64,000 bases of DNA from Thermodesulfobacteriota bacterium (GTDB lineage: Bacteria > Desulfobacterota_D > UBA1144 > Nemesobacterales > Nemesobacteraceae), in contig OZ242322.1 in assembly GCA_965208155.1 (NCBI GenBank), positions 2,175,204 through 2,239,203 on the forward strand, given 5' to 3'. Of this stretch, positions 1 through 64,000 are shown piece by piece. Below the pieces are notes generated by a model. The model had not been told where the DNA came from. It saw only the letters and a program-made list of their open reading frames with translations, and made no database searches. Positions within the stretch are counted from its first letter, which is position 1. Each line of letters opens with the position of its first letter. The position numbers were made by a program, and so were the translations under genes.

Positions 1-391
1 ATGAAGAAAAGGGAAAACTTGGCCGTGGGACCCGTCCGGCTTCAGAAAGCCGTCTCGCACGTGAAAAAATCATGGTTGCCTTGCGGGATTAGTCTTCTCA
101 AAGTACCGCGTAAAGAGTCGTTCCGAAGCCGGTTTTATGCCGTTCTGCCAGACGGTTCTTTCAGTTCCGACTCCTTGACTTCCATTTGTAGTCACGATAT
201 AGCTAGTGCCTGTCAGAAAAGGCTTTTTTTCGTCGATTTTCCGACAGAATTCCAGATGGCACCAGGGGCCCGGCTCCTTCCAAAACCCAAATGCACTACA
301 AAATCACTAAATTATCCATTTTCTCCGATTTCCGGACAAACCCCTCCCTCGCTACCTCCCAAACAACTCATCCTTTCTGCTCCAAGGCTGC

Positions 392-1933
392 TTAAGCAGC
401 TGCCAGGAAACCAGGCTTGAGCCTTCTTTTCTCTTTTTCCCTCTCCCTGTTCCTCACCAACACCCCAAGACGATAAATGTTCGCCGCCAAAACAGATAAA
501 GCCACACTCCTCGCAAACCCCTCTTTCCCGTGAACTCTTACTTTCTCACACCCCTTGTGATTCAATCCGTTTATCGCCGACTCCACAGCGGGATGCTGCC
601 TCCTGGCTTCTGTAAACTCCTCACTGCCCTGCCTCTGTCTGTCCTTCTCTCCAAGCTTCCCCTTCTTCGGCAGATAGTTCCCTTCCAGTATTTCATCAAG
701 ACTCTTCCTGTTGTTCGGACTGTGGAATCCCTGATCAAAACTGCACGCCTCAAACTCAGGATACAGCTCTGTGGTTTCTTCTATAATAGGCACACACACA
801 TCCACATCGGATTCTTTCCACATCACCCTGTGATTGAGAATGAACTGATGCTGATCCTCCACTATGCACACCGGCACTCCAAATTCTACCGGTACTCCCG
901 CCTTACCCTTCGCTATCCAGCGCGTATGGGGTTCAAACACAGAGAATACTTTCTCTTCCTGCGGTATCACTTCTCCCAGAATCAAACGCCTGCGTACCTG
1001 ATCAATCTGACGGATTGCGTGCGCTTTATAGTAGTTTATCCCCTTAAGCCTCCAAACAGGCGCTCCTGCAACCACCAGTTCGCATAAAAGCTTGTCCGCA
1101 CGTCTTACCATATCCTCGCATGCGCTGAGATACTCTTGCAGACTGCCCGGATTACGGCCTCTTGTTTTCTTCGTTCTTACCCGGTTGTAAAGCTTCTGTA
1201 TCTTCTCACTCAGATGCCTGTGCTGACGCCAGCCGGGAAGCTTGTTTGCACAAGCCGCCTCCCCGCACACCCGAACAAGACATCTTGTCGCGTCCCAGCT
1301 CAAGCCCACATCAGTAGGATATTCCACATCGGTTTTAACGGGAAACGAATCACATCGACCTCGCAATTGTTCTCCAGGGTTTTTTTTTGATACAGCGTGT
1401 CCGCTCTGTATCACTATGAGGCTTATCTCCTTGAGCAACTCTGGACTCAGCAGCGACACGTTGTCTATTATGGTCTGAAGTTCGTACTTGTACTCGTCTC
1501 CATAACCACTGTGACCCAGCATCTGACGAAGCAGCATATCATTGTTAGCAAGGTGATGAAGGCGATCATAATCACAGCCAAGTCCCTGCTTCAATACCCC
1601 AAGCACCACAACTCTCCATACATCCATTCCGGGACGACCTGTGAGGAGGTCTATTTCAGGAAGAAACTTCTCCTCAAGCAGGGAAAACAGCCGCTGCCTT
1701 GTCTCGGGATTCGTGTATATGTGCTGCAGTCCTATCAGTATTGCGGGAATATCATCCCGGGATTTCAGATTGAAGCGTATGTCCTCAATTGCCGTTCCCG
1801 CGAGTTCGAGTTGAATATCTTTTATCTTTCTCATGGTGAGTTCTCCGAAGATTCTTTGAAATGGCCCAATATGTTGATAACTTGGGTATAATTCTACCAC
1901 ATATGGACAATCTTCACCAGGGAAAATCGACAA
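392..1933 (-). CDS. DDE transposase, tentatively ISNCY (IS1202-like) family
   Basis: 513-aa ORF. The C-terminal block (HPAVESAINGLNHKGCEKVRVHGKEGFARSVALSVLAANIYRLG) has the shape of DDE-transposase C-termini. Bracketed by imperfect inverted repeats GTTT(C/T)CTGGCAG near 398-415 and 1962-1978. Confidence 0.5.
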   Translation of the reverse strand: MSIFPGEDCPYVVELYPSYQHIGPFQRIFGELTMRKIKDIQLELAGTAIEDIRFNLKSRDDIPAILIGLQHIYTNPETRQRLFSLLEEKFLPEIDLLTGRPGMDVWRVVVLGVLKQGLGCDYDRLHHLANNDMLLRQMLGHSGYGDEYKYELQTIIDNVSLLSPELLKEISLIVIQSGHAVSKKNPGEQLRGRCDSFPVKTDVEYPTDVGLSWDATRCLVRVCGEAACANKLPGWRQHRHLSEKIQKLYNRVRTKKTRGRNPGSLQEYLSACEDMVRRADKLLCELVVAGAPVWRLKGINYYKAHAIRQIDQVRRRLILGEVIPQEEKVFSVFEPHTRWIAKGKAGVPVEFGVPVCIVEDQHQFILNHRVMWKESDVDVCVPIIEETTELYPEFEACSFDQGFHSPNNRKSLDEILEGNYLPKKGKLGEKDRQRQGSEEFTEARRQHPAVESAINGLNHKGCEKVRVHGKEGFARSVALSVLAANIYRLGVLVRNREREKEKRRLKPGFLAAA

Positions 1934-1978
1934 TATTTTATTTTATTTCAGTGAGTTAGCAGTTTTCTGGCAGACACT
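398..1978. mobile_element. Putative complete IS element (transposase plus terminal inverted repeats)
   Basis: By-eye match of ~11/12 nt between ctgccaggaaac (left) and the reverse complement of gttttctggcag (right), flanking the single transposase ORF. Confidence 0.3.
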
Positions 1979-2034
1979 AGCTACACTTGCGAATGTGAAG
2001 TTCTAAACGGTGCAGAGAATCAGGAGGCTGTTTC

Positions 2035-2289
2035 ATGGAATTTGCTTTGCGTCAGGCAAAAGCGCGTCTTTCCGAGCTGGTGTCCGCTGCCGAGAAAGGA
2101 GAACGCGTCGTCATAACCAAATACGGGAAACCCGTGGTTGAACTCGTGCGTCTGCGCGGGCGCGGAGGGATCGACCTTGAGAAGCTTGCAGAGGATTGCA
2201 AACGGGCTGGAATCCGGGAAAGCAAGGAAGGGTGGCCGAAGGAGTTTGACGATCCTGCGTTCAGCCGGAAAATCCTTGGGCTCGGGTAG
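2035..2289 (+). CDS. Phd/YefM-type antitoxin (type II TA), apparently orphan
   Basis: 84 aa. N-terminal MEFALRQAKARLSELVSAAEKGERVVITKYGKPVVELV is the canonical Phd/YefM fold signature. No intact toxin ORF follows. Confidence 0.7.
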   Translation: MEFALRQAKARLSELVSAAEKGERVVITKYGKPVVELVRLRGRGGIDLEKLAEDCKRAGIRESKEGWPKEFDDPAFSRKILGLG

Positions 2290-2325
2290 GAAATCCTGAA
2301 TCGTCCTATGCGTATCTTGATCAGT

Positions 2326-2943
2326 TTATAGACCAGTTTCGCCTGGTGTCTCGCTACGGATTTTCTCCGCTTTCTCGGGCTCTCCAGTCTTTTCGTACAC
2401 AAGACTCAACTGTCTTCTTGCTTGGACATAGTAGGGACTTTCACTTCCGTCCACTTCTGAGAGGTGCTCTATGCTCTTGTTCCATTTCTCAAGCTTAAAG
2501 GCGGACAGCCCGATCACAAGATTTGTGCCATCGCGGAAAATACCGTCTTCGGGGTCCTCGTCAAGAAAAAGTTCAAGATGTTTTATCGCTTCTTCGAAGT
2601 TCTCAAGCTGGTAATTGATCATTCCCATCTGGTAAAGAGCCAGAACCGACACCTCGGTTCCGGGATGTTCTTCATGCAGTGTCTGGAACTGTGAAAGAGA
2701 ATTTTCCATTTCTCCGCTGTCGTAGCTCTCAAGAGCCTTGCTGAGCTGCTCGTTTGCCAGGAGGTCTTTTTCTTCCTGTTGGGAGGAAGCAAAGCAGACT
2801 GCTAGCAGGGCCACTACTATGACGCCTATCCCGATAAGTATCTTGTTGAAGTGTTCCGAGAGACCTTCGAGTGATTCCACCAGGAACTCCCTGAATCTGT
2901 CGGGGCGCTTAAGTTCTTTGGTCGTGTATTTTATCTTGGACAT
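2326..2943 (-). CDS. Membrane-anchored TPR-like protein (YfgM/UPF0070-like architecture)
   Basis: Start chosen at the internal MSKIKY. A short cytoplasmic N-terminus, one TM (ILIGIGVIVVALLAVCFASS), then helical repeat-rich periplasmic part. Confidence 0.45.
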   Translation of the reverse strand: MSKIKYTTKELKRPDRFREFLVESLEGLSEHFNKILIGIGVIVVALLAVCFASSQQEEKDLLANEQLSKALESYDSGEMENSLSQFQTLHEEHPGTEVSVLALYQMGMINYQLENFEEAIKHLELFLDEDPEDGIFRDGTNLVIGLSAFKLEKWNKSIEHLSEVDGSESPYYVQARRQLSLVYEKTGEPEKAEKIRSETPGETGL

Positions 2944-3149
2944 GAATTGTAAATTCCTGCCTGATAGAAAAAGCGGCAAGTCTCTAAATTTCGTGTTATT
3001 ACTGCCGGATTTATCTGCTGTGTTAGAATATTCCTTGAGTGAACATGATACGTTGTTTCTTCAGACAATGTCAAAGGTTTTCGGGGAATTATCGGGGGAA
3101 CCTGTTAAGGCCTGATTCCCCGGCCCGAAAGTCCGGACGAAAAAGGGTA

Positions 3150-4526
3150 ATGCCGCAAGCGGGCGGGAGTCCGCTTCTGCGCCTTTCGATTTTTTTCCTG
3201 CTTCTCTCAGCGATTCTGGGTTACCATGTATCCGCCGCCGAGCAGGAACTTTCTCCACGTACAGTGGAAATAGTCGAGATCGAGATAAACGGTTCCATAA
3301 ACCCCTCGACTGTTGACTACATTAAAACCGGTCTTTTAGAAGCGCGCGCCCGGAATGCAACGGCTCTGCTTATCCTCCTCGATACTCCCGGAGGGCTTCT
3401 TAATTCCACTAAGGACATAGTGAAGGTACTTCTTAATTCTGAGGTTCCGGTGATAGTTTACGTCTACCCGAGAGGAGCGACTGCCACTTCCGCGGGAGTT
3501 TTCATCACGCTATCTGCCCACGTGGCGGCCATGTCTCCTGGAACAAGCATAGGCGCGGCTCATCCCGTGATGCTGGGGGGTGGACAGAGGGGACCGGGCA
3601 AGTCTGAAGAAAAAAAAGACGATAAGTCTTCTGACGTGATGAACGAGAAGATTGAGAATTTCGCGTCTTCTTTTATCGAAAGCATAGCCAAGGAAAGGGG
3701 AAGAAACACGAAGTGGGCAGTCGATTCGGTTAGAAAAAGCGTTTCGGTGACCGCGGATGAGGCGCTTAAAAAAAATGTGATTGACATTATATCTCCCGAT
3801 ATTCCCTCACTTCTCTCCGAAATAGACGGCAAGGAAGTGAAAACGGGCGAAAAAACCGTCCGTCTTGAGACAGCCGGAGCAAAGACGCAGCGCCTTGAGA
3901 TGAGCCTGCGGCAGAAGGTAGTCAATATTCTAAGCACCCCTGACATAGCGTTTCTGCTTCTCTCCTTAGGTTCGCTCGGAATATTCCTTGAGTTCTACAA
4001 CCCGGGAATGATTTTCCCCGGAGTAGCCGGACTTATTGCTCTTCTCGTCGGGTTTGTCTCTCTTCAGATACTTCCTTTTAATTATGCCGGCCTCATACTG
4101 CTTTTCGTCGCCATGGCGCTTTTGATATCGGAGGTGTACGTGACGAGTTACGGCCTTTTGAGCCTAGCTGCGCTTGGGTGCCTTGTGTTCGGGGGGCTTC
4201 TGCTTTTCGATACGCCGGAATCTGATCTCGGCGTGAGCGGGGGAACCATAGCGGCAGTGGCCGTGAGCATTGGATTGCTTTCGGTTTTTATTGTATATTT
4301 AGGCGTAAAATCGTTCAAAGTTCCCGTTCAGGGCGGTTTCGAGGGGATGGTGGGTCAGAAGGGGGAAGTTGTTTCCTGGTCCCAAAAGAGCGGAAAGGTC
4401 TACATCGGGGGAGAATACTGGGAAGCGACGGGAGAGCGCGAGTTTTCACCCGGGGAAAAAATAAAGGTAATAGAGAGCACAGGAGATCTCGTCGTCAGGG
4501 TTTCAGACTATGACGACAAACAGTGA
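3150..4526 (+). CDS. NfeD-family membrane-bound ClpP-class serine protease (stomatin operon partner)
   Basis: Signal/TM N-terminus, ClpP/S49-like domain (LLDTPGG...GATATSAGVFI..SPGTSIGAAHPV), multi-TM middle and C-terminal beta-domain. Immediately followed by an SPFH gene. Confidence 0.75.
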   Translation: MPQAGGSPLLRLSIFFLLLSAILGYHVSAAEQELSPRTVEIVEIEINGSINPSTVDYIKTGLLEARARNATALLILLDTPGGLLNSTKDIVKVLLNSEVPVIVYVYPRGATATSAGVFITLSAHVAAMSPGTSIGAAHPVMLGGGQRGPGKSEEKKDDKSSDVMNEKIENFASSFIESIAKERGRNTKWAVDSVRKSVSVTADEALKKNVIDIISPDIPSLLSEIDGKEVKTGEKTVRLETAGAKTQRLEMSLRQKVVNILSTPDIAFLLLSLGSLGIFLEFYNPGMIFPGVAGLIALLVGFVSLQILPFNYAGLILLFVAMALLISEVYVTSYGLLSLAALGCLVFGGLLLFDTPESDLGVSGGTIAAVAVSIGLLSVFIVYLGVKSFKVPVQGGFEGMVGQKGEVVSWSQKSGKVYIGGEYWEATGEREFSPGEKIKVIESTGDLVVRVSDYDDKQ

Positions 4527-4532
4527 CGCACA

Positions 4533-5294
4533 ATGTCGATAACCGCGATTGTAGTTCTTGTAATTGCTTTTCTCATCATCATATCGGGACTTAAGATCCT
4601 CTATGAATATGAAAGGGGTGTGATATTCCGTCTCGGAAGAATAGTCGGAGTGAGGGGTCCCGGATTCATTGTCGTTATCCCGTTTCTTGAAAAAATGGTG
4701 AGAGTAAGTCTGCGGCTCGTAACCATGGACGTGCCTCCCCAGGACGTGATCACCAAGGATAACGTTTCGGTCAAGGTAAACGCGGTTGTCTATTTCAGGG
4801 TGGTTGAGCCGAACAGGGCGATTCTCCAGGTTGAAAACTATCTCTACGCCACTTCCCAGCTTGCCCAGACAACCCTGAGGAGCATCCTCGGGCAGGTGGA
4901 GCTTGATGAACTTCTGGCGGAGAGGGATAAACTCAACGTCAAGCTCCAGGAGGTTCTCGACAAGCAGACCGACTCTTGGGGAATCAAGGTTACCATGGTC
5001 GAGGTTAAGTACGTCGATCTTCCGCAGGAAATGCAGAGAGCGATGGCCAAGCAGGCGGAAGCCGAGAGGGAGAGGAGGGCGAAGGTAATAAGCGCGGAAG
5101 GAGAGTTCCAGGCATCGGCCAAGATTGCTGAAGCCTCTGAAATACTGTCTGCAAACCCGGTCTCTCTCCAGCTCAGGTTCCTTCAGACAATGCACGATAT
5201 GGCGTCTTCCGAAAGAGCTTCCACAATTATTCTGCCTCTTCCGATTGACATGTTGTCGGCTTTTGCAAAAAAAGACGAAAAAACGGATTCGTAA
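4533..5294 (+). CDS. SPFH/band-7 stomatin-like protein
   Basis: N-terminal TM then a prohibitin/stomatin core ([29 protein letters not shown]...[26 protein letters not shown]). Classic nfeD-stomatin pair. Confidence 0.85.
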
Positions 5295-5329
5295 GCTTTC
5301 TGCCGGACCGAAGCTCTTTGTAAAACTTC

Positions 5330-6988
5330 ATGGGAAAATTTCTGCGTCTCTTTGCACTCGCGCTGCTGGTCGCGTCCGCGGGGTTCTTCTCTGCGGGATG
5401 CTCCCGAAGCACGGACTGTCAGGATAAAAACGATAACGCCTCGCTTGTCGGCAACGCGGACCCGAAGTCCTTTTCCGCCGGGGGTTCGCTTATAAGGGAA
5501 CTCGGCGAGGAGCCCGCAACCCTTAATCCCGTTATAGCGACGGATGTCTACGAAGGTATCGTTAACGGCGGAATCTACGAGACGCTTGTAAGAAGAAACA
5601 ACGAGACCCTTGAGTTCGAGCCCCTTCTTGCAAGTTCCTGGAAAGTTTCAGGGGACGGGCTTTCCTATACTTTTCACCTTAGAAAAGACGTGAAATGGCA
5701 TGATGGAACCCCGTTTACCGCGGATGACGTGGTTTTTTCCTATGAATCCATAAGAAACCCCAAAGTCGCCGCCGCCCACCTCCAAAGCTACTACCAGGAC
5801 GTAAAGTCCTACAGAAAAATTGATTCCCACACCGTGATATGCGAGTACGGAAAACCCTACTTCCGCGCTTTTGAGTTCTGCGGCGGAATTCCAATAGTGC
5901 CGAAGCACGTGTTCGCAAAAGGGGACTTCAACACGAACCCCGCCGGAAGAAGCCCCGTCGGAACGGGACCCTATCTGTTTGAGCACTGGGAGACCGGAAG
6001 GGAGATAAGGGTCAGGAGAAATCCCGACTACTGGGGCGAGCCCGCGTTGCTTAGCGAAGTGGTCTACAAGGTAGTGCTTGATCCCACCGTGAAGCTTCAG
6101 CTCCTGAAAAAGCAGGAGCTTGACTACGGAGGTCTTCTTCCGCTTCAGTGGTCAAAGCAGAGCTGCGGGGGGCCGTTTCGGAAAAAGTTCTACAGGGCAT
6201 CCTATACAACCCCGGGTTACAACTACATAGGCTGGAATTCGAGGAAGCCTTTTTTCAGCGATAAAAGGGTAAGGCGGGCGATGACCCATTTTGTCGACAG
6301 GGAGACCATACTGAGAGAAATTCTCCTGGGCCTGGGAGAGATAGTGACCACGACTTTTTTTGTGAACAGTCCCGAATACCCGAAGGATATAAAGCCGTAC
6401 GCCTATGACCCGAAGAGGGCGAGGTTGCTTCTTGAGGAGGCGGGATGGCGTGACAGCGACGGTGACGGGATAATGGACAAAGACGGCATCCCGTTCCGTT
6501 TCGAGTTTCTGCTGCCCACGGGTTCTGAAACCGGTGAGAAGATAGCCACCATACTGAAAGAGGAGCTTTCCCGCTCCGGAATAGAGATGAGCATAAGAAA
6601 GATAGAGTGGGCGGTTTTCATCCAGAGCATAACCGAGCGGAAATTCGATGCCGTGACCTTGGGGTGGAGCCTGGGAGTGGAAAGCGACCCCTACCAGCTC
6701 TGGCATTCCTCCCAGGCCGAAGAGGGCTCGAATTTCGTGGGATTTAAAAATCCCCGAGCGGATGTCCTGATTGAGAAGGCAAGAGAGGAGTTCTCAAGGC
6801 CCAAGCGGATTAAAAAATACGAGGAGTTCTCAAGAATTCTTCACGAAGAGCAGCCGTACACGTTTCTGTTCGCGAGGAAATCCACGGTGGTCGTGCACAG
6901 AAGATTCCACAACGTAAGGCTTTATCCGCTGGGATTTGATACCAGGGAGTGGTTTGTTCCGAAGAATTTGCGTAAATACTCAAACTGA
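5330..6988 (+). CDS. ABC transporter substrate-binding lipoprotein, peptide/nickel family 5 (DppA/OppA-like)
   Basis: Lipoprotein signal (LLVASAGFFSAGC). 552 aa with the family-5 SBP layout. Permease and ATPase genes of the same transporter type lie 6 kb downstream. Confidence 0.8.
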   Translation: MGKFLRLFALALLVASAGFFSAGCSRSTDCQDKNDNASLVGNADPKSFSAGGSLIRELGEEPATLNPVIATDVYEGIVNGGIYETLVRRNNETLEFEPLLASSWKVSGDGLSYTFHLRKDVKWHDGTPFTADDVVFSYESIRNPKVAAAHLQSYYQDVKSYRKIDSHTVICEYGKPYFRAFEFCGGIPIVPKHVFAKGDFNTNPAGRSPVGTGPYLFEHWETGREIRVRRNPDYWGEPALLSEVVYKVVLDPTVKLQLLKKQELDYGGLLPLQWSKQSCGGPFRKKFYRASYTTPGYNYIGWNSRKPFFSDKRVRRAMTHFVDRETILREILLGLGEIVTTTFFVNSPEYPKDIKPYAYDPKRARLLLEEAGWRDSDGDGIMDKDGIPFRFEFLLPTGSETGEKIATILKEELSRSGIEMSIRKIEWAVFIQSITERKFDAVTLGWSLGVESDPYQLWHSSQAEEGSNFVGFKNPRADVLIEKAREEFSRPKRIKKYEEFSRILHEEQPYTFLFARKSTVVVHRRFHNVRLYPLGFDTREWFVPKNLRKYSN

Positions 6989-7158
6989 TTGTTACGCTCA
7001 GGAATTATTGCCTTAAGAACCTATCTCTGCCCGAGAAGGCAATCTAGTTTTTATCAAGATTCTTCTGCCCCGTAACGATTTTATTCCAATGGAGGTTTTA
7101 TGTCTTCCGTGAATTATTTGATCCATCTTGTTTTATTAGAATGCTATAATATCTGTAT

Positions 7159-7187
7159 TTGACAAAACATTTTTTATAACATTTAAT
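7159..7187 (+). promoter_or_regulatory. Candidate sigma70-type promoter upstream of hipA
   Basis: TTGACA (7159-7164), 17-nt spacer, TTTAAT (7182-7187), 34 nt before the hipA ATG in an AT-rich leader. Confidence 0.3.
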
Positions 7188-7220
7188 GCTATTAATAAAA
7201 CAACCAAGTGGATTGAATCA

Positions 7221-8432
7221 ATGGCGACTAATCTCTGGGGTAACGTATATTACAAGGATACTTTCGCCGGCATTCTCTCGCAGGAGGCCGGAGGCAGATG
7301 CGTATTTACCTACGACGAAAGTTATCTGCAAAGCTCTTTGCCCGCTATTTCCTACACGCTGCCGCTTTGGGCCAAGCCTCATTTAAGCGAATATGGATTG
7401 CACCCTTTCTTTGAAAATCTATGTGCGGAGGGCTGGCTTAAGGATGCGCAGGCACGCGCCCTCGGCCTGCGAAGGGACGACCGTTTCTCACTGCTGCTTG
7501 CCTTCGGCACAGACCTTGCCGGTGCCGTAAGCGTCATTGATCCAGACCCTGCCGGGGAGATTAAAATCGACCACGACGACCCGGAAAACATTGCGGCGCT
7601 TTCAGCAAGGGCGTCTCTTTCCGGGGTTCAGCCGAAACTAGGCGCAATAAAGGAAGGCCGTGTGTTCCGCCCCGTAGGGCGCGGTGAGCGGGCAACCTAT
7701 ATAGCCAAGCTCCCGTCCCCCATACTGCCCGATATTCTCGGGCTTGAGTACATCACTACGCAGGCGTGCGCGGCCCTTCTTAAGGAAGACACCGTTGCGG
7801 AGATGGCTTTGGCAGCGCTTCAGGGCGTTTCTGAGAGGTCTCTGTTCGTCAAACGCTTTGACAGGACTGAAGACGGCAAGCAAATTCACTTCGAGGAATT
7901 TAACCAGCTGCTCGGTAACCGCTCGGAGGACAAATACGAGGCCTGCTACGAGCACATGGCCAATTTTATCATCCAAAACGGCGACATATGCCTGCGGGCT
8001 GAGTGCGATACCCTGTTTCGCCGGGTGATGGCCTGTATTCTCACGGGAAATACAGATGCACATCTTAAAAACTTCGCTATGGAGCACACAGAAAGCGGAT
8101 TGCGCCTCGCCCCCTGCTATGATCTTGTTGCTGCCGCCTGCTACCCGAAATACCAGACACTGGCACTGGGGATTGCGGGAGCCGAGAACATGCGAATTGG
8201 CAGGATCGGTCCGAAGAACATAGTCCGGCTGGGCAAGCTGTTCGGCCTGCCCGACAAAGCAGTTATGCTGGCGGTTTCTGATTTCGCCAGCCGTCTCGAT
8301 AAAGCCCACAGCGCTGTTGATGCCTCGAAGAATGTCGGCCAGGACATTAAAGACAAACTGCATCGGCAAATGGAGAAAAGATGGAACGGAACATTCGACT
8401 TAATTGGAACTTACTTGTCAAAGAGGCAATAA
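7221..8432 (+). CDS. hipA: HipA-family serine/threonine kinase toxin
   Basis: HipA N-terminal coupling motifs (FFENLCAEGW..., SGVQPKLGA) and the kinase catalytic loop (NTDAHLKNFAM) align with E. coli HipA. Confidence 0.8.
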   Translation: MATNLWGNVYYKDTFAGILSQEAGGRCVFTYDESYLQSSLPAISYTLPLWAKPHLSEYGLHPFFENLCAEGWLKDAQARALGLRRDDRFSLLLAFGTDLAGAVSVIDPDPAGEIKIDHDDPENIAALSARASLSGVQPKLGAIKEGRVFRPVGRGERATYIAKLPSPILPDILGLEYITTQACAALLKEDTVAEMALAALQGVSERSLFVKRFDRTEDGKQIHFEEFNQLLGNRSEDKYEACYEHMANFIIQNGDICLRAECDTLFRRVMACILTGNTDAHLKNFAMEHTESGLRLAPCYDLVAAACYPKYQTLALGIAGAENMRIGRIGPKNIVRLGKLFGLPDKAVMLAVSDFASRLDKAHSAVDASKNVGQDIKDKLHRQMEKRWNGTFDLIGTYLSKRQ

Positions 8433-8587
8433 AGCGGCGCAAGGAACGAAAAATCTCTCAACGTCGCTTAGCCATTATAGCTGAGGTGAGTCAACCGACG
8501 GTCTCCCGTTTTGAGCAGCAAAAAGAAGACATTCAGTTGTCAAGTGCTTTTAAAATTTTTGATGTTCTGGGATTGATAGATAAGTAA
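8381..8587 (+). CDS. XRE-family HTH protein (HipB-like), overlapping the hipA 3' end
   Basis: 68 aa with a classic HTH (ISQRRLAIIAEVSQPTVSRFE). Starts 52 nt inside hipA in another frame. Confidence 0.5.
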   Translation: MERNIRLNWNLLVKEAIKRRKERKISQRRLAIIAEVSQPTVSRFEQQKEDIQLSSAFKIFDVLGLIDK

Positions 8588-8639
8588 TGCCGGGGGACTT
8601 GAATCTGCAAAGAACTTCAGAAGGTAACGCCGGGGCGGC

Positions 8640-10073
8640 TCAGGAAAAGACAACCTGAATATCCGTGTATTCCACCAGGCCTTCCTCCGCGAATTCAACG
8701 CCGAAGCCCGAGCGTTTTACCCCGCCGAACGGGGCGTTGGGCTGGATCATGCCGTGCTTGTTTATCCAGACCGAGCCGCATTCCATCCGGTTCGCGATTT
8801 CCCTCGCCTTTTCTATGTCCCGGCTCCAGACCGACCCCCCGAGACCGTTCGGGTTGTCGTTTGCCTTCTCGATTGCTTCCTCGATCTGGTGATAGCGGAT
8901 AATCGGCAGAACGGGGCCGAACTGCTCCTCGTCGACCAGGGGGTCTCCGTTTTCAAGGCCGGCTATGATTGTGAGCGGATAAAAATATCCCTTCCCGCCC
9001 ATTTCCCCCCGTATCTCTCCGGGATCTCCGCCCAGGAGCACGCGTCCCTTGGACTCCGCGCTTCGCACCAAGTCAGCCACGATATCGTATTGTTTGCTGT
9101 TCTGGATCGGACCCAAAACGACATCCTCATCCGTACCCTCGCCAACTTTCATCTTTCGGGCGAACGCGACCAGTTCATCGCAGACCTCATCGTACACGTC
9201 ATCATGAACGTAAAGCCTTTTTAGCGCCGCGCAGGTCTGGCCGCTGTTGATGAACGCGCCCCAGAAAAGCCCCTCGGCGATCTGCTTCGGGTCGATGTCC
9301 GGAAGAACGATTCCGGCGTCGTTTCCGCCGAGTTCAAGAGTCAGTCGTTTCATGGTTTCCGCCGCATTTGCCATGATCTTCTGGCCGGTAGCGCAGGAGC
9401 CGGTGAAAACGATCTTGCCGATTCCTTCATGCGCCGTCATTGCGGCGCCCAGCCTGTCTTTGCCGGCGATGCAGTTGACCACGCCTTCCGGCAACACCTC
9501 GTTCATGAGTTCGACAAGGCGCAGAGTTGACAGGGGCGTGAAGGGAGACGGTTTGCACACTACCGTGTTGCCCGAGAGAACAGCGGGAACGATATGCCAG
9601 ATTGCGATCAGGACCGGGAAGTTCCAGGGAGTAATGGAGCCCACAACACCGATCGGCTTGCGGTGAAGCTCGACTTTGCCCTCATCGTTGTCCTGGAGGA
9701 CCTTCACCGGCAGGGAAAGGCCGGCTGTATAGCGGGTCCAGGCTACCGCGCCGCCGATTTCCCACCGTGAGCCGAGACCATTTAAAGGCTTGCCCTGCTC
9801 AGCGGTCAGGATGTGGGCGAGTTCCTCTGTGTTTTCCTCGATTTTCGATGCAATTTCAAGACATGCTGCCTGTCGTCGGGATTCGGGCACTTCGCGCCAC
9901 TTTTCAAACGCCATCCGGGCGGCTCGCACGGCATCATCCAGATCTTTCTTTCTTGCCAGCGATGCAAGTCCGGCCACTTTTTCGTTAGCGGGATTCAGCA
10001 CTTCAAAGCATCGTCCGGTAGGGACCTTCTTGCCGTTGATGACAAGGTGAAATGGTTTCCTTGTTAAGCTCAT
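8640..10073 (-). CDS. NAD(P)-dependent aldehyde dehydrogenase
   Basis: 477 aa. ALDH family hallmarks (ELGGNDA, catalytic Cys context GQTCAA, Rossmann GxxxxG). Confidence 0.85.
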   Translation of the reverse strand: MSLTRKPFHLVINGKKVPTGRCFEVLNPANEKVAGLASLARKKDLDDAVRAARMAFEKWREVPESRRQAACLEIASKIEENTEELAHILTAEQGKPLNGLGSRWEIGGAVAWTRYTAGLSLPVKVLQDNDEGKVELHRKPIGVVGSITPWNFPVLIAIWHIVPAVLSGNTVVCKPSPFTPLSTLRLVELMNEVLPEGVVNCIAGKDRLGAAMTAHEGIGKIVFTGSCATGQKIMANAAETMKRLTLELGGNDAGIVLPDIDPKQIAEGLFWGAFINSGQTCAALKRLYVHDDVYDEVCDELVAFARKMKVGEGTDEDVVLGPIQNSKQYDIVADLVRSAESKGRVLLGGDPGEIRGEMGGKGYFYPLTIIAGLENGDPLVDEEQFGPVLPIIRYHQIEEAIEKANDNPNGLGGSVWSRDIEKAREIANRMECGSVWINKHGMIQPNAPFGGVKRSGFGVEFAEEGLVEYTDIQVVFS

Positions 10074-10423
10074 TTAGTTCTTCCTGTAAATACTGCAATA
10101 AGTTCCGACATATCGATCATAATATCTGATACTGCGACATTCTTACATGGTGATAATGTCTAGACCGAATGTCAAGGGGTTTCGACTTTTTCCCAAGATT
10201 GTATAATTACAATTGCTCCCGACAATATTTCCTCTGCGTTAAACAGGTTTGGAGCGCTCCTTTTGTCCAGTCGAGTTAAAATGAGGAGAAAATCAATAAA
10301 AATTTCAGCGGAAATGGGTTCCACCGTAGAAAGCGCAAGCGGATCAGTTCTTTTTATGTTTGCGCTCGCATTGTTTGTTTTTTTATCGGGCGCACTTTAT
10401 CTCTGTGCCCGCGAGGACATGGG

Positions 10424-11884
10424 ATGAGCAAAGCAGAAGGCGGTGATGGCAGGGTCGAATTTGATCTCAGTATGTCACCGGAACAGATGCTGGCACTTGC
10501 ACGCAAAACGGCAGAGTTAGTGGTGCAGCGCATAGAGAACTTGCCCGGAGAAGGTGCCTGGGAAGGAGAGTTCCGACGAGAACTCGAGGACCAACTGCTT
10601 AAGGATCCTCCCGAGGACGGCCGGTCGGCCTCGCAAGTGATCGAGCAGGCCGCACATGATATCCTCCCGGTCGCAATGCGCTTGGACCACCCGCGTTGCT
10701 TTGGATTCATCCCTTCGCAGCCCACCTGGCCCGGAGTGCTGGCCGACTTCATGGTTGCCGGATTTAACATCAACCAGTGTTCCTGGCTGACTTCGAGCGG
10801 TCCGAGCCAGCTCGAGCTCGTCGTGATCGACTGGTTTCGGCGCTGGCTTGGATATCCGGAGAGTGCGGGTGGGCTGTTGACGAGCGGGGGCTCGGCGGCG
10901 AACCTTGATGCCTTGGTCGCGGCGCGGGAGGCCGCAAACCACCCGGAACGTGCCAGTTTGTACATGAGCGACCAGAGCCACAGTGCGCTCGTCAAAGCGG
11001 CCAGGATTATAGGCGTTCGTCCAGAATGCATTCGTATGATTCCGACCGACGGGCGTTTCCGCATGGACATGGGTGCGCTTGTCGAGACCGTAGCTGAGGA
11101 CCGAGCTGCCGGACTCAGTCCCATCGCAGTGTGCGCGACCGCTGGAACGTCGAGCAGCGGAGCTGTCGACCCGCTGGAAGTGATGGCGGACTACTGTGAG
11201 GCGCAAGATATATGGCTTCACGTCGACGCCGCGCATGGAGGCTTCGCGATCGTGACCGAGGAGGGCAAGAAGGTCTTGAGTGGAATCGAGCGCGCAGATT
11301 CAATTGTGCTGGATGCACACAAGTGGTTTTTCCAGCCCTATGAGGTGGGGGGCCTGATGGTGAAGGATGTACGCACGCTCGAGCGGGTGTTTGCCGGCAA
11401 GCACGATATTCTCCAGGACACGATCTGGGGCGCTGACCATCCGAATTTTTCGGACAGGGGCCTGCAGCTCAGTCGCTCCGTTCGGGCGTTGAAGATCTGG
11501 ATGTCGGTTCAGACCTTCGGTATGGCCGCGTTCCGGGGAAAGGTATCGCATGGGATGGCGCTGGCGCACCGGATTGAGGAGTACATTGAGGACAGTCCCG
11601 TCCTGGAGATGTTGACTCCGGCGGTATTGGGAATCGCATGCTTCCGCGTCAACCCCGCAAACACCGACCTTGGCGAGGACGAGTTGGAAGAAATCAACAG
11701 GACCGTACTCGCCCGTGTCTTCTGGGAAGACCGCGCGTTCATATCATCGACACTTCTTCACGGGACGTTTGCGCTCAGGATGTGTGTCATCAACTACTCG
11801 ACGACTTGGAACGACGTACGCGAGACATTGGAAGTCATCTCGAAATTCGGGACGGAGAGCTTGATCCGAACCGATTCTTCATGA
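10424..11884 (+). CDS. Group II pyridoxal-phosphate-dependent amino-acid decarboxylase
   Basis: 486 aa. SGGSAANL, and DAHKW with the PLP lysine. Overall AADC/DABA-decarboxylase-like. Confidence 0.8.
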   Translation: MSKAEGGDGRVEFDLSMSPEQMLALARKTAELVVQRIENLPGEGAWEGEFRRELEDQLLKDPPEDGRSASQVIEQAAHDILPVAMRLDHPRCFGFIPSQPTWPGVLADFMVAGFNINQCSWLTSSGPSQLELVVIDWFRRWLGYPESAGGLLTSGGSAANLDALVAAREAANHPERASLYMSDQSHSALVKAARIIGVRPECIRMIPTDGRFRMDMGALVETVAEDRAAGLSPIAVCATAGTSSSGAVDPLEVMADYCEAQDIWLHVDAAHGGFAIVTEEGKKVLSGIERADSIVLDAHKWFFQPYEVGGLMVKDVRTLERVFAGKHDILQDTIWGADHPNFSDRGLQLSRSVRALKIWMSVQTFGMAAFRGKVSHGMALAHRIEEYIEDSPVLEMLTPAVLGIACFRVNPANTDLGEDELEEINRTVLARVFWEDRAFISSTLLHGTFALRMCVINYSTTWNDVRETLEVISKFGTESLIRTDSS

Positions 11885-12241
11885 ATACAAACAGCGCGTC
11901 TCTATGCTTTAGGTAACGGTTCCTTAACCGTACCGCGTCCTGTTGCTCAGGTTCGGTTTCGAGCAGTTCGTCAACTCTTCTCTCAAAGTCCTTGAGATGT
12001 TCCTCAAGCGCTGCGTCGTCAAAGCTGTCACGACACCTTTGTTGTCTGCGGACTTGAGTCCTTGGAAAAAGATAGATTTCGGAGGTGAAAGCATTTTTTC
12101 CGATTGAGAAATTTCAGGAATATAGATAAAATAAATACTTATCTATTGATAAATATATAAACACTTTTGAGGAATTATTTTTATATTTTCTTAAAAGTAT
12201 AGTATAATTGTATTTATATTTTAAATAATAAACTAAGAAAC

Positions 12242-13069
12242 TTGGATCAAGCGCAGACCGAGGATGTTGGTATGAGACACGTAGAAACACAGGATGAAAC
12301 CCCACGGAGAACCAGAATCAACCGCCTGCTTGCCCAGAATCCCCCGGGTGTTCCTATGACCAGCGGGTGGCTTGCCTTACGGCAGGTTTCTCCCCAATTG
12401 CTGCAAGGCTACAAAAGCAGTGGCTGGCTGAGTCCCATTGGCAGAGGGGCATGGATGCGGGCGGGTACGGAACCTACCTTGTCTGGTTCCATCTACGCTT
12501 TGCAACGCCAGGGATCGGCAACCGTTTACCCAGCGGCGTGCACGGCGCTTGGATATCAGGGGCGCCTGCATTACCTGCCGCTTGGGGAAAGCCCGGTTCT
12601 GCAACTCGGCGTCGGGTCTGATAAGAAACTGCCCCAGTGGTTCACCCGCCAGACGTTCGCCAAAAACCTGCGCGTGCTAAACGCCGATGCGCTGTTTGAC
12701 CCAGTCTCAGCGGGTGTGACCGACTGGCGCACCGGGGAGTTCTCGCTCGAAATAAGCTCTCCCGAACGGGCCATGCTCGAGTACTGCTATCTGCTGCCGA
12801 ACCACGCGGATTTCGAGGAAGCCAGGCAGCTTATGGAAGGTCTTGCGACGTTGTGCCCCGAGATGGTACAAACCATCCTGCTTGCCTGCAGGTCGGTAAA
12901 GGCAAAGCGGCTGTTTCTTGCCTTGGCGGAGATTGTCGGTCACGAATGGTACCGTGAACTGGACTTGGGGTCCGTTAAGCTCGGTTCCGGGAGCCGTCAT
13001 GTCGTAAGCGGCGGATTTTGGAACTCGAGATTCAAGATAACGGTTCCCGAAATCTGGACGGCTTCATGA
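12242..13069 (+). CDS. AbiEi-like (type IV TA antitoxin-like) transcriptional regulator, tentative, no AbiEii partner
   Basis: The N-terminal pattern (LTSGWLALRQVSPQLLQGYKSSGWLSPIGRGAW) resembles the AbiEi_4 winged-helix. The downstream gene is an ABC permease, not a nucleotidyltransferase. Confidence 0.35.
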   Translation: MDQAQTEDVGMRHVETQDETPRRTRINRLLAQNPPGVPMTSGWLALRQVSPQLLQGYKSSGWLSPIGRGAWMRAGTEPTLSGSIYALQRQGSATVYPAACTALGYQGRLHYLPLGESPVLQLGVGSDKKLPQWFTRQTFAKNLRVLNADALFDPVSAGVTDWRTGEFSLEISSPERAMLEYCYLLPNHADFEEARQLMEGLATLCPEMVQTILLACRSVKAKRLFLALAEIVGHEWYRELDLGSVKLGSGSRHVVSGGFWNSRFKITVPEIWTAS

Positions 13070-13196
13070 CGGAAGCGTATCGGAGACAACCAAGCTTGTT
13101 TTTGGAAACATATGAAGTAAATTTGGGCATGGCGAGTATACTTTCCGTCTGGTTTATAAAAAATCCAACCCTTGAAGGATATTCTTTTTTCGCCCA

Positions 13197-14198
13197 ATGA
13201 AGGACTATATCCTGAAAAGACTTCTGCTGATGATTCCCACACTGTTCGGGATCACCCTTATCACTTTTTTGGTGATACAGCTTGCCCCGGGGAGCCCCGT
13301 TGAGAGCAGGATGTCGATTGATCAGGGAATAAAAAGCGATCAGGTAACAAAGGAGATAGTCGAGCAGACGAAAAAACTCTACGGTCTCGATAAGCCCGTT
13401 CACCAGAGGTACTTCATCTGGCTCCGCCAGATCGCGACGCTTGATTTCGGAAATTCCTACAAGGACCACCGCCCGGTCATAGACAAGATAGCGGAAAGAC
13501 TCCCGATCACCCTCATACTTAACGTGCTTTCAATCTTTCTCGTTTACCTGATAGCCATACCGATTGGGGCCTGGTCCGCCGTGCGGCAGTGGAGTTTCGC
13601 GGAACGGGCCACGACTTTCGTTCTTTTTCTTCTCTACTCGATTCCGAGCTTCTGGATGGCCGTGGTGCTCATCTATTTCTTCGGTGGAGGCGGAGCGCTG
13701 GATATCTTTCCCATATACGGCGTGCACTCGAGGGGATATGAGGACCTTCCTTTTTTCGAGAGAACTCTCGATTTCCTCTGGCACCTTGTTCTTCCCGTGT
13801 TCTGCCTTACCTACGCGAGCCTCGCGTCGCTTTCTCGCTACCAGAAGGGAAGCCTTCTCGAGGTGCTCAGAGAGGACTACATAAGGACCGCGAGGGCCAA
13901 GGGGCTTGCGCCCGACAGGGTGCTTTTCAAGCACGCCCTAAGGAACTCGCTCATCCCCATAGTGACGATAATCGCCTCGATTCTTCCCGCCATGATAGGG
14001 GGAAGCGTTATCATAGAGACCATATTCTCGATCCCCGGGATAGGAAGGCTTGGTTTTGAGTCGGTGCTCTCAAGGGACTACCCCGTCATAATGGCCGTTG
14101 CCACCATATCCGCTTTCCTTACCCTGATCGGCATTCTCATATCGGACATAACCTACGCCATTGTCGATCCCAGGATAGGCTTTGGGAGGAAGTCATGA
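13197..14198 (+). CDS. Peptide ABC transporter permease (DppB/OppB-like)
   Basis: 333 aa, 6 TM, BPD_transp_1 signature region (EDYIRTARAKGL). Confidence 0.85.
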   Translation: MKDYILKRLLLMIPTLFGITLITFLVIQLAPGSPVESRMSIDQGIKSDQVTKEIVEQTKKLYGLDKPVHQRYFIWLRQIATLDFGNSYKDHRPVIDKIAERLPITLILNVLSIFLVYLIAIPIGAWSAVRQWSFAERATTFVLFLLYSIPSFWMAVVLIYFFGGGGALDIFPIYGVHSRGYEDLPFFERTLDFLWHLVLPVFCLTYASLASLSRYQKGSLLEVLREDYIRTARAKGLAPDRVLFKHALRNSLIPIVTIIASILPAMIGGSVIIETIFSIPGIGRLGFESVLSRDYPVIMAVATISAFLTLIGILISDITYAIVDPRIGFGRKS

Positions 14199-15193
14199 AG
14201 CAGAGCTCAGGCGCAGGATACTGGGACGGGGTATGGATCGAGTTCAAAAAGGATTTCCTAGCGTACGCCTCGTTTTTTTTCATAGTCCTCCTCGCGGTGA
14301 CGGCGATTTTCGAGAGTTTCCTTGCGGGCAACAGGCCCATAGTGCTCGTTGACGAGGGCAAGTACTATTTCCCCGTGGTTATCGATTATCCCGAGTTTCG
14401 AGGAGAGGATCTTCGGGCCATGTATCTTGACGACGCGGATTCGTTCGCGATTTTCCCCCCTGTAAAATACAGTCCCACCGAGAGCGATTTCTTCTCCGTT
14501 CTCGCGGCTCCCGACGGGAACCATTTTCTGGGTACGGACGACAGGGGAAGGGATGTTCTAAGCAGAATGATTCACGGGGCGAGAATATCGCTCTCAATAG
14601 GGGTGGTCGCCGTCGGGATAGCCATGGTGATAGGAATAATGCTGGGGGCGATTGCTGGTTATTACGGCGGCTGGATTGATTTTGCGATTTCAAGACTGAT
14701 AGAAGTGATGATCACTTTTCCTGTTTTCTTTCTGATCCTCACTATTCTCGCTTTTACCGAGCCCAGCATTTACAACATCATGATAGTGATAGGCATAACG
14801 GGCTGGACGGGCGTGGCGAGGCTCGTTCGCGGGGAATTTCTGAAACTTCGCCAGACGAACTATGTCGAGGCGGCGTGGGCCCTTGGAAGCGGCGACCGCA
14901 GGATTATACTAAAGCACATGCTTCCCAATGCTCTCGCGCCCGTTTTGGTAAGCGCCACCTTCGGAGTGGCGGGAGCTATACTGGTTGAATCGAGTCTCAG
15001 TTTTCTCGGGTTCGGGGTTACGCCTCCTGAACCCAGCTGGGGAGAGATAATCTCGCAGTCCCAGAAGTACGTGGATTTCGCGTGGTGGCTTGTTCTTTTC
15101 CCGGGGCTTGCGATTTTCGCGACGGTTACGGCGCTTAATCTTGTGGGGGAAGGATTCAGAAACGCGATAGACCCGAAACTAAAGGAAAGATAA
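14195..15193 (+). CDS. Peptide ABC transporter permease (DppC/OppC-like)
   Basis: 332 aa. Overlaps the preceding permease by 4 nt. Typical OppC N-terminal extension and permease core. Confidence 0.85.
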   Translation: MKQSSGAGYWDGVWIEFKKDFLAYASFFFIVLLAVTAIFESFLAGNRPIVLVDEGKYYFPVVIDYPEFRGEDLRAMYLDDADSFAIFPPVKYSPTESDFFSVLAAPDGNHFLGTDDRGRDVLSRMIHGARISLSIGVVAVGIAMVIGIMLGAIAGYYGGWIDFAISRLIEVMITFPVFFLILTILAFTEPSIYNIMIVIGITGWTGVARLVRGEFLKLRQTNYVEAAWALGSGDRRIILKHMLPNALAPVLVSATFGVAGAILVESSLSFLGFGVTPPEPSWGEIISQSQKYVDFAWWLVLFPGLAIFATVTALNLVGEGFRNAIDPKLKER

Positions 15194-15199
15194 TATTAA

Positions 15200-16195
15200 G
15201 TGATGGCAAATTCAGAATTGCTCGAGATAAAAAATCTTAACGTGTCCTTTCCCTCAGAAGGCGGGGAACTTGAGGTTCTGGGGGACGTGAGCCTTAGCAT
15301 AGGGGAGGGGAGGATAGTCGGGGTTGTGGGAGAAAGCGGCTGCGGAAAAACCCTTACCGCTCTTTCCGTCATGGGGCTTCTGCCCGCACCGCCTGCCAGA
15401 GTGAACTCGGGGGAGGTGATATACAAGGGAGAAAATCTCCTCTCGCTCACCGAGCGGGAACTCAGGCGTTACCGCGGAAACAGGATCTCCATGATATTCC
15501 AGGAGCCGATGAGTTCGCTTAATCCCGTTTATACCGTGGGAGATCAGATAGGCGAGGTCATAAGGGTTCACGAGAACGTCTCAAGGAAAGAGGAAAAAAG
15601 GAGGGTGGTTGATCTGCTTGACACTGTGGGCATTCCCTCTCCCGCGGAGAGATATTCTAGCTATCCGCACGAACTCAGCGGAGGAATGTGCCAGAGAGTC
15701 ATGATCGCTATGGCTCTTGCATGCAGCCCCGAACTTCTGATAGCCGATGAACCGACGACTGCCCTTGACGTGACCATTCAGGCGGGAATTCTGTCCCTTA
15801 TAAAGAGTCTGCGGGACAGGATGGGGATGGCAGTCATGCTGATCTCACACGACCTTGGGGTCATCTCGAATGTTGCGGACGATGTCTATGTTCTCTACGC
15901 TGGCAAGGTGGTTGAGCGGGGAAGCGTTGAGCAACTTTTCTCCGCCCCTGCCCATCCCTACACAATAGGACTTATAAACTCGATTCCCGGTCAGTCGGCT
16001 GGCGAGGAGCTTTACTCTATAAAGGGCACTATTCCCTCTCCGGGGGAGTTCCCTGAGGGGTGCAGGTTCAACAACCGCTGCGAGTACGCGGAAGGGAAAT
16101 GTTTTGAGGCGCAGCCGGATCTTTACAGTATTTCTGATTCTCATGGTTCAGCCTGTTTTCGCTACGAGATGTTTTTGAAAAATGGATCGGAATAA
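15200..16195 (+). CDS. Peptide ABC transporter ATP-binding protein (DppD/OppD-like)
   Basis: Walker A GESGCGKT, signature LSGGMCQR, Walker [13 protein letters not shown], and the Cys-rich oligopeptide C-terminal extension. Confidence 0.85.
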
Positions 16196-16240
16196 TGCGT
16201 TTAAACGGGTAGAAATTCCACTTTGTTGAAGTATTTGGTG

Positions 16241-16558
16241 TTATCTCAGGGCCTGTACATGAAGTTTTACGCCCTCTCTTTCTTTTAAAGACGCTAGCAG
16301 GGAGGAGATGTTTTTAAGACTCGGGTTCCCCTTCGGACCGAGCATGCGCATTAGGCTTTTCGGGTCTTTTTTCGTAAGAGCCCCAAGTTCCTGAAAACCG
16401 ACTGTCGCGTTAACGTAGTCTCTTAATAAGTCTTTGGCTACGTCAATTTCATCATTGAGCACACACTCAATTGCTTCGGTCAGAAGACCGACGCGGAACT
16501 CCGGATCTCTCTTCGCCCGTTCCATTACGGTATCTCTGAAATCGCATGTTAATGCCAT
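16241..16558 (-). CDS. Putative addiction-module antidote protein (HTH, TIGR02684-like)
   Basis: 105 aa. Resembles the antidote partner of RelE/ParE-like 'addiction module killer' proteins. Only a C-terminal remnant of a killer gene lies upstream. Confidence 0.5.
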   Translation of the reverse strand: MALTCDFRDTVMERAKRDPEFRVGLLTEAIECVLNDEIDVAKDLLRDYVNATVGFQELGALTKKDPKSLMRMLGPKGNPSLKNISSLLASLKEREGVKLHVQALR

Positions 16559-16585
16559 TATTTGTTTCCCTTTTTTGGATTTTTA

Positions 16586-16690
16586 TTTCCTGCCTCTGTA
16601 GTCTCGCAAATGTTCCTTTGCCCTGTCAATATAATTCTGCCGATGTCTTTTCGTTTTGCTGACCAGAAAATAATTAGAGTTGTTCCCACG
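16586..16690 (-). pseudogene. Remnant of the 3' end of a RelE/ParE-like killer gene
   Basis: The reverse strand reads ...NSNYFLVSKTKRHRQNYIDRAKEHLRDYRGRK*. This resembles killer-protein C-termini (GGDKSxQQKDIxKAKEL) and ends just before the antidote start. The upstream body is replaced by the higB locus. Confidence 0.2.
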
Positions 16691-16724
16691 CAGTATTTTT
16701 ACTGATTTTGTAAAACCGGTTAAG

Positions 16725-17006
16725 TTCTTTACGAATGATTCGCAGCTTCAAGGACCGCAACACCCAGCGTTTTTTCGAGGGGCAGCGTGTCGCGGCGTTT
16801 CAAGGATTATTTGCAGATCAGGCAACGCGACGCTTGACAACGCCGAAACGCTAAGTGATCTGGCGGCCCTGCCGAGTAATCGGTTGGAGGCAATGCGGGG
16901 CGATCGGGCCGGTCAATACAGCATAGGAATCAACGCACAGTGGCGGATTTGTTTCCGTTGGACCGATGATGGGCCATGCGATGTGGAGATTGTAAATTAC
17001 CACTAA
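16725..17006 (+). pseudogene. higB: higB (RelE/ParE-superfamily killer) disrupted by a frameshift
   Basis: The N-terminus MIRSFKDRNTQRFFEGQRVAAFQGLFADQATRRL reads in one frame and hits a stop at 16852-16854. The C-terminus LDNAETLSDLAALPSNRLEAMRGDRAGQYSIGINAQWRICFRWTDDGPCDVEIVNYH reads in another frame. The frames switch around 16830-16845. Confidence 0.6.
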
Positions 17007-17017
17007 GGAGTATGGGA

Positions 17018-17323
17018 ATGAACTCTAGAAACGGAATGAGGCCGGTGCATCCGGGCGAAATACTTCGCGAGGAGCTCGAAACGCTCGGGCTGTCGGCTAA
17101 TGTCTTGTCGAAAGAGTTGGGCGTGCCGGCGAACCGAATCAGGATGATTCTGAACGGTCAGCGAGGCGTGAGTGCCAACACGGCACTGCGGTTGGCTAGG
17201 TATTTCGGGACGACACCGCAACTGTGGCTGAACCTGCAAAAGACATGGGAGCTTCGCCGGGCAGAAATCGAAGCAGGCCGCGAGATCGCTGAACGCGTTA
17301 CGCCCCGCGAGACAGTGGCGTAG
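17018..17323 (+). CDS. higA: HigA antitoxin (XRE HTH)
   Basis: MNSRNGMRPVHPGEILREELE...GTTPQLWLNLQ matches HigA. RBS AAGGAG sits 7 nt upstream. Lies directly downstream of higB. Confidence 0.75.
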   Translation: MNSRNGMRPVHPGEILREELETLGLSANVLSKELGVPANRIRMILNGQRGVSANTALRLARYFGTTPQLWLNLQKTWELRRAEIEAGREIAERVTPRETVA

Positions 17324-17330
17324 CGGAGGA

Positions 17331-18251
17331 TTGGTCCCCATGGCTGTCCCAGACTATCAAACGTTAATGCTCCCGGCCTTACAGGCACTTTCCAACGGAG
17401 TTGAAACACCCATTTCTGAAGTACGCGCGCGTGTCGCTGCTGCCGAAAATCTTACGGATCAGGATTTAAAGGAAATGCTACCCAGTAAACGCCAGCCAGT
17501 ATTTGTGAACCGGGTGAGTTGGGCAGTGATTTACATGGAGCGCGCAGGTCTTGTGGAGCGTGTCCGCCGGGCCGTGTATCGGGTCACAGCGGAAGGCAAG
17601 CGCTTGCTGCAGCAGAATCCGTCGAGGATCGATCTGAATGTTCTTCGTACATACCCAGCGTTTCTGAATTGGAGTGCAGCAAAAAAATCCAGCACCGTCG
17701 AGCCTTCGAGCGAGTCCGCGGATACCCCGGAGGAAGAGCTAGAAGGTGTGGTTCAGCAACTGCGCCGCACATTGGAATTTGATGTACTCGACCGTGTCCG
17801 CAAGGCGACACCAGCATTTTTGGAACAGGTGGTTATTGATCTGCTGATTGCTATGGGTTATGGAGGTGGTGACACCGCAATGGGGCACGTAACAGGAGGC
17901 CCGGGTGACGGTGGGATTGATGGGACAATCAGGGAAGACACCTTGGGTCTGGACGAGGTCTATGTTCAGGCTAAGAAGTATGCAGAGGGTAGTACCGTGG
18001 GTGAATCCGACCTACGTAACTTCGCTGGTGCAATTGATGCCGCGGGTACGACTAAGGGAGTGTTTGTCACCACCGCTAATTTTACACGCAGTGCGCGGAA
18101 TTATGTGGCGCGGAGTCCGAAACGTATAGTCCTGATTGACGGAGAAGAACTGGCGCGTCTGATGGTCGCCCATGATATCGGCGTGCGGATACGGATTTCC
18201 CATCAGATCAAGCGGATAGACGAGGATTATTTTACTCAGGACGCTCCGTAG
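17331..18251 (+). CDS. mrr: Mrr-family type IV (modification-dependent) restriction endonuclease
   Basis: N-terminal Mrr_N winged helix. C-terminal Mrr_cat with a PD-(D/E)xK-like core (GGIDGTI...VYVQAKKY). Confidence 0.75.
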   Translation: MVPMAVPDYQTLMLPALQALSNGVETPISEVRARVAAAENLTDQDLKEMLPSKRQPVFVNRVSWAVIYMERAGLVERVRRAVYRVTAEGKRLLQQNPSRIDLNVLRTYPAFLNWSAAKKSSTVEPSSESADTPEEELEGVVQQLRRTLEFDVLDRVRKATPAFLEQVVIDLLIAMGYGGGDTAMGHVTGGPGDGGIDGTIREDTLGLDEVYVQAKKYAEGSTVGESDLRNFAGAIDAAGTTKGVFVTTANFTRSARNYVARSPKRIVLIDGEELARLMVAHDIGVRIRISHQIKRIDEDYFTQDAP

Positions 18252-18362
18252 GCCATTGCCTGTTATGGAATGAGGTTTGTGTGTTTGCTACACTAGCTTT
18301 GTGGATGGATGAGACAGCACACCACTTGCGAAAGTGGCGAAATGCCGAGTTGTAATCTTTTT

Positions 18363-19343
18363 ATGGAAATGAATAAAGCAATATTAAGCGTAAGGGGACT
18401 TAAAAAGTACTTTCCGATTCGCAAGGGTATTTTATCCAGGGTTTCTAACTATGTACGTGCTGTTGATGAAGTAGAACTTGAAATAAAAAAAGGCAGTACG
18501 GTGGGTCTTGTGGGAGAGAGCGGAAGCGGCAAGACGACTCTTGGAAAAACGGTACTGAGACTCCTTTCCCCAACCGCTGGGAAAATTTTCTTTGAGGGAG
18601 AGGACATCACCGAACTTGACTCCGCCCGGCTTCGCTCTCTCAGAAGAGAAATGCAGATGATATTCCAGAACCCCTACGGCTCACTTAATCCCAGAATGAA
18701 CGTGGGTTCGCTTGTTTCCGAGGGAATAAGTATCCACAACACGGTAAAGAAAGAAGAGCGCCGCGAGTTTGTGGTCCAGCTTCTGGGCGAGGTGGGACTG
18801 GGTGCCGACGTTATGAACCGCTATCCTCACGAGTTCAGCGGTGGGCAGCGCCAGAGAATAGCCATAGCGCGCGCGATTTCTCTTCGCCCGAAGTTTGTTG
18901 TCTGTGATGAGCCTGTCTCGGCTCTTGATGTGTCCGTACAGGCGCAGATAATAAATCTGCTTAAGGACCTCCAGAGGAAACACGGCCTCTCCTATCTTTT
19001 TATATCCCATGACCTTCGCGTCGTAAAACACATAAGCGACCTGGTGGCCGTAATGTACCTTGGAAAAATAGTCGAGATTGCCCCAAGCGAGGAAATCTAC
19101 TCAAACCCCGTGCATCCTTACACCAAGGTGCTTATCTCCGCCATTCCCGAGATAAAAAGAACCGGGAGCAGAAACGGCAAGGAAGTCTCGATATCGGGGG
19201 AAATACGGAATCTCGCGGACATTCCCTCTGGGTGCAGCTTCCATCCGAGGTGCCCTCTTGCGAGCGAGGTGTGCTCAAGGGAGACTCCGCGTCTTGAGAA
19301 AAAAGGAATCGATGGGCGAAGCGTCGCCTGTCATAACGTCTGA
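18363..19343 (+). CDS. Peptide ABC transporter ATP-binding protein (DppF/OppF-like)
   Basis: Walker A GESGSGKT, signature FSGGQRQR, Walker B VVCDEPVSALD, and a Cys-containing C-terminal extension. Start taken at the internal MEMNK. Confidence 0.85.
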   Translation: MEMNKAILSVRGLKKYFPIRKGILSRVSNYVRAVDEVELEIKKGSTVGLVGESGSGKTTLGKTVLRLLSPTAGKIFFEGEDITELDSARLRSLRREMQMIFQNPYGSLNPRMNVGSLVSEGISIHNTVKKEERREFVVQLLGEVGLGADVMNRYPHEFSGGQRQRIAIARAISLRPKFVVCDEPVSALDVSVQAQIINLLKDLQRKHGLSYLFISHDLRVVKHISDLVAVMYLGKIVEIAPSEEIYSNPVHPYTKVLISAIPEIKRTGSRNGKEVSISGEIRNLADIPSGCSFHPRCPLASEVCSRETPRLEKKGIDGRSVACHNV

Positions 19344-19384
19344 TCGGCCCGTTTTTTTCCTGCTGGCCCGTCTTTTCTGAATCC

Positions 19385-20284
19385 GTGCTTTCAAGACTGA
19401 AACCACAGATTAATGAGGATAAAACATTGAGGAAAATCTTGATTGCCGTTGTTTTTGTCGGGTTGGTTGCTTCAAATGCTTGTTCTGAATCGCCGGAGGG
19501 ATATTATTCCGCGGCGGCGGAAAAGACAGGAGATGCCCTAAAGTCTGCTCTCCACGAGATCATTGACGATCACGATGTTCTTCCCTATACACAGCCTGGG
19601 AATGATGACTGGCACGACGGAGAAAATATTGATGTCTGGGAAGCCCTTGTCTACACTGATTCTTCCTGTCCCGATGCCGACCCAGAGTGCGGAAGGGTCC
19701 GTCTGCTCTATCTTGACGAGGACCGTTCCATTAATCAAGCAAACAGAGGCGAAGGTAAAAACGATTCTTGGGAACGTGAACATGTCTGGCCAAAATCCCG
19801 AGGATTTCCGGATGAAAACCAAGACGGTTATACAGATCTTCACCATCTTCGACCTGCCGACAGGAATATCAATTCCAGACGTTCAAATTATGGATACAAT
19901 GTGGGCGGAAGAACGGTAATGGACAAGTTGAGTAATGGAGAACAGGTTCCAACAGCGGCAAAGATCGATGTGGATAATAATTCCTTTGAACCGCCCGATC
20001 CAGCAAAAGGTCAGGTTGCGCGGATGATCTTCTACATGGCTGTTCGATACGAAGGGGAGCCCGGTGAGAACATGCCAGACCTTGTTCTGCGCAACGAGAA
20101 CAACAAGGTTAGTGAACCTTGGATAGGCAGCCTGTGTACTTTGGTAGAATGGAATAACAAGTTTGCTCCAACTGAATTCGAACGCCGCAGGAACAATAGA
20201 GTTATGGAACTCCAGGGCAATCGCAACCCCTTCATTGACGAGCCGAACTGGGCCGACCTGATCTGGGGTCATCGCTGCAAATGA
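19385..20284 (+). CDS. Secreted endonuclease I family nuclease (EndA/Vvn-like)
   Basis: Signal/lipoprotein-like N-terminus. EREHVWPKS and DLHHLRPADRNINSRRSN motifs characteristic of periplasmic/extracellular endonuclease I. Confidence 0.65.
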   Translation: MLSRLKPQINEDKTLRKILIAVVFVGLVASNACSESPEGYYSAAAEKTGDALKSALHEIIDDHDVLPYTQPGNDDWHDGENIDVWEALVYTDSSCPDADPECGRVRLLYLDEDRSINQANRGEGKNDSWEREHVWPKSRGFPDENQDGYTDLHHLRPADRNINSRRSNYGYNVGGRTVMDKLSNGEQVPTAAKIDVDNNSFEPPDPAKGQVARMIFYMAVRYEGEPGENMPDLVLRNENNKVSEPWIGSLCTLVEWNNKFAPTEFERRRNNRVMELQGNRNPFIDEPNWADLIWGHRCK

Positions 20285-20410
20285 AACCATATGAACGGGA
20301 TATTGGTCCATGGTTTTAAAGTTGAAACAACGAGATATTCTTTTTTGTATTTGCAATAAAGCGATTGTGGTTTATATTAGAGCAATTTTCACAGGCGGGG
20401 TTTCCGCGCG

Positions 20411-20920
20411 ATGATAATTAACGTATCGGAAATAAAGGACGGGGGATTGAGCCTCAATCTCACGAGGGGGCCGGGATGGCTCGGCGGTTCCGAGAAATCA
20501 GAGGTCGCTAGCGTGGATTCCGATATAGAGTTTCATATTGATCTTTTACGCACGGCGAGCGAGATAAGCGTGCGGGGCAAAATCGGATTCTCGGCGGTTG
20601 CCCGGTGTTCCCGCTGCCTGAGTGACGTGGATGTTGATACGAACCTTGAGGTAAAACTCATTCTTTCGCCTTCTGAGACGGAAAAGAAGGAGAAAGCAGG
20701 CGGGGAGATAGATTATGAAACTTACCGCGGGAGAAAAATAGACCTTAACGATTATATGAGAGAGCAGGTGAATCTTTCGCTTCCCTACAAGGTGGTCTGC
20801 GGCGAGGACTGCAGGGGACTTTGCGGCGGGTGCGGACGGAATCTTAACGAGCAGCAGTGCGGCTGCGAGACTCACGAAGAGGACTCGCGTTTTGCGGTAC
20901 TTAAAGATATAAAGATATAA
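20411..20920 (+). CDS. yceD: YceD/DUF177 family protein (23S rRNA accumulation protein)
   Basis: 169 aa with the C-terminal CxxC...CxxC cluster (CGEDCRGLCGGCG...CGCE). Conserved position upstream of rpmF. Confidence 0.7.
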   Translation: MIINVSEIKDGGLSLNLTRGPGWLGGSEKSEVASVDSDIEFHIDLLRTASEISVRGKIGFSAVARCSRCLSDVDVDTNLEVKLILSPSETEKKEKAGGEIDYETYRGRKIDLNDYMREQVNLSLPYKVVCGEDCRGLCGGCGRNLNEQQCGCETHEEDSRFAVLKDIKI

Positions 20921-20950
20921 AGATATAAAGATATAAAGATATAAAGATAT
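20903..20950. repeat. Perfect tandem repeat (AAAGATAT) x6 spanning the yceD stop codon
   Basis: Read directly: the 8-nt unit aaagatat repeats 6 times from 20903 to 20950, and the yceD stop (taa, 20918-20920) lies inside the array. Confidence 0.9.
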
Positions 20951-20972
20951 AGCTTCAAGCCAGGAGATTGAG

Positions 20973-21176
20973 ATGGCATTACCCAAGAGAAAGACTTCAA
21001 GGTCGAAATCAAGAAAAAGAAGAACCCACTATACCGTAGCGTTGTCGGGAGCTTCTTTTTGTCCCGAGTGCAACGAGATGAAACCTCCCCACAGAGCGTG
21101 TCCCAGTTGCGGTCACTACAAGGGAAGGAATTTCTTCAGAGAGGTTCCGGATACGGAAGTCGTTGCGGAAGACTAA
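20973..21176 (+). CDS. rpmF: 50S ribosomal protein L32
   Basis: MALPKRKTSRSKSRKRR... with the C-terminal Zn-ribbon CPECNEMKPPHRACPSCGHY. Confidence 0.85.
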   Translation: MALPKRKTSRSKSRKRRTHYTVALSGASFCPECNEMKPPHRACPSCGHYKGRNFFREVPDTEVVAED

Positions 21177-21191
21177 CAACACACTGAATCC

Positions 21192-22127
21192 ATGATAGCT
21201 TTCCTTTTTCCAGGTCAGGGTTCCCAGTACATTGGTATGGGCGCTGATTTCTGTGCCGAGTTTGCGGTCGCGAGGCGGACTTTTGAGGAAGCAAGCGACG
21301 CTCTCGGAGTCAGTGTGGCGAAGCTTTGCTTTGAGGGCGAAGCCGCTACCCTTGCTCTTACCGCGAACGCGCAGCCGGCGATACTTACGGCGAGCGTGGC
21401 AGCGTTGAGAGTGGTTCTTGAGGAGACGGAAATAAGGCCGTACCTGGTTGCCGGGCACAGCCTGGGGGAGTTTACGGCCCTTGTGGCCTCTGAGTGCCTC
21501 GGGTTCAGCGACGCTGTGCGCACCGTGAGGAAAAGAGGGGAGTTCATGCAGGAAGCGGTTCCGGCGGGAGTCGGGAAAATGGCTGCGGTGCTGGGCCTCA
21601 CGTCAGAGGAAGTAACCGGGCTTTGTGCAGAGGTTGCGGGGGAAGAGGCCGTGGTTTCCCCGGCCAATTTCAATTCGCCCACCCAGACCGTTATCTCAGG
21701 AGAAGCCCGGGCCGTAGAGGCCGCGGCGGAACTTGCGAAGGAAAAAGGGGCAAGACGGGTCGTCGAGCTTGATGTGAGCGCGCCTTTTCACTGCTCCCTT
21801 ATGGAGCCAGCGGCCGCGCGCCTAAAAGACGTTCTTGGGGAAATAGATTTCCAGCCCATAAAATATCCTGTGGTCACAAATATCGAGGCAAAAGCCAACT
21901 CCGATTCCGCGAGGGTGGCGGACATCCTGGTGGAGCAGGTGGTAAGCCCGGTGAGATGGGCTGAGTCCCTTGAGTTCCTAAAGAACTCCGGGGTTTCTGA
22001 GTTTCTCGAGATCGGCCCTTCCAAGGTTCTAAGCGGTCTTGTGAAAAGAACTCTTAAGGGCGTTCGTTGCGCCGGTATTGAAAAACTTGAGGAGTTAAAT
22101 CATATTAAAGCAGATGGAATTCAGTAA
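21192..22127 (+). CDS. fabD: Malonyl-CoA:ACP transacylase
   Basis: FPGQGSQYIGMG and the GHSLGE active-site serine motif. Confidence 0.85.
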   Translation: MIAFLFPGQGSQYIGMGADFCAEFAVARRTFEEASDALGVSVAKLCFEGEAATLALTANAQPAILTASVAALRVVLEETEIRPYLVAGHSLGEFTALVASECLGFSDAVRTVRKRGEFMQEAVPAGVGKMAAVLGLTSEEVTGLCAEVAGEEAVVSPANFNSPTQTVISGEARAVEAAAELAKEKGARRVVELDVSAPFHCSLMEPAAARLKDVLGEIDFQPIKYPVVTNIEAKANSDSARVADILVEQVVSPVRWAESLEFLKNSGVSEFLEIGPSKVLSGLVKRTLKGVRCAGIEKLEELNHIKADGIQ

Positions 22128-22857
22128 TCAGGTTGCACTTATAACCGGCGGATCGCGCGGGATAGGAAAGGACATTGCGAAGAAACTCGCTTCGCGCGGG
22201 GCGTATGTTCTGGTTAACTACATCAGCAACAGCCAGGCCGCCGAGGAGACCCTGGGGGAGATAGAGCAGGAAGGGGGCAAGGGCAGGGCGGTCGGATTTG
22301 ACGTCTCCGATTTTGACGAGGTGCAGCGATACGTGGGAGAACTCTCGGGGGAGCTTGGCGGAATACACATACTTGTTAACAACGCTGGAATAAGGAATGA
22401 CGGGCTTTTGATGAGAATGGGGGAGGAGGACTGGGACCGCGTGATGGACATAAACCTCAAGGGAGCGTTTAACTGTACCAGGGCGGTTTCAAGGGGCATG
22501 TTCAAGAATCGTTACGGAAGAATAATAAATATCACCTCGACTGCGGGTGAGGTCGGAAACCCGGGGCAGGCTAATTACGCCGCCTCAAAGGCCGGGGTAA
22601 TAGGTCTTACGAAGGCAACCGCCAAGGAGTTCAGCACAAGGGGAATAACCGTGAACGCGGTAAGCCCCGGTTTTGTCGAAACTGACATTATCGCGGACCT
22701 TAACGAGGAGATGAGAAAAAAATATCTTGAAGCTATACCTCTCGGCAGATTCGGGCGCGTTGAGGACATCTCAAACGTGGTGTGTTTCCTGGTTTCCGAG
22801 GGTGCGTCGTACATAACCGGAGAGGTTATAAAGGTTAACGGCGGAATTTACATGTAA
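22114..22857 (+). CDS. fabG: 3-oxoacyl-ACP reductase
   Basis: SDR: [12 protein letters not shown], and catalytic YAASKAG. Confidence 0.85.
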
Positions 22858-22880
22858 AATTTAGAGGAGGTTTGACTCAC

Positions 22881-23147
22881 ATGTCAAAGGATAATGCGGA
22901 AGTTTTAGCTAAGGTAAAGGAGATGGTCGCGAGCCACCTTGGCAAGGCCGAGGATGAGATAACTCCCGACTCTTCCTTTATAGAGGATCTCGGAGCAGAC
23001 TCGCTTGACCTCGTGGAACTCATAATGTCCATGGAGGATGAGTTCGGGCTTGAGATCTCGGATGAAGACGCGGAGAACATAATAACCGTTCAGGACGCGA
23101 TCAACTTTATCCAGAGTTCAGTTGAAGCCGCTTCGGAGGATGACTGA
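22881..23147 (+). CDS. acpP: Acyl carrier protein
   Basis: [17 protein letters not shown] with the phosphopantetheine-attachment Ser. Confidence 0.9.
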
Positions 23148-23153
23148 GGAAAG

Positions 23154-24386
23154 ATGTCAAGAAGGGTAGTGGTTACAGGCATAGGGCTCATAACGCCCGT
23201 CGGGGTGGGCAATGACGCCACGTGGTCTTCGATCTGCGAGGGGATTCCCGGAGTGAGCAGGGTTTCGTCCTTTGATCCCTCGGATCTTAAAACGCAGATC
23301 GCCGGGCAGGTAAAGGATTTCGATCCCGAGCTTTACATGGAGCCTAAGGACGCGAAGAGAAACGACAGGTTCATTCAGCTCTCCATTGCGTCAACCGCCC
23401 TTGCGCTTTCTGACGCGGGGCTTGAGGTTACCGACGATATCTCCGGGCGCACGGGAACCTTCATCGGATCGGGAATCGGCGGGATGAAGACCTTCTACGA
23501 CACGGTCCTCACGATGGAGAACAAGGGTCCAAACCGCGTCTCTCCATTCTTCATACCGAACATAGTGACCAACATGGCTTCGGGATACGTCTCGATAAAG
23601 TTCAACGCCAAGGGCCCCAACTGTTCTTCGACGACTGCGTGTTCCGCAAGCGGTCACTCGCTTGCGCTTTCCGCCAAGATCATAAAGGACGGCAAGGCTG
23701 ACGTCATGATAGCCGGCGGATCGGAAGCTCCCCTCATACCTCTTACCTTCGCGGCTTTTAACGCCATGAAGGCGCTTTCGACCAGAAACGACGAACCGGA
23801 GACCGCTTCGAGGCCGTTTGAAGCTGGGCGCGACGGGTTTATCCTTTCAGAAGGCGCGGGAGTGCTGATTCTCGAGGAACTCGAGTTTGCCAGGAAAAGG
23901 GGTGCCGACATATACGCCGAGGTGCTGGGTTCCGGAATGAGCGCTGACGCCTTCCACATCACGGCGCCTTCGCTTGAGGGACCGTCAAGCTGCATGAATG
24001 CTGCCTTGGAGGATTCGGGTCTTAATCCCGAGGACGTGGATTACATAAACGCCCACGGAACCTCGACGCGTCTTAACGACGTTAACGAAACCAACGCGAT
24101 CAAGAAGGTGTTTGGCGGGAGCGCCCGGCAGATTCCGGTGAGTTCCACGAAATCCATGACAGGTCACCTGCTCGGCGCTGCGGGTGCGGTGGAAGCGGCA
24201 ATCTGCGTGCTTGCGCTCAGAAACGGTGTTTTGCCGCCGACTATAAATCTTTTTGAGAACGATCCTGAATGCGACCTCGATTACATTCCGCACACCGCGA
24301 GGGAAAGCGACATAGAAGTGGCGCTTAGCAACTCCTACGGTTTCGGCGGAACGAACGTAAGCGTCGCGCTTCGCAAATTCAGCTGA
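23154..24386 (+). CDS. fabF: 3-oxoacyl-ACP synthase II
   Basis: 410 aa KAS. Active-site Cys (NCSSTTACSAS) and the downstream His motifs (HGTST, GHLLGAAG). Confidence 0.9.
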   Translation: MSRRVVVTGIGLITPVGVGNDATWSSICEGIPGVSRVSSFDPSDLKTQIAGQVKDFDPELYMEPKDAKRNDRFIQLSIASTALALSDAGLEVTDDISGRTGTFIGSGIGGMKTFYDTVLTMENKGPNRVSPFFIPNIVTNMASGYVSIKFNAKGPNCSSTTACSASGHSLALSAKIIKDGKADVMIAGGSEAPLIPLTFAAFNAMKALSTRNDEPETASRPFEAGRDGFILSEGAGVLILEELEFARKRGADIYAEVLGSGMSADAFHITAPSLEGPSSCMNAALEDSGLNPEDVDYINAHGTSTRLNDVNETNAIKKVFGGSARQIPVSSTKSMTGHLLGAAGAVEAAICVLALRNGVLPPTINLFENDPECDLDYIPHTARESDIEVALSNSYGFGGTNVSVALRKFS

Positions 24387-24533
24387 CATTCCGGGGCCCG
24401 TAGAAAGCCGCCCGGATCCCCCAATCGCCCCGCTCCCGAAGCCAGCGCGAGGGATAATTTTATTTTTTCGCCCTTTTTGGTAAAATACCCCGCTAACTCC
24501 GCAAACGCGGAACCCTGAACAAAGAGGTGCCAT

Positions 24534-27200
24534 ATGGCTTTGAGTAACAATCTTGATACTCTTTCCGACCTTGCGGTCGGCGACAAAACCTACAGTATAT
24601 ACTCCCTGGCAAAACTTGAATCACGCTACGGCGTATCAGTTTCAAAACTTCCCTTTTCAATACGAATACTGCTTGAAAACGTGCTTAGAAATCTTGACGG
24701 AAAGACCGTTACGGAGCGGCACGTTGAGTCCCTTGCAAAGTGGGACCCCTCGAATGCCGAGCCCAGAGAAATTCCCTACAACCCCGCGAGGGTGATCCTT
24801 CAGGATTTCACGGGAGTTCCCTGCGTGGTCGACCTTGCCGCGATGAGATCGGTGGTCGAGAAAAAAGGGGGAGACCCCTCGCTTGTGAATCCCATAGTTC
24901 CTGTCGATCTGGTCATAGACCACTCCGTTCAGGTTGATTATTTCGCAAGCGGCGACGCTTTTGGAAAGAACGTGGAAGTTGAGTACGAAAGAAACAGGGA
25001 AAGATATACATTCCTTAAGTGGGCCCAGGGGTCTTTTGACAATTTCAGTGTCGTGCCCCCGGGAACCGGAATAGTGCACCAGGTGAATCTTGAGTGTCTT
25101 GCAAGCGTAGTAGTGTCAAAGCAGACAGACTCCGGGTCGGTGGCGTATCCTGACACCCTGGTGGGAACGGATTCCCACACGACAATGATAAACGGCCTGA
25201 GTGTTATGGGCTGGGGAGTGGGGGGAATAGAGGCAGAGGCGTGCATGCTCGGGCAGCCGCTTTACATGCTGATCCCTGACGTCATCGGATTCAGGCTCAC
25301 AGGCCGCCTCTCCCAGGGAGTTACCGCAACGGACCTGGTTCTCACGGTGACCGAGATGCTTAGAAAAAAAGGTGTTGTCGGCAAGTTCGTCGAGTTTTTC
25401 GGGCCCGGAGTAAGCAATCTCGCGCTCTCTGATCAGGCCACGATAGCCAACATGGCTCCTGAGTACGGAGCCACCATGGGATTTTTCCCCGTAGACACAG
25501 AAACCCTGAGATATCTTAGGACAACAGGCAGAGAGGACGCGGCCACGCTCGTTGAGGCCTACACGAAAGAACAGAAGATGTTCAGAACAGACGACGCGGA
25601 GGACCCCGTTTACACCGATACGCTAGAACTTGACATATCGACAGTGGAACCCTCTCTTGCGGGCCCGAGCCGCCCGCAGGACAGGATATCGCTTGGGGAC
25701 ATGAAAAGCTCCTACAACGAGAACCTCCAGGCAAGGGGGCTTGCCGCAAACGGGAACGCCTCGCGCGCCGCAAACGGAATTTCAGACGGCTCCGTCGTAA
25801 TAGCCGCCATCACGAGCTGCACTAACACCTCTAATCCCTCCGTCATGGTAGGGGCGGGACTTTTCGCAAAGAAGGCCGTTGAGAGAGGGCTCACCGTTTC
25901 GCCTTACGTGAAAACGAGCCTGGCGCCGGGATCAAGAGTGGTAACGGACTACCTAAATGCCGCGGGACTTACCCCCTATCTTGAAGAGCTGGGCTTCGGT
26001 CTGGTCGGGTACGGATGCACGACCTGCATAGGCAACAGCGGTCCGCTTCCAGAAGACGTGGACGCGGCCATAAGGGAGAACGATCTTACCTGCGCCGCGG
26101 TTCTAAGCGGAAACAGGAATTTTGAGGGCAGGGTGCACCCGCTTGTGAAATTCGCCTACCTGGCGTCGCCTCCGCTTGTCGTGGCGTTCGCCATAGCCGG
26201 CAAGGTGGGAATCGATCTCTACACAGAACCTCTCGGGGTCGGAAGCGGCGGAGAGGAAGTGTTCCTGAAGGACATCTGGCCGACGCAGCAGGAGATAATC
26301 GACACCGTTTCGCAGTCAATCACCCCCGAGATATTCAACAACCAGTACTCCCGGGTTTTCGAGGGCGATGAGACCTGGAAGTCCCTTGAGGCCCCGCAGT
26401 CAGACATTTACGAGTGGGACACGGAATCAACCTACATACAGGAGCCCCCGTTTTTCGATGATTTCCCGCTTGAGCCCGAAGATCCCGAGGACATAGAGAA
26501 CGCGAACGTCCTCGCGCTTCTCGGGGACTCGATAACAACAGACCATATCTCCCCCGCGGGCTCAATTCCCAAGGACGGCCCCGCAGGCGGCTATCTCATC
26601 TCGAAGGGCGTTTCCCAAAGGAGCTTTAACAGTTTCGGCTCAAGAAGGGGAAATCACGAGGTTATGATCCGCGGGTCGTTTGCCAACATCAGGATAAGAA
26701 ACAAGATGGTCGGAGGAAAGGAAGGAGGGTGGACCGTTCACGTTCCCACGGGAGAGGAAATGTCGATTTACGAAGCGTCCTCAAGGTACATGAGCGACGG
26801 GACGGACCTTGTCGTGATCGGCGGGAAGGAGTACGGGACGGGAAGTTCCCGGGACTGGGCGGCCAAGGGAACAGTTCTTCTGGGCGCAAGGTGCGTAATA
26901 GCTGAGAGCTTCGAGCGGATTCACAGGAGCAACCTGGTGGGGATGGGGGTTCTGCCCCTTCAGTTCGAAGAGGGGGAGAGCGCCGAGTCTCTTGGCCTGA
27001 CGGGCTTTGAGACCTTCAGCATAAGCGGCATATCAGAGGACCTTTATCCGGGCAAACAGATGTCCGTAACCGTGACGGACACTGACGGCGGGCAGAGAGA
27101 ATTTCACGCCACGTGCAGGCTCGATACGCCGGTTGAGGTCGAATATTACCGAAACGGCGGGATACTTCAGACCGTCCTGCGTCAGATGATATCAGGGTAG
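24534..27200 (+). CDS. acnA: Aconitate hydratase A
   Basis: 888 aa. Aconitase family Fe-S ligand cysteines ([17 protein letters not shown]) and swivel domain. Confidence 0.9.
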
Positions 27201-27286
27201 GTGGAGATACCGATTTGAAAAGGGTGGTTTTTTTCATTATATTCTAAGATTTAAATTTTCGTTTAGCTAAAAAGGAGAGGTGTTCA

Positions 27287-28531
27287 ATGACAGTCCCAAG
27301 CGGAGAAAAAATACAAATTGACGAGGGAAACAGAAAGCTTGTAATTCCCGACAACCCGATAATTCCCTTCATAGAAGGCGATGGGATAGGTCCCGACATC
27401 TGGCACGCGTCCCAGATAGTGTTTGACGCCGCGGTCGAGAAGGCTTACGAAGGGAAAAAGAAAATATCCTGGCTCGAGGTGCTGGCAGGAGAGAAAGCGT
27501 ATGATAAGACCGGCGAATGGCTTCCCGAGGAAACCACCGAAACGATAAAGGAATATATAGTCGCCATCAAGGGCCCGCTTACCACTCCGGTTGGAGGAGG
27601 AATAAGAAGCCTTAACGTTGCGCTCCGCCAGATACTTGATCTATACGCCTGCGTAAGGCCCGTAAGATGGATCAAGGGAACCCCCAACCCTCTTCTGGTT
27701 CCCGGCAAGCTCGACGTCGTGATATTCAGGGAGAACACCGAGGATGTGTACGCGGGAATCGAATGGGAGAGCGGCACGGAGGAAGCGACTGCCGTAAGGG
27801 AGTATCTCGTCGAAAATTACGGGGTGAACATCCGCGAGCTCAGCGGAATAGGAATAAAGCCCATAAGTCCTTTCGGAACCAAGAGGCTCGTTAGAAAGGC
27901 GATTGAATACGCAATGGAGTATAAAAGAAAGAGCGTCACCCTCGTTCACAAGGGCAACATAATGAAGTTTACCGAGGGTGCCTTCCGCGAATGGGGTTAC
28001 GAGCTTGCAAAAGAGGAGTTCCCGGAGATCACCATAACCGAGGATGAACTCTGGGACGATTACGGCGGCAAGCAGCCCGATGGCAAGATCGTCATAAAGG
28101 ACCGCATAGCCGACAGCATGTTCCAGCAGGTTCTCACGAGACCCAGTGAATACGACGTGATGGCCATGCCTAATCTAAACGGCGACTACATGTCAGATGC
28201 ATGCGCCGCGCAGGTAGGAGGTCTAGGAGTTGCCCCGGGCGGCAACATAGGCGATTACCTGGCGGTTTTCGAAGCCACTCACGGGACCGCTCCCAAGTAC
28301 ACCGGGCAGGACAAGGTAAACCCGGGTTCCGTGATACTCTCGGGAGTCATGATGTTCCAGTACCTGGGATGGCACGAGGCTGCGGAGCTTGTTTTCAGGG
28401 CGATGGAGGAGACTGTTTTGCAGAAGACGGTTACCTACGACCTCGAGAGACAGATGGATGGGGCGACCCTTCTTAAGTGTTCTGAGTACGGAGAGGCTAT
28501 CGTTAAGAACATGAGCAGGGTAATGGACTAA
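27287..28531 (+). CDS. icd: NADP-dependent isocitrate dehydrogenase
   Basis: 414 aa. Prokaryotic homodimeric IDH ([19 protein letters not shown]). Confidence 0.9.
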
Positions 28532-28573
28532 GGGGCGCGCGGCACAGCAAATCTTTTCAGAAGGAGTGGAATC

Positions 28574-29521
28574 TTGAAGAACGGCAGAGCGAAAATTTCT
28601 GTGATAGGTGCGGGAAACGTCGGCGCGTCGGCGGCGTTTCGGATTGCACAGCTTGAACTTGCCGACGTGGCTTTGATTGACATAGTGGAGGGAGTTCCCG
28701 AGGGAAAGGCGCTTGACCTTGCCCAGATGTGCCCGATTACAGGAAGCGACGTGAATCTCGTCGGTTCAACCAACTACGAAGACACGGCTGGCTCAGACGT
28801 GGTGATAATCACCTCGGGTATTCCGAGAAAGCCCGGGATGAGCCGTGACGACCTTATCTCGACGAACACCAAGGTTGTAAAGAGCGTTACGGAGCAGGTG
28901 GTCACTCATTCCCCGGACACAATACTCATCCTGGTAACCAATCCGCTTGACGCCATGGTTTACGTGGCGCACAGGGTAAGCGGCCTTTCAGACAACAAGG
29001 TGATGGGGATGGCAGGGGTGCTCGATTCCGCGCGATTCCGGGCGTTTATCGCGATGGAGCTCGGGGTATCGGTTGAGAACATAAACGCCTCGGTTCTCGG
29101 CGGACACGGAGACACGATGGTCCCGCTTCTAAGCAACACCACGATTGCGGGTGTTCCAATAGCGCAGCTTGTCCCCGCTGACAGGCTCGAAGCGATGGTC
29201 GACCGCACCAGGAAGGGAGGAGCGGAAATAGTAGCGCTTCTTAAGACCGGAAGCGCCTTTTACGCCCCCGCTGTAGCCGCGGTGGAGATGGCCGAGGCAA
29301 TCATAAAGGACAAGAAGAAGGTACTTCCCTGCTGCGTGTATGCGGACGGACATTACGGAGTGGAGGATACGTTCGTGGGTCTTCCCGTAAGGCTTGGCTC
29401 AGAAGGGGTTGAGGAGATAATAGGGGTTGAGATTTCCGATGAGGAGATGGATGCTCTGCACGTCTCGGCGGGCAAGGTGAAAGAGCTTTGCGAAGTAATT
29501 GACGGAATGGGAATCCTTTAG
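28574..29521 (+). CDS. mdh: Malate dehydrogenase (LDH-like MDH family)
   Basis: TTG start. GAGNVG Rossmann motif, and catalytic His in the LGGHGDTMVP context. Confidence 0.85.
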   Translation: MKNGRAKISVIGAGNVGASAAFRIAQLELADVALIDIVEGVPEGKALDLAQMCPITGSDVNLVGSTNYEDTAGSDVVIITSGIPRKPGMSRDDLISTNTKVVKSVTEQVVTHSPDTILILVTNPLDAMVYVAHRVSGLSDNKVMGMAGVLDSARFRAFIAMELGVSVENINASVLGGHGDTMVPLLSNTTIAGVPIAQLVPADRLEAMVDRTRKGGAEIVALLKTGSAFYAPAVAAVEMAEAIIKDKKKVLPCCVYADGHYGVEDTFVGLPVRLGSEGVEEIIGVEISDEEMDALHVSAGKVKELCEVIDGMGIL

Positions 29522-29604
29522 GGTTCCGTTTGCATTCCGCCCCCCGGCGCCGTTTATAATCTCGGACGGACGCTCCGGAAATATTTTTTGGAGGTTTCTG
29601 CAAT

Positions 29605-30336
29605 ATGGCTAACGGTACGGTGAGCAAAGCGCTCACTATGAGAAAGGATATGTGGTGGGTAGAGCCTCTTGTAACCGGGGTGGTGCTCGGGGCTTTTGGA
29701 ATCTACTCCACGTGGAGGGCTCTTTCGAACCAGTTTTTCTACACCGAGCCCTACCTCTCGCCTTTTTATTCCCCGCTTCTGCTCCTTGACTGGTGGCACT
29801 TTTCCCCGGCAATACTTATTCTCTGGGCGCCGCTTGGATTCCGAGCGACCTGCTATTACTACAGAAAAGCATACTACAGGGCGTATTTCTTCTCGCCTCC
29901 CGGCTGCGCGGTAAAACCGGTCGGCAAAAGGGGCTCCTACAAGGGTGAATCGAGTTTTCCGTTCATCCTGCAGAACATCCACAGGTTTTTTCTCTACGCC
30001 TCTATCGTCATTCTGCTGTTTTTGTGGATTGACTCGTACGAAGCCTTTTTCTTCCATGACGGGTTCGGCATCGGCGTCGGGACCCTGGTTCTTACCGCAA
30101 ACGCGTTTCTGCTTACAATGTATTCGTTTTCCTGCCACTCGTTTCGCCACCTGATGGGAGGGAATCTTGACGTGTTCTCAAAGTGTCCGACCCGCTTTCG
30201 TCTCTGGGGCGCCATAAGCGTCCAGAACGAAGTACATATGAAATGGGCGTGGACAAGCCTTGTCTTCGTGGCTCTAACCGATCTTTACGTGTTCTTGGTA
30301 GCGAACGGAACAATTACTGATCTGAGGTTGATATAA
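29605..30336 (+). CDS. sdhC: Succinate dehydrogenase/fumarate reductase cytochrome b subunit (single large 5-TM type)
   Basis: 243 aa, multiple TM helices with conserved His. Immediately upstream of sdhA/sdhB. Confidence 0.65.
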   Translation: MANGTVSKALTMRKDMWWVEPLVTGVVLGAFGIYSTWRALSNQFFYTEPYLSPFYSPLLLLDWWHFSPAILILWAPLGFRATCYYYRKAYYRAYFFSPPGCAVKPVGKRGSYKGESSFPFILQNIHRFFLYASIVILLFLWIDSYEAFFFHDGFGIGVGTLVLTANAFLLTMYSFSCHSFRHLMGGNLDVFSKCPTRFRLWGAISVQNEVHMKWAWTSLVFVALTDLYVFLVANGTITDLRLI

Positions 30337-30338
30337 AC

Positions 30339-32057
30339 GTGGAAAAATACGAAACACACACACATGACGTTATAGTTATCGGTGCCGGCGGGGCCGGTCT
30401 TCGGGCCGCCATCGAATCTTCAGCAAAGGGCGCCTCGACCGCACTTATATGCAAATCCCTGCTCGGCAAGGCACACACCGTGATGGCCGAGGGCGGAGTC
30501 GCTGCCGCCTTGGCAAACGTTGACACCAAGGACAACTGGGAAACCCACTTCAAGGACACGATGAAGGGCGGAAAAATGCTGAACAACTGGCAGATGGCCC
30601 TTTACCACGCAAAGGAAGCCCCCGAGAGGGTGCGCGAGCTTGAATACTGGGGAGCGCTTTTTGACAGAACAAAAGAGGGAAGAATAAACCAGAGGGCATT
30701 CGGCGGTCACACCTGGAAGAGGCTTGCACATGTGGGCGACCGGACCGGTCTTGAGATGATAAGGACCCTTCAGGAAAAGGGGATACACTCTGGAATAGAC
30801 GTCTACATGGAATGCACCATAACCCATCTCATAAAAGACGGAGACAGGGTGACGGGAGCCTTCGGCTACTGGAGAGAAAGCGGGAAGTTCGTTCTTTTTC
30901 GCGCAAACGCAATCATTCTCGCAACGGGCGGGGTAGGGAAAGCCTACAAGTACACTTCTAATTCCTGGGAATACACGGGCGACGGCCATTCGATGGCGTA
31001 TGAGGCAGGAGCTGAACTTATAGACATGGAATTCATACAGTTCCACCCCACGGGGATGGTCTGGCCTCCGAGCGTAAGGGGAATCCTTGTTACCGAGGCG
31101 GTGCGCGGAGAGGGAGGCATACTCACAAACAGCGAGGGCGAGCGCTTCATGGAGAAATACGATCCCGAGCGCATGGAGCTCTCAACCCGCGACGTGGTCG
31201 CAAGATCCATATACACCGAAGTGGAGCAGGGCCGCGGTTCTCCCCACGGCGGAGCGTTTCTCGACGTCTCTCACAGGGGAGCCGATTACGTAAAGCGAAA
31301 GCTTCCGAGCATGTACCACCAGTTCATGGAGTTTGCAGACATAGACATAACAAAAGGTCCGATGGAAGTATTCCCGACCACCCATTACGTCATGGGGGGA
31401 GTCAAGGTTGAAGGAGATACCTGCTCAAGCACCGTTCCGGGGCTTTTTGCCGCGGGCGAGGTCGCCGGAGGAATGCACGGCGCGAACCGTCTCGGCGGAA
31501 ACTCCCTCTCAGACCTTCTCGTTTTCGGAAAAAGGGCGGGAGAAGGAGCAGCGGCCTACGCAAGCGGGAAATCCCACTCATCCATACCCGCAGAGCTTGT
31601 TGAGGGATTCGCAAACGAGCTTCACGAGCCTTTTAACAACACACAGGGAGAGAACCCCTACACGATCCACCAGGATCTCCAGGACGTGATGCAGCTCTAC
31701 ATAGGGGTGTTCCGCACAGAAGAAAACATACAAACAGGCATAGACAAGATAGAGGTACTCAAGCAGAGGGCGAAAACGCTCAAGATAGAGGGCTCAGTGA
31801 TGTTTAACCCAGGCTGGCATCTCTGCAGGGATCTTAAGTCGATGCTGATCGTCTCGGAGGCGCTTGCGAGATGCGCGCTTGCGAGAAAGGAGAGCAGGGG
31901 AGCTCACAGCCGGGTCGATTACCCTGAGAGCGACGATGAGGTACTGGGCAAGCTCAATTCCATTGTCTCTTTTAAGGACGGGGCGATGGATGTCGCAACA
32001 CGGCCGATTGTGGAGATGCCCGAGGAGCTTTCGAAACTGTTTACGGAGGATAAGTGA
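30339..32057 (+). CDS. sdhA: Succinate dehydrogenase flavoprotein subunit
   Basis: FAD-binding GAGGAGLRAA. The covalent-FAD His region RSHTVMAEGG. Confidence 0.9.
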   Translation: MEKYETHTHDVIVIGAGGAGLRAAIESSAKGASTALICKSLLGKAHTVMAEGGVAAALANVDTKDNWETHFKDTMKGGKMLNNWQMALYHAKEAPERVRELEYWGALFDRTKEGRINQRAFGGHTWKRLAHVGDRTGLEMIRTLQEKGIHSGIDVYMECTITHLIKDGDRVTGAFGYWRESGKFVLFRANAIILATGGVGKAYKYTSNSWEYTGDGHSMAYEAGAELIDMEFIQFHPTGMVWPPSVRGILVTEAVRGEGGILTNSEGERFMEKYDPERMELSTRDVVARSIYTEVEQGRGSPHGGAFLDVSHRGADYVKRKLPSMYHQFMEFADIDITKGPMEVFPTTHYVMGGVKVEGDTCSSTVPGLFAAGEVAGGMHGANRLGGNSLSDLLVFGKRAGEGAAAYASGKSHSSIPAELVEGFANELHEPFNNTQGENPYTIHQDLQDVMQLYIGVFRTEENIQTGIDKIEVLKQRAKTLKIEGSVMFNPGWHLCRDLKSMLIVSEALARCALARKESRGAHSRVDYPESDDEVLGKLNSIVSFKDGAMDVATRPIVEMPEELSKLFTEDK

Positions 32058-32788
32058 TGTCGGTAGCCAAGCTAAGAGTTTTTCGCGGTGACGCGCAGGG
32101 TGGAGAGGAAAAGGAGTACGAGGTCCCGGTAGATGAGGGAATGGTTGTCCTCGACGCGCTTTTCTACATACAGGCAAACTACGACGGCGACCTGGCAATT
32201 AGATGGAACTGCAAGGCGGCAAAGTGCGGCTCCTGCAGCACCGAGATAAACGGAAAACCGAGTCTTGCATGCAAGACCCGGATGGACACTTTCGCAGAGG
32301 GCGAAACTATTACCGTTTACCCGATCAAGGCGTTTCCCGTGATAAAGGACCTTGTTACCGACGTCTCGTGGAACTACGAAGTAAGCAAGAAAATCCCTCC
32401 GTTTACCCCCGCAGAAGATACCGAGTGGATCATGTACCAGGAGGACGTTGAGAGAGGGCAGGAGTTTAGAAAATGCATAGAGTGCTTCATGTGCCAGAAC
32501 GTGTGCCACATACTTCGCGACCACAACAGAAAAGACGCGTTTGCCGGGCCCAGGTTCATGATAAAGATCGCCGAGCGGGAGATGCATCCCCTCGATGTCC
32601 TTGACAGGAGGGAGTTCGCGCGCGAGGAAGCGGGAGTCGGCTTCTGCAACATCACAAAGTGCTGCACCGAGGTATGCCCCGAGGACATACACATAACGGA
32701 TAACGGAATCATTCCGCTTAAGGAGAGGGTGGTTGACAAGTACTATGATCCGCTTTCCTGGCTTTTAAGGAAGATCAAGGGGAAATAG
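32054..32788 (+). CDS. sdhB: Succinate dehydrogenase iron-sulfur subunit
   Basis: 2Fe-2S (CKAAKCGSC) and 4Fe/3Fe cluster motifs (CIECFMCQNVC, CTKCCTEVCP). Confidence 0.9.
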   Translation: MMSVAKLRVFRGDAQGGEEKEYEVPVDEGMVVLDALFYIQANYDGDLAIRWNCKAAKCGSCSTEINGKPSLACKTRMDTFAEGETITVYPIKAFPVIKDLVTDVSWNYEVSKKIPPFTPAEDTEWIMYQEDVERGQEFRKCIECFMCQNVCHILRDHNRKDAFAGPRFMIKIAEREMHPLDVLDRREFAREEAGVGFCNITKCCTEVCPEDIHITDNGIIPLKERVVDKYYDPLSWLLRKIKGK

Positions 32789-32797
32789 GGGAGAGCA

Positions 32798-33964
32798 TTG
32801 AACGTACACGAATACCAGGCCAAAAAGCTTCTCTCTGATTCCGGGGTCAAGGTTCCGGGCGGACAGGTCGTTTTCAGTGCGGATGAGGTCTCGGAGGTAC
32901 TCGATACCCTTAACTCTGAAAAATACGTGGTAAAAGCCCAGATTCACGCCGGCGGCCGGGGCAAGGGAGGCGGAATAAAGGTAGTTGACAATTCCCACGA
33001 CGCTATGGCTGCCGCAGATGAGATAATCGGCATGAGCCTAGTTACCCACCAGACGGGCCCGGAGGGCAAGACCGTGGGAAGCGTTCTTATTGAGGAAGCT
33101 TCCAGTATAGAAAAGGAGTTCTACCTCGGCATGGTGATTGACCGCTCCCGGGAAAAAGTGGTCGTTATGGGAAGCCCCGAGGGCGGGGTTGAGATCGAGG
33201 AAGTGGCGGCCAAGTCTCCCGAGAAGATAATCAAGGAGCATGTTGATATCTCGCTTGGCGTTCAGCCTTATCAGTGCCGGAAAATCGCTTATTTCATGGG
33301 TCTTGAGGGTGGTGCCGTGAGGCAGGCTGTATCGTTTATTTCATCCCTTTACCGTGTGTTTATCGAAAAGGACTGTTCCCTCGCGGAGATAAACCCGCTT
33401 GTTCTAACTTCAGACGGTAACATAGTGGCTCTTGACGCGAAGATTAATTTTGATGATAACGCGCTTTTCCGCCACCGCGACATCGCAGGGTTAAGGGACA
33501 GGGACGAAGAGGATCCGCTTGAGCTTGAAGCAAGCGACGCGGGTATAAGTTTCGTTAAACTTGACGGAAATATAGGGTGTCTCGTTAACGGTGCGGGGCT
33601 TGCCATGGCTACCATGGATATTATAAAGCACCACGGCGGAGAACCCGCAAACTTCCTTGACGTCGGCGGAGGGGCTACCACGGAGCAGGTTACAAAGGCG
33701 TTTAAGATGATCCTTAGTGATGAGAACGTAAAGGCCATTTTCGTTAATATTTTCGGTGGTATAATGAAGTGCGACACCATCGCCGATGGTATCGTGGAAG
33801 CCGCAGACGAGGTCGGAATAAACGTTCCTTTAGTGGTCAGGCTTGAAGGAACCAACGTTGAAGCCGGAAGGGAGATTCTTTCAAACTCCGGTCTTGACAT
33901 CCAGACCGGGGCCGACATGAAAGAAGCCGCGTCCAAGGTAGTTGAAGCTGCCAAAGCTGCCTGA
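32798..33964 (+). CDS. sucC: Succinyl-CoA synthetase beta subunit (ADP-forming)
   Basis: TTG start. ATP-grasp N-terminus ([12 protein letters not shown]) and a ligase-CoA C-terminal domain. No sucD follows. Confidence 0.9.
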
Positions 33965-34190
33965 TTTCAGCGGGTTGCGATTTAACTTCTAGATTCTTTT
34001 CATTAAATTATGAGCGCGTAATCACCCGTTAGAGCGGCATCTTCTCTGGTTTTTGTGTTAATATATAATCTTGGGTGGGTTTTCCTTTATATGGCATGGT
34101 TTTATTGCCGTTTTTTGACCGGATTTGAAAGGGATACGAGATTTTTTAATTTACTAAAGAATTCCATCGATGTTATCTGAGAACTGAGAA

Positions 34191-35453
34191 GTGAAGATAT
34201 CAAAACTAAGACTTAAGAATATTAAATGTTTCAAAGACACTGAGATTTCGTTTGAGGGCGAAAAAGGCGGTGTTAAAGACTGGTCTCTTTTTGTGGGAGA
34301 TAACGGACAGGGAAAAACAACAATTCTTAGAAGTCTGGCCGCAGGGCTATGTGATAAGGAAGGGGCATCGGGTCTTTTATTGGAATTGTATGGAGAATTT
34401 CTAAGACGAGGTAAAAAGGAAGGGTCTATCGAGATTTGTTTAAGAGATGATGAAGGTGAGCAATATACTATTAAAACTTCTATAAGGGGCGATAACGAGT
34501 CTGTTTCTCAGGATGTCTTTCGGGGTGACCGTGTAGGTAAAAAAGGTACTAATGAGGTTAAAGATTTTAAGAGAGAAGAAATTTTCGCGGTAGCTTACGG
34601 TGCGGGTAGGTCTGTTACAGGTACAGAATCCTATGAAGAATATGCATTGGTCGATTCTGTGTATACGCTCTTTAATTATAAATATGCTCTGCAGAATGCG
34701 GAACTGGGAGCAAGCAGGGTTAAGCTTCATTCCGATGAAGAATGGGGAAAACTTAAAAACATTTTAAAAAGAGTTTTAATGTTTCGGGAAGACGATGAGA
34801 TTTCTCTGGAAAGAACAGGATTATATGTTGAAACTAGAAGAGGTAAAGAGTCTTTTAATACTTTAAGTGATGGGTATAAATCACTGACTTCTGTTATTTT
34901 AGATTTTCTAAGCTGGAATCTGATTTATAGAGAAGATGAAGATTTTGATTTAAGCAATCTTTCAGGAATTTTCATCATTGATGAGCTTGAACAGCACCTC
35001 CACCCAAAATGGCAACGGAGAATAGTAAAAATCCTTTCAGAGCAGTTTCCAAAGGTACAGTTCATATGCAGTACGCATACTCCTATTTGTGCTTTGGGGC
35101 TTAGCGACTTGGAGTGTGAATCTTGGCTTTTCAAAGCTGCTTACGTAAACGGGCATAGTGATATTGAGAAATTTGATCTTCGAGAAGATTTTAGGGGTTA
35201 CAGATCTGATCAGATATTGACTTCGGGCATTTTTGACCTTACAGACACGAGGAGCGTTTCCGTAGAAGATAAACTGGAAACTTATAGAAAGATATATCTC
35301 AAGGAAGAAAGCGAAAGAAGCGAGGAAGAAAAGCTGCAGTTTCATGCTATTGAAGACGAACTGAGAGATTTACCTATGTGGGACAACGAAAAAGAGAAGA
35401 AACAAAGGGAAGAGTTAATCAAATTACTTAAGAGCCAAAAAAAGAAATCCTAA
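34191..35453 (+). CDS. AAA_15/AAA_21-type ABC-like ATPase, Septu PtuA-like (copy 1)
   Basis: GTG start. N-terminal Walker A (FVGDNGQGKTTILRSL). C-terminal Walker B / D-loop / H-loop (IFIIDELEQHLHPKWQRRIV...ICSTHTP). Immediately followed by an HNH gene. Confidence 0.6.
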   Translation: MKISKLRLKNIKCFKDTEISFEGEKGGVKDWSLFVGDNGQGKTTILRSLAAGLCDKEGASGLLLELYGEFLRRGKKEGSIEICLRDDEGEQYTIKTSIRGDNESVSQDVFRGDRVGKKGTNEVKDFKREEIFAVAYGAGRSVTGTESYEEYALVDSVYTLFNYKYALQNAELGASRVKLHSDEEWGKLKNILKRVLMFREDDEISLERTGLYVETRRGKESFNTLSDGYKSLTSVILDFLSWNLIYREDEDFDLSNLSGIFIIDELEQHLHPKWQRRIVKILSEQFPKVQFICSTHTPICALGLSDLECESWLFKAAYVNGHSDIEKFDLREDFRGYRSDQILTSGIFDLTDTRSVSVEDKLETYRKIYLKEESERSEEEKLQFHAIEDELRDLPMWDNEKEKKQREELIKLLKSQKKKS

Positions 35454-35456
35454 ATA

Positions 35457-36200
35457 ATGATAAAGATTGAACGTGGAAGGCCCCCTAAAAACACCGCTAT
35501 AGACAAGAGAAGAGAAAGAGAGCTTCGGAAAATTAGGAAATTAGTAAAGTCTAGAGAATTAAAATCTAAGCATTTTGAAAATTTGTGGTCAGACCCAAAA
35601 GTTAAAGACTTCCTATACGAGTCTCAACATGGTAAATGCTGTTACTGTGAAAGAAAACGAGACAAAAGAGAGTCTGACGTAGAGCACTTTCGCCCCAAAG
35701 CTGAAGTTAAAGAAGCCGGAGAAGGCCATCAGGGTTACTGGTGGCTTGCCTATAGCTGGGAGAACTTACTTGTAGCTTGCAAAACGTGTAATCAAGAGTA
35801 CAAGAAATCAAAATTCCCACTAAAGAACAAACGGAAAAGAGCCTACACAGAAAATTGTGACCTTGGCGAGGAAGAACCATTTTTGGTCAACCCGCTAGAA
35901 GAAAAACCGGAATTGCTTATAGATTATGATCTTAGGGAAACTAGGCTTATGGCGAAAGCCGTTGGAAGGTGTGAACGAGGTGAGAGAACAGTCAATGAAC
36001 TGACAGGAATAAACGATAGAAAAGTGATGGAGAAAAGAGCAGACAAACTCAAGGATTATCGGGTGTGGGCATATTTAAAGAATAATGGGAGCGATGAATT
36101 AAAATCAGAGGCCGATGAACGTCTGCGGGAATACGTCTCTCCTTGCAGTGAATTTTCAGGATTTGCAAGATTCTATTTTCAGAAGGAAGGATGTCTTTAA
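35457..36200 (+). CDS. HNH endonuclease, Septu PtuB-like (copy 1)
   Basis: CCYCE...VEHFRPK...ACKTCN HNH core. Starts 3 nt after the ATPase stop. Confidence 0.65.
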   Translation: MIKIERGRPPKNTAIDKRRERELRKIRKLVKSRELKSKHFENLWSDPKVKDFLYESQHGKCCYCERKRDKRESDVEHFRPKAEVKEAGEGHQGYWWLAYSWENLLVACKTCNQEYKKSKFPLKNKRKRAYTENCDLGEEEPFLVNPLEEKPELLIDYDLRETRLMAKAVGRCERGERTVNELTGINDRKVMEKRADKLKDYRVWAYLKNNGSDELKSEADERLREYVSPCSEFSGFARFYFQKEGCL

Positions 36201-37354
36201 TGAAAGACTCCTTCCCGCTAGAACAGTCGGCCGAAACGCCTGCATTTATCTACAATTTAAGTGAAGTAAAAAAAAGGGCGAAACTTCTTTCCCAAATAAA
36301 AAACAAATCAAACTGCAAAATTCTTTATTCTGTAAAACCATTACCCTTGTACAGAGTCTTAGAGGAAATGGAATCCTTGGATGGTTTTTCTGTAAGTTCT
36401 TTTTTTGAAGCTGAATTAGCAAAAAAAGCCTGTAAAGACAAAAAAGAAATTCATTTCATCAGTCCTGGAATTAAGAGTGAACAATGGGAGGATATCTCAA
36501 CCGCTGTCAATTATTTAACCTTTAATTCCTTAGAGCAGTTGTCCTGTTTTGAAACTAGGCTCAAAAAGCAAAGCTACGGTATAAGAGTCAATCCGGAAAT
36601 CTCTTTTATTACAGATCCCAGATACAATCCCTGCCGTGAGTTTTCAAAGCTCGGTGTTCCCATTGCTCAGATTAAAAATAAGATTTCTGACGACCCGGAT
36701 TTTTTTAAAAAAATAGAGGGAATTCATTTTCACACAAACTTCGAAAGCAGAGATTTTTCTCATTTAACTGAGACATTTTCAAAGCTGAAGACCGAACTTG
36801 CGGACGAGCTTAAAAGGTTCAAGTGGATTAACTTGGGCGGCGGCTATCTCTTTGATGAATCGGAAAATCTATCCCTTTTTTATGAACTTATAGATGAACT
36901 TAACGATAATTACAATTTTGATGAAATTATTATCGAGCCTGGTACCTTCCTAGTTAGAGACAGCGGATATCTGGTTTCTTCTGTTATTGATCTTTTTCAG
37001 AGGGATGGAAAAAATGTTGCCGTTTTAGACACCACTGTGAATCACCTTCCGGAAGTCTTTGAATACCAATACGAACCTGATGTTCTAGGGGATGACTTCT
37101 CCAACAAGAATGAGTATATATTAGCCGGGAGCAGTTGTCTGGCAGGGGATGTTTTTGGTGTGTATCGTTTTGAGAACGAATTGGAACTGGGTTCAAAAGT
37201 GATCTTTGAGAAAGTGGGAAGTTATTCCCTAGTTAAGGCGCACACGTTTAATGGGATTAATCTTCCTGATGTTTATTGTCTTGAAGATGATGCTGGACTG
37301 AAAAGGGTGAAAAGCTTTACACTTGAACAATATGTGCACTATTACGGAGGATGA
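36191..37354 (+). CDS. Carboxynorspermidine/carboxyspermidine decarboxylase-like PLP enzyme (Orn/DAP/Arg decarboxylase fold)
   Basis: 387 aa. AFIYNL..., the conserved ILAGSSCLAGDVFGVYRFE and FNGINLPDVY blocks align with NspC. Overlaps the HNH stop by 10 nt. Confidence 0.65.
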   Translation: MSLMKDSFPLEQSAETPAFIYNLSEVKKRAKLLSQIKNKSNCKILYSVKPLPLYRVLEEMESLDGFSVSSFFEAELAKKACKDKKEIHFISPGIKSEQWEDISTAVNYLTFNSLEQLSCFETRLKKQSYGIRVNPEISFITDPRYNPCREFSKLGVPIAQIKNKISDDPDFFKKIEGIHFHTNFESRDFSHLTETFSKLKTELADELKRFKWINLGGGYLFDESENLSLFYELIDELNDNYNFDEIIIEPGTFLVRDSGYLVSSVIDLFQRDGKNVAVLDTTVNHLPEVFEYQYEPDVLGDDFSNKNEYILAGSSCLAGDVFGVYRFENELELGSKVIFEKVGSYSLVKAHTFNGINLPDVYCLEDDAGLKRVKSFTLEQYVHYYGG

Positions 37355-37357
37355 TTC

Positions 37358-38731
37358 ATGCGATTTTTAGAAAGAGAAATATCTTTTCCTAAAATTCAAG
37401 ACAATAGAGATTTGCTGTCATATATTGAAGAGCAAACGTCTTCTTGTTTGAGTGAAGAAGGCTTGCTACCTATAAGGATTGCTGTTACTGACAGCTCGGG
37501 CTCAGATTATAAGTGCGAAGTTGGTGCTTTGTGCACGGAAGACACAAGCAGCTTTGAGGAAGCGAAGCTAGTATTTGAGTTCAAGAAACGAAAGTTTGAA
37601 AACACCAAAAATTTTAATGTCGTTTTCTTGATTCCTACTGGAATTGGTTGTGAAATCGGGGGTCACGCTGGAGATGCCACCCCGGTTGCAAGACTTTTAT
37701 CTTCCAGTTGCGATAACCTCATCACTCATCCGAATGTTTTTAACGCTTCTGACCTCAACGAGATGCCCGAGAACAGTCTCTATGTTGAAGGGAGTACAAT
37801 TTGTCGTTTGATGATGGGAACTGTAGGTCTCCAACCCGTTAGGTCTAACAAAATTCTTGCCGTTATAGATAAAAATGAATATAAGATTTTTGAAAACGCT
37901 GCTGTTAATTCTATCAACGCTGCCAGGGCAGTCTTGGGAATAGAATGTTCCGATATAGTGAAATTAGACCCCTCAATAACTATGGAATCCGAATATTCGT
38001 CTTCCCAAAGAGCTGTCGGCACCATTGACGGAATCGATAACTTGTTCTCCATCTTGAAAAAGTACGAAGGAAGTTATGACGCAGTTGCCATCTCGTCGAT
38101 AATCAATGTCCCCGAGCATTATCACAAGGAGTATTTTCGTTGCAGGGGAGAGATGGTTAATCCTTGGGGAGGGGTAGAAGCCATGCTTACCCATGCTGTT
38201 TCTTACAAGCTCAACATTCCTTCGGCCCATTCCCCGATGTTTGAATCTCCTAAAGTTGCTCATCCAGACCCCGGAGTTGTTGAAGCCAGGATGTCAGCGG
38301 AAGCCGTCTCCACAACTTTTTTCCATTGCGTTTTAAAAGGACTTCATAAAAGTCCTAAAATTATTACCGACCCGGACATGTTTCATTATGACGATATTAT
38401 CTCGGCAAAAGACATTTCCTGCTTGGTTATTCCTGATGGCTGTCTGGGTCTTCCTACTCTTGCAGCTTTGGAACAGGGAACAAAAGTTGTTGCAGTAAAG
38501 GAAAACAAAAACCTGATGAAAAATGATCTCAACGAGCTTCCTTGGGATACCGGACAATTTATTCAAGTGGAAAACTATTTAGAGGCTGCCGGAGTTTTAA
38601 ACTCTATTAAAAATGGAATTGATCCTTCTTCGATAAGACGACCTTTTAAAACTTTAGATCCTTTTGGAACTTCAGATATTTCTCGTGATTCTGAGTATCA
38701 GAGGCCAGCTTTGAAACAGGTAAAAGGATAG
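37358..38731 (+). CDS. Hypothetical 457-aa protein, no recognisable family (glycine-rich VVFLIPTGIGCEIGGHAGDATP motif)
   Basis: Long uninterrupted ORF. RBS GGAGGA sits upstream. Starts 3 nt after the decarboxylase stop. Codon style matches the neighbouring island genes. Confidence 0.5.
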   Translation: MRFLEREISFPKIQDNRDLLSYIEEQTSSCLSEEGLLPIRIAVTDSSGSDYKCEVGALCTEDTSSFEEAKLVFEFKKRKFENTKNFNVVFLIPTGIGCEIGGHAGDATPVARLLSSSCDNLITHPNVFNASDLNEMPENSLYVEGSTICRLMMGTVGLQPVRSNKILAVIDKNEYKIFENAAVNSINAARAVLGIECSDIVKLDPSITMESEYSSSQRAVGTIDGIDNLFSILKKYEGSYDAVAISSIINVPEHYHKEYFRCRGEMVNPWGGVEAMLTHAVSYKLNIPSAHSPMFESPKVAHPDPGVVEARMSAEAVSTTFFHCVLKGLHKSPKIITDPDMFHYDDIISAKDISCLVIPDGCLGLPTLAALEQGTKVVAVKENKNLMKNDLNELPWDTGQFIQVENYLEAAGVLNSIKNGIDPSSIRRPFKTLDPFGTSDISRDSEYQRPALKQVKG

Positions 38732-38821
38732 GTTTCAGAGAGGTTACCACTCTTCATTTTATATTGAGTGTGCAGCTATCTGTTACAAAAGGTGTTACGT
38801 TTTAAGTTGAGAGATAAGAGA

Positions 38822-40123
38822 ATGCATATAACCAGTCTATATTTAGAAAATATAAAATGCTTTGAAAAGCTTACTTATAAATTCCAGGGTGATGGGGGAG
38901 CTTCGCTCGTCATTGCCGGGGATAACGGCGATGGTAAATCTACAATACTACGGAGCATTGCAATTTCTTTATGTGATCAGTGGTCTGCGGCAGGATTGCT
39001 AAGAGAACTGTCAGGAGAATTTATACGTGATAGATGTGACGAAGGAGTAATCAAACTCGGCTTAATATCTGGCAAGAAAAGAAAGAAAAGGTTCGAGATT
39101 GTTACACGTATAAGGTGGGATAGTAAAGAAACATATGAATACCCTTACAGGGAGATTAATCAGATCAAAACTAAGACTAGGGAGCCTGAAGAAATTGAAG
39201 ATTCCAACTTTGATTGGAAAGCGATATTTGCAACAGCTTATGGGTCTGGATTAAGAACTGTGGGAACACAAGATTTTCAGCACTACTTTACTGGCGATTC
39301 TATTTACTCTTTATTTAGGGACGATGTAACTTTGCAAAACCCCGAGTTGGCCATACGACGGATTTCCACTGGTGTTGTAGAAAAACCAACCGCAATCGAC
39401 TCTCAGGAAGAAATAGAGGCTTTTCAAAAAAATTTATTGGATTGGCTTGGTGAGATTTTGATACTTGATAACAAGTCTCTGGAAGTTCACGGAAATGGCA
39501 TTTTTGTTTGCACAAAAGGCAGTAAAACCAAAGTTCCCCTTGTAGCTACAGGCGACGGGTACAAAGCTCTAACGGCCTTGATTCTGGATATGCTCTCATG
39601 GTGGTTTCTCTACGCTTTCTATGGAGCAAAAACTGGAAGCAGAAATAAGGCGAAAATAACTTTGGATAGTCTTAAAATGATGAAAGGAGTTGTAATTATT
39701 GACGAAATAGAACAACATCTTCATCCGAAGTGGCAGAGCAAGATATTACCTTCCTTAGAAAAGAATTTTCCTCAAGTGCAATTTATTGTTGCTACCCATT
39801 CTCCATTAGTTGTGTCCTCCTCAGAAGATGATGTTTTAGTTATAGAAGATGGTCGGGCAAGAAAAGAGAAGTTATATGGCTGGCTTCCAGAAGACGTCTA
39901 TATACAGATGGGTAGAGAAGACGAAAGACCGCCCGAAATTGCAGAAAAAATATCTGAACTTGAGTTGCTGTATAGAGAAAAAATAAGTGGCACTATAAGC
40001 AAACAGGATGAAAAGAGATTCAATAGTATCTACGAACAACTTAAGGTTGAATTGCCTTCGCACGACCCAGTCCTGCAGACAATCAAATTTAATGTAATGC
40101 GTAGGTCTATACAAGATGATTGA
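38822..40123 (+). CDS. AAA_15/AAA_21-type ABC-like ATPase, Septu PtuA-like (copy 2)
   Basis: Walker A (IAGDNGDGKSTILRSI). C-terminal VVIIDEIEQHLHPKWQSKIL...VATHSPLVVS. Paralogous to the ATPase at 34191. Confidence 0.6.
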   Translation: MHITSLYLENIKCFEKLTYKFQGDGGASLVIAGDNGDGKSTILRSIAISLCDQWSAAGLLRELSGEFIRDRCDEGVIKLGLISGKKRKKRFEIVTRIRWDSKETYEYPYREINQIKTKTREPEEIEDSNFDWKAIFATAYGSGLRTVGTQDFQHYFTGDSIYSLFRDDVTLQNPELAIRRISTGVVEKPTAIDSQEEIEAFQKNLLDWLGEILILDNKSLEVHGNGIFVCTKGSKTKVPLVATGDGYKALTALILDMLSWWFLYAFYGAKTGSRNKAKITLDSLKMMKGVVIIDEIEQHLHPKWQSKILPSLEKNFPQVQFIVATHSPLVVSSSEDDVLVIEDGRARKEKLYGWLPEDVYIQMGREDERPPEIAEKISELELLYREKISGTISKQDEKRFNSIYEQLKVELPSHDPVLQTIKFNVMRRSIQDD

Positions 40124-40126
40124 ACC

Positions 40127-40780
40127 ATGAGATTGGTAAATAGAGGCGAGGAACCAGCTACCCTGAAACGAAATTCAAAAAAATGGACGGAAGAGTTGCT
40201 CGATGCTCATGAAAAAGGGGATCAGAACGCAATTGAAAAAGCAGAAAACAGATACAGAAAGCCCGAAATTCAAAAAGCTCTAAAAGATATGTACGGCGAT
40301 CTTTGTTGCTATTGCGAGGGAACCGTGAGTGCTAATAGCTTTGGGCATATCGAACACCGAAAGCCCAAGAGAGAGTTTCCAAAATATGCGTTCAATTGGG
40401 ATAATCTTCATTGGGTTTGTTGGAAATGTAACAATGCAAAAAGTGACAAATGGAATAGGGACAATCCAATTTTAGACCCCACTGCTGATACAGAAATAAT
40501 TCCGACTCATCTTAAACCTATACCTGGTCTTGAAACTATTAAGTTTGATTCTGAAACGGGCTCAGGAAAAACCACAATAGAGCATGCTGATTTGAACAGG
40601 TTAGATTTGGCAAAAGCAAGACGCAAAGTTTGTAATTATGCTTTGGCGTTAAAAAATACGCTTGAAGCAGGGGAAGAATTTTTGAGCGATATAAACATTG
40701 AGAACATTAAGAACCTGATTAATGAGATGAGAGTAGAAGAGTACGGCAGTTGTGTAAAAGAAATTCTTGAACAATCCTGA
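40127..40780 (+). CDS. HNH endonuclease, Septu PtuB-like (copy 2)
   Basis: CCYCEG...IEHRKPK...CWKCNN. Starts 3 nt after the ATPase stop. Confidence 0.65.
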   Translation: MRLVNRGEEPATLKRNSKKWTEELLDAHEKGDQNAIEKAENRYRKPEIQKALKDMYGDLCCYCEGTVSANSFGHIEHRKPKREFPKYAFNWDNLHWVCWKCNNAKSDKWNRDNPILDPTADTEIIPTHLKPIPGLETIKFDSETGSGKTTIEHADLNRLDLAKARRKVCNYALALKNTLEAGEEFLSDINIENIKNLINEMRVEEYGSCVKEILEQS

Positions 40781-40991
40781 TCAAAGGGATTCCAAAATCA
40801 TTGAGCATCTGTGTCAGCGGATCGTTAAAACCCTTCCAGGGATCAGCAAATCCTCTATGTCCTCCGAGCTCTAACTTGCCAGTGGTCTCTTGATTCTTTG
40901 GAGGGAGATGCTTGTCAAAAAGCTCCCTAAACAGATCTTTTGTTTCTTTTTGACCTTTCGGTTCAAAAGCCTTATTTTTTCTACCCATAGT

Positions 40992-41053
40992 GGCGTATCC
41001 TCCTATTGATTTATTTGGCTGAATTCAAATCAACCGGATACGCCGCTTTTTTT
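40992..41053 (+). terminator. Candidate intrinsic terminator / structured junction after the six-gene operon
   Basis: 9-bp inverted repeat ggcgtatcc ... ggatacgcc (with a nested tgaattca palindrome) followed by gcttttttt. Confidence 0.3.
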
Positions 41054-41088
41054 CAAGTTCTCCATACGCCAGTTTTAACTATATCTCT

Positions 41089-41547
41089 GTGGAAGGGGGC
41101 AAGAGGGTTATGTTCACCCGTACCACGGACCTTGTGCAGAGACTCCAGATGGCCCACAGAGAGCTTCGTATGGAGAGTATGCTTGAGCGACTCAACCGTT
41201 ATGACCTGCTGATTCTCGATGATCTTGCGTACGTACGCAAGGACAGAGACGAAACCAGGGTGCTGTTTGAGCTTATATCGAACCGTTATGAGAGCAGATC
41301 ACTGCTTATCACGGCGAATCAGCCCTTTGAAGAATGGAAAAACGTGTTTCCTGACGAAAATACGGCTGTGGCGGCAGTGGATCGCCTTGTACATCACTGC
41401 GTAATCCTTGAAATGAACGTGGAGAGCTACAGATTGCGTCATGCTATGGAGAAAAACAAGGAGGAGGTGAAGAAAAAACGGGGCAGACCCGCGAAATACG
41501 CTACCGAGAATAACTCGGAGGGTCTGACCTCGAAAACTGGAGATTGA
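41089..41547 (+). pseudogene. IS21-family IstB helper ATPase, C-terminal fragment (no Walker A)
   Basis: Aligns with the IstB C-terminal two-thirds (DLLILDDLAYV...LITANQPFEEW...DRLVHHCVILEMNVESYRL). The N-terminal ~110 aa are missing. Confidence 0.6.
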
Positions 41548-41594
41548 TATCTGTCAGATATGCCGGTATCGTCTCACAATCAGCGACACCCAGA

Positions 41595-41714
41595 GTGTCA
41601 TCTTGATTGTCGCAACAGTGCCATCTTGATTGTCGCGCTACACGTCCGAATTCGCTCGGAATAGGTGTCCGAATTCGCTCGGAATCACTGTCCGAATTCA
41701 GTCGTAATATGCAA
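41595..41714. repeat. Five ~19-bp direct repeats at 23-bp periodicity (two sequence classes) ending in a 27-mer shared with 43671-43697
   Basis: Units start at 41595, 41618, 41644, 41667 and 41690. The first two are gtg(t/c)catcttgattgtcgc. The last three are gtccgaattc(g/a)(c/g)tcg(g/t)aat. Confidence 0.8.
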
Positions 41715-41834
41715 CCAGTCCGCTTGCGATAGCAAGCGTAGATATCTATCTCGAAGAGGAGCAAGAGAACGCGTAGGCACTCTATCTCTCCTTGGGGATA
41801 ATATACTTAACTATCCAAAGATAGTTTTCTGTAG

Positions 41835-42224
41835 TTAATTGAGTTTTATGGCGTTTTTTAATATTGCCTTAGTTGCATTCTTTTGGGTTCTGTGGAAGTA
41901 GTAGGCAAGCCCAGCGAATAGGAAAGAGCATAGGATTGGCAATACAATCTTTTGTTCCCACCATATAATCTGGGTCTCAGGGGACCGCTCAAGAAGGTTC
42001 CAGATATAAGAAAGTCCAAAGAAAAGAAAACCGGTAAATAGGGACCAGCATGTTGTTGAGGCGGTATTGAAAGCATTTAGTTGCTCAAGTTCTATTTCTC
42101 TGACTCCGAACACCTTGTCTTTTCTCCCCCAATAATCGCTCTCAACACGAGCTCCCAGCCTTTCAGAAGGACTCCCTGAATCATTCATTGGACTCCTCCC
42201 TCTCGGACTTGGATATAAGCTCAA
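41835..42224 (-). CDS. Hypothetical small membrane protein (2 predicted TM)
   Basis: 129-aa ORF in AT-rich DNA. Overlaps the upstream small ORF by 44 nt. Confidence 0.3.
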   Translation of the reverse strand: MSLYPSPRGRSPMNDSGSPSERLGARVESDYWGRKDKVFGVREIELEQLNAFNTASTTCWSLFTGFLFFGLSYIWNLLERSPETQIIWWEQKIVLPILCSFLFAGLAYYFHRTQKNATKAILKNAIKLN

Positions 42225-42477
42225 TTCCGTATTTGCTTAAAGCATCGAGTAAAACTAAGGTAGCAGCATAAGATGAGAGATATCCACATGTCAAGCAAAC
42301 GGTCAGAAAAGCCGGATAGTAGACCTTGTCGCTTACGCTTGGAACTTTGATTAGTTCATCCATCAAGGTGTATTTGTCTTTCTTGCATTTTGAGCAAACA
42401 TTGAGTCCGTGCTTGTCAATCCACCTCTTTATCTTTTCTTGGTCCTCTTGCGAGAGTTTTTCCAGCTTTTCAGCCAT
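42181..42477 (-). CDS. Hypothetical small protein with CxxC...CxxC
   Basis: 98 aa (CSKCKK...CLTCGY). First gene of a two-gene minus-strand unit. Confidence 0.3.
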   Translation of the reverse strand: MAEKLEKLSQEDQEKIKRWIDKHGLNVCSKCKKDKYTLMDELIKVPSVSDKVYYPAFLTVCLTCGYLSSYAATLVLLDALSKYGIELISKSEREESNE

Positions 42478-42611
42478 AAAATCTTTCCTCTTGTTTTAAA
42501 TTTGGTTGCGGGGATTATACCCGGCGGACTGGACTTCTTGAGTTTCCGGTGATGCTTCCACTCCCACAATTTTAGCCGGTACAGCCCCGGAAGCAACCTA
42601 AGTCCTTTCTT

Positions 42612-43268
42612 GTGGGGAGGGAATGCGCTGAGAGGGAGAGCAGGAAGCAGCGGCGTCTGGTACGCGACGCTTGCTTCAGACTCAGGGCCGATCTGGTAGA
42701 TATTGACTACGGACATTCCCGTAATCTGAGAAAGGCTCAGATAGCCGAGCTTGCCCATGGAGACTGGGTAGAGCGGGGTCGCAATCTTCTCATAACGGGT
42801 CCTTGCGGAAGCGGCAAGACATGGATAGCTTGCGCTCTGGGTCATAACGCGTGTCTGAAGAGGGATATCGGTTCGTTACTACAGGATCTCAAGACTGTTT
42901 CTGGTTCTCTCCCAGGCAAAGGTGGACGGAAGCTACAACAAGCTTCTCTCAAAACTGGCAAGAGTGAACTTCTTATCGTAGACGACTGGGGTCTTGAGGC
43001 TGTGACCACGGCCCAGAGATATGATCTGATGGAGATAATGGATGACCGTTACGGGGAGAGTTCTACTGTGGTGATAAGTCAGCTTCCGGTAAGCGAGTGG
43101 CATGGCATCATAGGGGACAACACTGTTGCCGACGCGATCCTTGACAGGATCGTTCACAACTCTCATCGTCTTGAGCTCGGTGGGGAGTCGATGAGGAAAA
43201 TCGTTGCGGAGAAGGAAGCGAAACAGGAGTTTGTAAAAGGAAAAGAAGAGAATAGAGATGATTGTTAG
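42612..43268 (+). pseudogene. IS21-family IstB helper ATPase, N-terminally truncated
   Basis: Walker A GPCGSGKT, Walker B LLIVDDWG, and a C-terminal DRIVHNSHRLELGGESMR. Only ~30 residues precede the DIDYGH(=DFDF) region. No istA nearby. Confidence 0.5.
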
Positions 43269-43484
43269 GCTCTGGGGGCATGAGAGAAAACAGAGGTGAT
43301 TTTTAGGAGAAAAAACAGACTTTTTACTCGTCGTTTGACAGGGCAATTCTGAACGTGTTAGAGTCTGTTTTGAAGAAGAAAAAAATGGGGTACACGTGTT
43401 CACTTTCCCTCGGAATTGGTGTTCAAATAAATCGTAATACGCACCGGGCATTGATAATAGCTCCGAATAAAGAAAGGATTTGAA

Positions 43485-43556
43485 ATGAAGCTAGTAAAAA
43501 TAAAGTTAAGTAATTTCAGGTGCTATCAATCAGAGACGGAATTTGTATTAGACTGA
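43485..43556 (+). pseudogene. 23-codon N-terminal stub of another AAA_15/OLD/PtuA-type ATPase
   Basis: MKLVKIKLSNFRCYQSETEFVLD* has the same N-terminal signature as the two PtuA-like genes (MKISKLRLKNIKCF...). It is cut off before Walker A. Confidence 0.3.
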
Positions 43557-43649
43557 ACTTCAAGTAGCAAACCCTATTTCAACCGGAACTTTTTCTCCAC
43601 CGACCTGCTCAATGATGTTTTTGGGAAAAAGGAACCGAGAAGTTCAATC

Positions 43650-43697
43650 GTCCGAATTCGTTTGTAATCGCTGTCCGAATTCAGTCGTAATATGCAA
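43650..43697. repeat. Two 23-bp-periodic repeats. The second (43671-43697) is identical to 41688-41714.
   Basis: gtccgaattcgtttgtaat, then ctgtccgaattcagtcgtaatatgcaa. The 27-mer is identical at both loci and followed by unrelated sequence. Confidence 0.8.
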
Positions 43698-43874
43698 GCT
43701 GGCCATATTTAAACTTGACAATCAGCCATCCTCTAATTCAACACTTAACCATTATGTAATTACCTTTTATAAAAGAAGAAATTTAGTAAAACAATTAAAT
43801 GAAATCATTAATCTAACAATTAGTCGAAATATAAAATTGCAATTAGTCGCAAAAATAATTATATTTGATTCGTC

Positions 43875-45121
43875 ATGCTTGAAGCAGATTGTACGCGACA
43901 CGTTGAATCGCGATTGAGAGAGGTCATTAAGGATTCTCCTGTCGTGTTGATTCAGGGCCCCCGCCAGTGCGGAAAAACTACCCTTGCCCGCATGGTGGCA
44001 GGACCGAGGGCTATCACTACATAAGCCTTGATGAAGAGGATGTTCGTGCCGCCGCCGAGGCGGATATTGCGGGATTTGTAAAGACTTTGCCCAAGCGCGT
44101 AATTCTGGATGAGGTACAGAAAGTGCCGGAGATATTCTCATCCATAAAGCTTGCGGTTGACCGCGACCGTGCTCCAGGGCGTTTTATACTGACAGGTTCG
44201 GTAAGCGTGCTGCATGTTCGCGGGATAACAGATTCTCTTGCCGGTCGCATGGATATAATCAGGTTGCATCCTTTTTCACAAAGTGAAATTGAGGGGAACA
44301 CGCCGGGTTTTCCGGAAGCTCTGTTCTCCTCGGAGTTTGATATATGGCAAAGTGGGAGAGATCTGTCGGAGATAATTGTTATGGATAAACTGGCTGCCGG
44401 CGGATACCCGGTTGCCCTTCAGCGCTCTGCGGAGAGGCGTGCCGACTGGTACAGAAAGTATATAGAGGTGCTCGTGGAGCATGATTCTCGTGACATTGCC
44501 GCAATACGTTCATCCGGGATTCTGTCACAGCTGCTTTCCCTTGCTGCCGCTCAGACCGCGAAGCTTCTTAACGTAACCGGTCTTTCCTCTTCTTTTAAAC
44601 TTAGCCGCAATACGATTCATGACTACCTTCTTCTTCTGGAAAAAATGTTTTTGCTTGAACGGCTGCCCGCGTGGCACTGCAATCACCTCAAGCGTCTGGT
44701 CAAGGCTCCTAAACTTCACGTTACGGATACGGGTGTCGCTTGCGCGCTTATGAGGATGAATAGCGCCGCACTCTCGGCGAACAGGCCTTTTTACGGCCAT
44801 CTTCTTGAGACCTGGGTGCTGCAGGAACTGCGTCGCCAGTTAAGCGGACACGCAGAGCCGCATATCTTCTCTCACTATCGGGAAAAGGATGGGGCGGAAG
44901 TCGATATCGTTATAGAACGCGGGGCAACAGCTCTTGCCGGGGTTGAAGTCAAGGCGTCGGCTACTGTGAGAGGTTCGGATTTTCGGGGATTGCGCAAACT
45001 CAGGGCTGCAGCGGGCGATCGTTTTTCCTGCGGAGTCGTGCTTTATAACGGAGAAAGAAGTCTGCGGTTTGGTGCGGGACTCTATGCGGTGCCTCTGCAG
45101 TCACTCTGGGCGACGGAATAA
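43875..45121 (+). pseudogene. DUF4143-type AAA ATPase, frameshifted
   Basis: The Walker A part (MLEADCTRHVESRLREVIKDSPVVLIQGPRQCGKTTLARMVAGPRAITT*) ends at a stop near 44023. The rest (from GYHYISLDEEDV...) continues in another frame to 45121. Confidence 0.6.
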
Positions 45122-45326
45122 GGCAACTAGGGATAGCAGAACGCTTTTCAATGATATTTTCTGGATGTATATCTGGATTGAAAAGATTCTAAAATCATTA
45201 ATTCAAGCTATTTAGGATCAAATATTTAATGCGTTTTCTATTGATTTTCCCTTGACTTTTATTTTACTCTGAAACCTTGACACTCCACTTTTGATGATTA
45301 GTTTGAGGGATGGAGGTACATGCTAG

Positions 45327-46187
45327 ATGCAAACTGCGGTTGCCACATGCGATTCTCTTTCGGTTTTCATGCGGGAGATGGAAAAACATCCGCTTCTCTC
45401 AAAAGAGCAAGAGTACGCGCTTGCAGTGAGATATTACGAAAACAGGGACCTTGAAGCGGCCAACAAGCTTGTGGTGTCAAACCTCCGGTTTGTTATGAAA
45501 ATCGCTTCTGAATACAGATACTACGGTTTTCCGATGATGGACCTTGTTCAGGAAGGTTCAATAGGACTTATGCGTGCCGTGAAGAAATTCAACCCCTACA
45601 AGGGGTACAGGCTCATATCCTACGCGGTGTGGTGGATCAGGGTAAGGATTCAGAACCACATAATGAAGTTCTGGAGTAACGTGAAGATCGGAACAACGCA
45701 GTCCCAGAGAAAGCTTTTCCAGAGAATAGAGGGGGCAAAACGTAAACTCGGGATAACCGCCACCAGCATGGAAGACGACGACATAAGCCGCCTGGCGGAC
45801 CATTTCGGCGTTAAGGAAGAGGAAATCTCCGAGATGCAGGTCCGCGCTTCCAAAAGAGATCTTTCCCTCTCGGAGCGTCCCGCAGGGGATGACTCCTCGG
45901 CCACTTATGGGGAACTGCTTCCCGACCCGTCGGATAACCAGGAGCAGGTGCTCAGTGAACTCGGGTTTGACAGCCTTGCCAGGAAGAATCTGCGCGAGGC
46001 TCTCGAGATGCTTTCAGAGAGACAGAAAAAGGTAATAAACGAGAGGTATTTCACTGAACCTCCAAGAAAACTCCACGAAATAGCCTGCGATCTCGGGGTT
46101 TCCCAGGAGAGGGTAAGGCAGATACAGGCCGAGTCCATAGGGAAACTCAGGGGACACATGGCCGAAAAACTAGAAATTCACCCGTAA
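45327..46187 (+). CDS. rpoH: RNA polymerase sigma-32 (heat-shock sigma factor)
   Basis: Sigma-70 regions 2-4 plus the RpoH box (QRKLFQ). Directly upstream of dnaK. Confidence 0.8.
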   Translation: MQTAVATCDSLSVFMREMEKHPLLSKEQEYALAVRYYENRDLEAANKLVVSNLRFVMKIASEYRYYGFPMMDLVQEGSIGLMRAVKKFNPYKGYRLISYAVWWIRVRIQNHIMKFWSNVKIGTTQSQRKLFQRIEGAKRKLGITATSMEDDDISRLADHFGVKEEEISEMQVRASKRDLSLSERPAGDDSSATYGELLPDPSDNQEQVLSELGFDSLARKNLREALEMLSERQKKVINERYFTEPPRKLHEIACDLGVSQERVRQIQAESIGKLRGHMAEKLEIHP

Positions 46188-46213
46188 CAAGAAGAAAACT
46201 CAGGAGGAATTAA

Positions 46214-48136
46214 ATGGCTTCTAAGATAATAGGAATAGACCTTGGAACGACTAATTCATGCGTCGCCATCGTTGAGGGCGGTGAACCGAAAGTGATAATC
46301 AACGAGGAAGGCACGAGAACCACCCCTTCGGTGGTCGCGTTTCTAAAGGACGGAGACGAGGTTCTGGTCGGCGGACCGGCAAAGCGCCAGGCCGTGGCCA
46401 ACCCCGAGAACACTGTCTACTCTACAAAAAGACTTATGGGCAGAAGGTTCGAGGAGATATCAAGCGAAGTTGACAGCCTTGCCTACAAGGTAGTGAAATC
46501 AGGCAAATCTGACGCCTGGGTCGAGGTTGAGGGAAAAGAGTATTCTCCCCCGCAGGTCTCAGCGCACGTGCTCACGAAGCTTAAGAAGGCTGCCGAGGAT
46601 TACCTGGGTTCAGAAGTCCAAGAAGCCGTTATCACCGTTCCCGCGTATTTTAACGACAGCCAGCGCCAGGCCACGAAAGACGCCGGAAAGATAGCCGGTC
46701 TTGACGTAAAGCGCATAATAAACGAGCCGACCGCGGCGGCTTTGGCCTACGGGTTTGACAAGAAAAAAGAGGGGATGATAGTGGTCTATGACCTTGGGGG
46801 CGGAACTTTCGACGTATCGGTGCTTGAGGTCGGAAACAACGTCATAGAGGTTAAGTCCACAAACGGGGATACCCACCTCGGCGGGGACGATTTTGACAAG
46901 AGAGTTATTGATTACATCGTTTCCGAGTTCAAGAAAGATTCCGGAATAGACCTCGGGGCGGACAAGATGGCCGTGCAGAGGCTTAGAGAAGCCGCGGAGA
47001 AGGCCAAGATCGAGCTTTCAAACACCGTTGAGACGGAAATAAACCTGCCATTTATAACGGCTGATGCAAGCGGTCCCAAGCACCTGGTGCTTAAGATAAC
47101 GCGCTCCAAGTTTGAGCAGCTCGTCGAGGATCTCGTAAAAGGCACCTTAAAGCCCTGTGAGCAGGCTCTCAGGGATGCGGGGCTTCGCCCGGGCGAGATA
47201 GCCGAGGTAATACTTGTCGGCGGATCGACCAGGATTCCGCTTGTTCAGAAAGTCGTGACTGACTTTTTCGCAAAGGAGCCGAGCAGGGGAATAAACCCCG
47301 ACGAGGTGGTTGCCATGGGGGCTGCCATACAGGCGGGCGTGCTCGGTGGAGACGTAACCGACGTGCTCCTTCTCGACGTGATACCGCTCTCCCTTGGTAT
47401 AGAAACCCTCGGAGGGGTCATGACCACCATTATCGAGAGAAATACGACTATTCCCACCAAGAAAAGCCAGGTCTTCACCACGGCTGAGGACAACCAGAAC
47501 TCGGTTGAGATTCACGTGCTGCAGGGAGAAAGGCAAATGGCAGCCGATAACAGGACGCTTGCCAGATTCATCCTGTCGGGAATTCCCGCGGCGGCAAGAG
47601 GGATTCCACAGATAGAGGTTACTTTCGACACTGACGCCGACGGAATACTCCACGTATCCGCCAAGGATAACGCGACCCAGAAGGAACAGAAAGTGAAGGT
47701 TGAAGCCTCAAGCGGGCTAAGCAGCGACGAGATTGACTCCATGGTCGAGGAAGCCGAGAAGATGTCCGAGAAGGACAAGGAGAAAAGCGAGCAGGTTCAG
47801 AAGAGAAACCAGCTTGATGAACTTGTCTACAGGACCGACAAGAGCTTCCAGGAACTTGGCGACGGCCTCTCTGAGGATGAGAAAAAGGAGCTTGAGCAGG
47901 CCCTTGAGGAAGGAAAGGAAGCACTTAAATCGGATGACTTGGGCAGGATTGACCAGGCTACGGAGAAAATAACCGCTGTTTCCCACAAGCTTGCGGAGCT
48001 TATGTACAAGAAACAGCAGGAAGAGGCTGCTACGCAGGGTGCCGGGGAGGGTGGACAGCAAGACTCTGCGTCCGAGCAGGGAAATTCCACTTCGGGCGAT
48101 GATGTTATAGACGCCGAGTTTACCGAGCAAAAGTAA
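46214..48136 (+). CDS. dnaK: Chaperone DnaK (Hsp70)
   Basis: [22 protein letters not shown] and the full-length Hsp70 layout. Strong RBS AGGAGG. Confidence 0.95.
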
Positions 48137-48156
48137 GCCTCGAATTCAACTCCTCT

Positions 48157-48200
48157 TGTGGTTGCAAAGATGGCTTGATCAAATCATCTTTGCAACCACA
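48157..48200. terminator. Perfect 16-bp-stem hairpin between convergent dnaK and the helicase gene (bidirectional terminator candidate)
   Basis: tgtggttgcaaagatg, loop gcttgatcaaat, then catctttgcaaccaca. The downstream arm is also the left copy of the island-flanking direct repeat. Confidence 0.5.
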
Positions 48201-48205
48201 ATCTA

Positions 48206-51200
48206 CTAAGAAGGTGGTTCTAACGATATCCGCCACGTGTTCAGTACTTGGCACTGATGATTCTCGCTTATCCGGTTAGTCAAGTACTCCAGAAGATCTT
48301 CCTGCCTCGGCTGACCGAAAACAAGACGATAAACAGCAAGCATTCTCTTGAGTCGGCGGAAATGCGGTTCTTCTTTGCTGTAGGGAAGAATCGGTACATG
48401 CCGTTCAATACTCGCGCCTTCCTTAAGTTCGTAAAGCCAATACGGGATTAAATCACTCGCCCCGGTTGGACGGTCTTTCTTTGCTAATTCAAACAGGCAA
48501 GACCATGGGTCGCCTTGCCTGTTCCATTTGCCCCTTAAGGCACTCAATCCATACGCCTTGGCTATGTTTTTTCGAACCGCATGTCCCTTGTATCGTTGGA
48601 TTCGTCCTTCCCTTTGCTCTAAATCAACAGGATTGCTCGGCAGGTTCCAGTGAATTACCGAATGACACCAAGTATGGAAATCCAAGCCTTCCTGCCCAAT
48701 GGACGTCGAGGCGAGAACAAACGGTCTGAACGGTGAGTTAAAAGCATCCCGCACGGCGTCAGCCCTAACGACAGCACCTCTGTCGTCTTTCAGTTCACCA
48801 AACCGCAAAGCAAATCGACACCGCGTGTTATAGTCTTTAAGCTCAATCTTCTGTGACTCCGGACGGACAATCACTTCATCTAGCTGTAACCGAGACGTGC
48901 GTATAGAGAGCGAGGAACCTATTGAATCGCCGATGGTTTCAACCCGTTCGGTCTCTGGCTCGTCAATAACGCCAAGAGACTCGACAAGGCAATGCACTTG
49001 TTCATCCAACAATGACTGGATATTTCCTTCAAGGCAATGCTGAAGCGAAAGCCTCCAGTAAGACTCATCTCGTCTGTTTCCTCGAAGAAGTGCAATGCTT
49101 TCCGGAAGATTAAACAAAGTTCGAAAACCTTCAGAAATCCGAACCGCACCACAAAGAAGTTCCGAAGAGTCCAAATTAAGCGAAGGAGATTGTCGCCGAA
49201 GCGCGCGCAAGGCGCAGACACTTGGCGCCGCCACGGCCATCAGGCTTAGAACCTGGAGAAGGTCCGCCGGGGGTCGTCCAAGTGGTGAATCGATAGCGTG
49301 ATCCATGGTCTGGCGAAAAAGTTCCAAATGTTCTCTCAGTCCTTCCACTCTATCACTCGAGTCCTCTTTTGCTATTGAAAACCACCCTTTTTCATCATCA
49401 AGAAGCCAATGCTTTATGTCGGGAAACCTCTTCCCGTCCAGAAGCGCTGGCGCCGCCCAGTACCATCGCTGATCCTCCGGTCCGCTGGCAGGAGCCTCAA
49501 CAAGCAACTGATTAAGTGACGGTCTGATAAGCTCCGCGGCACTATTGAGCAACTCTGCGGCCGAGATAAGCTTATCCTTCTGGTGAGATACAGCGATGAT
49601 CAAAGGGTCTATCAGCATCGCTAGAGCCGGACTCGGGTACATCAAAATCAGCACGGGCATTCCGGTCGGGCGGTTTTCTGAGCCGCGGGAGTATCGAAGA
49701 AGGGGGCGCAGTTCGTCATAGAGCTGATCGTGGGTAATTGGTTTACGTAAACCGGAAAGCATCTTCCGCTCCGCCTCGTACGAGCAGAGAGAAGCTATGG
49801 CGTCAGGAACAACGTTCCACGCGGAGAAGACCAGAGATTTCGTTATGTCAGGTATATCGGCATAAGAGCCACCGGGTCTGCTGTACGGCATAGAGGGCGG
49901 CAGCCAGAGAATTTTCCAGAGTCCCCGATTTATCGTGAGATCGAACAGGTTTCTCATCCTCGGATTGGACGGTGACACTTCCCGATATGATTGAATGTCA
50001 TCCTTGTGTAAAAGATGGTCTGCGTCTGCCCGCAAAGCCTCAATCAGTTCTTCTGGCGCATTCTCACACTGGGCTTCCAGTTTCTGGCGGAATTCATACC
50101 TCCTCAGAAAGTTTATGAGATAGGGGCTTGATTTCCAGTATTCGATGATGTCGCGCGCGCCGACGCTTGACGCGACCCTGTCGGCCAAAACAGCCCCGTG
50201 AATATCCCGTGGTTCCAACGCTACTTCTTGTGGAAATTCTGAGAACATGGCGTCGCGCGAAGGCGTCATGCCCACTCTTTCCGTACGGCACATCACCCTG
50301 ATGAGTTTTGACTGGAGAACATCACGAGCGTTTGATATAGCCGTATCGTCGTCAGATCCGAGAGAATAAAGAGACTGCCTGAATGCTTGGATGTCCCTTT
50401 TGATGCCGTCTATAACCGTCTGGGGATCAACCGACTCGGAATGAGAGAGAAATCCCAATGTCTTCAGAAAGTCTGGGTAATGGTCATCATCCCGTTCATG
50501 GTCAAGAGAAAGCATCTTGTACGGAGTGGCCGACAAAAGCAGCGTTTTGACATTCTCGTATTGAAACAGCTTGTGAGCCAGCCGGTTTTTGTGGTTTTGA
50601 GAGTCTTCTTGATTTTTGGGATCCAGCAGGCTCCTAAACCTCTGAAACTCATCGAGTATGATAAGATCCGGCTCAAGCATATCAATGCTCATCTCGGCAA
50701 GGCGAAACCGCAATTCCGAAACAAGCCAGAGCCGTTCAGGGTCACCCCAAAGAATCCGCCTTCTGGATCGCGCGCAGAAATTCTTAATTTTCTCGTAAAA
50801 CTCCCGGTCCTCGCTTACATTCTTTACGAACTCGTCACGGATATCCTTATCAAGGCTTTCAGGTTTCCATTTGCGTGTCCACCACCACCAGTTTTCATCA
50901 CTCACGCGGCACTGGAGCAGCCGCCTTAAGCCCGCGGGGCTAATATTCAGCCTGCCTTTCAGCAGAAAGTGTATCAGCGCTCGCTCTTTAACCTTTCCAT
51001 CTCTCGATCTGGGATCGAAGCTTGTTCCCGGCGTGAGGCTCACGTAATTTACGCGGTTCTTTCGAATATCGGAGATATCTATTGGGAGAAGGGAAAGACG
51101 TGTAGATCTTTCGAATTTCTGTTCTCCCGAAACATTAAGTCGACGGAGGTTTTGAGACGCGATGCTCATATTCGAGCAGACATAGACAATATCGATCCGA

Positions 51201-51412
51201 CCGACCTTCTTGGCGAGCAAGTGCTCAGTCGCAAGGGCGATAACGCCGCCGGCCACGAGGGTTTTTCCGAGTCCAACCTCATCCGCTACGAGAAAACGAT
51301 CCGTAGTTTCAGGATCTGTATAGAAACGGCGAAACACATATTCGGCGGTCCGCCGCTGAAAGTCCTTAAGTCTTCCGAGGACAAGCTTCGTTTTATGTGA
51401 TTTTCCCGTCAC
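48206..51412 (-). CDS. SNF2-like superfamily-2 helicase (1068 aa)
   Basis: N-terminal motif I DEVGLGKT, DExx box LILDEFQ, and C-terminal motifs V/VI (ASTSIGQEGLDFHTWCHSVIHWNLPSNPVDLEQREGRIQR). Confidence 0.7.
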   Translation of the reverse strand: MTGKSHKTKLVLGRLKDFQRRTAEYVFRRFYTDPETTDRFLVADEVGLGKTLVAGGVIALATEHLLAKKVGRIDIVYVCSNMSIASQNLRRLNVSGEQKFERSTRLSLLPIDISDIRKNRVNYVSLTPGTSFDPRSRDGKVKERALIHFLLKGRLNISPAGLRRLLQCRVSDENWWWWTRKWKPESLDKDIRDEFVKNVSEDREFYEKIKNFCARSRRRILWGDPERLWLVSELRFRLAEMSIDMLEPDLIILDEFQRFRSLLDPKNQEDSQNHKNRLAHKLFQYENVKTLLLSATPYKMLSLDHERDDDHYPDFLKTLGFLSHSESVDPQTVIDGIKRDIQAFRQSLYSLGSDDDTAISNARDVLQSKLIRVMCRTERVGMTPSRDAMFSEFPQEVALEPRDIHGAVLADRVASSVGARDIIEYWKSSPYLINFLRRYEFRQKLEAQCENAPEELIEALRADADHLLHKDDIQSYREVSPSNPRMRNLFDLTINRGLWKILWLPPSMPYSRPGGSYADIPDITKSLVFSAWNVVPDAIASLCSYEAERKMLSGLRKPITHDQLYDELRPLLRYSRGSENRPTGMPVLILMYPSPALAMLIDPLIIAVSHQKDKLISAAELLNSAAELIRPSLNQLLVEAPASGPEDQRWYWAAPALLDGKRFPDIKHWLLDDEKGWFSIAKEDSSDRVEGLREHLELFRQTMDHAIDSPLGRPPADLLQVLSLMAVAAPSVCALRALRRQSPSLNLDSSELLCGAVRISEGFRTLFNLPESIALLRGNRRDESYWRLSLQHCLEGNIQSLLDEQVHCLVESLGVIDEPETERVETIGDSIGSSLSIRTSRLQLDEVIVRPESQKIELKDYNTRCRFALRFGELKDDRGAVVRADAVRDAFNSPFRPFVLASTSIGQEGLDFHTWCHSVIHWNLPSNPVDLEQREGRIQRYKGHAVRKNIAKAYGLSALRGKWNRQGDPWSCLFELAKKDRPTGASDLIPYWLYELKEGASIERHVPILPYSKEEPHFRRLKRMLAVYRLVFGQPRQEDLLEYLTNRISENHQCQVLNTWRISLEPPS

Positions 51413-53223
51413 TTGCCAGCCTCCTCCATGGCGGTTTCAAAGACTTCCCATAATCTCAGGAATTCCGGAGGAACAGAAGACGGTTTTGTCTGGTCGCTCG
51501 TAAGGCGCTTCACAACGGATTTCACCTCTTTTAGCTTATCGGGACCGCGGCTGAAAGCCCTTACGAGTTCCTCGAGTATCGCGGTATCCCCCAAGAAGTC
51601 ATCTGCAAGGGGACCGGTGGTTCCCTTCCTGCTGAAAATATCTCTGCCGCTAAAAAAACCGCCCGCGTATTCACTGAGCAGTAAAAGAACGTAACGGAGA
51701 AAACCCTCTTTGTTTTTCAAAACAAGTCTGAAAATTGCATCATCCCGGTTCTCCGGAAAACCGGTCACCGGAAGGTTAAGCACTATCCGCAAAGATATCT
51801 TCTTGTTGATTCCAGCCACGAATTCAAAGGCGATAAGTCCTGTAACGGATTCTGTGGCGAACCTCTCTAACTCAACAACCTGAGAGCTATTAAACCCGTA
51901 CGCATCTGACGCCCGATCCTCTGATACGGTAATTGGCCAGGCTTTTAGCTGGGATACCCCCGAAAGCACAATTTGCTTAGAGGAGACAAGCGTAAGTCGC
52001 CAAGCATCTGCGTCTGCTTCGCAGACGACCTTTAATTCTGCTGCGACCAACAAGTCTCTTGCCCCTTCAAGCGCTTTTCGCGCACGAGCTTCCTCATTTC
52101 CTGGCGTAGGAGGTTCCTGTGGAACATAGTCTGAGAGAACCGGACCGAGACCCTCTTCGCCTAAAAGAGTTTCAATATCCCCGACGCGGCTTTTTCTTCC
52201 GACAAGTTCCACCAGTATCTCGGTATTGCTTCGCTTTATAAGAGCTGCAGTTGTGGCGTTGGCTGAACCAATATAGAGCCTTGTTCGAAAGCCCTTTTCA
52301 ACCACGTACGCCTTAGCATGAAGACCAAAGGTATCCCGATTGTCCAACTCCTCACCGTCTTCAGTTTCTGCGGCTTCATCAAGTGTGAACCGCTTCCCAG
52401 ATAATTCCAAAGTATCGGGTGCAAGTCGGTTGAATTCTTCAGGTCTGGAGATAATGGTAACCAGATTTTCTGTTTGCTTACTTAGCCATAAAAGAGCAGC
52501 GTCAGTTACAAATGGGGAGATAACAGCCATCTGTCTTGATCGTGGCGGCACCCACTGCTTTCTGGGTGTTCCCATGATATGAAAAGACACCTCCTCGAAT
52601 TCACCGGGCAGTTCCCATACAGTTTTCCTGACTTCTTCCGCAAGTTTTTCGGCCCGCAATTTCGCTGATTCCGATACCTTCTGAGTGGCAATTGACGGTA
52701 AGGATCGCAGAAATTCACCCAATGGCCGATTAGCGGCGATAAATCGTCTGCTCGGTCGTCCATCGAGTTGAAGTGAGATGTCCCATGAGCGGTCATACGT
52801 GATGTTTCGCGACAGGACAAGGAGTCTTATCAAAGGAGGCTCATCAAGCTCAGGCTGAATGAAACGAAGCACCCATATTTTGGGATGGAATACCCCTCCT
52901 CTCGGTGCTTCGACCTGCTCGATCATGGGTTCGAGCAAACCGTAAAGTACTTTGTTTTCAGAGGGAATCTTTATTCCGTTACGATCCACGTAAACACTTA
53001 AACGGCCCGAGAGTCGACGGAGGGATTCAAGAAGCCTTATCGGATCAACCTGATCCGCAGATGGGCCCTGCCCTAAAGCGAGATGCACCGACAGTAAAAG
53101 CAGCGTGTCCGGATCAAGGGAGTAGGTGGTCGCTATCGCCTGGTCAAAAATGTATCCCGGTGGCGGGGTAACGGCCTCCGTGTAAAGGCTTCTGGAGTCA
53201 GGGCTTAGCACCATTTCCTCCAT
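51409..53223 (-). CDS. Phospholipase-D-family nuclease with two HKD motifs
   Basis: HPKIWVLRF near the N-terminus. A central HAKAYVVE...GSANAT (HxK...GSxN). Overlaps the helicase start by 4 nt. Confidence 0.7.
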   Translation of the reverse strand: MEEMVLSPDSRSLYTEAVTPPPGYIFDQAIATTYSLDPDTLLLLSVHLALGQGPSADQVDPIRLLESLRRLSGRLSVYVDRNGIKIPSENKVLYGLLEPMIEQVEAPRGGVFHPKIWVLRFIQPELDEPPLIRLLVLSRNITYDRSWDISLQLDGRPSRRFIAANRPLGEFLRSLPSIATQKVSESAKLRAEKLAEEVRKTVWELPGEFEEVSFHIMGTPRKQWVPPRSRQMAVISPFVTDAALLWLSKQTENLVTIISRPEEFNRLAPDTLELSGKRFTLDEAAETEDGEELDNRDTFGLHAKAYVVEKGFRTRLYIGSANATTAALIKRSNTEILVELVGRKSRVGDIETLLGEEGLGPVLSDYVPQEPPTPGNEEARARKALEGARDLLVAAELKVVCEADADAWRLTLVSSKQIVLSGVSQLKAWPITVSEDRASDAYGFNSSQVVELERFATESVTGLIAFEFVAGINKKISLRIVLNLPVTGFPENRDDAIFRLVLKNKEGFLRYVLLLLSEYAGGFFSGRDIFSRKGTTGPLADDFLGDTAILEELVRAFSRGPDKLKEVKSVVKRLTSDQTKPSSVPPEFLRLWEVFETAMEEAGK

Positions 53224-54415
53224 TTAAGCCCGCGTGGAGATCCGAGAGCAGTGTTTTAACGTTACCCCAGCGGTATTCCATCTGCCTGACTCCTGAATTT
53301 CCTCTCCACTGGTCAAGTGCCCTTTCATTCACAAAGCGGGAACGAACGTTTTTAAGGCGCCGTTCGCGGTTTTCGACAAGCATCCTGCTCTCAGGATCAT
53401 CGGCGACATCACCCTGAGTTTTCAAGACGCGACGACACCAGGCTGAGACAAAATTCATCGCCTGCGAGGTTATAGTATGTCCCTGACCAGAAGTAAGTTC
53501 CCAGAGTCCTCCAAGCGGAAGACCTATGTGCTGGCAGTTTTGCAGATCAACCTTCCACTTATCAAGATTGCCCCGATGCTTATCTTTGAGTTCCCCACGG
53601 TCCGAAAGCTCCGCCAGCATAAGATTATAAAGAAAAGCGGCGCCATGCATTATTACAGAGAAAAACTCCGCGTAGTCCAGCAAGTCCTTTTGGACAGCGG
53701 AAAAGTTATCCCTGTCCGGATGTTCCCACGGAAACTCGCAATCAACAGGCTCGCACTTCTGTGCCAAATGGGTGAGCAAACTCTCTTTATGAGATTCCAA
53801 GAGACGGTCAAGCAAGAAGCTTGCCTCCTCATATTCCAAAGTGAAACTCAAGTTCTGGATGTCATAGGGGAAATTGCTTGGCGGTTCAGGCAGGCGTGGA
53901 TGCCATATACTAGCCTCTGAAAAACCATTTTTCCCTTCTCCACCACTGGCAGAGATCTCAATCCGCTTGTACAGTTTGTCCACGTGGCTTTGATATTCAT
54001 CCTGCGAACACTCGATCCGACGAATGCCCCACACCCCAAGACCGTTCCAGTAGACTGAGCTTGGCAGTCGCTTCACTGCTTTCCCTGCTACTTTTCCGAA
54101 AACACCTGCATGATCAGAACTTTCCAGAAGGGGACCGATCAAAGTCGTCTCCATTTGGCGGGCTTTTATAGCGAAAACTGGTGGGAGCACGCGTTTTTTT
54201 TCGAGTTCTCTATAAACCCAGGGAACAAAAACCATGTACCGAAGACGGGTCTGGATCGTGCTCGTACCGGGAAATAGCCTGTCCGCAAACGAATCCCTGA
54301 TAGCACCCAGTCCAAGTTCCTCTCGACTATCTCTCTCTTGGAAAAGCGCCAAGATGCGAAGAGTCCGCTCCCTAGCGACCGGGTCGTGGTCTATCCATGT
54401 CAATGTGGACGGCAT
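53198..54415 (-). CDS. Hypothetical 405-aa protein, first gene of the PLD/helicase operon
   Basis: Long ORF that overlaps the PLD gene by 26 nt. No family recognised by eye. Confidence 0.4.
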   Translation of the reverse strand: MPSTLTWIDHDPVARERTLRILALFQERDSREELGLGAIRDSFADRLFPGTSTIQTRLRYMVFVPWVYRELEKKRVLPPVFAIKARQMETTLIGPLLESSDHAGVFGKVAGKAVKRLPSSVYWNGLGVWGIRRIECSQDEYQSHVDKLYKRIEISASGGEGKNGFSEASIWHPRLPEPPSNFPYDIQNLSFTLEYEEASFLLDRLLESHKESLLTHLAQKCEPVDCEFPWEHPDRDNFSAVQKDLLDYAEFFSVIMHGAAFLYNLMLAELSDRGELKDKHRGNLDKWKVDLQNCQHIGLPLGGLWELTSGQGHTITSQAMNFVSAWCRRVLKTQGDVADDPESRMLVENRERRLKNVRSRFVNERALDQWRGNSGVRQMEYRWGNVKTLLSDLHAGLNGGNGAKP

Positions 54416-54728
54416 TTCCTCAATCCTCCGTTCTATCCCCTTTCACCATTGTTATTGGGTATAAGCAAAAAAAGCTTTAGGAAAAAGGAATAAAAATGCT
54501 TAGAAAAGAAATTTGAGGTGTCGCCTGGTCACCTCTGGAATATGCGAGGAGGGCTGCCTCCATCTCCTACGGAACTTTTGGGGTCCAGGATTCCTCTCAA
54601 CAATCGCGACAGTATATTTTGCCGCATACTCTTAATAGTGGAATTTACCGAATGATTAACAGGAATCAATAGAAATTGTCCCAGTTTGCCACTCTTAGTA
54701 TAAGAAAAGTGATCAAACCACCTTTGTC

Positions 54729-54756
54729 GTTTGATCAAACCATTTTTGCAACCATA
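54729..54756. repeat. Right copy of the 28-bp imperfect direct repeat (24/28 identical to 48173-48200)
   Basis: gtttgatcaaaccatttttgcaaccata versus gcttgatcaaatcatctttgcaaccaca. Confidence 0.6.
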
Positions 54757-54962
54757 CTTGGGCTTCCTCGAAATAGTTTCTCGGCAGTAGTGATATTTTC
54801 CCCTCTGCGGTTAAAATGATTTTCCGAATCCGGGCTTCCGCTTTAGGTCCAAAGCACCGTTTTGAGCGTCTGAGGCCGGATTTTCGATAGCAAGAACAGC
54901 GTGGTTGCTCCATGTTGAAAATTTTCCCCGCGGCCCCGCTTCGCCGCGTTTTGTATGGATAC

Positions 54963-57632
54963 ATGGAAGAAGATCCTCAAATATCGGAAGAAGAAGCAGA
55001 AGATCGGGAATGGATCGAATCGCTTGAATACGTGATCGAGAATTCCGGCCGCGAGAGAGCAAGCGACCTGCTTCGGAAGCTCAGAATATACTCCCAGAAA
55101 AAAGGCGTTAAGATCCCCTACGCCGCAAATACCCCTTACGTAAACACCATTTCCCTCGAGGACCAGCCCCTATACCCCGGCAACTACGAAATAGAGCGCA
55201 ACATAAGAAGCATAATAAGGTGGAACGCCATGGCCCTGGTCGTGCGCGCAAACAGGATAAGTGACGGAATCGGCGGACACATTTCCACCTATGCATCAGC
55301 CGCCACGCTCTACGAGATAGGTTTCCACCATTTTTTCAGGGCCGGCGGCGAGAACAGGGAAGGGGACATAATCTACTTCCAGGGCCACGCTTCGCCGGGC
55401 ATATACGCAAGGGCGTTTCTCGAAGGCTCGGTATCTATCGAGCAGATGCGGAATTTCAGAAGGGAGATTGGCGGAGACGGTCTTTCTTCCTACCCCCATC
55501 CCTGGCTCATGCCGGACTTCTGGGAGTTCCCGACGGTCTCAATGGGGCTCTCCCCCATAATGGCGATTTATCAGGCCCGTTTTAACAGGTACCTCGAGGA
55601 CAGGGGCCTCAAGCCCAGGACCGACGCCAAGGTGTGGGCCTTTATAGGGGACGGGGAAACGGACGAGCCCGAAACCCTGGGGGCCATCACCCTTGCGTCA
55701 AGGGAGAAACTCGACAACCTCATATTCGTGATCAACTGCAACCTCCAGCGCCTAGACGGCCCCGTGAGGGGAAACGGCAAGATAATACAGGAGCTTGAGA
55801 GAATCTTCAGGGGGGCCGGGTGGAACGTGATAAAGGTTGTCTGGGGAGGAACTTGGGATCCGATCCTGGCGCAGGATAAAGACGGCTTCCTGGTAGAGAG
55901 GATGGAGGCGGCCCTTGACGGCGATTACCAGAGGTACACCATATCTCCGGGGAAGTACATAAGGGAGCATTTTTTCGGCACCCGCCCGGAAATCTTCGAG
56001 ATGGTCGAGGGGCACTCAGACGAGCAGCTTGAGAAACTCGCAAGAGGAGGCCACGATTCAGAGAAGGTCTATGCCGCCTACAAGGCCGCGGTTGAGAACA
56101 CCGGTTCTCCCACCGTGATTCTCGCAAAGACCATAAAGGGCTACGGCCTCGGGGAGGCGGGGGAGGGCAAGAACATAACCCACCAGCAGAAAAAGTTAAA
56201 CGAAGAGGAGCTAAAGCGTTTCAGGACCCGATTCTACATACCGATTACGGACAAGGAGATCAGAAGAGCTCCCTTCTACAGACCCGCTCCCGACAGCCCC
56301 GAGATGAAATATCTCCGCGAGAGAAGGGAGACCCTAGGCGGACCCATCCCCAAGCGGGTCGTGCGCGCCAAGCCCCTTGAAAAGATTCCGGAGAAAGTGT
56401 TTGAGGATTTCAAAAAGCCCTCGGGTTCCAAGAGAAAAGTGGCAACTACCATGGTAATCGTCCACATGCTCTCAAGACTCATGCGGGACAAGGATATAGG
56501 AGATCTGATAGTCCCAATAGTTCCTGACGAGGCTAGAACTTTCGGGATGGAGGCGCTTTTCAGGCAGGTGGGCATCTACTCAAGCGTGGGACAACTCTAC
56601 GAACCGGTCGACGCGGACACCCTCCTTTACTACAAGGAGGCAAAGGACGGACAGATCCTTGAAGAAGGCATAACCGAGGCGGGCAGCATGTCTTCCTTCA
56701 TCGCAGCCGGCACTGCCTACTCGACCCACGGCATAAACACCATCCCGTTTTTCATTTACTACTCCATGTTCGGGTTTCAGAGGATAGGGGACCTTATCTG
56801 GGCCGCCGCCGACATGAAATGCAGGGGCTTCATGGTGGGGGGCACCGCGGGGCGGACCACCCTTGCGGGCGAGGGTCTTCAGCACCAGGACGGAAACAGC
56901 CATCATTTCGCCTACGCGTATCCCAACCTGCGGGCCTACGACCCGGCTTTTTCCTACGAGATAGCGGTGATAGTCAGGGACGGGATAAAAAGGATGTACC
57001 AGGATGGGGAGGAGATATTTTACTACATAACGGTGATGAACGAGCGCTACGTGCAGCCCGCAATGCCTGAGGGGGTCGAGGAAGGTATAATAAGAGGGAT
57101 GTACAGGTTCGCCCCTTCGCAGATCGAGGACTCGGGGAAAAAGGTCCATCTTTTCGGAAGCGGGGCGATCATGAACGAGATTCTCTGGGCAAAAGAGGTC
57201 CTTGAGAGCGGCTACGGCGTTCCGACCGACGTCTGGAGCGTAACGAGCTACAAGGCGCTTTACGATGACGCAAAGGAGACAGAGAGGTGGAACCGCCTCA
57301 ATCCCGGGGAGAAGAGAAGAAAAAACTACATTTCGGAGTGCATGGAAGGGGAAGACGGGGTATTTATTGCCGCGACTGATTACTTAAAAAGCCTTCCCGA
57401 TTCCGTTTCCGCCCACTTCCCCAAACCTCTTGTTTCCCTGGGAACTGACGGGTTCGGAAGAAGCGACACTCGCGAGGCGCTTCGCGACTTTTTCGAGGTC
57501 GACTACCGCCACATCGCGATCGCGGCCCTTTACGAGCTTTACAGGGAAGGCAGGATCGATGAGAAAACCGTCAATGAGGCGATAAGCGAATTTGGAATTG
57601 ACCGGGGAAAGCCAAGCCCCTCGGTCTCGTGA
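54963..57632 (+). CDS. aceE: Pyruvate dehydrogenase E1 component, homodimeric type
   Basis: Aligns end to end with E. coli AceE (YPGNYEIERNIRSIIRWNAMA..., ThDP-binding region). Start chosen at the internal MEEDPQ by that alignment. Confidence 0.9.
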   Translation: MEEDPQISEEEAEDREWIESLEYVIENSGRERASDLLRKLRIYSQKKGVKIPYAANTPYVNTISLEDQPLYPGNYEIERNIRSIIRWNAMALVVRANRISDGIGGHISTYASAATLYEIGFHHFFRAGGENREGDIIYFQGHASPGIYARAFLEGSVSIEQMRNFRREIGGDGLSSYPHPWLMPDFWEFPTVSMGLSPIMAIYQARFNRYLEDRGLKPRTDAKVWAFIGDGETDEPETLGAITLASREKLDNLIFVINCNLQRLDGPVRGNGKIIQELERIFRGAGWNVIKVVWGGTWDPILAQDKDGFLVERMEAALDGDYQRYTISPGKYIREHFFGTRPEIFEMVEGHSDEQLEKLARGGHDSEKVYAAYKAAVENTGSPTVILAKTIKGYGLGEAGEGKNITHQQKKLNEEELKRFRTRFYIPITDKEIRRAPFYRPAPDSPEMKYLRERRETLGGPIPKRVVRAKPLEKIPEKVFEDFKKPSGSKRKVATTMVIVHMLSRLMRDKDIGDLIVPIVPDEARTFGMEALFRQVGIYSSVGQLYEPVDADTLLYYKEAKDGQILEEGITEAGSMSSFIAAGTAYSTHGINTIPFFIYYSMFGFQRIGDLIWAAADMKCRGFMVGGTAGRTTLAGEGLQHQDGNSHHFAYAYPNLRAYDPAFSYEIAVIVRDGIKRMYQDGEEIFYYITVMNERYVQPAMPEGVEEGIIRGMYRFAPSQIEDSGKKVHLFGSGAIMNEILWAKEVLESGYGVPTDVWSVTSYKALYDDAKETERWNRLNPGEKRRKNYISECMEGEDGVFIAATDYLKSLPDSVSAHFPKPLVSLGTDGFGRSDTREALRDFFEVDYRHIAIAALYELYREGRIDEKTVNEAISEFGIDRGKPSPSVS

Positions 57633-57645
57633 CGAGGAACACAAA

Positions 57646-58962
57646 TTGATAGAGTTCAAACTTCCCGAACTTGGAGAAGGAATTGAATCCGGGCAGGTGA
57701 TAGAGGTCCTAGTCGCGCCCGGAGACAGGGTCTCGCTTGAGCAGCCCTTGCTTGAAGTGGAAACTGACAAGGCCGCGGTTGAGATTCCTTCCCCCGCCGA
57801 CGGAACGATTGTCGACGTCCTGGTAAGCGCCGGGGACACCGTGGTGATAAACGAGGTCTTGGTAAGGATAAACGGCGACTCAGAGGACAAAGAGCCCGCT
57901 TCAGGGGAACCCGATGCCTCGGCGGCGGTTAAAGAGGCAGAAGAGGAAAGCCTTACCGCAGCGGAAAAACCTGTCCCAGAGGCAAAACCGGCAAAGGAAG
58001 AAAGAAAGCCTTCTCCACCGAGAACCCCCAGCGTAGAGGGCACAGCACCGTCTGGTCCCCTTAAAGTGGCCGCGGCGCCTTCTGTGAGGCGCCTTGCGAG
58101 GGAGCTTGGCGTTGAGCTCGGCTCCGTTTCGGGAACCGGTCCCCGCGGGAGAATCCTTGAGCGAGACGTAAAGGCCCACGCAAAGGCCATAATAAGGTCC
58201 GCTTCCTCGGCCCAGGCGGCGCCAGCAGAACCCGAGCTTCCCGATTTTTCAAGATGGGGAGAGACGGTTACCGAGAGTTTCTCGACCGTGAGGAAGCTTA
58301 CGGCCGAGCGGCTTTCCCAGGCATGGGCGGCCCCGCACGTAACGCAGTTTGACAAGGCGGACGCCACACGGCTTGAGGAGCTTAGAAAGCTCAACAAGGA
58401 GAAGGTGGCCGAAGCCGGGGGGAACCTTACCGTAACAGCGATTCTGGTAAAGGCCCTTTCCCGGGCGCTTTCTGAATTTCCGAAGTTTAATTCAAGCATA
58501 CATATGGGCAGTCGCACGATCGTTTACAAAAAATATGTAAACATAGGGGTTGCGGTGGATACGGAAAGGGGACTTCTTGTCCCGGTGATAAGGGATGTCG
58601 ACAAAAAGGATATAACGCAGATATCGGTTGAGTTAACCGATATCTCTTCCCGGGCGAGGGAGAAGAGACTTTCCGCCGACAGGCTTCAGGGAGGCTCCTT
58701 CACCATAACCAATTTGGGGGGAATAGGGGGAACATTCTTCACACCGATTCTCAATCCGCCCGAGGTGGCCATACTGGGAGTATCGAGATCCTCCTTTGAG
58801 CCCGCGTACGTAGACGGAGAGTTTGTGCCGAGATTTATGCTGCCGCTTTCGCTTTCCTACGACCACAGGATTATAGACGGGGCGGAGGCTGCCAGGTTTC
58901 TAAGATGGCTCTGCGAGATGCTTGAGCGCTCTCCCGAGAGCATCTTTGAGCAGGCGGTGTAG
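57646..58962 (+). CDS. aceF: Dihydrolipoamide acetyltransferase (E2)
   Basis: TTG start after RBS. Lipoyl domain (IEFKLPELGEG...ETDKA), PSBD, and catalytic domain with DHRIIDG. Confidence 0.85.
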   Translation: MIEFKLPELGEGIESGQVIEVLVAPGDRVSLEQPLLEVETDKAAVEIPSPADGTIVDVLVSAGDTVVINEVLVRINGDSEDKEPASGEPDASAAVKEAEEESLTAAEKPVPEAKPAKEERKPSPPRTPSVEGTAPSGPLKVAAAPSVRRLARELGVELGSVSGTGPRGRILERDVKAHAKAIIRSASSAQAAPAEPELPDFSRWGETVTESFSTVRKLTAERLSQAWAAPHVTQFDKADATRLEELRKLNKEKVAEAGGNLTVTAILVKALSRALSEFPKFNSSIHMGSRTIVYKKYVNIGVAVDTERGLLVPVIRDVDKKDITQISVELTDISSRAREKRLSADRLQGGSFTITNLGGIGGTFFTPILNPPEVAILGVSRSSFEPAYVDGEFVPRFMLPLSLSYDHRIIDGAEAARFLRWLCEMLERSPESIFEQAV

Positions 58963-58968
58963 CAGACA

Positions 58969-60402
58969 ATGGAGAGAATAACAACAGAAGTAGCGGTAAT
59001 AGGAGCGGGCCCGGGGGGATATCCCGCAGCGTTTTCCCTTGCCGACAAGGGAAAGAAAGTCACGCTTATAGATCCTGAGGCAAACCCCGGAGGGGTCTGT
59101 CTCTACAGGGGATGCATACCTTCAAAGGCCCTTCTTCACGCGGCGAGGGTGGCCGAGGAGGCAAGGGATGCCGTGGATTTCGGCCTTAGCTACGGAGAAC
59201 CGCGGATAGACCCCGGGAAGCTTTTTTCATGGAAAGACGAAGTGGTCTCCAAACTTACGGGCGGGCTTCGCACACTTGTGAGGGCAAGGAAGATAAATTA
59301 CGTGCGGGGAAAGGCGTCTTTTACATCTTCGAGCACCCTTTGTGTCGCAACGCCTTCTGGTGAGGAGCGGGAAGTCGTGTTTGAAAACGCCGTTATTTCC
59401 ACGGGTTCTGTTTCGAGGAAAATTCCGGGAGTAGATTTCAGCTCCCCGAACGTGGTTGATTCCGACGGCGCTCTCTCCATGGGGGATATCCCCAAGAGCC
59501 TGCTTGTGGTGGGCGGGGGTTACATAGGCCTTGAGCTTGGAACTTTTTTCTCTTCTCTGGGCACCGAGGTCACGGTTGTTGAGATGCTTCCTGGGATCGT
59601 ACAGGGGGTTGACAGGGACCTTGCGGCGGTGCTTAAAAAGAGGCTTGATCAGAAATTCCGCTCCATAATGCTTAAAACAAAACTGGTTTCTATCAGTGAG
59701 TTAGATAACGAAGTTCAAGTTTCATTTGAAGCCGACAGGAAAAGCTTCCAGGAGAGATACGAAAAGGTTTTGATCTCGGTTGGAAGGGTCCCGTACACAG
59801 AAGGCCTCGGCCTTGAGAGCACCCGGGTCGAGGTGGACGGGAAGGGCTTTATAGAGACGGACTCCCAGAGAAGGACGGCTGATCCGGCGATTTTTGCAAT
59901 CGGGGATGTTGCCGGGGAACCCATGCTTGCCCACAAGGCGACGTATGAAGCCAAGATCGTGGCAGAGGTTATAACCGGGGCCAAAACCCAGTACGACCCA
60001 AGAACCGTTCCGGCGGTAATCTTTACCGATCCTGAAATCGCCTGGTGCGGGGTTACCGAAAGCGAGGCCAGGGAATCGGGAATGGAAGTGGCTGTCTCTA
60101 AGTTTCCGTGGGCGGCTTCGGGTAGGGCCCTTACGCTTAACAGGACCGACGGTTTGACGAAGCTCATAACCCATAAGGGGACTGGGAGGGTTGTCGGTGT
60201 CGGAATTGCCGGACCGCAGGCGGGGGAGTTAATATCAGAATCCGTACTGGCAATTGAAATGGGTGCGACTGCGGAGGATATAGCTTTTTCAATACATCCT
60301 CACCCGACTCTCACCGAGACCATTATGGAAGCGGCAGAAGGCATATACGGAGCAAGCACCCACATTATGAAGAGACGTCCGAGAAAAACTTCACGGAAGT
60401 GA
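58969..60402 (+). CDS. lpd: Dihydrolipoyl dehydrogenase (E3)
   Basis: FAD motif GAGPGG, redox-active disulfide GGVCLYRGCIPSK, NAD motif GGGYIGLE, and the C-terminal HPHPTLTE. Confidence 0.9.
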   Translation: MERITTEVAVIGAGPGGYPAAFSLADKGKKVTLIDPEANPGGVCLYRGCIPSKALLHAARVAEEARDAVDFGLSYGEPRIDPGKLFSWKDEVVSKLTGGLRTLVRARKINYVRGKASFTSSSTLCVATPSGEEREVVFENAVISTGSVSRKIPGVDFSSPNVVDSDGALSMGDIPKSLLVVGGGYIGLELGTFFSSLGTEVTVVEMLPGIVQGVDRDLAAVLKKRLDQKFRSIMLKTKLVSISELDNEVQVSFEADRKSFQERYEKVLISVGRVPYTEGLGLESTRVEVDGKGFIETDSQRRTADPAIFAIGDVAGEPMLAHKATYEAKIVAEVITGAKTQYDPRTVPAVIFTDPEIAWCGVTESEARESGMEVAVSKFPWAASGRALTLNRTDGLTKLITHKGTGRVVGVGIAGPQAGELISESVLAIEMGATAEDIAFSIHPHPTLTETIMEAAEGIYGASTHIMKRRPRKTSRK

Positions 60403-60555
60403 CGGAGTAAAATCTGGAGCGTGGTCTAAGTCGACCAAAGGAGAAGAGGTTCCTTCTTTGTTGCAGCACTTGGAGAAGTGTGGTTTGATTCGGTATCTTG
60501 AGGGAAGAGAGATTGCTCTTACCGTAAATGGATACTCTCATACTGGAGAGAACTG

Positions 60556-61272
60556 ATGGGTTCATCTAAAAAAAAGCTTTTTCTCATACCCTGCTGCTCA
60601 ACTAAGTATTGTGGTGGAGATTCCTGGGCTCCCACGCCGGAACCGCTGACAGCTCTAGTTTCGGAGAAGACTTACTCCGCTATTTTGGAAACCAGAAGGC
60701 AGGTGCTGTCGGATATTCTCCAAGACAAGAAATACACCTCCAAAGAATACGAAAAAAACGGAAGTTTGGAACCGGGGTCGGATTTCGGCGGACAGAGCGC
60801 ATCGGGACTATACCTTCCAGCAGTGCAAAGATATAAAGGGACTCTGTACTCAAAAACCCCCACTCTCTCATCACGTAGCAACTGGGACGACCAGATTCTC
60901 ATCCTGTCGGCACTCTACGGGCCGCTGCACCCCCTCAGTCGCGTTCAGGATTACAATCTTCAGATGAGCGATAGGCCCGCTTACAAAACATGGAAAAAAC
61001 GCCTTCCCCAGTTTCTTCGAAACTATGCCCTTTTAAACGACATTCAGGAGATTCATCTCTTTTTCGGCAGTAGCACACACTATCTGAAAGTGGCTAAAGC
61101 CGCTGTGGAACCCCTGTTGAAAGAGAAACTGATTAAAAAAGCGGTTCAGTATCACGTCATTGACGGCAATACGAGGCTGACGCCGCAGACGCACGGCGAA
61201 CTGTTGGAAAACTGTCTGAAACGAGGAAACATAAATAAACTTCCCAAGAACATTAAGGAGCGTACCTTATGA
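60556..61272 (+). CDS. YaaA/DUF328-like protein (divergent)
   Basis: By-eye alignment to E. coli YaaA: LFLIPCCSTK ~ LILISPAKTL, AVQRYKGTLY ~ AFKGDVYTGL, SALYGPLHPLSRVQDYNLQM ~ [20 protein letters not shown]. Confidence 0.45.
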   Translation: MGSSKKKLFLIPCCSTKYCGGDSWAPTPEPLTALVSEKTYSAILETRRQVLSDILQDKKYTSKEYEKNGSLEPGSDFGGQSASGLYLPAVQRYKGTLYSKTPTLSSRSNWDDQILILSALYGPLHPLSRVQDYNLQMSDRPAYKTWKKRLPQFLRNYALLNDIQEIHLFFGSSTHYLKVAKAAVEPLLKEKLIKKAVQYHVIDGNTRLTPQTHGELLENCLKRGNINKLPKNIKERTL

Positions 61273-61898
61273 GTGACGCATGCCGATTTATACATGATCT
61301 TGCGGGGCATTTCGACAGGCATGAATTTCCTTTCGAACCTGAACTGATTCCTGAAAGCGGAATCTATCTGCTTTTCGAGGCGGGGGAAACCGCCCACGGA
61401 ACCGAGCGAATCGTTCATGTCGGAACGCATACGGGAAATCGGCGGCTCATGTCAAGGCTTCAGGAACACGACAGTTCCAACAAGGACCGGAGCATATTAA
61501 GAAAGAATGTTGGCCGAGCGCTTTTGCGCAAAAGCGGGGACCCCTTTCTGGAGAAATGGAATATTGATCTCACCTCAAGGGAAAAGAGAGAGAAATACGA
61601 GCCGCTCGTTGACTTCGAACGACAAGGTGACGTCGAGGCTGCGGTGACGGACAGAATTCGGCGAAATTTTTCCTTTGTCGCATTGCCCGTGGAAGACAAG
61701 AAATCACGGTCCGAGCTTAAACTGAAGATTATATCCACCTTGTCTCTTTGCGGTTGCTGTCGGCCGTCAGAGCAATGGCTGGGCCTGTGGTCTTCCAAGA
61801 GCAAAATTCGAGAAAGCGGACTTTGGCTTGAACAAGGGCTGTACAAGGAACCGCTGTCAGCGGATGAAATCAGCGCATTGCGGGCAATCGCGTCGTGA
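61269..61898 (+). CDS. GIY-YIG nuclease-domain protein
   Basis: GIYLLFEAGETAHGTERIVHVGTHTGNRRLMSRLQEH fits GIY-(10-12)-YVG-...-R..H. Overlaps the YaaA-like gene by 4 nt. Confidence 0.5.
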   Translation: MSDACRFIHDLAGHFDRHEFPFEPELIPESGIYLLFEAGETAHGTERIVHVGTHTGNRRLMSRLQEHDSSNKDRSILRKNVGRALLRKSGDPFLEKWNIDLTSREKREKYEPLVDFERQGDVEAAVTDRIRRNFSFVALPVEDKKSRSELKLKIISTLSLCGCCRPSEQWLGLWSSKSKIRESGLWLEQGLYKEPLSADEISALRAIAS

Positions 61899-62201
61899 AT
61901 GACTCGTGGCGGTGTTCCTCCCCGTTAAATCAAGAGCACTATTTGCTAACCGGATTCATGAAGAAATCCCTCCTCCTAAACTTTCAAGATGTTGCAACAA
62001 GGATCAAGTACAGAACACAGGAATATCTAATCTCGCAAGTGAGAATGACAGGATAATGGGAAGAAAACCAAAAATCATCCCACATATTCCGGGAACGCTT
62101 GAGCAGATAACCGACGCTATCTTCGCGAAGGATAAGGTTGTTAAGAAAAGAAAAACTAAACCGGCGAGTAAAAATACTAGAAACAAAAAAGGTCTGCATC
62201 T

Positions 62202-62435
62202 CTAAAGAAAATTTAAGGAAGGAAAGATTTTCTGTATTAAAAACTGAGCTAACGCAAAAACAAGACCTGTTATAACAGCAAGCACAAACCATCTGGCAAC
62301 TCCTACTTGAGTTTCTAGCTTCGTTAACCGAGCTTCCATTTGAGTGTGAGCTTCCAGTGTCGATAGTCGATGTTCTACATCGCGTTCATACGAACCGCCA
62401 ACTTCAGGAGTATCTGGGGGTGTTATTTCTGTCAT
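62202..62435 (-). CDS. Hypothetical tail-anchored small protein (coiled segment plus C-terminal TM)
   Basis: 77 aa. C-terminal WFVLAVITGLVFALAQFLI. Starts 3 nt after the upstream minus-strand ORF. Confidence 0.3.
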   Translation of the reverse strand: MTEITPPDTPEVGGSYERDVEHRLSTLEAHTQMEARLTKLETQVGVARWFVLAVITGLVFALAQFLIQKIFPSLNFL

Positions 62436-62438
62436 TGT

Positions 62439-62810
62439 TTAAGAATACCGATTGGAACGCAACCATTCCCACAAGCTCCTCGGAGCGAACCCGTGGTAAA
62501 ACCCCTCAACTGGAAACACTACCCCAATTGGTTTATCTACCATGGATCCGTTTAACCCCAACTTAGCCGTCACATCGCTGGCTAAGGAAGTTTTGTCAGA
62601 TACCAGATAAGAAGTCGGACTAATCTTGTAATGTTTTGTTGCGGGATAAAGAGAAGTAATCTTTGTAGCAACTTGAGCGTTTGGTTCTTGAAGGACTACA
62701 ACATATGCAGGCATTCGTCTAGTATCCTCCAGCTGATAGTTGCGTCTATTATATTCCGGTTTCGAAAACAATCGCAAGAAAAACTTTTTAAACTTCTCTT
62801 TGTGTAACAT
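62439..62810 (-). CDS. Hypothetical protein
   Basis: 123-aa ORF in an AT-rich patch. Upstream gene of a two-gene minus-strand unit. Confidence 0.3.
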   Translation of the reverse strand: MLHKEKFKKFFLRLFSKPEYNRRNYQLEDTRRMPAYVVVLQEPNAQVATKITSLYPATKHYKISPTSYLVSDKTSLASDVTAKLGLNGSMVDKPIGVVFPVEGFYHGFAPRSLWEWLRSNRYS

Positions 62811-62894
62811 TGTATAATCCCTTTGTTTTTATTGACAATGTGGGAAGAAGATGTAGAATTCAATCTTCATTTTTAAACCCCGGAGGATTTTATT

Positions 62895-63182
62895 ATGGGC
62901 CTTAGAACGAAATCGGCACAGAAAAAGCATCGCCAGAGCCTGAAAAGGCGAGAGAGAAACAGGTTCGTAACGTCCACTCTTAAAACCAAGCTAAAGCGTT
63001 ACTCAGAAGCTATTGGAAGCGAGGATCTCGAGAAATCGCAGACTCTCCTCAAGGAACTGGTTTCCCTTACCGATAAGGCCGCCACTAAAGGGGTTATCCA
63101 CAAGAAAAAAGCCTCAAGGTACGTATCGAGGTTTTCAAAAAAGCTCTCGGACTTAAGCAGTTCCCAGACTGCCGGTTCCTAG
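62895..63182 (+). CDS. rpsT: 30S ribosomal protein S20
   Basis: AATKGVIHKKKASRYVSRF aligns with E. coli S20 AAKGLIHKNKAARHKANL. Basic N-terminus. Confidence 0.85.
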   Translation: MGLRTKSAQKKHRQSLKRRERNRFVTSTLKTKLKRYSEAIGSEDLEKSQTLLKELVSLTDKAATKGVIHKKKASRYVSRFSKKLSDLSSSQTAGS

Positions 63183-63991
63183 GTCTTCTGAGAGCATATC
63201 CCAAGAAGAAGTTTCTCAAGAAGTATGTAGTTGTCCCCGGAACTGTTTTTGATTCCGAAGTCCGTTTCCTCTATAAGACCCAGTATTCTGCCGAGATCGT
63301 TTTCCCTGAAGTTGCGCACGCTTTTTTTAAGGTAAAAGACGGCCCCTCGGGATGTTTTTACGGCCTTCGCGATGGCTTCATCCGATTTTCCTTCCCGAAG
63401 ATGCTGCGAGACCTTGAATATCTGGCGGAATCTCCAGGCTATCATGTAAAGTATGGAGAGAGGGTCCTCCCTGTTTCTCTCAAGCTCCCGCAGTATCCTG
63501 AGAGAACCCCGGAGATCCCTGTTTGAAAGCGCGGTCGAGAGGGAAAACACGTTCTCGGTGCTGCGTTTCTCGATAAGCCCCCTTAACTCCTTCTCGCCTA
63601 CGGGTTTTCCCCCGTCAACGTAAAGGGATATCTTCCCAAGCTCGTTTTTGACAAGGTTCATGTCCTCGCCGAGCATGGTTTTTACGAAACCCACAGCCCC
63701 GGGAGTAAGGGATATACCGAGTCTTTCCCCAAGGCGTCTTATTTCCTGCTCGGGCTTGCTCCCGCGGTCAAGATCGACAAGCTTTATGCCTCTTGCAGGC
63801 TTTGTCTTGCCCTTCCGGGATCCCCCGGAGAGCAGTACCAGCATGGAGGAAGAGGCCGGGGCCCCGGCGTATTTGTTAAGCAACTCAAGATCGTCTTTTT
63901 TAAGGCCGTCATATCCCTTTGCCACGATTAGCTTTTTCTCGTGAAACATTGGGAGGGTCCTTGCGTCCTCGACTACTTCCTGAAGGGACAT
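63179..63991 (-). CDS. holA: DNA polymerase III delta subunit, cut by the window end
   Basis: C-terminal 270 aa of a HolA-like clamp-loader delta (KKLIVAKGY...LLSGG...). The ORF runs off the window. Divergent from rpsT as in many genomes. Confidence 0.7.
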   Translation of the reverse strand: MSLQEVVEDARTLPMFHEKKLIVAKGYDGLKKDDLELLNKYAGAPASSSMLVLLSGGSRKGKTKPARGIKLVDLDRGSKPEQEIRRLGERLGISLTPGAVGFVKTMLGEDMNLVKNELGKISLYVDGGKPVGEKELRGLIEKRSTENVFSLSTALSNRDLRGSLRILRELERNREDPLSILYMIAWRFRQIFKVSQHLREGKSDEAIAKAVKTSRGAVFYLKKSVRNFRENDLGRILGLIEETDFGIKNSSGDNYILLEKLLLGICSQKT

Positions 63992-64000
63992 ATCGTCGAG

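Follow-up and report, generated by a model that had tools for sequence, protein, structure and literature searches.

Within a 64,000-nt stretch of bacterial DNA (the window), we identified a four-gene cassette in which a Septu-type ATPase-nuclease pair (PtuA1-PtuB1) is followed by a PLP decarboxylase and a DUF3326 protein, a combination that neither PADLOC nor the searchable literature contains. Sequence comparison indicates that the functional unit is these four genes and not the six that a preliminary description had treated as one operon. What we observed directly is the gene content, a conserved four-gene arrangement and how widely it occurs, catalytic motifs that are intact, and a location in a defence island. 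The cassette points to an immune system in which a nuclease is operated with a small molecule, and the reading that we favor, a Septu variant whose polyamine-like product would control or assist the nuclease, has in our judgment about an even chance of being correct.

All six plus-strand ORFs of the preliminary description are present in the ORF list of the window with unchanged coordinates (Table 1), and the junctions between them are also as described: 3 nt, a 10-nt overlap, 3 nt, 36 or 90 nt, and 3 nt. The fourth of these, between the DUF3326 gene and ptuA2, is 36 nt if measured from the GTG at 38768 and 90 nt if measured from the ATG at 38822, the latter being the likelier start of PtuA2.

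Table 1. Features of the cassette and the adjoining genes (positions within the window).
Feature	Coordinates	Strand	Remarks
Core cassette	34191-38731, upstream region from ~34018	+	PtuA1, PtuB1, decarboxylase, DUF3326
Conserved upstream region	34018..34190	+	travels with cassette; perfect TATAAT near 34066
PtuA1 ORF	34191-35453	+	420 aa
PtuB1 ORF	35457-36200	+	247 aa
NspC-like PLP decarboxylase ORF	36191-37354	+	387 aa
Long-form DUF3326 ORF	37358-38731	+	457 aa
PtuA2 ORF	38768/38822-40123	+	GTG 38768 or ATG 38822 start
PtuB2 ORF	40127-40780	+	217 aa
Hairpin and U-run	40989..41055	+	209 nt after PtuB2

Both ATPase-HNH pairs classify as Septu PtuA/PtuB in PADLOC (E-values down to 1e-59 and 1e-51), and Pfam likewise recovered AAA_15/AAA_21 plus HNH twice, in agreement with the original assignments. 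PtuA1, which has Pfam AAA_15/AAA_21 and full-length matches to PADLOC PtuA models (E = 1e-59), is by these assignments a divergent Septu-type ABC/SMC-like ATPase. Its nearest solved relatives are PtuA 8ee4 and the PtuA of retron Ec78 (~1e-14, mainly over the C-terminal half), and the Walker A, Walker B, signature motif and H-loop are invariant throughout its clade. PtuB1 matched PADLOC PtuB at E = 1.5e-51 and scored 47.5 bits against TIGR02646 (NCBIfam "retron system putative HNH endonuclease"), under the 52.15-bit cutoff of that model; among 13 members of the clade, no variation is seen in the CxxC motifs, H77, N103 or the second CxxC. Catalytic residues are intact in PtuA, PtuB and the decarboxylase.

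The decarboxylase is the predicted first enzyme of an amine module. As initially proposed, it has the Orn/DAP decarboxylase fold: Pfam identified Orn_Arg_deC_N and Orn_DAP_Arg_deC (alanine-racemase fold), the alignment to solved carboxynorspermidine decarboxylases is full-length (9eaf, E = 1.3e-59), and K49, the GGG loop, EPG and CLAGD are retained. Its score against TIGR01047 nspC is 269.6 bits, under the 409-bit cutoff. The 457-aa protein, previously described as of unknown family, in fact belongs to DUF3326 (PF11805, E = 2.6e-95, residues 88-426), with an 85-aa N-terminal beta-alpha-beta-beta-alpha domain preceding the DUF3326 core. About 80 columns are invariant in an alignment of 51 DUF3326 sequences, most of them polar, glycine or proline. 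Structure comparison of the AF2 model (pLDDT 81, pTM 0.84) found no close solved fold, and the fold gives no functional clue. The family is that of PavB, a DUF3326 protein of polyamine-toxin biosynthesis, and by this analogy we predict the 457-aa protein to be the second enzyme of the amine module. PavB and PavA, which has a PLP-decarboxylase fold, are both needed for formation of the triamine N-(5-aminopentyl)pentane-1,5-diamine, proposed to derive from lysine and cadaverine, and the earlier suggestion that the two middle genes make an amine fits this precedent.

The extent of the unit was determined from its recurrence in other genomes. Among the best 80 of 542 genome loci, many of which are related, 30 further loci carry PtuA, PtuB, decarboxylase and DUF3326 on one strand. 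These loci span five or more phyla and a wide variety of flanking contexts; the hosts are Dadabacteria-like genomes, Rhodothermales, Neomarinimicrobiota, Phycisphaerae, Bacteroidota and a deltaproteobacterial MAG. In the reverse test, starting from PtuA homologues of 41-76% identity, seven of eight informative contexts hold the enzyme pair, and by placement in the PtuA tree the PtuA1 clade is almost always followed by PtuB, decarboxylase and DUF3326; distant PtuAB loci (L086-L089) are without the enzyme pair. Homologues of the middle genes do, then, co-occur with ATPase/HNH pairs elsewhere, in tight operons of several phyla and from both search directions, whereas the preliminary description would have been refuted by their never doing so. 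The PtuB-to-decarboxylase junction lies between -13 and +14 nt in 15 of 16 loci, and the nuclease pair is translationally coupled to the enzymes. All relatives share the window sequence from ~34018/34190 to 38739, 8 nt past the DUF3326 stop codon, and then diverge; the three closest (L001-L003) alone run on into PtuA2-PtuB2.

Within the cassette, some other PtuAB-linked loci have a pyruvoyl AdoMet_dc-fold protein, of unrelated fold, in the NspC position. Since PtuAB and DUF3326 stay while the decarboxylase fold changes, selection appears to act on function. Pairwise distances for PtuA and DUF3326 correlate with r = 0.93, a value driven largely by two groups, and the DUF3326 proteins linked to PtuAB group with one another in the tree (trees are neighbor-joining, without support values). 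In three loci (L021, L023 and L026) the gene immediately preceding PtuA, in the same orientation, encodes an MfnB-like 4-HFC-P synthase, which leaves the nuclease pair with enzymes to either side.

PtuA2 and PtuB2 also match PADLOC models (PtuA, E = 5.9e-53; PtuB, E = 5.5e-46), and PtuB2 exceeds the TIGR02646 cutoff (59.7 bits) with conserved HNH and zinc-finger residues. The two pairs are ~35% identical, as is PtuA2 to PtuA1. One interpretation, close to the preliminary description, is that the six genes are one system in which both ATPase-nuclease pairs use the product of the middle enzymes. The genes share a strand, short gaps and a single hairpin after the last gene; in the neighbor-joining tree, PtuA2 lies inside the DUF3326-linked PtuA clade beside a Phycisphaerae system (L026), a placement that carries no bootstrap support; and extra PtuAB pairs adjoin the enzyme pair in L012 (in tandem, upstream) and L004 (inverted, downstream). 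However, the conserved mobile unit stops 8 nt past DUF3326, a gap of 36-90 nt lies between DUF3326 and PtuA2, and PtuA2-PtuB2 is confined to L001-L003, where its nucleotide identity is 75% as opposed to 87-91%. In sister genomes the slot is filled by Kiwa (L006, L008, L009 and L096) or by another system (L004), and elsewhere by different genes. We therefore regard a six-gene system as very improbable and attribute the bracketing of the enzymes by two pairs to chance occupation of a variable defence slot. In this slot, adjoining the cassette, PtuA2-PtuB2 forms an ordinary two-gene Septu of its own, and matches the stand-alone description of Septu type I completely.

Another explanation is that the cassette consists of a normal Septu and a stand-alone polyamine module that serves the cell in envelope or nucleic-acid physiology, the two having been fused once into a single transcription unit and co-transferred without functional interaction, which we consider possible although unlikely. 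In most of the lineages sampled, the enzyme pair is present with no PtuAB and so exists independently; these unlinked pairs adjoin YjfC-type glutathionylspermidine-synthase homologues, PspA, DUF350, DUF1190, DUF4178 or a membrane protein, polyamine and membrane-stress neighborhoods in which they probably serve polyamine or envelope physiology. Neither enzyme matches a PADLOC model, and the PtuAB-linked DUF3326 proteins form neighboring clades compatible with one ancient fusion and transfer. In addition, PtuA or PtuB is broken in five of the 30 linked loci, both enzymes are intact in all 30, and L016 retains the enzyme pair after complete loss of PtuAB. The enzymes can thus do without the nuclease, although intact enzymes beside a broken PtuAB fit an antitoxin-like role and independence equally well. 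Against mere co-transfer, almost all sampled members of the PtuA clade carry the enzymes, the linkage is kept in several phyla, with stop codons overlapping start codons, even where PtuA identity has fallen to 32-39%, and it outlives the exchange of the decarboxylase for an unrelated fold. So fixed a neighbor relationship would not be expected at the usual, much faster turnover of defence genes. The notion of a stand-alone polyamine module, which the preliminary description had raised as a possible refutation, is partly true, since the pair is also widespread alone. We consider it improbable that the cassette is not concerned with immunity but is a polyamine-linked stress operon in which, in this branch, ATPase-HNH is the partner acting on nucleic acids, such as in repair or in the processing of RNA during stress. 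The decarboxylase-DUF3326 module does have alternative stress-type partners, following exactly the PspA/YjfC-type/DUF350/DUF1190 gene set in Alphaproteobacteria, and the PSP literature, which connects this set with polyamine metabolism, describes PspA operons as having been coupled repeatedly to polyamine genes. Moreover, one cassette (L098) is adjoined by DUF2617, DUF4178, TelA and YtxH, and the PtuA1-PtuB1 clade is far from any characterised PtuAB. None of the genes of the alphaproteobacterial set is present in the window, in which the module is instead joined to a nuclease system within a defence island. Against a role outside immunity, the full-length matches are to many PADLOC PtuA and PtuB models, and the cassette is mobile, patchy, AT-rich and found within defence islands much more often than are modules without PtuAB. 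Flanks of linked loci match 210 PADLOC families as compared with 68 for control flanks, and their defence genes include Kiwa, type IIG RM, AbiE, IetAS and E1-E2. It is most improbable that PtuAB is a toxic addiction module or homing-type element by which any linked DNA is kept and spread, with the enzyme pair as captured cargo. HNH nucleases include homing enzymes, the cassette moves between sites as a unit, and PtuAB is toxic when uncontrolled in retron Ec78. However, neither target-site repeats nor an insertion pattern of the homing kind was observed, none of the sampled contexts joins the same PtuAB clade to different cargo, and to our knowledge a stand-alone Septu is not mobile by itself.

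The cassette has counterparts in several known systems. In Septu type I (one of the Doron systems), a tight operon encodes first an AAA_15/AAA_21 ABC/SMC-like ATPase and then an HNH nuclease, as in PtuA1-PtuB1; in contrast, the PtuA1-PtuB1 clade is consistently followed by decarboxylase and DUF3326, outside any described Septu. For the way in which the cassette may function, the closest parallel is Septu type II, the type I-A retrons (Ec78/Eco7: RT, ncRNA-msDNA, PtuA, PtuB), where PtuAB is likewise joined by a conserved module of the same operon. In retron Ec78 the added module keeps the toxic PtuAB nuclease in check until infection. Pfam and Rfam searches found no reverse transcriptase or retron RNA here; the added module instead consists of two small-molecule enzymes downstream of ptuB, and control would be by a metabolite. 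For the enzymes, the PavA/PavB pair of the pavettamine pathway (Burkholderia s.l.) also combines DUF3326 with an alanine-racemase-fold PLP decarboxylase, a likeness drawn at the level of families. PavA, however, is a 1119-aa Rieske-domain fusion and its cluster includes the hydroxylase PavC, neither of which is found here, and genes for an ATPase or a nuclease, present in the cassette, are lacking from the Pav cluster. The two-step logic of condensation and then decarboxylation is predicted to be common to the cassette and to CANSDH/CASDH with NspC/CASDC, to whose solved decarboxylases ours aligns as given above; the cassette differs in its sub-cutoff NspC and in having DUF3326 instead of a saccharopine-dehydrogenase-type CANSDH.

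By analogy with PavA/PavB, DUF3326 and the decarboxylase would join an amino-acid-derived unit to an amine and then decarboxylate the conjugate, yielding a polyamine-like amine. This amine may be the control input of PtuAB, most likely as a keep-off ligand or as a shield of the nucleic-acid target, and would play the role that RT-msDNA has toward PtuAB in type I-A retrons. If infection halted synthesis of the amine or sequestered it, the ATP-regulated HNH nuclease would be freed onto tRNA or DNA, and the infected cell would be arrested. What we infer, as distinct from what we observed, comprises the chemistry of the product, any physical or regulatory tie to PtuAB, the way in which control runs, and an action against phages.

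The low G+C of the block was reproduced (0.35-0.45 over 34000-41000 versus 0.50-0.58 upstream). It had been placed exactly where sucD should follow sucC, and it does begin 226 nt after sucC; on the far side of the island, however, are a sigma-70 factor and DnaK, and no sucD homologue occurs anywhere in the window. A more distant relative (L014) has a canonical overlapping sucC-sucD pair. The island in the window also carries PDC-S01 and IS21 debris. Upstream of the cassette, nucleotide homology starts at 34018 and 34085 in comparison with L007 and L034, which are cassettes in other genomic contexts; this region has no Rfam match and, from its sequence, is probably the cassette promoter. The T-run hairpin reported downstream of PtuB2 was found again, with a stem of 40989-41000 paired to 41036-41047 and then a U-run. 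Its dG is -23.3 kcal/mol (z = -4.5), and none of 200 shuffles was equally stable. A strict terminator consensus scan made no call at this position because the hairpin interior is too large; the hairpin with its U-run is likely an intrinsic terminator. The hairpin also overlaps the 5′ end of a minus-strand ORF with an AGGAGG ribosome-binding site.

The block consists of six plus-strand open reading frames at the coordinates assigned in the preliminary description, separated by 3 nt, a 10-nt overlap, 3 nt, 36 or 90 nt (depending on the PtuA2 start, for which the sequence context favours the ATG at 38822) and 3 nt. It is indeed AT-rich, with a G+C content of 0.35-0.45 within the block versus 0.50-0.58 upstream, and the hairpin after PtuB2 proved real by direct folding (−23.3 kcal/mol, z = −4.5, followed by a U-run); a strict consensus terminator scan did not call it. 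A minus-strand ORF of 89 aa with a strong AGGAGG ribosome-binding site and no PADLOC match shares 62 nt with the 3′ end of PtuB2, and its 5′ region is the hairpin earlier taken as the operon terminator.

Features of the block and its surroundings (positions are those of the window)
Feature	Position	Strand	Size
sucC	32798-33964		
PtuA1	34191-35453	+	420 aa
PtuB1	35457-36200	+	247 aa
Decarboxylase	36191-37354	+	387 aa
DUF3326 protein	37358-38731	+	457 aa
PtuA2	38768 or 38822-40123	+	451 aa from GTG 38768
PtuB2	40127-40780	+	217 aa
ORF overlapping PtuB2	40719-40988	-	89 aa
Truncated IstB	41089-41547	+	
Two overlapping small ORFs	41835-42477	-	98 aa; 129 aa
Truncated IstB	42612-43268	+	
AAA_14/DUF4143 ATPase	43967-45121	+	
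ZacA-ZacB-ZacC locus	48206-54415	-	

Both ATPase and HNH pairs are of the Septu type, as had been suspected: PtuA1 and PtuA2 carry AAA_15/AAA_21 and PtuB1 and PtuB2 carry HNH (Pfam), all four match the corresponding PADLOC models (full-length for PtuA1, E = 1e-59, and PtuA2, E = 6e-53; PtuB1, E = 1.5e-51; PtuB2, E = 5.5e-46), and PtuB starts 3 nt past PtuA in both cases. The Walker A, Walker B, signature motif and H-loop of PtuA are intact and invariant across its clade (G36, N38, G39, G41, K42, T44, D264, E265 and H296 in 11 members), and in PtuB the His and Asn of the HNH site and two CxxC pairs are likewise invariant. The proteins fall well below the NCBIfam equivalog cutoffs for retron Ec78 PtuA and PtuB (NF041760/NF041761; 124 bits for PtuA1 and 123 for PtuA2 vs 500, 51.6 bits for PtuB1 and 50.6 for PtuB2 vs 150), and the closest solved PtuA proteins match only at ~1e-14; judged by sequence, both pairs are distant members of the Septu family. 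Assignment to Septu type II or a type I-A retron was rejected, given that neither a reverse transcriptase nor a retron non-coding RNA accompanies ptuAB (no reverse transcriptase domain in the six proteins by Pfam; no Rfam match to a retron or other RNA element in 33500-41500 at E ≤ 1), and a recent duplication of the two pairs was ruled out by the ~35% identity of PtuA1 and PtuA2.

No PADLOC model matches either of the two middle genes. The 457-aa protein had been labelled as of unknown family and is instead a DUF3326 protein (PF11805; residues 88-426, E = 2.6e-95, 319.7 bits with a gathering cutoff of 25, over positions 2-336 of the 337 in the model), a family that falls into about 1,170 clusters at the 50% identity level. 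Its AF2 model is good and places an 85-aa beta-alpha-beta-beta-alpha domain before the core; many family members are 320-350 aa long, begin at query position ~86 and lack this domain, and the long form is present in all 80 fetched loci. This additional domain may serve in ligand binding or in interactions. Structure searches were all weak, the best Foldseek match in the PDB being a borderline lumazine-synthase-like subdomain (E about 1e-3), with nothing significant among the viral structures of BFVD; a sequence profile found no significant relative in the PDB, and no phage-encoded DUF3326 was found in phage genomes.

The decarboxylase is an alanine-racemase-fold PLP enzyme that aligns full-length to 9eaf and 3n29, is a clear relative of solved carboxynorspermidine decarboxylases (E = 1.3e-59), and conserves K49 and the GGG, EPG and CLAGD motifs. 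It misses the cutoff of the NspC equivalog TIGR01047 (269.6 vs 409.05 bits), and both here and at 41 related loci it neighbours DUF3326, not a CANSDH/CASDH dehydrogenase; an “NspC” annotated beside DUF3326 should not be equated with a standard norspermidine gene.

The sole functional data point on DUF3326 is a 2026 preprint on pavettamine (10.64898/2026.06.12.731819), in which PavB is a DUF3326 protein, PavA includes an alanine-racemase-fold PLP decarboxylase of the NspC fold, and both are needed for the triamine N-(5-aminopentyl)pentane-1,5-diamine; its authors propose that PavA and PavB jointly decarboxylate lysine and condense it with cadaverine. Like PavAB, the window DUF3326 gene adjoins a gene for an alanine-racemase-fold PLP decarboxylase; unlike in the Pav system, the decarboxylase of the block carries no fused Rieske oxygenase domain, and there is no JmjC-type hydroxylase (PavC). 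The PavA/PavB pairing generalises, because among the best 80 of 542 genome loci with a DUF3326 homologue the DUF3326 gene almost always adjoins a decarboxylase gene. In this same set the decarboxylase slot is filled by an NspC-like PLP enzyme at 41 loci and by a pyruvoyl AdoMet_dc-fold protein of 120-160 aa at 33, and because two unrelated decarboxylases occupy the same slot, DUF3326 plus a decarboxylation step appears to be the selected function. All 33 AdoMet_dc-fold partners (for example L023:9557-9943 and L047:9621-9995, numbered by compared locus) share the motif GTSAVQFILTSxIVIHTLD; they keep the processing serine and IHT motif within a Thr-Ser consensus, 30 of them lack the canonical Glu-Ser site, and their sequences suggest that they form a pyruvoyl decarboxylase subfamily of their own, acting on a substrate other than AdoMet. 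The enzyme pair would then condense its substrates to a carboxylated amine and decarboxylate this to a polyamine-like product.

In keeping with the preliminary description, homologues of the middle genes co-occur with ATPase/HNH pairs elsewhere, and they do so from both directions of search. Starting from DUF3326, PtuA and/or PtuB lie directly upstream on the same strand at 21 of the best 80 of 542 loci, many of these linked loci being related and the genes being simple ORF calls. The linked loci comprise all but one of the Dadabacteria-like loci not cut off upstream, a Rhodothermales MAG, and representatives of Neomarinimicrobiota, Phycisphaerae and Bacteroidota together with a deltaproteobacterial and an unclassified MAG, with PtuA identity down to 32-39%. 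Most of the distant ones have the order PtuA-PtuB-AdoMetDC-like-DUF3326, and L029 and L102 are of the NspC type; the junction between PtuB and the decarboxylase is −13 to +14 nt in 15 of 16 loci, and the four-gene order occurs in 30 loci besides the window. Starting from PtuA, the enzyme pair is present in seven of eight informative contexts. Window PtuA1 as query led to L096 (76% identity) and L095 (68%), both with the cassette, and to an orphan PtuA in another island (L094, 62%); the marinimicrobial PtuA of L023 led to cassettes in L098 (55%), L099 (50%; not independent, as it shares its contig with L047), L100 (48%), L101 (45%) and L102 (41%), and to one uninformative contig that stops after PtuB (L103, 42%).

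Neighbour-joining trees (distance-based, without support values) group the PtuAB-linked DUF3326 proteins together and place PtuA in one large clade, nearly all members of which are followed by the enzyme pair; pairwise distances of PtuA and DUF3326 correlate with r = 0.93, a value inflated by two main groups. A metagenome scan with the PtuA alignment, whose patterns were too generic for a census, yielded at least eight distant loci; the PtuAB loci L086-L089, four metagenome loci at greater distance, are without the enzymes. Because the decarboxylase and DUF3326 follow pair 1 so regularly from either direction, it is not a plain two-gene Septu; the two-gene definition does fit PtuA2-PtuB2, which has no conserved neighbour and is by sequence a standard Septu adjoining the cassette. 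The four-gene cassette is not described by the PADLOC models, and searches of the accessible Septu literature and of full texts on defence systems or islands with polyamine decarboxylases or DUF3326 found no paper linking them. We regard the cassette as a previously undescribed form of Septu with a conserved biosynthetic accessory module.

In three loci (L021:6694-7431, L023:6549-7286 and L026:6682-7449) a gene for an MfnB-like 4-HFC-P synthase (PF04476) immediately precedes PtuA in the same orientation, so that PtuAB is embedded between enzymes; in two others (L085:4831-5580 and L101:4185-4895) this gene is divergent. Among the loci compared, it recurs only beside PtuAB-linked cassettes. MfnB-like synthases are aldehyde-forming enzymes of methanofuran biosynthesis, and this one may provide the DUF3326 module with a substrate.

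The limits of the cassette were defined by nucleotide comparison of window positions 32000-43500 with all fetched loci. Every Dadabacteria-like relative matches up to about 38739, 8 nt past the DUF3326 stop, and then diverges, and in loci where the cassette is elsewhere in the genome (L005, L007, L011-L013, L034 and L095) the match begins at 34018-34190, just upstream of PtuA1; conservation of this stretch extends even to L007, and a perfect TATAAT lies within it. Only L001-L003 extend into PtuA2-PtuB2, where identity is 75% versus 87-91%. In L096, where sucC also precedes the cassette, the slot following DUF3326 holds Kiwa (KwaA/KwaB, found in three flank sets overall) and then JAB/E2/ThiF genes, and in L004 it holds an inverted, diverged PtuAB pair. 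Because the content of this slot differs between sister genomes that share the sucC context, the six genes earlier described as one unit resolve into a four-gene cassette and the occupant of a variable slot, here a standard Septu. An extra PtuAB of the same broad clade also lies beside the enzyme pair in tandem upstream in L012 (4285-6293) and inverted downstream in L004 (11499-13886, minus strand); counting window PtuA2-PtuB2, a single enzyme module has a second PtuAB beside it in three cases.

The block starts 226 nt past sucC, and the next core genes on its far side encode a sigma-70 factor and DnaK. The cassette also follows sucC in L001, L004, L006, L008, L009 and L096. No sucD homologue is present anywhere in the 64-kb window or in the fetched flanks of these six loci, and a more distant relative (L014) has a canonical overlapping sucC-sucD pair. 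The placement of the block “exactly where sucD should follow sucC” was an expectation from canonical operons and not a demonstrated insertion site.

The flanks of PtuAB-linked and unlinked loci were compared for PADLOC families at E ≤ 1e-10. The PtuAB-linked flanks (128 ORFs) contain 210 families, including Kiwa, type IIG restriction-modification, AbiEi, DrmMI, mad2, E1-E2, IetAS and a type I methyltransferase, versus 68 families, nearly all single matches, in the unlinked decarboxylase-DUF3326 flanks (116 ORFs). Among the PtuA-side loci, the cassette of L095 has AbiE and nSTAND genes in its context, that of L100 has MmeI and nSTAND, and that of L099 has a SNF2-PLD-FHA protein and a D5 primase. 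The setting of the cassette is thus one of defence, and from this island context PtuAB is predicted to protect against phage.

Most of the sampled DUF3326 loci (best 80 of 542) are without PtuAB. In Alphaproteobacteria, genes for DUF350, DUF1190 and a YjfC-type glutathionylspermidine-synthase homologue precede the enzyme pair, in many cases joined by PspA, DUF2170 and a K+ channel, and the pair ends a yjfIJKLMC-like cluster in L020, L022, L025, L027, L032, L035-L037, L046, L056, L063-L065 and L073. A study of the PSP system ties the PspA/YjfC-type gene set to polyamine metabolism (PMC11237479), and DUF3326 may provide the polyamine-forming step that is missing from these operons. In Dehalococcoidia/Chloroflexota (L039, L041, L043, L049, L054, L057, L061, L067, L070 and L083) the pair, sometimes in reversed order, is followed by a 475-aa protein and a 1093-aa SecA-like protein, and other Dehalococcoidia have DUF4178 and DUF350 beside it instead. 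In seven loci of mixed phyla (L024, L028, L042, L060, L062, L080 and L082) the place of PtuAB directly upstream of the decarboxylase is taken by a multi-pass membrane protein of cluster c11 (~360 aa, with N- and C-terminal transmembrane segments, a central coiled coil and no Pfam or PADLOC match), which could be an alternative effector.

In stand-alone Septu, PtuAB forms an HNH nuclease complex that is inhibited by ATP and stays silent until infection. In type I-A retrons PtuAB is toxic alone and is restrained by RT-msDNA (PMC12819146), Septu and retron-Eco7 act by tRNA-Tyr cleavage (PMC13096335), and PADLOC Septu type II is the retron form, with no enzyme-bearing variant described (PMC8565338). 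By analogy with these retrons, we propose that the decarboxylase and DUF3326 might be a second way to put PtuAB under the control of an additional module: a polyamine-like amine would keep PtuAB off or shield its nucleic-acid target, and an infection that halted synthesis of the amine or sequestered it would unleash PtuAB. In this scheme the amine product, any interaction with PtuAB, the direction of control and the anti-phage activity are all putative.

We regard it as roughly an even prospect that the enzymes and PtuAB are functionally integrated in a defence role. That two independent modules merely travel together seems rather unlikely to us; it is favoured by the wide distribution of the enzyme pair without PtuAB and by the pattern of decay, PtuA or PtuB being broken in 5 of 30 linked loci and the decarboxylase and DUF3326 intact in all 30, with one further locus (L016) retaining the enzyme pair and lacking PtuAB. 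Because the pair persists in these situations, the enzymes are useful without the nuclease. The asymmetry of decay fits an antitoxin-like or protective partner and equally fits independent halves, and it is only suggestive because of ascertainment bias and the short target that the decarboxylase presents. Smaller weight is given to a non-defence role, to a selfish element, and to all six genes forming one system, against which stand the end of the conserved stretch 8 nt past the DUF3326 stop and the presence of Kiwa or another PtuAB in the slot elsewhere. A broader version of functional integration, which we hold only as a tentative and rather unlikely extension, is that the decarboxylase-DUF3326 modules produce a dedicated polyamine-like compound acting as an immune or stress signal or as an “antitoxin metabolite”, these modules being wired to lineage-specific effectors (PtuAB, the c11 membrane protein, the alphaproteobacterial PspA/YjfC sets); if true, it would define a new class of small-molecule conflict systems and the first cellular role for the DUF3326 family.

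Few nuclease-based defences are as common as Septu, and work on the silencing and triggering of PtuAB is still in progress. To our knowledge, its only elaboration is capture by retrons; functional integration of the cassette would add a second widespread one, with the same effector under metabolic control, and would connect immunity with polyamine-type chemistry. DNA and tRNA have polyamines among their abundant ligands, and phages manipulate these amines. The finding would be more fundamental if the small molecule were a signal shared with other effectors, and it gives DUF3326, a family of about a thousand sequence clusters, a specific and testable starting point beyond PavB. If the enzymes were only hitchhiking, the result would still define a four-gene unit that moves and, after sucC in Dadabacteria-like genomes, a defence slot of variable content.

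At the far end of the window island lies an AAA_14/DUF4143 ATPase that matches the PADLOC candidate PDC-S01 (E = 6e-138). The island also holds IS21 debris in the form of two different truncated IstB genes (profile positions 119-236 and 39-232, respectively), with no IstA accompanying them. Between these fragments are two overlapping small ORFs that may be a small two-gene system, the 98-aa product having a zinc-ribbon-like CxxC...CxxC and a weak PD-Lambda-2_A match (E = 3e-4) and the 129-aa product looking membrane-bound. The window contains a second defence locus, with G+C near that of the host, between dnaK and a pyruvate dehydrogenase E1 gene: a complete ZacA-ZacB-ZacC set (PADLOC E = 1e-129, 1e-170 and 0, respectively), in which Pfam assigns DUF6361 to ZacA, no family to ZacB and DEAD/Helicase_C to ZacC.

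Follow-up and report, generated by a model that had tools for sequence, protein, structure and literature searches.

Layout of the six-gene locus

Six open reading frames, all in the same direction, were confirmed at positions 34191-40780 of the window (the whole 64,000-nucleotide stretch analysed). They encode two ATPase-HNH nuclease pairs, pair 1 and pair 2, with a decarboxylase gene and a DUF3326 gene between them (Table 1). The ATPase and HNH genes are separated by 3 nt in both pairs. The end of HNH1 and the beginning of the decarboxylase gene overlap by 10 nt, as they also do in relatives, and 90 nt lie between the DUF3326 gene and ATPase2. A search for terminator-like sites across 33800-41200 found 0 against 6.5 expected. 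The intergenic region ahead of ATPase1 is predicted to be the probable promoter region of the island; a promoter consensus scan upstream of the island showed no enrichment over shuffled sequences. The longest reading frame of ATPase2 opens with a GTG at 38768. The most likely start is the ATG listed in Table 1, because it is the start called for a database protein (P0241) 100% identical to ATPase2, and inspection of the sequence revealed a purine-rich, ribosome-binding-site-like stretch before it.

Table 1. Features of the locus in window coordinates.
Feature	Positions	Strand	Description
Upstream intergenic region	33965-34190	+	G+C falls from ~0.53 to ~0.37 (composition profile)
ATPase1	34191-35453	+	PtuA-type ABC/AAA_15 ATPase, pair 1, 420 aa
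ATPase1 Walker A	34296-34319		GDNGQGKT
ATPase1 Walker B	34968-34988		IFIIDEL
ATPase1 STHTP	35070-35084		STHTP
HNH1	35457-36200	+	PtuB-type HNH nuclease, pair 1, 247 aa
HNH1 CCYC	35637-35648		CCYC
HNH1 VEHF	35679-35690		VEHF
HNH1 third motif	35757-35792		WENLLVACKTCN
Decarboxylase	36191-37354	+	PLP-dependent fold-type III, nspC-related, 387 aa
DUF3326 protein	37358-38731	+	DUF3326 (PF11805), 457 aa
Variable defence slot	38740-45197		Pair 2, IS21 debris, PDC-S01 candidate
ATPase2	38822-40123	+	PtuA-type ATPase, pair 2, 433 aa from ATG
ATPase2 Walker A	38918-38941		GDNGDGKS
ATPase2 Walker B	39689-39709		VVIIDEI
HNH2	40127-40780	+	PtuB-type HNH nuclease, pair 2, 217 aa
HNH2 CCYC	40304-40315		CCYC
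HNH2 IEHR	40349-40360		IEHR
HNH2 third motif	40397-40432		WDNLHWVCWKCN

Few anti-phage systems are as widespread as Septu, and the way in which it senses infection is still under debate. Type I, as set out by Doron in 2018, reportedly consists of a PtuA ATPase and a PtuB HNH nuclease. ATPase1 matched PADLOC PtuA profiles with up to 200 bits (E 1e-59) and ATPase2 matched PtuA profile PDLC00269 with 179 bits; both matched Pfam AAA_15/AAA_21 and retain intact Walker A and B motifs, which places both in the PtuA family of Septu. The H-loop reads STHTP in ATPase1 (pattern match) and ATHSP at the aligned position of ATPase2. In both pairs a PtuB gene follows directly downstream. HNH1 scored 174 bits with PDLC00339, and 47.5 bits with NCBIfam TIGR02646, just under its cut-off of 52.15; HNH2 scored 155 bits with PDLC00337 and passed TIGR02646 with 59.7 bits. 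The top-scoring PADLOC sub-profiles thus differed between the two pairs. The HNH elements W(E/D)NL..C..CN, (V/I)EH and CCYC are present in both nucleases, and every motif string quoted in the first-pass annotation was found. The best solved-structure matches of ATPase1 were PtuA 8ee4 and retron I-A PtuA. ATPase2 likewise matched PtuA and retron PtuA, and HNH2 matched PtuB chains 22bv_F, 9vh1_F and 8ee7_C. The likeness to solved type I PtuA is distant (57-72 bits), and for ATPase1 covers the C-terminal part only.

With the same families, the order PtuA-PtuB, the 3-nt gap and intact catalytic motifs, each pair resembles type I Septu and would be labelled Septu by PADLOC. The first-pass annotation held that known Septu loci carry one pair, and canonical definitions agree: type I has one PtuA and one PtuB, and type II adds a reverse transcriptase (PMC8565338). 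In model organisms the two genes of stand-alone PtuAB suffice; they protect against phage and form a PtuA6-PtuB2 assembly whose nuclease activity is damped by ATP (PMC12819146). The window differs from type I in having two pairs around a single enzyme module, an unusual arrangement, and its branch regularly has four genes, including a decarboxylase and a DUF3326 gene, rather than two. In retron Ec78, PtuAB is under the control of an added module (PMC8565338, PMC12819146). Septu type II/retron I-A (Ec78/Eco7) and the window both join PtuAB to an extra non-nuclease module, which in the window is two metabolic-type enzymes. No reverse-transcriptase-like reading frame was found between 33 and 46 kb, an Rfam search of the region gave no match at E <= 0.1, and the NCBIfam retron equivalog cut-offs were not reached (124 and 123 against 500 bits for PtuA, 51-52 against 150 for PtuB).

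Divergence and separate relatives of the two pairs

ATPase1 and ATPase2 were 33% identical over 434 columns by BLASTP (E 7e-59) and 36% identical in a global alignment (144 of 397 aligned positions). HNH1 and HNH2 were 28% identical over 74 aa (E 2e-6) and 23.5% globally. An identity of 35-45% had been estimated by eye; the ATPases fall at the low end of that range, and the HNH proteins lie clearly below it. At the DNA level blastn detected no significant similarity between the pairs (best match 15 nt, E 0.012), which excludes near-identical copies and an assembly artefact. A recent tandem duplication was also rejected at these protein identities. The six-gene layout was repeated in independent assemblies (L003/L004 and L094/L095). 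The proposal that the pairs are old, divergent homologues was borne out, with catalytic motifs intact in both.

Homologous, adjacent pairs could also have been produced by a tandem duplication in this lineage followed by fast divergence, which would make them true paralogs; defence genes evolve fast, and even close relatives share only 62-94% identity in pair 1. However, ATPase2, HNH2 and HNH1 each clearly had closer relatives in loci of other lineages. ATPase2 was 48%, 43% and 41% identical to PtuAs from unrelated metagenome loci (L096, L098 and L100), compared to 33-36% to ATPase1. HNH2 was 39-42% identical to foreign PtuBs (42% to L028, 40% to L098) and HNH1 was 40% identical to the PtuB of L018, compared to 23-28% between the two. 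The nearest outside relatives of ATPase1 (L018, 37%; L022, 38%) were about as close as ATPase2. The lineages that supplied the closer relatives of ATPase2, HNH2 and HNH1 include Scalinduaceae and, in one case, a Chthoniobacterales protein. In a neighbour-joining tree the two ATPases were on separate deep branches, and HNH1 and HNH2 represent two PtuB subtypes, each widespread. Residual DNA similarity between the pairs is also absent, and there is little chance that they arose by duplication in this lineage. The earlier description as paralogs kept in one operon did not hold up: judged by their relatives, the pairs are probably not local paralogs.

Comparison with related Candidatus Dadabacteria genomes separated the pairs further. 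The unit of pair 1, the nspC-like decarboxylase and DUF3326 was present in 9 of 9 genomes, with conserved copies in L001, L003, L006-L010 and L094. In L010 it adjoins a relaxase gene and lies between two integrase genes. Pair 2 was found in only three of the nine, and the other six had Kiwa or nothing in its place. Database clusters numbered at least 120 for ATPase1 (56% identity or more) and 19 for ATPase2 (61% or more). Homology to relatives without pair 2 ends at 38739 and restarts at 45198, which marks out a slot bounded by the DUF3326 stop codon and a sigma-70 gene. The slot holds Kiwa in L001, L006, L008 and L009 and is empty in L007; in L094 Kiwa adjoins pair 2. Kiwa (KwaAB) proteins are unrelated to those of pair 2, and their occurrence at the same position after DUF3326 in sister genomes marks the slot as a hotspot for defence in general, not for Septu alone.

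These presence patterns bear on the first-pass suggestion that both pairs build one heteromeric ATPase-nuclease machine. The pairs share orientation, lie close together with no terminator-like site between them, and are both intact. However, pair 2 is missing from the six genomes just described, which retain pair 1, and L008 and L009 have a disrupted pair 1. In L094, pair 2 matches that of the window at 100%/99% identity but pair 1 at only 76%/73%, so the alleles of the two pairs move independently of each other and an obligate heteromer is unlikely. Elsewhere each branch appears to work with a single pair. We consider a single machine very improbable; the other option raised at first pass, two specificities, fits the evidence better.

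The decarboxylase and DUF3326 genes

The decarboxylase matched Pfam Orn_Arg_deC_N and Orn_DAP_Arg_deC. Its full-length score with TIGR01047 nspC was 269.6 bits, under the equivalog cut-off of 409, so it was not assigned to NspC itself. The DUF3326 protein matched PF11805 with 319.7 bits (cut-off 25) over profile positions 2-336 of 337 and belongs to that family; it is predicted to be an alpha/beta enzyme, the AF2 model (pLDDT 67.8) matching only generic Rossmann-like folds. PADLOC had no match to either protein, and NCBIfam none to the DUF3326 protein. The module is nspC-like in its decarboxylase but differs from the carboxy(nor)spermidine pathway (CANSDH with CANSDC/NspC) by this score (270 vs 409 bits) and from polyamine pathways by its partner, which is DUF3326 and not a saccharopine-dehydrogenase-type CANSDH or a SpeE aminopropyltransferase. 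SpeD-family proteins, pyruvoyl decarboxylases, substitute in other loci, with 22-25 bits against a cut-off of 75.65. A DUF3326 protein, PavB, also lies beside an Orn/Lys-decarboxylase-type domain protein in the pavettamine cluster pavABC, for which the authors propose polyamine biosynthesis (bioRxiv 10.64898/2026.06.12.731819). That cluster differs in organism, in its Rieske-domain PavA fusion and JmjC protein, and in the absence of ATPase-HNH genes.

Among relatives the decarboxylase (87-91% identity) and the DUF3326 protein (90-96%) were the best-conserved part of the locus, at a level similar to sdhA and sucC. Both remained intact where ATPase1 was broken by an IS30-like element (L008) or a frameshift (L009). 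With such persistence and near-housekeeping conservation, the enzyme genes are evidently selected on their own. One reading is that they are housekeeping polyamine genes without a defence role, beside which Septu pairs insert or ride as an addiction module. Decarboxylase-DUF3326 pairs were also found beside glutathionylspermidine-synthase-like genes, where the DUF3326 genes look native (mean G+C difference from flanks +0.05), and phage genomes carry SpeD-like and DUF3326 pairs without PtuAB (PMC10407285 describes SpeD homologues encoded by phages). Distance matrices of PtuA and DUF3326 showed no congruence (Mantel r = 0.04, p = 0.34), although those of PtuA and PtuB did (r = 0.52, p = 0.0005); either the two halves have been reshuffled or saturation has blurred the DUF3326 signal.

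The linkage itself argues against housekeeping genes. A sample centred on DUF3326 and taken without bias had PtuA and PtuB directly upstream of that gene in 14 of its 48 informative loci. From the PtuA side, eight relatives of ATPase2 from seven independent contexts (36-48% identity; L096, L098, L100, L101, L102, L138, L139 and L140) were sampled, picked only for long contigs or for being named, and every one was in a PtuA-PtuB-decarboxylase-DUF3326 operon. Genes in such loci overlap or lie at most a few nucleotides apart (median successive gaps of -4, -4 and +3 nt in 34 four-gene loci). Foreign G+C is common to the whole unit, with a mean of -0.05 relative to flanks for PtuAB-linked DUF3326 genes, and the unit occurs inside mobile or defence islands. 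The decarboxylase accompanying PtuAB is either nspC-like and PLP-dependent or SpeD-like and pyruvoyl-type, and these types are not homologous, so the linkage has been retained through replacement of a component. We consider a purely housekeeping role unlikely. The middle genes are not passengers, and this Septu branch regularly adjoins such an enzyme pair.

The ATPase2-relative operons were often within defence islands or mobile elements. Their neighbours included type I/IIG restriction-modification, Mrr, HicAB, an SLFN-type helicase, or an integrase with DnaB.

Two pairs around one enzyme module

Our preferred explanation, which we regard as fairly probable, is that the locus holds two separately acquired PtuA-PtuB modules of a four-gene Septu branch that share one enzyme module. 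The pairs would have diverged anciently within the same little-known branch. What was observed, and supports this explanation, is the homology and divergence of the pairs, the order and conservation of the genes, their modular pattern of occurrence, and the linkage statistics. Further points in its favour are the polyamine links of DUF3326 (PavB, the glutathionylspermidine-synthase-like neighbours and the phage pairs), the lack of terminator-like sites and the precedent of retron Ec78. Counting against it are the missing congruence of PtuA with DUF3326, the separate selection on the enzyme genes, the sufficiency of two genes in model organisms, the lack of PADLOC matches for the middle genes and the uninformative fold matches of DUF3326. 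Pair 1 with the two enzyme genes would be a four-gene unit inherited throughout the Candidatus Dadabacteria clade, and pair 2 an optional cassette in the slot just downstream.

We infer the sharing from the position of pair 2. It was the only one of the sampled relatives without its own enzyme module, and probably shares that of pair 1, using the products of the adjacent decarboxylase and DUF3326 genes. Alternatively, pair 2 may be an autonomous two-gene Septu that landed in a defence hotspot, functionally unconnected with pair 1 and the middle genes. The sufficiency of two genes in model systems (PMC12819146), the 90-nt gap before ATPase2 and a slot that also takes the unrelated Kiwa, IS21 and PDC-S01 are consistent with this, and the adjacency of pair 2 may be positional only. 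In every sampled relative, however, the pair is followed at once by a decarboxylase and a DUF3326 gene of its own, and pair 2, though lacking these, always came straight after a DUF3326 gene (window, L003-L005, L094/L095). We regard autonomy as possible but doubtful.

Most likely, each pair assembles into a separate PtuA-PtuB nuclease complex that has a trigger or a range of targets to itself, by analogy with stand-alone Septu. The nature and regulatory role of the enzyme product we likewise infer: the decarboxylase and DUF3326 protein would together produce a small, polyamine-like molecule by which the nuclease is gated or licensed, in a role that may parallel ATP in stand-alone Septu and RT-msDNA in retron-Septu. 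We tentatively suggest an undescribed Septu type in which PtuA-PtuB is controlled by, or acts with, such a metabolite, the two pairs of the window differing in specificity and sharing the module. No Septu variant with a decarboxylase and DUF3326 was described in PADLOC 2.0 or the searchable literature.

If true, a whole Septu branch would gain a layer of metabolic control or an effector layer from a two-enzyme module of polyamine type, much as retrons took over PtuAB, and the orphan family DUF3326 would receive its first testable context. Because one enzyme module lies between two diverged pairs, the locus can directly reveal whether the module is shared and required and serves as a natural experiment on both. 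Current annotation tools would call two ordinary Septu systems and miss the conserved partners.

Other partners of the enzyme pair were cyclase-domain proteins and unknown families of ~510 aa and ~400 aa. The occurrence of the enzyme pair with these partners and in phages hints at a host-virus contest over the metabolite.

Two diverged PtuA-PtuB pairs

The locus contains two PtuA-PtuB pairs, ATPase1-HNH1 (pair 1) and ATPase2-HNH2 (pair 2), both intact and each from a different sub-lineage, with a decarboxylase gene and a DUF3326 gene (the enzyme pair) between them. Spacings between the six genes are, in order, 3, -10, 3, 90 (or 36, depending on the ATPase2 start) and 3 nt. The block is immediately preceded by sdhA, sdhB and sucC and has a G+C content of 0.37-0.41, compared to about 0.52 for the genome. 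No terminator-like hairpins were found in 33800-41200 (6.5 expected from shuffles), and promoter consensus matches were not enriched at the locus.

Features of the window, with positions, strand and size or search result
Feature	Position	Strand	Size or result
ATPase1	34191-35453	+	420 aa
HNH1	35457-36200	+	247 aa
PLP-dependent decarboxylase	36191-37354	+	387 aa
DUF3326 protein	37358-38731	+	457 aa
ATPase2	38768 or 38822 to 40123	+	451 or 433 aa
HNH2	40127-40780	+	217 aa
IstB (IS21 helper ATPase) fragments	41089-41547, 42612-43268
Arrays of 23-nt-spaced repeats (GTCCGAATTCGCTCGGAAT...)	41594-41721, 43650-43704
Two small overlapping ORFs, between the IS21 fragments	41835-42477	-	98 and 129 aa; no family match
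PDC-S01 candidate, AAA_14 + DUF4143 ATPase	43967-45121	+	PADLOC 458 bits
Azaca system, complete	48209-54415	-
Azaca ZacC, helicase	48209-51412	-	PADLOC 1129 bits
Azaca ZacB	51412-53223	-	PADLOC 567 bits
Azaca ZacA (DUF6361)	53201-54415	-	PADLOC 431 bits

Many PADLOC PtuA profiles matched both ATPases, and PtuB profiles matched both HNH proteins. The best sub-profiles were PDLC00292 and PDLC00304 for ATPase1, PDLC00269 for ATPase2, PDLC00339 for HNH1 and PDLC00337 for HNH2. Septu PtuA (8ee4) and retron I-A PtuAs were the solved structures closest to both ATPases; HNH2 matched PtuB chains among solved structures, and HNH1 was assigned to PtuB through profiles only. Scores of both pairs fell short of the retron Ec78 PtuA and PtuB equivalog cut-offs in NCBIfam. 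The decarboxylase is an nspC-like fold-type III enzyme (TIGR01047, 269.6 bits against a cut-off of 409). Its neighbor is a full-length PF11805 protein, and an exact-protein look-up returned no record identical to it. Neither enzyme matched a PADLOC profile, and NCBIfam and PADLOC yielded no match marking the decarboxylase as a defence gene and none for DUF3326.

The first-pass annotation had described the pairs as divergent paralogs sharing about 35-45% identity, as opposed to a recent duplication. Every motif it quoted was found intact. ATPase1 and ATPase2 showed 33% identity in a full-length alignment (E 7e-59), with 144 of 397 aligned positions identical in a global alignment. HNH1 and HNH2 could be aligned around the HNH core only (28% over 74 residues, E 2e-6) and were 23.5% identical globally; the estimate was thus slightly too high for the ATPases and clearly too high for the HNH proteins. 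These protein identities, together with the lack of a significant blastn match between the DNA of the two pairs, exclude a recent duplication. Protein homology at low identity, intact motifs and the missing DNA match indicate that the pairs are homologous and old. An assembly artefact was rejected given this old divergence and the presence of the same six-gene layout in independent assemblies.

Paralogy was not borne out: three of the four proteins are closer to foreign proteins than to their counterparts in the other pair. The nearest relatives outside the Dadabacteria clade were found at 48% (L096), 43% (L098) and 41% (L100) identity for ATPase2, at 42% (L028), 40% (L098) and 39% (L046) for HNH2, and at 40% (L018) for HNH1, clearly exceeding the between-pair identity; for ATPase1 (38% in L022, 37% in L018) the two were about equal. 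Named ATPase2 relatives, at 38-39% identity, belong to Scalinduaceae and Chthoniobacterales. In a rough neighbor-joining tree, with no bootstrap or canonical outgroup, ATPase1 and ATPase2 fell on separate deep branches. The closer outside relatives and the separate branches suggest that the split between the pairs is older than their arrival in the lineage. The two pairs were probably united by horizontal acquisition.

Fixed unit and variable slot in Dadabacteria relatives

Pair 1 and the enzyme genes form a conserved operon; pair 2 is an addition that can be exchanged. The ATPase1-HNH1-decarboxylase-DUF3326 unit was present in all nine distinct related genomes (L001/2, L003/4/5, L006, L007, L008, L009, L010, L094/95 and the window). 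It was kept despite different upstream contexts: L007 lacks the sdh genes, and in L010 the unit adjoins a relaxase gene and is itself flanked by two integrase genes. Homology between the window and relatives without pair 2 ends at 38739, 8 nt past the DUF3326 stop, and restarts at 45198, ahead of a sigma-70 gene. The slot between these points holds pair 2, IS21 debris and the PDC-S01 candidate in the window, pair 2 in L003/L004/L005, pair 2 plus an opposite-strand Kiwa in L094/L095, KwaA-KwaB (Kiwa) in L001, L006, L008 and L009, and no recognised defence genes in L007 and L010.

Allele combinations of the two pairs are mosaic. L094 is 100% identical to the window in ATPase2 and 99% in HNH2, but 76% in ATPase1 and 73% in HNH1; L006 is 94% and 91% identical in ATPase1 and HNH1 and lacks pair 2. 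Across the relatives, identity was 69-94% for ATPase1, 62-91% for HNH1, 87-91% for the decarboxylase, 90-96% for DUF3326 and 92-100% for sdhA, sdhB and sucC. ATPase1 is split in two genomes: in L008 (5760-8090) an IS30-like transposase gene (HTH_38 + rve) interrupts it, and in L009 (6766-8054) it carries a frameshift that could be an assembly error; in both, HNH1, decarboxylase and DUF3326 are intact beside it. At 90% clustering, ATPase1 had at least 120 relatives (at least 56% identity) versus 19 for ATPase2 (at least 61%). Together, the slot variation, mosaic alleles, broken ATPase1 genes and relative counts make a strong case against an obligate two-pair complex. Two explanations had been offered initially for the retention of both pairs: a heteromeric complex, which is unsupported since pair 2 is absent from relatives with pair 1 and the alleles are mosaic, and two specificities, which is plausible.

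Enzyme pair, its partners and a working model

A branch of PtuA is regularly linked to decarboxylase-DUF3326. ATPase2 relatives were chosen solely for a long contig or a name, and a co-directional PtuA-PtuB-decarboxylase-DUF3326 operon surrounded 8/8 of them. L100 and L139 are syntenic, so the eight operons count as seven independent contexts.

Sampled ATPase2 relatives and the loci that carry them
Protein	Identity to ATPase2	Locus
P0265	48%	L096
P0266	43%	L098
P0337	42%	L100
P0356	38%	L101
P0347	36%	L102
P0315	38%	L138
P0281	39%	L139
P0381	43% (ATPase core)	L140

Two kinds of decarboxylase occurred in these operons, an nspC-like one and a small protein of the SpeD family (PF02675). Neighboring genes included type I and type IIG restriction-modification genes, Mrr, HicAB, an SLFN-type helicase with a MazG-like gene, and an integrase/DnaB island. 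Immediately upstream of PtuA, in divergent orientation, L096 (4519-5670, -) and L098 (6757-7908, -) carry a T6SS_Tle1-like/DUF2235 hydrolase gene; the two loci are unrelated, and the gene may be a further conserved neighbor in this sub-branch.

The linkage was also seen from the DUF3326 side. Metagenome contigs were scanned with a DUF3326 alignment, giving 48 loci with enough upstream sequence. PtuA and PtuB lay directly upstream of decarboxylase-DUF3326 in 14; the others had a glutathionylspermidine (GSP)-synthase-like gene (10), a ~510-aa family without domain match (5), a nucleotide-cyclase-domain protein (4), a ~400-aa family (3), a polysaccharide deacetylase (3) or assorted other genes (9). 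Median gaps in 34 PtuAB-linked loci were -4, -4 and +3 nt. Mean G+C of PtuAB-linked DUF3326 genes was 0.05 below the flanks, as was that of the PtuAB genes; GSP-synthetase-linked copies were 0.05 above and by this measure look native. With ATPase2 as query, phmmer matched 14,372 clusters (50% identity) among 1.84 billion representatives at E <= 1e-3 versus 223 at E <= 1e-30; the branch close to ATPase2 makes up a minor share of the PtuA superfamily.

PADLOC distinguishes two Septu types, I (PtuAB) and II (PtuAB with a reverse transcriptase), and its survey of Septu-associated genes reports reverse transcriptase and Hma only (PMC8565338). The PADLOC 2.0 Septu models omit the two middle genes of the window. 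Unlike Septu type II and retrons, the window locus has no reverse transcriptase gene among the ORFs of the region, and an Rfam search of the region gave 0 matches, to retron RNA or any other known ncRNA family. In full-text literature searches, no paper joined Septu with DUF3326 (PF11805), decarboxylase or polyamine. As far as PADLOC 2.0 and these searches go, PtuA-PtuB-decarboxylase-DUF3326 is an undescribed variant of Septu. The locus with two pairs is a rare extension of this arrangement, confined among the loci examined to the window's Dadabacteria clade. By itself, a defence island with two diverged Septu pairs would be ordinary; interest is raised by the conserved decarboxylase-DUF3326 partnership that the pairs bracket.

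Pair 2 probably depends on the enzyme genes of pair 1: it is the sole sampled member without enzyme genes of its own, and it always lies directly behind those of pair 1. No remnant of a second decarboxylase or DUF3326 gene was found downstream of HNH2, where IS21 debris and the PDC-S01 candidate lie instead. A main rival, less likely but plausible given the changing contents of the slot, is that pair 2 is an autonomous Septu that merely sits in a hotspot; its constant position behind the enzyme genes favors dependence.

PtuA and PtuB distance matrices were congruent (Mantel r = 0.52, p = 0.0005). No congruence was seen between PtuA and DUF3326 (r = 0.04, p = 0.34), and strict co-evolution of these two is therefore not claimed. 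In the DUF3326 tree, PtuAB-linked members were interleaved with those having other partners, and GSP-linked members formed clades of their own. Either the nuclease and enzyme pairs are separable modules that recombined repeatedly, or the DUF3326 signal is saturated, nearly all pairwise identities being 47-60%. The enzyme pair plainly has an existence independent of PtuAB: phages carry it, as do metabolic loci that look native, and it survives beside broken ATPase1 genes. The other main rival, that the enzymes are housekeeping genes without a defence role, is likewise plausible and would fit these occurrences; the regular linkage to one PtuA branch argues for a role alongside the nuclease pair.

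The enzyme pair lies directly behind cyclase-domain (PF00211) proteins in L055, L067, L069 and L072, behind the ~510-aa family in L037, L038, L041, L048 and L070, and behind the ~400-aa family in L026, L033 and L074. The latter two families had no Pfam, PADLOC or NCBIfam match, and the sole match of the cyclase-domain partner was weak (PycC, E 2e-4). This looks like partners being swapped around a constant decarboxylase-DUF3326 core. About 30 phage contigs (L103-L137, IMG/VR) carry a SpeD-family decarboxylase gene adjoining a short DUF3326 gene (~325-350 aa, without the first 85 N-terminal residues found in bacteria), the same two-enzyme cassette to which the Septu branch is linked; PtuAB was absent from these contigs. 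In a gammaproteobacterial MAG (L011, 7723-11356), decarboxylase-DUF3326 and a 353-aa gene form an islet without PtuAB (G+C 0.36-0.38 versus 0.5-0.6 for the genome) alongside a Mutator-family transposase, suggesting that the cassette also moves alone. A tblastn search of a plasmid collection with DUF3326 gave no match.

We infer, from indirect evidence, that the product of the enzyme pair is polyamine-like, given the nspC-like/SpeD-family decarboxylase, the glutathionylspermidine-synthase-like neighbors, PavB and phage SpeD. PavB, a DUF3326 protein, adjoins a decarboxylase-domain protein in the proposed pavettamine polyamine cluster (bioRxiv 10.64898/2026.06.12.731819), and SpeD homologues encoded by phages have been described before (PMC10407285). 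The AF2 model of DUF3326 (pLDDT 67.8) had no informative structural neighbor. In stand-alone Septu, PtuB is held by a PtuA oligomer and the nuclease is damped by ATP (PMC12819146). Pair 1 and pair 2 would likewise each form their own ATPase-nuclease complex, with triggers or targets that may differ. A small molecule from the enzyme pair would license or restrain the nuclease, a role possibly akin to that of RT-msDNA in retron Ec78, which took control of the same effector pair.

Other systems in the island

The presence of Azaca makes 34-54 kb a multi-system defence island, interrupted by sigma-70 and DnaK genes. The PDC-S01 candidate aligned to profile positions 50-420 of 422 and may be truncated at its N terminus. 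In the slot after HNH2, the IstB fragments and the 23-nt-spaced repeats, which we take to be of the kind expected at IS21 ends, resemble IS21 copies that are decayed or nested. Of the two small ORFs, the first encodes a protein with two Cys pairs and the second a hydrophobic, apparent membrane protein; they may act as a small toxin-like or defence pair.

Follow-up and report, generated by a model that had tools for sequence, protein, structure and literature searches.

Septu anti-phage systems have been described in two forms, and the PADLOC paper recognises only these: type I, which consists of PtuA and PtuB (PtuAB), and type II, in which a reverse transcriptase (RT) accompanies PtuAB. In Retron-Eco7, PtuAB is neutralised by RT-msDNA (PMC12640716). 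Enzymes resembling the two that we describe here downstream of a PtuAB pair are known from other settings. PavA (a Rieske protein with an NspC-like decarboxylase domain) and PavB (a DUF3326 protein) are both required for formation of N-(5-aminopentyl)pentane-1,5-diamine (preprint 10.64898/2026.06.12.731819). Homologues of AdoMetDC/SpeD in phage and bacteria include neofunctionalised Orn/Arg decarboxylases and have been assigned a polyamine-biosynthetic role in viruses (PMC9992855, PMC10407285); a text search of these two papers found no mention of DUF3326. Within the literature searched, we found no description of the four-gene combination of Septu, decarboxylase and DUF3326 genes, no relevant paper joining PtuA/PtuB with a decarboxylase or carboxynorspermidine decarboxylase with anti-phage activity, and none linking carboxyspermidine decarboxylase with a domain of unknown function. 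The best reading of the locus reported here, judged from its sequence, is that it encodes a predicted and previously undescribed variant of the Septu anti-phage system.

The cassette lies in a window of 64,000 nt (the whole stretch of DNA that was analysed) and its features are collected in Table 1. The first two genes encode Septu components. The ATPase is matched by the PADLOC PtuA models PDLC00292, 00304 and 00295 at 1e-59 to 1e-55 (best 1.3e-59) and its translation contains intact Walker A (GDNGQGKTT) and Walker B (IFIIDELEQHLH) motifs, while that of the PtuB-type nuclease, which begins after a gap of 3 nt, contains the motif CCYCE...EHFRPK...CKTCN. A 10-nt overlap between this HNH gene and the decarboxylase gene had been pointed out in a preliminary description of the DNA and is borne out by the reading frames, the upstream ORF ending inside the downstream one; if translation instead began at the alternative start 36200, the two genes would overlap by just 1 nt, as a TAATG stop/start. 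The same description took the link to an HNH gene to be meaningful, and this was right: the nuclease is a Septu PtuB, and the two genes belong to a larger unit, a cassette of four. Because PtuA-PtuB-decarboxylase-DUF3326 recurs as a co-oriented cassette, the overlap is not accidental. The GGAGG Shine-Dalgarno sequence of the DUF3326 gene likewise sits within the 3′ end of the NspC-like gene. GC content drops at the left boundary from 0.52 in sucC to the intergenic value given in Table 1, and is 0.38-0.41 in all four cassette genes (0.379 in PtuA) compared with 0.52-0.55 in core genes. Loci L011-L013 also have sdh-sucC in front of the cassette. A terminator scan found no terminator-like site in 33800-41200, which is weak evidence in AT-rich DNA, and no Rfam family was found in 33800-44000, where a single sRNA match was at chance level (20.3 bits against a gathering score of 49, E 0.62). 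Pfam identified no RT domain among the ORFs of the island. The four genes are best read as a tightly coupled operon that was probably acquired horizontally. A second Septu system is present downstream of the cassette in this window, and in locus L001 the cassette is followed by Kiwa and a type I restriction-modification (R-M) system.

Table 1. Features of the four-gene cassette and its upstream flank (positions in the window).
Feature	Position	Strand	Properties
Upstream intergenic region	33965..34190		Left boundary of low-GC island, presumed promoter region; GC 0.358
PtuA-type ABC/SMC-like ATPase	34191..35453	+	First cassette gene; 420 aa; Pfam AAA_15, AAA_21
PtuB-type HNH nuclease	35457..36200	+	247 aa; PADLOC PDLC00339 1.5e-51; NCBIfam PtuB, TIGR02646
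NspC-like fold-III PLP decarboxylase	36191..37354	+	Third cassette gene; 387 aa; ATG start
DUF3326 protein	37358..38731	+	Fourth cassette gene; 457 aa; PF11805 2.6e-95

The third gene had been called NspC-like on the strength of short sequence blocks, and we found that its ORF is intact and that its translation does contain ILAGSSCLAGDVFGVYRFE and FNGINLPDVY. The protein has the two-domain fold-III architecture (Pfam Orn_Arg_deC_N PF02784, 1.4e-13, and Orn_DAP_Arg_deC PF00278, 9.7e-9), matches the NCBIfam family TIGR01047 (nspC) with an E value of 2.8e-80, and aligns over residues 13-381 with the solved carboxynorspermidine decarboxylases 9eaf (1.3e-59) and 3n29 (6.4e-54), such that by sequence comparison its family match to these enzymes is far above chance. 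Among 29 members of its clade K49, H181 (HFHT), GGG216-218, E249-P-G, C316/D320 (CLAGD) and Y345 are invariant, and the same catalytic-motif residues align to both solved enzymes. K49, which we take from general knowledge of the fold to be the PLP-binding lysine, occupies the position of a lysine conserved in both. The TIGR01047 score is nevertheless only 269.6 bits, under the curated equivalog cutoff of 409.05 bits; other clade members score 281-339 bits, compared with 499 and 631 for the solved enzymes, which lie above it. By the preliminary description, a position squarely inside the NspC orthologue clade would count against a non-canonical role; the protein does not take that position, and its whole clade falls below the 409-bit cutoff. 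The flagged ORF thus is, as far as its predicted residues tell, an active-looking PLP decarboxylase of a distinct NspC-like clade and a non-canonical NspC. A non-canonical substrate is plausible, the sole experimental lead being the preprint on PavA and PavB. Genes of this clade carry the annotation 'carboxynorspermidine decarboxylase' (for example P0012) despite their sub-cutoff family scores.

The absence of the canonical synthase partner, also noted in the preliminary description, holds across the window: Pfam detected no saccharopine-dehydrogenase-family protein (CANSDH/Sacchrp_dh) among 38 ORFs, which comprise every ORF of at least 250 aa outside the island apart from 4533-5294 and ORFs overlapped by longer ones. 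A group II PLP decarboxylase, a potential source of a diamine, is encoded at 10424-11884. The assertion that the gene lies outside any polyamine context is, by contrast, inaccurate, since the gene that starts 3 nt downstream encodes a DUF3326 (PF11805) protein, the regular partner of this decarboxylase. DUF3326 adjoins the NspC-like clade in 66 of 82 loci. Elsewhere its neighbours are NspC-like, AdoMetDC-like, PSD-like or OCD-family genes, and adjacency to a decarboxylase recurs with three decarboxylase families. Copies of the pair that lack Ptu genes adjoin Spermine_synth or PspA-DUF4178-DUF350, and in most loci of Dehalococcoidia and Firmicutes the pair is found without PtuAB, so that it has no requirement for Septu. 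The DUF3326 family is highly conserved (mean column identity 59%), and an AF2 model of the protein encoded here (pLDDT 80.6) contains Rossmann-like alpha/beta domains; structure comparison of the model found no specific solved homologue. We regard DUF3326 as a putative C-N bond-forming enzyme. Its regular pairing with a large bacterial clade of NspC-like enzymes, and with AdoMetDC-like, PSD-like and OCD-family genes in phage contigs, points to a widespread alternative triamine route that would bypass CASDH, HSS, DHS and SpeE.

PtuA and PtuB lie upstream of the decarboxylase-DUF3326 pair, and in the same orientation, in 20 loci whose flanking genes vary. These span at least six phylum-level groups (Dadabacteria/Thermodesulfobacteriota, Bacteroidota, Rhodothermales, Bdellovibrionales, Nitrospirota/Thermodesulfovibrionia and Dehalococcoidales), and at most junctions the cassette genes either overlap at stop and start or are separated by 3-17 nt. 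Among 31 metagenomic relatives of PtuA with sufficient downstream DNA, a decarboxylase, usually with DUF3326, follows PtuB in 23 (74%), and eight are without the pair; only one of 13 more distant PtuAs has such a downstream decarboxylase. Distant cassette PtuAs belong to the same PADLOC subfamilies. In 20 of the 23 decarboxylase-bearing metagenomic loci the enzyme is AdoMetDC-like, a pyruvoyl protein of unrelated fold, and in three it is NspC-like; the cassette AdoMetDC-like protein matches no NCBIfam model. Since two unrelated folds share one slot in sister cassettes, these comparisons suggest that what the system would need is the chemical product of the module rather than the decarboxylase protein itself. 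We consider it probable that the decarboxylase and DUF3326 form a polyamine-type module that is integral to a Septu variant and makes up the 3′ half of its operon. The pair could alternatively be an independent unit of defence islands, either metabolic cargo or a stand-alone producer of an antiviral metabolite, mechanistically uncoupled from the nuclease. It does occur alone in many bacteria, DUF3326-decarboxylase pairs are found in phage contigs, and modules shuffle within defence islands, as the additional systems beside the cassette here and in L001 illustrate. Co-divergence of PtuA and DUF3326 leaves room for this alternative too: the Mantel correlation is 0.78 overall and 0.10 among distant pairs, being clear only among close relatives and uninformative beyond approximately 55% divergence. 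The trees, built by neighbour-joining, carry no support values. We nonetheless judge independence to be unlikely, because the genes keep a fixed order and orientation and overlap at their ends, the association marks most of the sampled PtuA subfamily and hardly any distant PtuA, it survives a swap of decarboxylase family, and the operon has no internal terminator-like site.

If the module is integral to the Septu variant, the flagged decarboxylase would work with DUF3326 as a two-enzyme unit that dispenses with the canonical carboxynorspermidine dehydrogenase. DUF3326 would catalyse an amine-joining step, probably nucleotide-dependent, the decarboxylase would remove a carboxylate before or after joining, and the product would be a triamine or another polyamine-type compound. 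Purely by inference, we favour a coupling in which this product would act as a regulator or cofactor of the PtuAB complex or of its nucleic-acid target, much as msDNA does in retron-type Septu, with the nuclease switched by phage-induced shifts in the product pool. A more specific version, which we put forward as doubtful, would make the product an antitoxin or sensor ligand of PtuAB, a metabolite counterpart of retron msDNA, such that infection lowers or alters the pool and releases the nuclease; the AdoMetDC-like/DUF3326 pair of phages would then be a counter-defence that silences it. DUF3326 adjoins AdoMet_dc, PS_Dcarbxylase-like or OCD-family genes on uncultivated IMG/VR contigs that also carry genes for capsid and tail. 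No NspC-like gene was confirmed in IMG/VR, and DUF3326 had no match among the cultured phage genomes of INPHARED or the plasmids of PLSDB.

A different chemistry would have the two enzymes act on DNA, RNA or protein, adding or taking off an aminoalkyl-type modification by which PtuAB could discriminate self from non-self in the manner of restriction-modification, with no free polyamine being made. Phage thymidine hypermodification involves PLP and pyruvoyl decarboxylases, the modification state of a target often governs HNH nucleases, and DUF3326 has no assigned chemistry. We consider this improbable, given that PavAB yields a free triamine (10.64898/2026.06.12.731819), that copies of the pair outside Ptu loci have polyamine or envelope-stress genes as neighbours (Spermine_synth; PspA-DUF350), and that the cassette encodes no kinase, glycosylase or transferase of the sort that base-modification pathways typically contain. 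Least probable of all, and largely refuted by the conserved cassette, is that the flagged gene is a plain NspC for norspermidine/spermidine housekeeping with its synthase elsewhere and its Septu neighbours placed by chance insertion: its best database matches are carboxynorspermidine decarboxylases, its catalytic residues are kept and the group II enzyme is a possible diamine source, but its score is below a cutoff that true CANSDCs pass, its GC content is low and foreign, like that of the Septu genes, the identical four-gene order occurs in many unrelated flanks and phyla, an AdoMetDC-like gene can occupy its slot, and its conserved neighbour is DUF3326, not CANSDH.

The reading of the pair as a module of the Septu variant can be set against each of the known systems. 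The flagged protein belongs to the same fold-III PLP decarboxylase family as NspC/CASDC (PDB 3N29, 9EAF), with which it aligns end to end and shares the conserved Lys, HFHT, GGG, EPG, CLAGD and Y...FNG elements. Its clade differs from these enzymes in having invariant residues of its own (for example GGGY in place of GGGH, and HFHTN), in being partnered by DUF3326 instead of a saccharopine-dehydrogenase-family CANSDH, and in its location in a defence operon. The small pyruvoyl proteins beside DUF3326 in phage contigs and sister Septu cassettes are of the same family as the AdoMetDC/SpeD homologues described previously, which are paired with SpeE, HSS, SpeY or CASDH/CASDC, unlike the DUF3326 pairing seen here (PMC9992855, PMC10407285). 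The pavettamine cluster likewise combines an NspC-like unit with a DUF3326 protein, both genetically needed for a symmetric triamine intermediate, but there the decarboxylase is a domain within a 1119-aa Rieske fusion whereas here it is a separate gene, and the cluster also has a JmjC hydroxylase, has no nuclease or ATPase and serves toxin biosynthesis in a plant endophyte (10.64898/2026.06.12.731819). The likeness of PavB to the DUF3326 protein of the window is one of shared Pfam membership only.

With Septu type I the cassette shares the ATPase and HNH pair, with strong PADLOC and NCBIfam matches and intact motifs. Type I is complete as two genes, whereas here two further conserved enzyme genes follow in the operon, apparently translationally coupled, and such extra genes are found in the 20 genome loci and 23 of the 31 metagenomic ones. 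Septu type II and the type I-A retrons (Retron-Eco7, Ec78) resemble the cassette in plan and offer a model for how its module could work: they couple PtuAB to accessory biosynthetic genes that make msDNA, and msDNA in turn controls the nuclease (PMC12640716). Unlike them, the cassette has no reverse transcriptase or ncRNA, and the accessory product that we propose would be a small amine instead of msDNA, with a hypothetical role in the control of PtuAB. If correct, this would constitute a third Septu architecture, in which the nuclease and ATPase are firmly tied to a module for small-molecule synthesis that can use either of two unrelated decarboxylases, and it makes a link between polyamine-type metabolism and an anti-phage nuclease directly testable.

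The preliminary description likened the flagged gene to carboxynorspermidine decarboxylase (CANSDC, NspC), and the 387-aa translation, which starts at an ATG, does contain both peptide strings quoted there. Pfam identifies both fold-III PLP decarboxylase domains, the top NCBIfam match is TIGR01047 nspC (2.8e-80), and residues 13-381 align with the solved CANSDCs 9eaf (1.3e-59) and 3n29 (6.4e-54). The likeness therefore stands, but against TIGR01047 the protein scores 269.6 bits, far under the curated equivalog cutoff of 409; four relatives from different contexts score 281-339 bits, and 9eaf and 3n29 reach 499 and 631 bits. When 9eaf and 3n29 serve as outgroup in a neighbour-joining tree, the window protein falls into a single group with 81 relatives (all our trees are distance-based). 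Judged by its sequence, the protein is NspC-like and not NspC. K49, which we take from general knowledge of the fold to be the PLP-binding lysine, aligns with a lysine conserved in both solved enzymes, and H181, GGG216-218, E249-P-G, C316/D320 and Y345 are invariant across an alignment of 29 diverse clade members; the catalytic apparatus is thus intact. The clade has GGGY and HFHTN where the solved enzymes have GGGH and HFHT(L). Intact catalytic residues combined with such clade-specific differences make decarboxylase activity very probable and leave room for a substrate other than carboxynorspermidine.

The usual synthase partner (CANSDH) had been reported absent, and Pfam scans of the window agree: no saccharopine-dehydrogenase-family protein was found in 38 ORFs, which are nearly all of those big enough for a CANSDH of ~400 aa. 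The further claim that the gene lies outside any polyamine context has to be given up, since a DUF3326 gene begins 3 nt past its stop codon, with GGAGG within the decarboxylase's final codons. DUF3326 adjoins the decarboxylase in 66 of 82 loci (tblastn and ORF clustering), drawn from the best 80 of 571 relatives recovered in a scan with each species represented by one genome and three earlier context look-ups. It is thus an obligate-looking neighbour, and this next gene is the true partner of the decarboxylase. DUF3326 is tied to polyamine-type synthesis by its bacterial and viral contexts and by genetics. Stand-alone pairs neighbour a Spermine_synth gene in Clostridiales PH28_bin88 and PspA-DUF4178-DUF350, a cluster type that accompanies polyamine genes elsewhere, in Dehalococcoidia. 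According to a 2026 preprint (10.64898/2026.06.12.731819), making N-(5-aminopentyl)pentane-1,5-diamine requires both PavA, a Rieske protein that includes a decarboxylase domain of NspC-like type, and the DUF3326 protein PavB. In the syntenic Dehalococcoidia loci (L025-L055), the pair has NIPSNAP on its upstream side and is followed by PspA, DUF4178 and a double DUF350 membrane protein; in a separate set of loci, it occurs with an unknown 470-aa protein and an RCK potassium channel. A sister group within the same NspC-like clade (L062-L090; Gammaproteobacteria, Methylococcaceae), also under the NspC cutoff, has no DUF3326 neighbour and is accompanied by a Zn-dependent dehydrogenase (Pfam) and RppH-like and LysR-like genes (judged by eye). 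Elsewhere in the window, a group II PLP decarboxylase gene (PF00282), divergent from an aldehyde dehydrogenase gene, is a possible source of a diamine, for instance 1,3-diaminopropane.

The reported 10-nt overlap with an HNH gene is real, and that gene encodes PtuB of a Septu defence system; an alternative in-frame ATG at 36200 would give the classic TAATG 1-nt overlap. The order and orientation PtuA-PtuB-decarboxylase-DUF3326 are the same in homologues at 91%, 76%, 53% and 46% identity with different flanks, and adjoining genes are closely packed, overlapping by 10 nt in locus L002 and by 1 nt and 14 nt in locus L006, for instance. The full cassette occurs in 20 loci of the genome scan (best 80 of 571 relatives), all MAGs or metagenome contigs, not named isolates, from Dadabacteria/Thermodesulfobacteriota, Rhodothermales, a Bacteroidetes MAG, Bdellovibrionales, Nitrospirota/Thermodesulfovibrionia and Dehalococcoidales. 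We read the HNH overlap as reflecting a conserved four-gene cassette; the decarboxylase and DUF3326 form a tight operon with PtuAB. In a 1.86-Mb relative (L001/L013, 4921-7251), an insertion sequence with a minus-strand rve integrase splits the cassette PtuA into 228-aa and 187-aa parts, and the decarboxylase and DUF3326 are intact despite this.

Features of the window, and of a second type of cassette on contig L111
Feature	Position	Strand	Remarks
HipA-family kinase	7221-8432	+	inside or beside opp transporter cluster
Aldehyde dehydrogenase	8640-10073	-
Group II PLP decarboxylase	10424-11884	+	PF00282
AbiEi antitoxin-like	12242-13069	+	inside or beside opp transporter cluster
Oligopeptide ABC transporter ATPases	15200-16195, 18309-19343
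Mrr-type type IV restriction enzyme	17331-18251	+	between the two ATPase genes
PtuA (Septu)	34191-35453	+	PADLOC 1.3e-59; Walker motifs intact
PtuB (HNH, Septu)	35457-36200	+	PADLOC 1.5e-51; HNH motif intact
NspC-like decarboxylase	36191-37354	+
DUF3326	37358-38731	+	PF11805, 2.6e-95
Second Septu, two-gene	38768-40780	+	PtuA 451 aa, PDLC00269; PtuB 217 aa, PDLC00337
Truncated IstB (IS21 helper ATPase)	41089-41547, 42612-43268	+	GC about 0.50-0.52; right side of island
Small ORFs	41835-42477	-	
AAA_14/DUF4143 ATPase	43967-45121	+	PADLOC candidate PDC-S01, 6e-138; immediately right of island
ZacABC, complete	48206-54415	-	ZacA (DUF6361), ZacB, ZacC (helicase, 1068 aa)
L111: PtuA, PtuB	6001-7308, 7429-8097
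L111: AdoMetDC-like, DUF3326	8140-8472, 8564-9838

In the window, all four cassette genes have a GC of 0.38-0.41 and a GC3 of 0.33-0.38; the flanking sdh, sucC and dnaK have 0.52-0.55 and 0.58-0.69. From this shared low GC we conclude that the decarboxylase was brought in together with the defence genes and did not belong to the resident metabolism. Cassette neighbours are typical of defence islands, being a second Septu in the window, Kiwa with type I R-M in L001 and toxin-antitoxin pairs in L006. The second Septu, directly 3′ of DUF3326, is ordinary and of another PADLOC subfamily than the cassette PtuAB. Close relatives carry Kiwa (KwaA/KwaB) and a type I R-M system at its position, which makes this site, downstream of sucC, a hot spot for defence genes. 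The truncated IstB ORFs are probably IS remnants at the island edge. Further away, each ZacABC candidate defence protein has a near full-length PADLOC match, and the Mrr gene looks like an insertion into the oligopeptide ABC transporter operon. No AbiEii was seen adjoining the AbiEi-like gene.

Metagenome contigs were searched with a PtuA alignment only, keeping matches of at least 110 bits whose contig continued for 1.3 kb or more downstream. Among the matches listed, 23 of 31 such PtuA relatives had a decarboxylase directly after PtuB, usually then DUF3326, as did one of 13 weaker relatives; fractions from our locus and metagenome samples are estimates, not a census. The decarboxylase was NspC-like in three of the 23 listed loci and a small AdoMet_dc-family protein, 51-70% identical to phage versions, in 20. 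Two decarboxylase folds are therefore interchangeable in the same slot. Both cassette types and stand-alone pairs are interleaved in the DUF3326 tree (neighbour-joining, without support values). PADLOC subfamilies PDLC00292, 00304 and 00295 are common to the window PtuA and distant cassette PtuAs; the second window PtuA prefers PDLC00269. PtuA distances track DUF3326 distances over the whole set (Mantel r 0.78, 0 of 2000 permutations) and do not among distant pairs (r 0.10), so co-inheritance of the two is shown within the window's clade. Their deeper history may be a single origin followed by swaps or may involve repeated assembly.

DUF3326 also occurs in 20 IMG/VR contigs, none of which has an NspC-like neighbour. 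A ~124-aa AdoMet_dc protein precedes it in 14 of these loci, a PS_Dcarbxylase-like protein follows it in three (L098-L100) and an OCD/mu-crystallin (ornithine cyclodeaminase family) protein precedes it in three (L094, L108, L109), where major head and UvsX genes adjoin. The four contigs checked (L091, L093, L108, L109) are viral, with major head, UvsX-like, tail-fibre and head-tail adaptor genes. Because DUF3326 repeatedly recruits amino-acid decarboxylases of three unrelated folds, it is best explained as half of a putative condensation-plus-decarboxylation route, analogous and not homologous to CASDH/CASDC. Phage-borne modules could simply supply polyamines, the role of other phage polyamine genes (PMC9992855), or serve counter-defence.

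Our interpretation is built on sequence and gene context. The decarboxylase-DUF3326 module would make an amine product, and this product, not the decarboxylase protein, would be what matters to the system, since the protein is replaceable. We propose tentatively that it may regulate or enable PtuAB. That the pair, which also stands alone and in phage, is an independent hitch-hiking module seems rather unlikely. A macromolecule-modifying enzyme pair that provides self/non-self marking is improbable, and an ordinary NspC placed by chance in so recurrent a cassette, with so low an equivalog score, is more improbable still.

PADLOC recognises only Septu type I (PtuAB) and type II (RT and PtuAB), to which the window cassette adds a decarboxylase and DUF3326. 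PADLOC holds no model for either protein and PHROGs none for DUF3326; full-text searches found no literature relevantly linking PtuA/PtuB with a decarboxylase and DUF3326 named in no more than three papers. We therefore rate the cassette a previously undescribed Septu form around a barely characterised enzyme pair. In retron-type Septu, PtuAB stays bound and neutralised by RT-msDNA as long as no phage nuclease has destroyed the latter (PMC12640716); the proposed effect on PtuAB of an amine product of the decarboxylase-DUF3326 module would be a parallel to this.

Follow-up and report, generated by a model that had tools for sequence, protein, structure and literature searches.

The window, by which we mean the whole 64,000-nucleotide stretch of DNA analysed here, harbours four consecutive genes coding for a PtuA-like ATPase, a PtuB-like HNH nuclease, a PLP decarboxylase of the CANSDC (NspC) type, and a protein of the DUF3326 family (Table 1). 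The start of the decarboxylase gene overlaps the ptuB stop by 10 nt, a feature missed by the earlier note on this DNA, and the operon is therefore to be read as PtuA-PtuB-decarboxylase-DUF3326. This four-gene unit sits inside a defence island, the window also holding a second, separate Septu pair, a PDC-S01 candidate and ZacABC. An Rfam scan over positions 33800-41300 returned neither a retron ncRNA nor a riboswitch, and a promoter and terminator scan of the locus found no terminator-like sites and no enrichment of promoters.

Table 1. Features of the four-gene unit and of its surroundings in the window.
Feature	Positions	Strand	Basis
TCA-cycle genes acn, icd, mdh, sdhA, sdhB, sucC	24534-33964		Neighbour annotation
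Low-GC island between sucC and IS21 remnants	34001-41000		GC 0.37-0.41 vs 0.51-0.56 in the flanks
PtuA-like ABC/SMC-type ATPase, gene 1 of the four-gene unit	34191-35453	+	Pfam AAA_15/AAA_21; PADLOC PtuA, E=1.3e-59
PtuB-like HNH nuclease	35457-36200	+	PADLOC PtuB, E=1.5e-51
CANSDC (NspC)-like PLP decarboxylase, alanine-racemase fold	36191-37354	+	TIGR01047 nspC; PDB relatives
Shine-Dalgarno-like GGAGGA at the 3' end of the decarboxylase gene, 6 nt ahead of the ATG	37346-37351	+	Direct sequence reading
DUF3326-family protein, long form, 457 aa	37358-38731	+	PF11805, E=2.6e-95; AF2 model, pLDDT 93.4
N-terminal extension, residues 1-87, predicted beta-alpha-beta-beta-alpha domain beyond the Pfam model	37358-37618	+	Pfam boundaries; AF2 model
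Glycine-rich motif VVFLIPTGIGCEIGGHAGDATP, residues 88-109, family signature PTGIGxxIGGHAGD	37619-37684	+	Alignment of 88 sequences
Second Septu pair: PtuA2, 38768 (probable start 38822)-40123; PtuB2, 40127-40780	38768-40780	+	PADLOC, E=6e-53 and 5e-46
IstB fragments	41089-41547 and 42612-43268		Neighbour annotation
PDC-S01 candidate	43967-45121		Neighbour annotation
rpoH, dnaK	from 45327		Neighbour annotation
ZacABC	48206-54415	-	Neighbour annotation

The reading frame of the fourth gene, with its ATG start, its 457 codons of protein and its glycine-rich motif, was confirmed, as was the translational coupling to the decarboxylase gene that the earlier note had proposed: the Shine-Dalgarno-like sequence is followed by the decarboxylase stop (TGA, 37352-37354), and the ATG sits 3 nt past this stop. 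The protein had been described as belonging to no assignable family, but Pfam DUF3326 (PF11805) matches its residues 88-426 at 319.7 bits (cut-off 25), and profile positions 2-336 of 337 are covered. At E<=1e-3, the candidates scored included over 6,500 homologs, and an exhaustive search gathered the homologs into 1,173 clusters at 50% identity, so that the reading frame represents a real gene and not a chance one. As judged from the profile match, the window protein is a new member of an already known family. The protein matched nothing in NCBIfam or PADLOC; a PDB sequence search with the single sequence as query found no relative, and one with an 88-sequence profile produced a lone hit, to ribosomal protein L23, which at 20 bits is spurious. 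In agreement with the earlier reading, pattern scans found neither a Walker A motif (G....GK[ST]) nor an NAD(P)-type GxGxxG/A motif in the protein, and ATP-grasp gave no Pfam match, which places it outside the P-loop NTPase and ATP-grasp families.

The AlphaFold model of the DUF3326 protein is confident, and Foldseek comparisons of this model with PDB and with BFVD returned nothing at E<1e-3. Solved structures resemble the model in nothing more than generic Rossmann/flavodoxin-like subdomains, and the interpretation given in the earlier note is supported in part. The domain predicted at residues 1-87 is missing in short-form and in most viral homologs, and among long-form proteins R40 and C53 are invariant and K327 nearly so. 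Within the glycine-rich signature, P93, T94, G95, G101, G102, G105 and D106 are invariant or at least 90% conserved across the 88 sequences. The family shares as further conserved blocks CDxLxTHPNxxNxxDxNE, YVEGS, NPWGGVEAxLTH, AHxP, KGLH, PDGCxG and YLEAAG, and the signature motifs PTGIGxxIGGHAGD, HPN, YVEGS, NPWGGVE, AHxP, KGLH and YLEAAG are all present in the window protein. Judging by conservation, the invariant polar residues (D106, D119, H124, N126, E144, N164, N184, E274, H291, E315 and Y407) would suit an enzyme active site rather than a simple dinucleotide-binding fold. With regard to known enzymes, arginase/ureohydrolase-like, PLP fold-type II or V, and deoxyhypusine-synthase-like identities were considered and rejected, each being devoid of structural or profile support. 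The protein likewise falls outside the Sacchrp_dh-like carboxy(nor)spermidine dehydrogenases and homospermidine synthases (HSS), with which it shares no sequence or fold homology and whose GxGxxG it lacks, and a fold comparison with CASDH, HSS and DHS found no similarity.

The decarboxylase encoded just upstream scores 269.6 bits against TIGR01047 nspC, under the equivalog cut-off of 409. In the PDB, it comes closest to carboxynorspermidine decarboxylases (E=1e-59), and its PLP Lys, GGG, EPG and CLAGD motifs align with those of the solved enzymes; from these motifs, it looks catalytically intact. In the two proximal genes, the PtuA Walker A motif GDNGxGKT and DExEQHLHP motif and the PtuB HNH motif CxxC...H...N...CxxCN are invariant across cassettes. 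The adjacent PtuA and PtuB genes by which PADLOC and DefenseFinder recognise Septu are the neighbours of the DUF3326 gene, and not DUF3326 itself. The PADLOC models include no family for the decarboxylase or for DUF3326, so that neither is a catalogued Septu component.

The limits of the unit emerge from comparison with relatives, the closest genomes being Candidatus Dadabacteria MAGs. In a 91.6%-identical relative (L010), the DNA is common up to the DUF3326 stop, and Kiwa (KwaA/KwaB) occupies the downstream slot where the window has its second Septu pair. Since the content of this slot differs among close relatives, the second pair lies outside the conserved four-gene unit; its PtuA2 is only 37% identical to the PtuA of the unit. 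A remnant second module after PtuB2 was considered and rejected, tblastn having found none. An unrelated genome (L009) shares with the window only positions 34173-38717, that is, the four genes, at 76% identity, and exact-protein look-ups placed the order PtuA-PtuB-decarboxylase-DUF3326 in six unrelated flanking contexts. These four genes form a horizontally mobile unit.

The genomic context of DUF3326 was surveyed in the best 80 bacterial loci, taken at one genome per species, a sample biased towards sequences like the window protein. A decarboxylase adjoins DUF3326 in 76 of these 80 genomes: 51 loci have an adjacent CANSDC-like PLP decarboxylase, and 25 have, in the same position, an AdoMet_dc (PF02675)-like pyruvoyl gene of about 125-170 codons. 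The four loci with neither include at least one that is truncated. A glutathionylspermidine-synthetase homolog (GSP_synth) lies just upstream in eight of the 80 bacterial loci.

A similar arrangement exists in viruses. Among 70 uncultivated IMG/VR contigs, 62 carry an AdoMetDC-like or PS_Dcarbxylase-like gene beside DUF3326, the former directly upstream in 51 and the latter (PF02666) abutting it in 11. Three further contigs have an ornithine-cyclodeaminase/mu-crystallin-like gene in this place, and five have no neighbour of any of these three types. The gaps between the viral decarboxylase and DUF3326 genes are mostly shorter than 45 nt, or the genes overlap. At least some of these contigs are genuine phages, the pair having terminase/portal genes on one side and the gene for the major head protein on the other in one of them (L144), and genes for DNA polymerase, RNR and ligase around it in another (L125). 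A tblastn search of GenBank phages with the window protein and a viral homolog gave no match, so the viral occurrences are limited to uncultivated IMG/VR contigs; a tblastn search of the PLSDB plasmids also gave no match.

Taking the bacterial and viral loci together, three unrelated decarboxylase families therefore fill a single slot beside DUF3326. The AdoMetDC-like partners have invariant Ser, His and Cys residues, and look active on this basis. Short-form DUF3326 genes that are more distant, at about 33% identity, can occur on their own, and the pairing rule thus covers a large subfamily, not the whole Pfam family.

Adjacent PtuA-PtuB genes accompany the pair in 16 of the 80 bacterial genomes, upstream in 15 and downstream in one. 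Ten of these PtuAB-linked loci have the AdoMetDC-like and six the PLP decarboxylase, and the ptuB and decarboxylase genes overlap or abut in most cassettes. The taxa concerned are Dadabacteria/Thermodesulfobacteriota, Bdellovibrionales, Neomarinimicrobiota, Phycisphaerae, Terriglobia, Actinomycetes, Zixibacteria, Nitrospirota, Nitrospinaceae, Puniceicoccaceae and Alphaproteobacteria. In a neighbour-joining tree of DUF3326, all ten members of the clade containing the window protein are PtuAB-linked, and AdoMetDC-type PtuAB cassettes occur in at least three other places. The divergence of PtuA follows that of DUF3326 across the 16 cassettes (Mantel r=0.74, p=2e-4), whereas the AdoMetDC-type cassettes alone give r=0.12, which argues for shuffling and not for one co-evolving unit. 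Moreover, two different PtuAB lineages, PtuA1-like and PtuA2-like, adjoin the pair. Together, the two correlations and the two lineages indicate vertical co-inheritance of PtuA and DUF3326 in the clade of the window protein, and repeated re-assembly elsewhere. In a metagenome scan with a PtuA profile, six of the closest relatives had sufficient DNA downstream, and five of these carried the decarboxylase-DUF3326 module; none of the remote PtuA relatives did. The pair occurs without PtuAB in 64 of the 80 genomes, and its linkage in the remaining genomes could therefore reflect co-location in defence islands.

In a literature search, we found no paper connecting PtuA/PtuB with DUF3326 or with a decarboxylase, and DUF3326 itself only in the pavettamine preprint and in a mention of a cyanobacterial gene neighbourhood. 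Nor did the search turn up a description of the pairing with decarboxylases, of three decarboxylase families displacing one another, of copies in phages or of the fusion with Septu.

PavB is the only DUF3326 protein for which genetic and metabolite data exist, and these place it in polyamine synthesis (bioRxiv 10.64898/2026.06.12.731819). The production of N-(5-aminopentyl)cadaverine, which provides the polyamine toxin pavettamine with its backbone, and of pavettamine itself depends on both PavB and PavA, the latter a fusion of a Rieske domain and an alanine-racemase-fold decarboxylase (bioRxiv 10.64898/2026.06.12.731819). The pav cluster is reported only from Burkholderia s.l. PavB belongs to the same Pfam family as the window protein, but pavABC has a fusion of the decarboxylase with a Rieske oxygenase, after which comes a JmjC hydroxylase (PavC, a JmjC cupin), and the window has neither a Rieske oxygenase nor a JmjC hydroxylase. 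Furthermore, PtuAB is absent from the pav cluster, whereas the DUF3326 gene of the window has PtuB, a stand-alone decarboxylase and PtuA as neighbours. The window locus, which has neither the PavA fusion nor PavC, is thus not a member of the pavABC group. PavB is too divergent to be detected by tblastn in the plasmid collection, and this distance weakens the transfer of its role to the window protein.

In the CASDH/CANSDH and CASDC/NspC pathway, CASDH usually adjoins the decarboxylase, in the position that DUF3326 holds here, and the gene upstream of the window's DUF3326 is also of the CANSDC family, with intact active-site motifs. However, CASDH is saccharopine-dehydrogenase-like and has no sequence or fold relation to DUF3326, the window decarboxylase stays below the NspC threshold, and the partner of DUF3326 is swappable for AdoMetDC-like or PSD-like enzymes.

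Another parallel is found in the systems formed by SpeDC/SpeDA with HSS/SpeY, in which, in bacteria and phages, a small AdoMetDC-fold decarboxylase likewise lies directly beside a triamine-forming enzyme, the role we would assign to DUF3326, and which are likewise clustered with glutathionylspermidine-synthetase homologs. HSS clusters with GSS (PMC9992855), a situation paralleled by the GSP_synth genes of the bacterial survey. AdoMetDC homologs that have taken on ODC/ADC activity are found in clusters with triamine synthases (PMC10407285), and phage AdoMetDC homologs of 117-122 residues, which may not be of the DUF3326-partner type, are weak pyruvoyl ornithine decarboxylases with a kcat/Km of about 200 M-1 s-1 (PMC9992855). 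In contrast to these systems, where the partner is HSS or SpeY, the partner here is DUF3326, which neither PMC10407285 nor PMC9992855 mentions, and the decarboxylase of the window is of the PLP CANSDC type and not a pyruvoyl enzyme.

As for the proximal half of the unit, Septu and retron-Septu (type I-A retrons, e.g. Ec78) have the same PtuA ATPase and PtuB HNH nuclease, the motifs of which are intact in the window, and in retron-Septu the PtuAB operon is likewise joined to an extra two-component module. This module consists of a reverse transcriptase and an ncRNA, whereas that of the window is a metabolic enzyme pair placed downstream. In retron-Septu, the accessory module controls PtuAB; Septu is common, and the control of PtuAB is only partly understood.

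We can tentatively propose, with a confidence falling a little short of even, that DUF3326 and the decarboxylase constitute an obligate pair making a polyamine-type amine, and that this pair serves PtuAB in a mobile four-gene defence operon. What is inferred in this proposal is that the chemistry is of the polyamine type, which of the two steps comes first, and that defence is involved at all. Long-form DUF3326 would work with the decarboxylase encoded just upstream, and their product would most likely be a polyamine-type amine. DUF3326 would form the C-N bond, in the role of carboxyspermidine dehydrogenase or homospermidine synthase; the pairing with decarboxylases, the PavB data, the GSP_synth neighbours and the clustering context of AdoMetDC homologs are what suggest such an amine-coupling function. 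Against it speak the missing NAD(P) GxGxxG motif and the dissimilarity in fold to CASDH, HSS and DHS, as well as the distant short-form genes that occur on their own. At the window locus, DUF3326 would yield a carboxylated precursor, to be decarboxylated by the CANSDC-like enzyme.

Three chemistries come into consideration for this coupling. A CASDH-like reductive condensation, giving a carboxylated intermediate that the partner decarboxylates, is favoured for the window since the partner there is clearly CANSDC-like. Alternatively, DUF3326 may condense, in the manner of HSS, a diamine made by the decarboxylase, or it may use SAM or dcSAM as the donor of a 3-amino-3-carboxypropyl or aminopropyl group. 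The weak ornithine decarboxylases of phages fit a homospermidine-synthase-like role better than a carboxy-intermediate one, and the low ornithine activity of AdoMetDC-like enzymes could represent promiscuity.

In the lineage of the window, the pair forms the distal half of PtuA-PtuB-decarboxylase-DUF3326 and would not be housekeeping. Its product would serve PtuAB as a small-molecule regulator that restrains the nuclease or signals an infection, or else as a co-effector; by analogy with retron-Septu, an inactive nuclease, a signal of infection and an action alongside PtuAB are all outcomes that the product may bring about. The phage copies of the module hint at a contested metabolite. A bolder version, which we consider unlikely, would see here a new anti-phage class in which the polyamine-like molecule made by the decarboxylase and DUF3326 gates the Septu nuclease, phages carrying the module, with an AdoMetDC-like or PSD-like enzyme beside DUF3326, to manipulate this molecule. 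In that case, DUF3326 would be both a newly recognised enzyme of the polyamine pathway and the centre of a metabolite-based arms race between hosts and viruses.

As the main alternative, the linkage to Septu could be read in another manner, with decarboxylase-DUF3326 as an ordinary polyamine cassette, of housekeeping or auxiliary metabolic nature, that hitch-hikes beside Septu in mobile islands and has no interaction with PtuAB. This would agree with the predominance of loci lacking PtuAB, where the pair often lies beside GSP_synth, PspA or ion-channel genes, with the phages that have it without PtuAB, with the adjunction of PtuA1-like as well as PtuA2-like lineages, and with the weak co-divergence of PtuA and DUF3326 among AdoMetDC-type loci. 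A mere neighbour is, however, difficult to reconcile with a fixed gene order and with an overlap of ptuB and the decarboxylase gene that occurs in many phyla and with two unrelated decarboxylases, or with a unit that moves as exactly four genes. The fully PtuAB-linked DUF3326 clade, the nearest PtuA relatives, which are mostly module-linked, and the low GC that the pair shares with the island point in the same direction, and we hold the hitch-hiking cassette to be rather unlikely.

An action of DUF3326 on a nucleotide or nucleic acid, as a 3-amino-3-carboxypropyl or aminopropyl transferase using SAM/dcSAM, or as a SLOG-like nucleotide-processing enzyme, which together with the decarboxylase would produce a modification or signal that marks self or controls PtuAB, appears distinctly improbable: neither the structure nor the profile searches linked the protein significantly to a transferase or SLOG family, the PavB data lead to a C5-N-C5 polyamine, which is not derivable from SAM, and the pair is widespread in stand-alone form, without any nuclease. 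We see still less reason to regard the pair as a metabolite-depleting effector that would abort phage growth by breaking down, upon infection, an amino acid or a metabolite of the SAM type that is essential. Decarboxylases do consume amino acids or SAM irreversibly, and the locus does lie within a defence island, but the pair is common in genomes without defence neighbours and is phage-borne too, which is hard to square with toxicity, and the model suggests no evident regulatory or sensor domain besides the small N-terminal one. Depletion is thus very improbable. The synthesis of a polyamine-type amine in the service of PtuAB is the reading that we retain.

Septu and the DUF3326 family were both known already; what is new here is a Septu system with a metabolic module composed of a decarboxylase and DUF3326. 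The family is large, with about 1,200 clusters at 50% identity, and extends over bacteria and viral contigs. The slot filled by three decarboxylase families, considered with the PavB data, points to a specific, testable role for DUF3326, namely that of a triamine or carboxy-polyamine synthase of a novel kind. If true, this would provide a missing enzyme of polyamine biosynthesis for uncultured lineages that are abundant (Dehalococcoidia and SAR202-type bacteria, Marinimicrobia, Dadabacteria), as well as for their phages. The recurrent operon joining Septu to a small-molecule module would, to our knowledge, be the first to tie metabolism of the polyamine type to a defence system based on a nuclease. 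It would also supply a rationale for the phage-encoded copies of the decarboxylase-DUF3326 module.

The slot downstream of the DUF3326 gene is a variable defence hot-spot: in the window, it holds a second Septu (PtuA–PtuB) pair, the PtuA of which shares 37% identity with that of the four-gene cassette (PtuA–PtuB–decarboxylase–DUF3326), whereas a 91.6%-identical relative (L010) carries a Kiwa KwaA/KwaB pair in its place. About 10 kb away from the cassette, the ZacABC operon is a further defence system, with PADLOC matches for ZacA (E=6e-129; Pfam DUF6361), ZacB (E=1e-170) and ZacC (E=0; DEAD/Helicase_C). The gene for an ATPase matching a PADLOC candidate is flanked by IS21 remnants on one side and rpoH on the other.

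Coordinates of features around the cassette and at homologous loci
Sequence	Positions	Strand	Feature	Remark
Window	38768-40780		Second Septu pair, divergent	Directly after DUF3326 gene
Window	41089-41547		IS21 IstB helper-ATPase fragment	Truncated
Window	42612-43268		IS21 IstB helper-ATPase fragment	Truncated
Window	43967-45121		AAA_14/DUF4143 ATPase	PADLOC candidate PDC-S01, E=6e-138
Window	48206-54415	minus	ZacABC operon, three genes	PADLOC matches
L010	9490-10881		KwaA/KwaB	
L009	6083-6843		Split ptuA or ptuB	
L094	3939-4865		Ornithine-cyclodeaminase/mu-crystallin family	Just upstream of long-form DUF3326
L150	4859-5788		Ornithine-cyclodeaminase/mu-crystallin family	Just upstream of long-form DUF3326
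L159	3911-4840		Ornithine-cyclodeaminase/mu-crystallin family	Just upstream of long-form DUF3326
L007	2089-7305		yjf-like cluster	GSP_synth, PspA, DUF350, DUF1190, DUF2491, DUF2170, K+ channel

The low-GC island has decayed insertion sequences at its edge: the two IstB fragments, neither of which is accompanied by IstA. At window positions 32798-34190, it is the island, not sucD, that comes after sucC; tblastn with an E. coli SucD query detected no sucD at any position of the window. In all close Dadabacteria relatives (L001, L010-L012), sucC likewise precedes the cassette. No intrinsic-terminator-like site was found on either strand of window 33800-41200 (7.4 kb), where shuffled sequences would lead one to expect 6.5 +/- 2.1.

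Several cassettes have ptuA or ptuB broken into two ORFs (L009, and the PtuA region of L011, L012, L014 and L037), while the decarboxylase and DUF3326 are intact; these splits may stem from frameshifts or assembly errors, or may mark a nuclease arm undergoing pseudogenisation.

With regard to chemistry, the gene just upstream of DUF3326 in three IMG/VR contigs (L094, L150 and L159) does not encode a decarboxylase; it belongs to an NAD(P)-dependent imine-reductase family and may hint at imine chemistry. At L007 and seven other loci, the decarboxylase–DUF3326 pair is surrounded by a yjf-like cluster, which suggests that its predicted amine product may be conjugated by the glutathionylspermidine-synthetase homolog, in an envelope-stress context.
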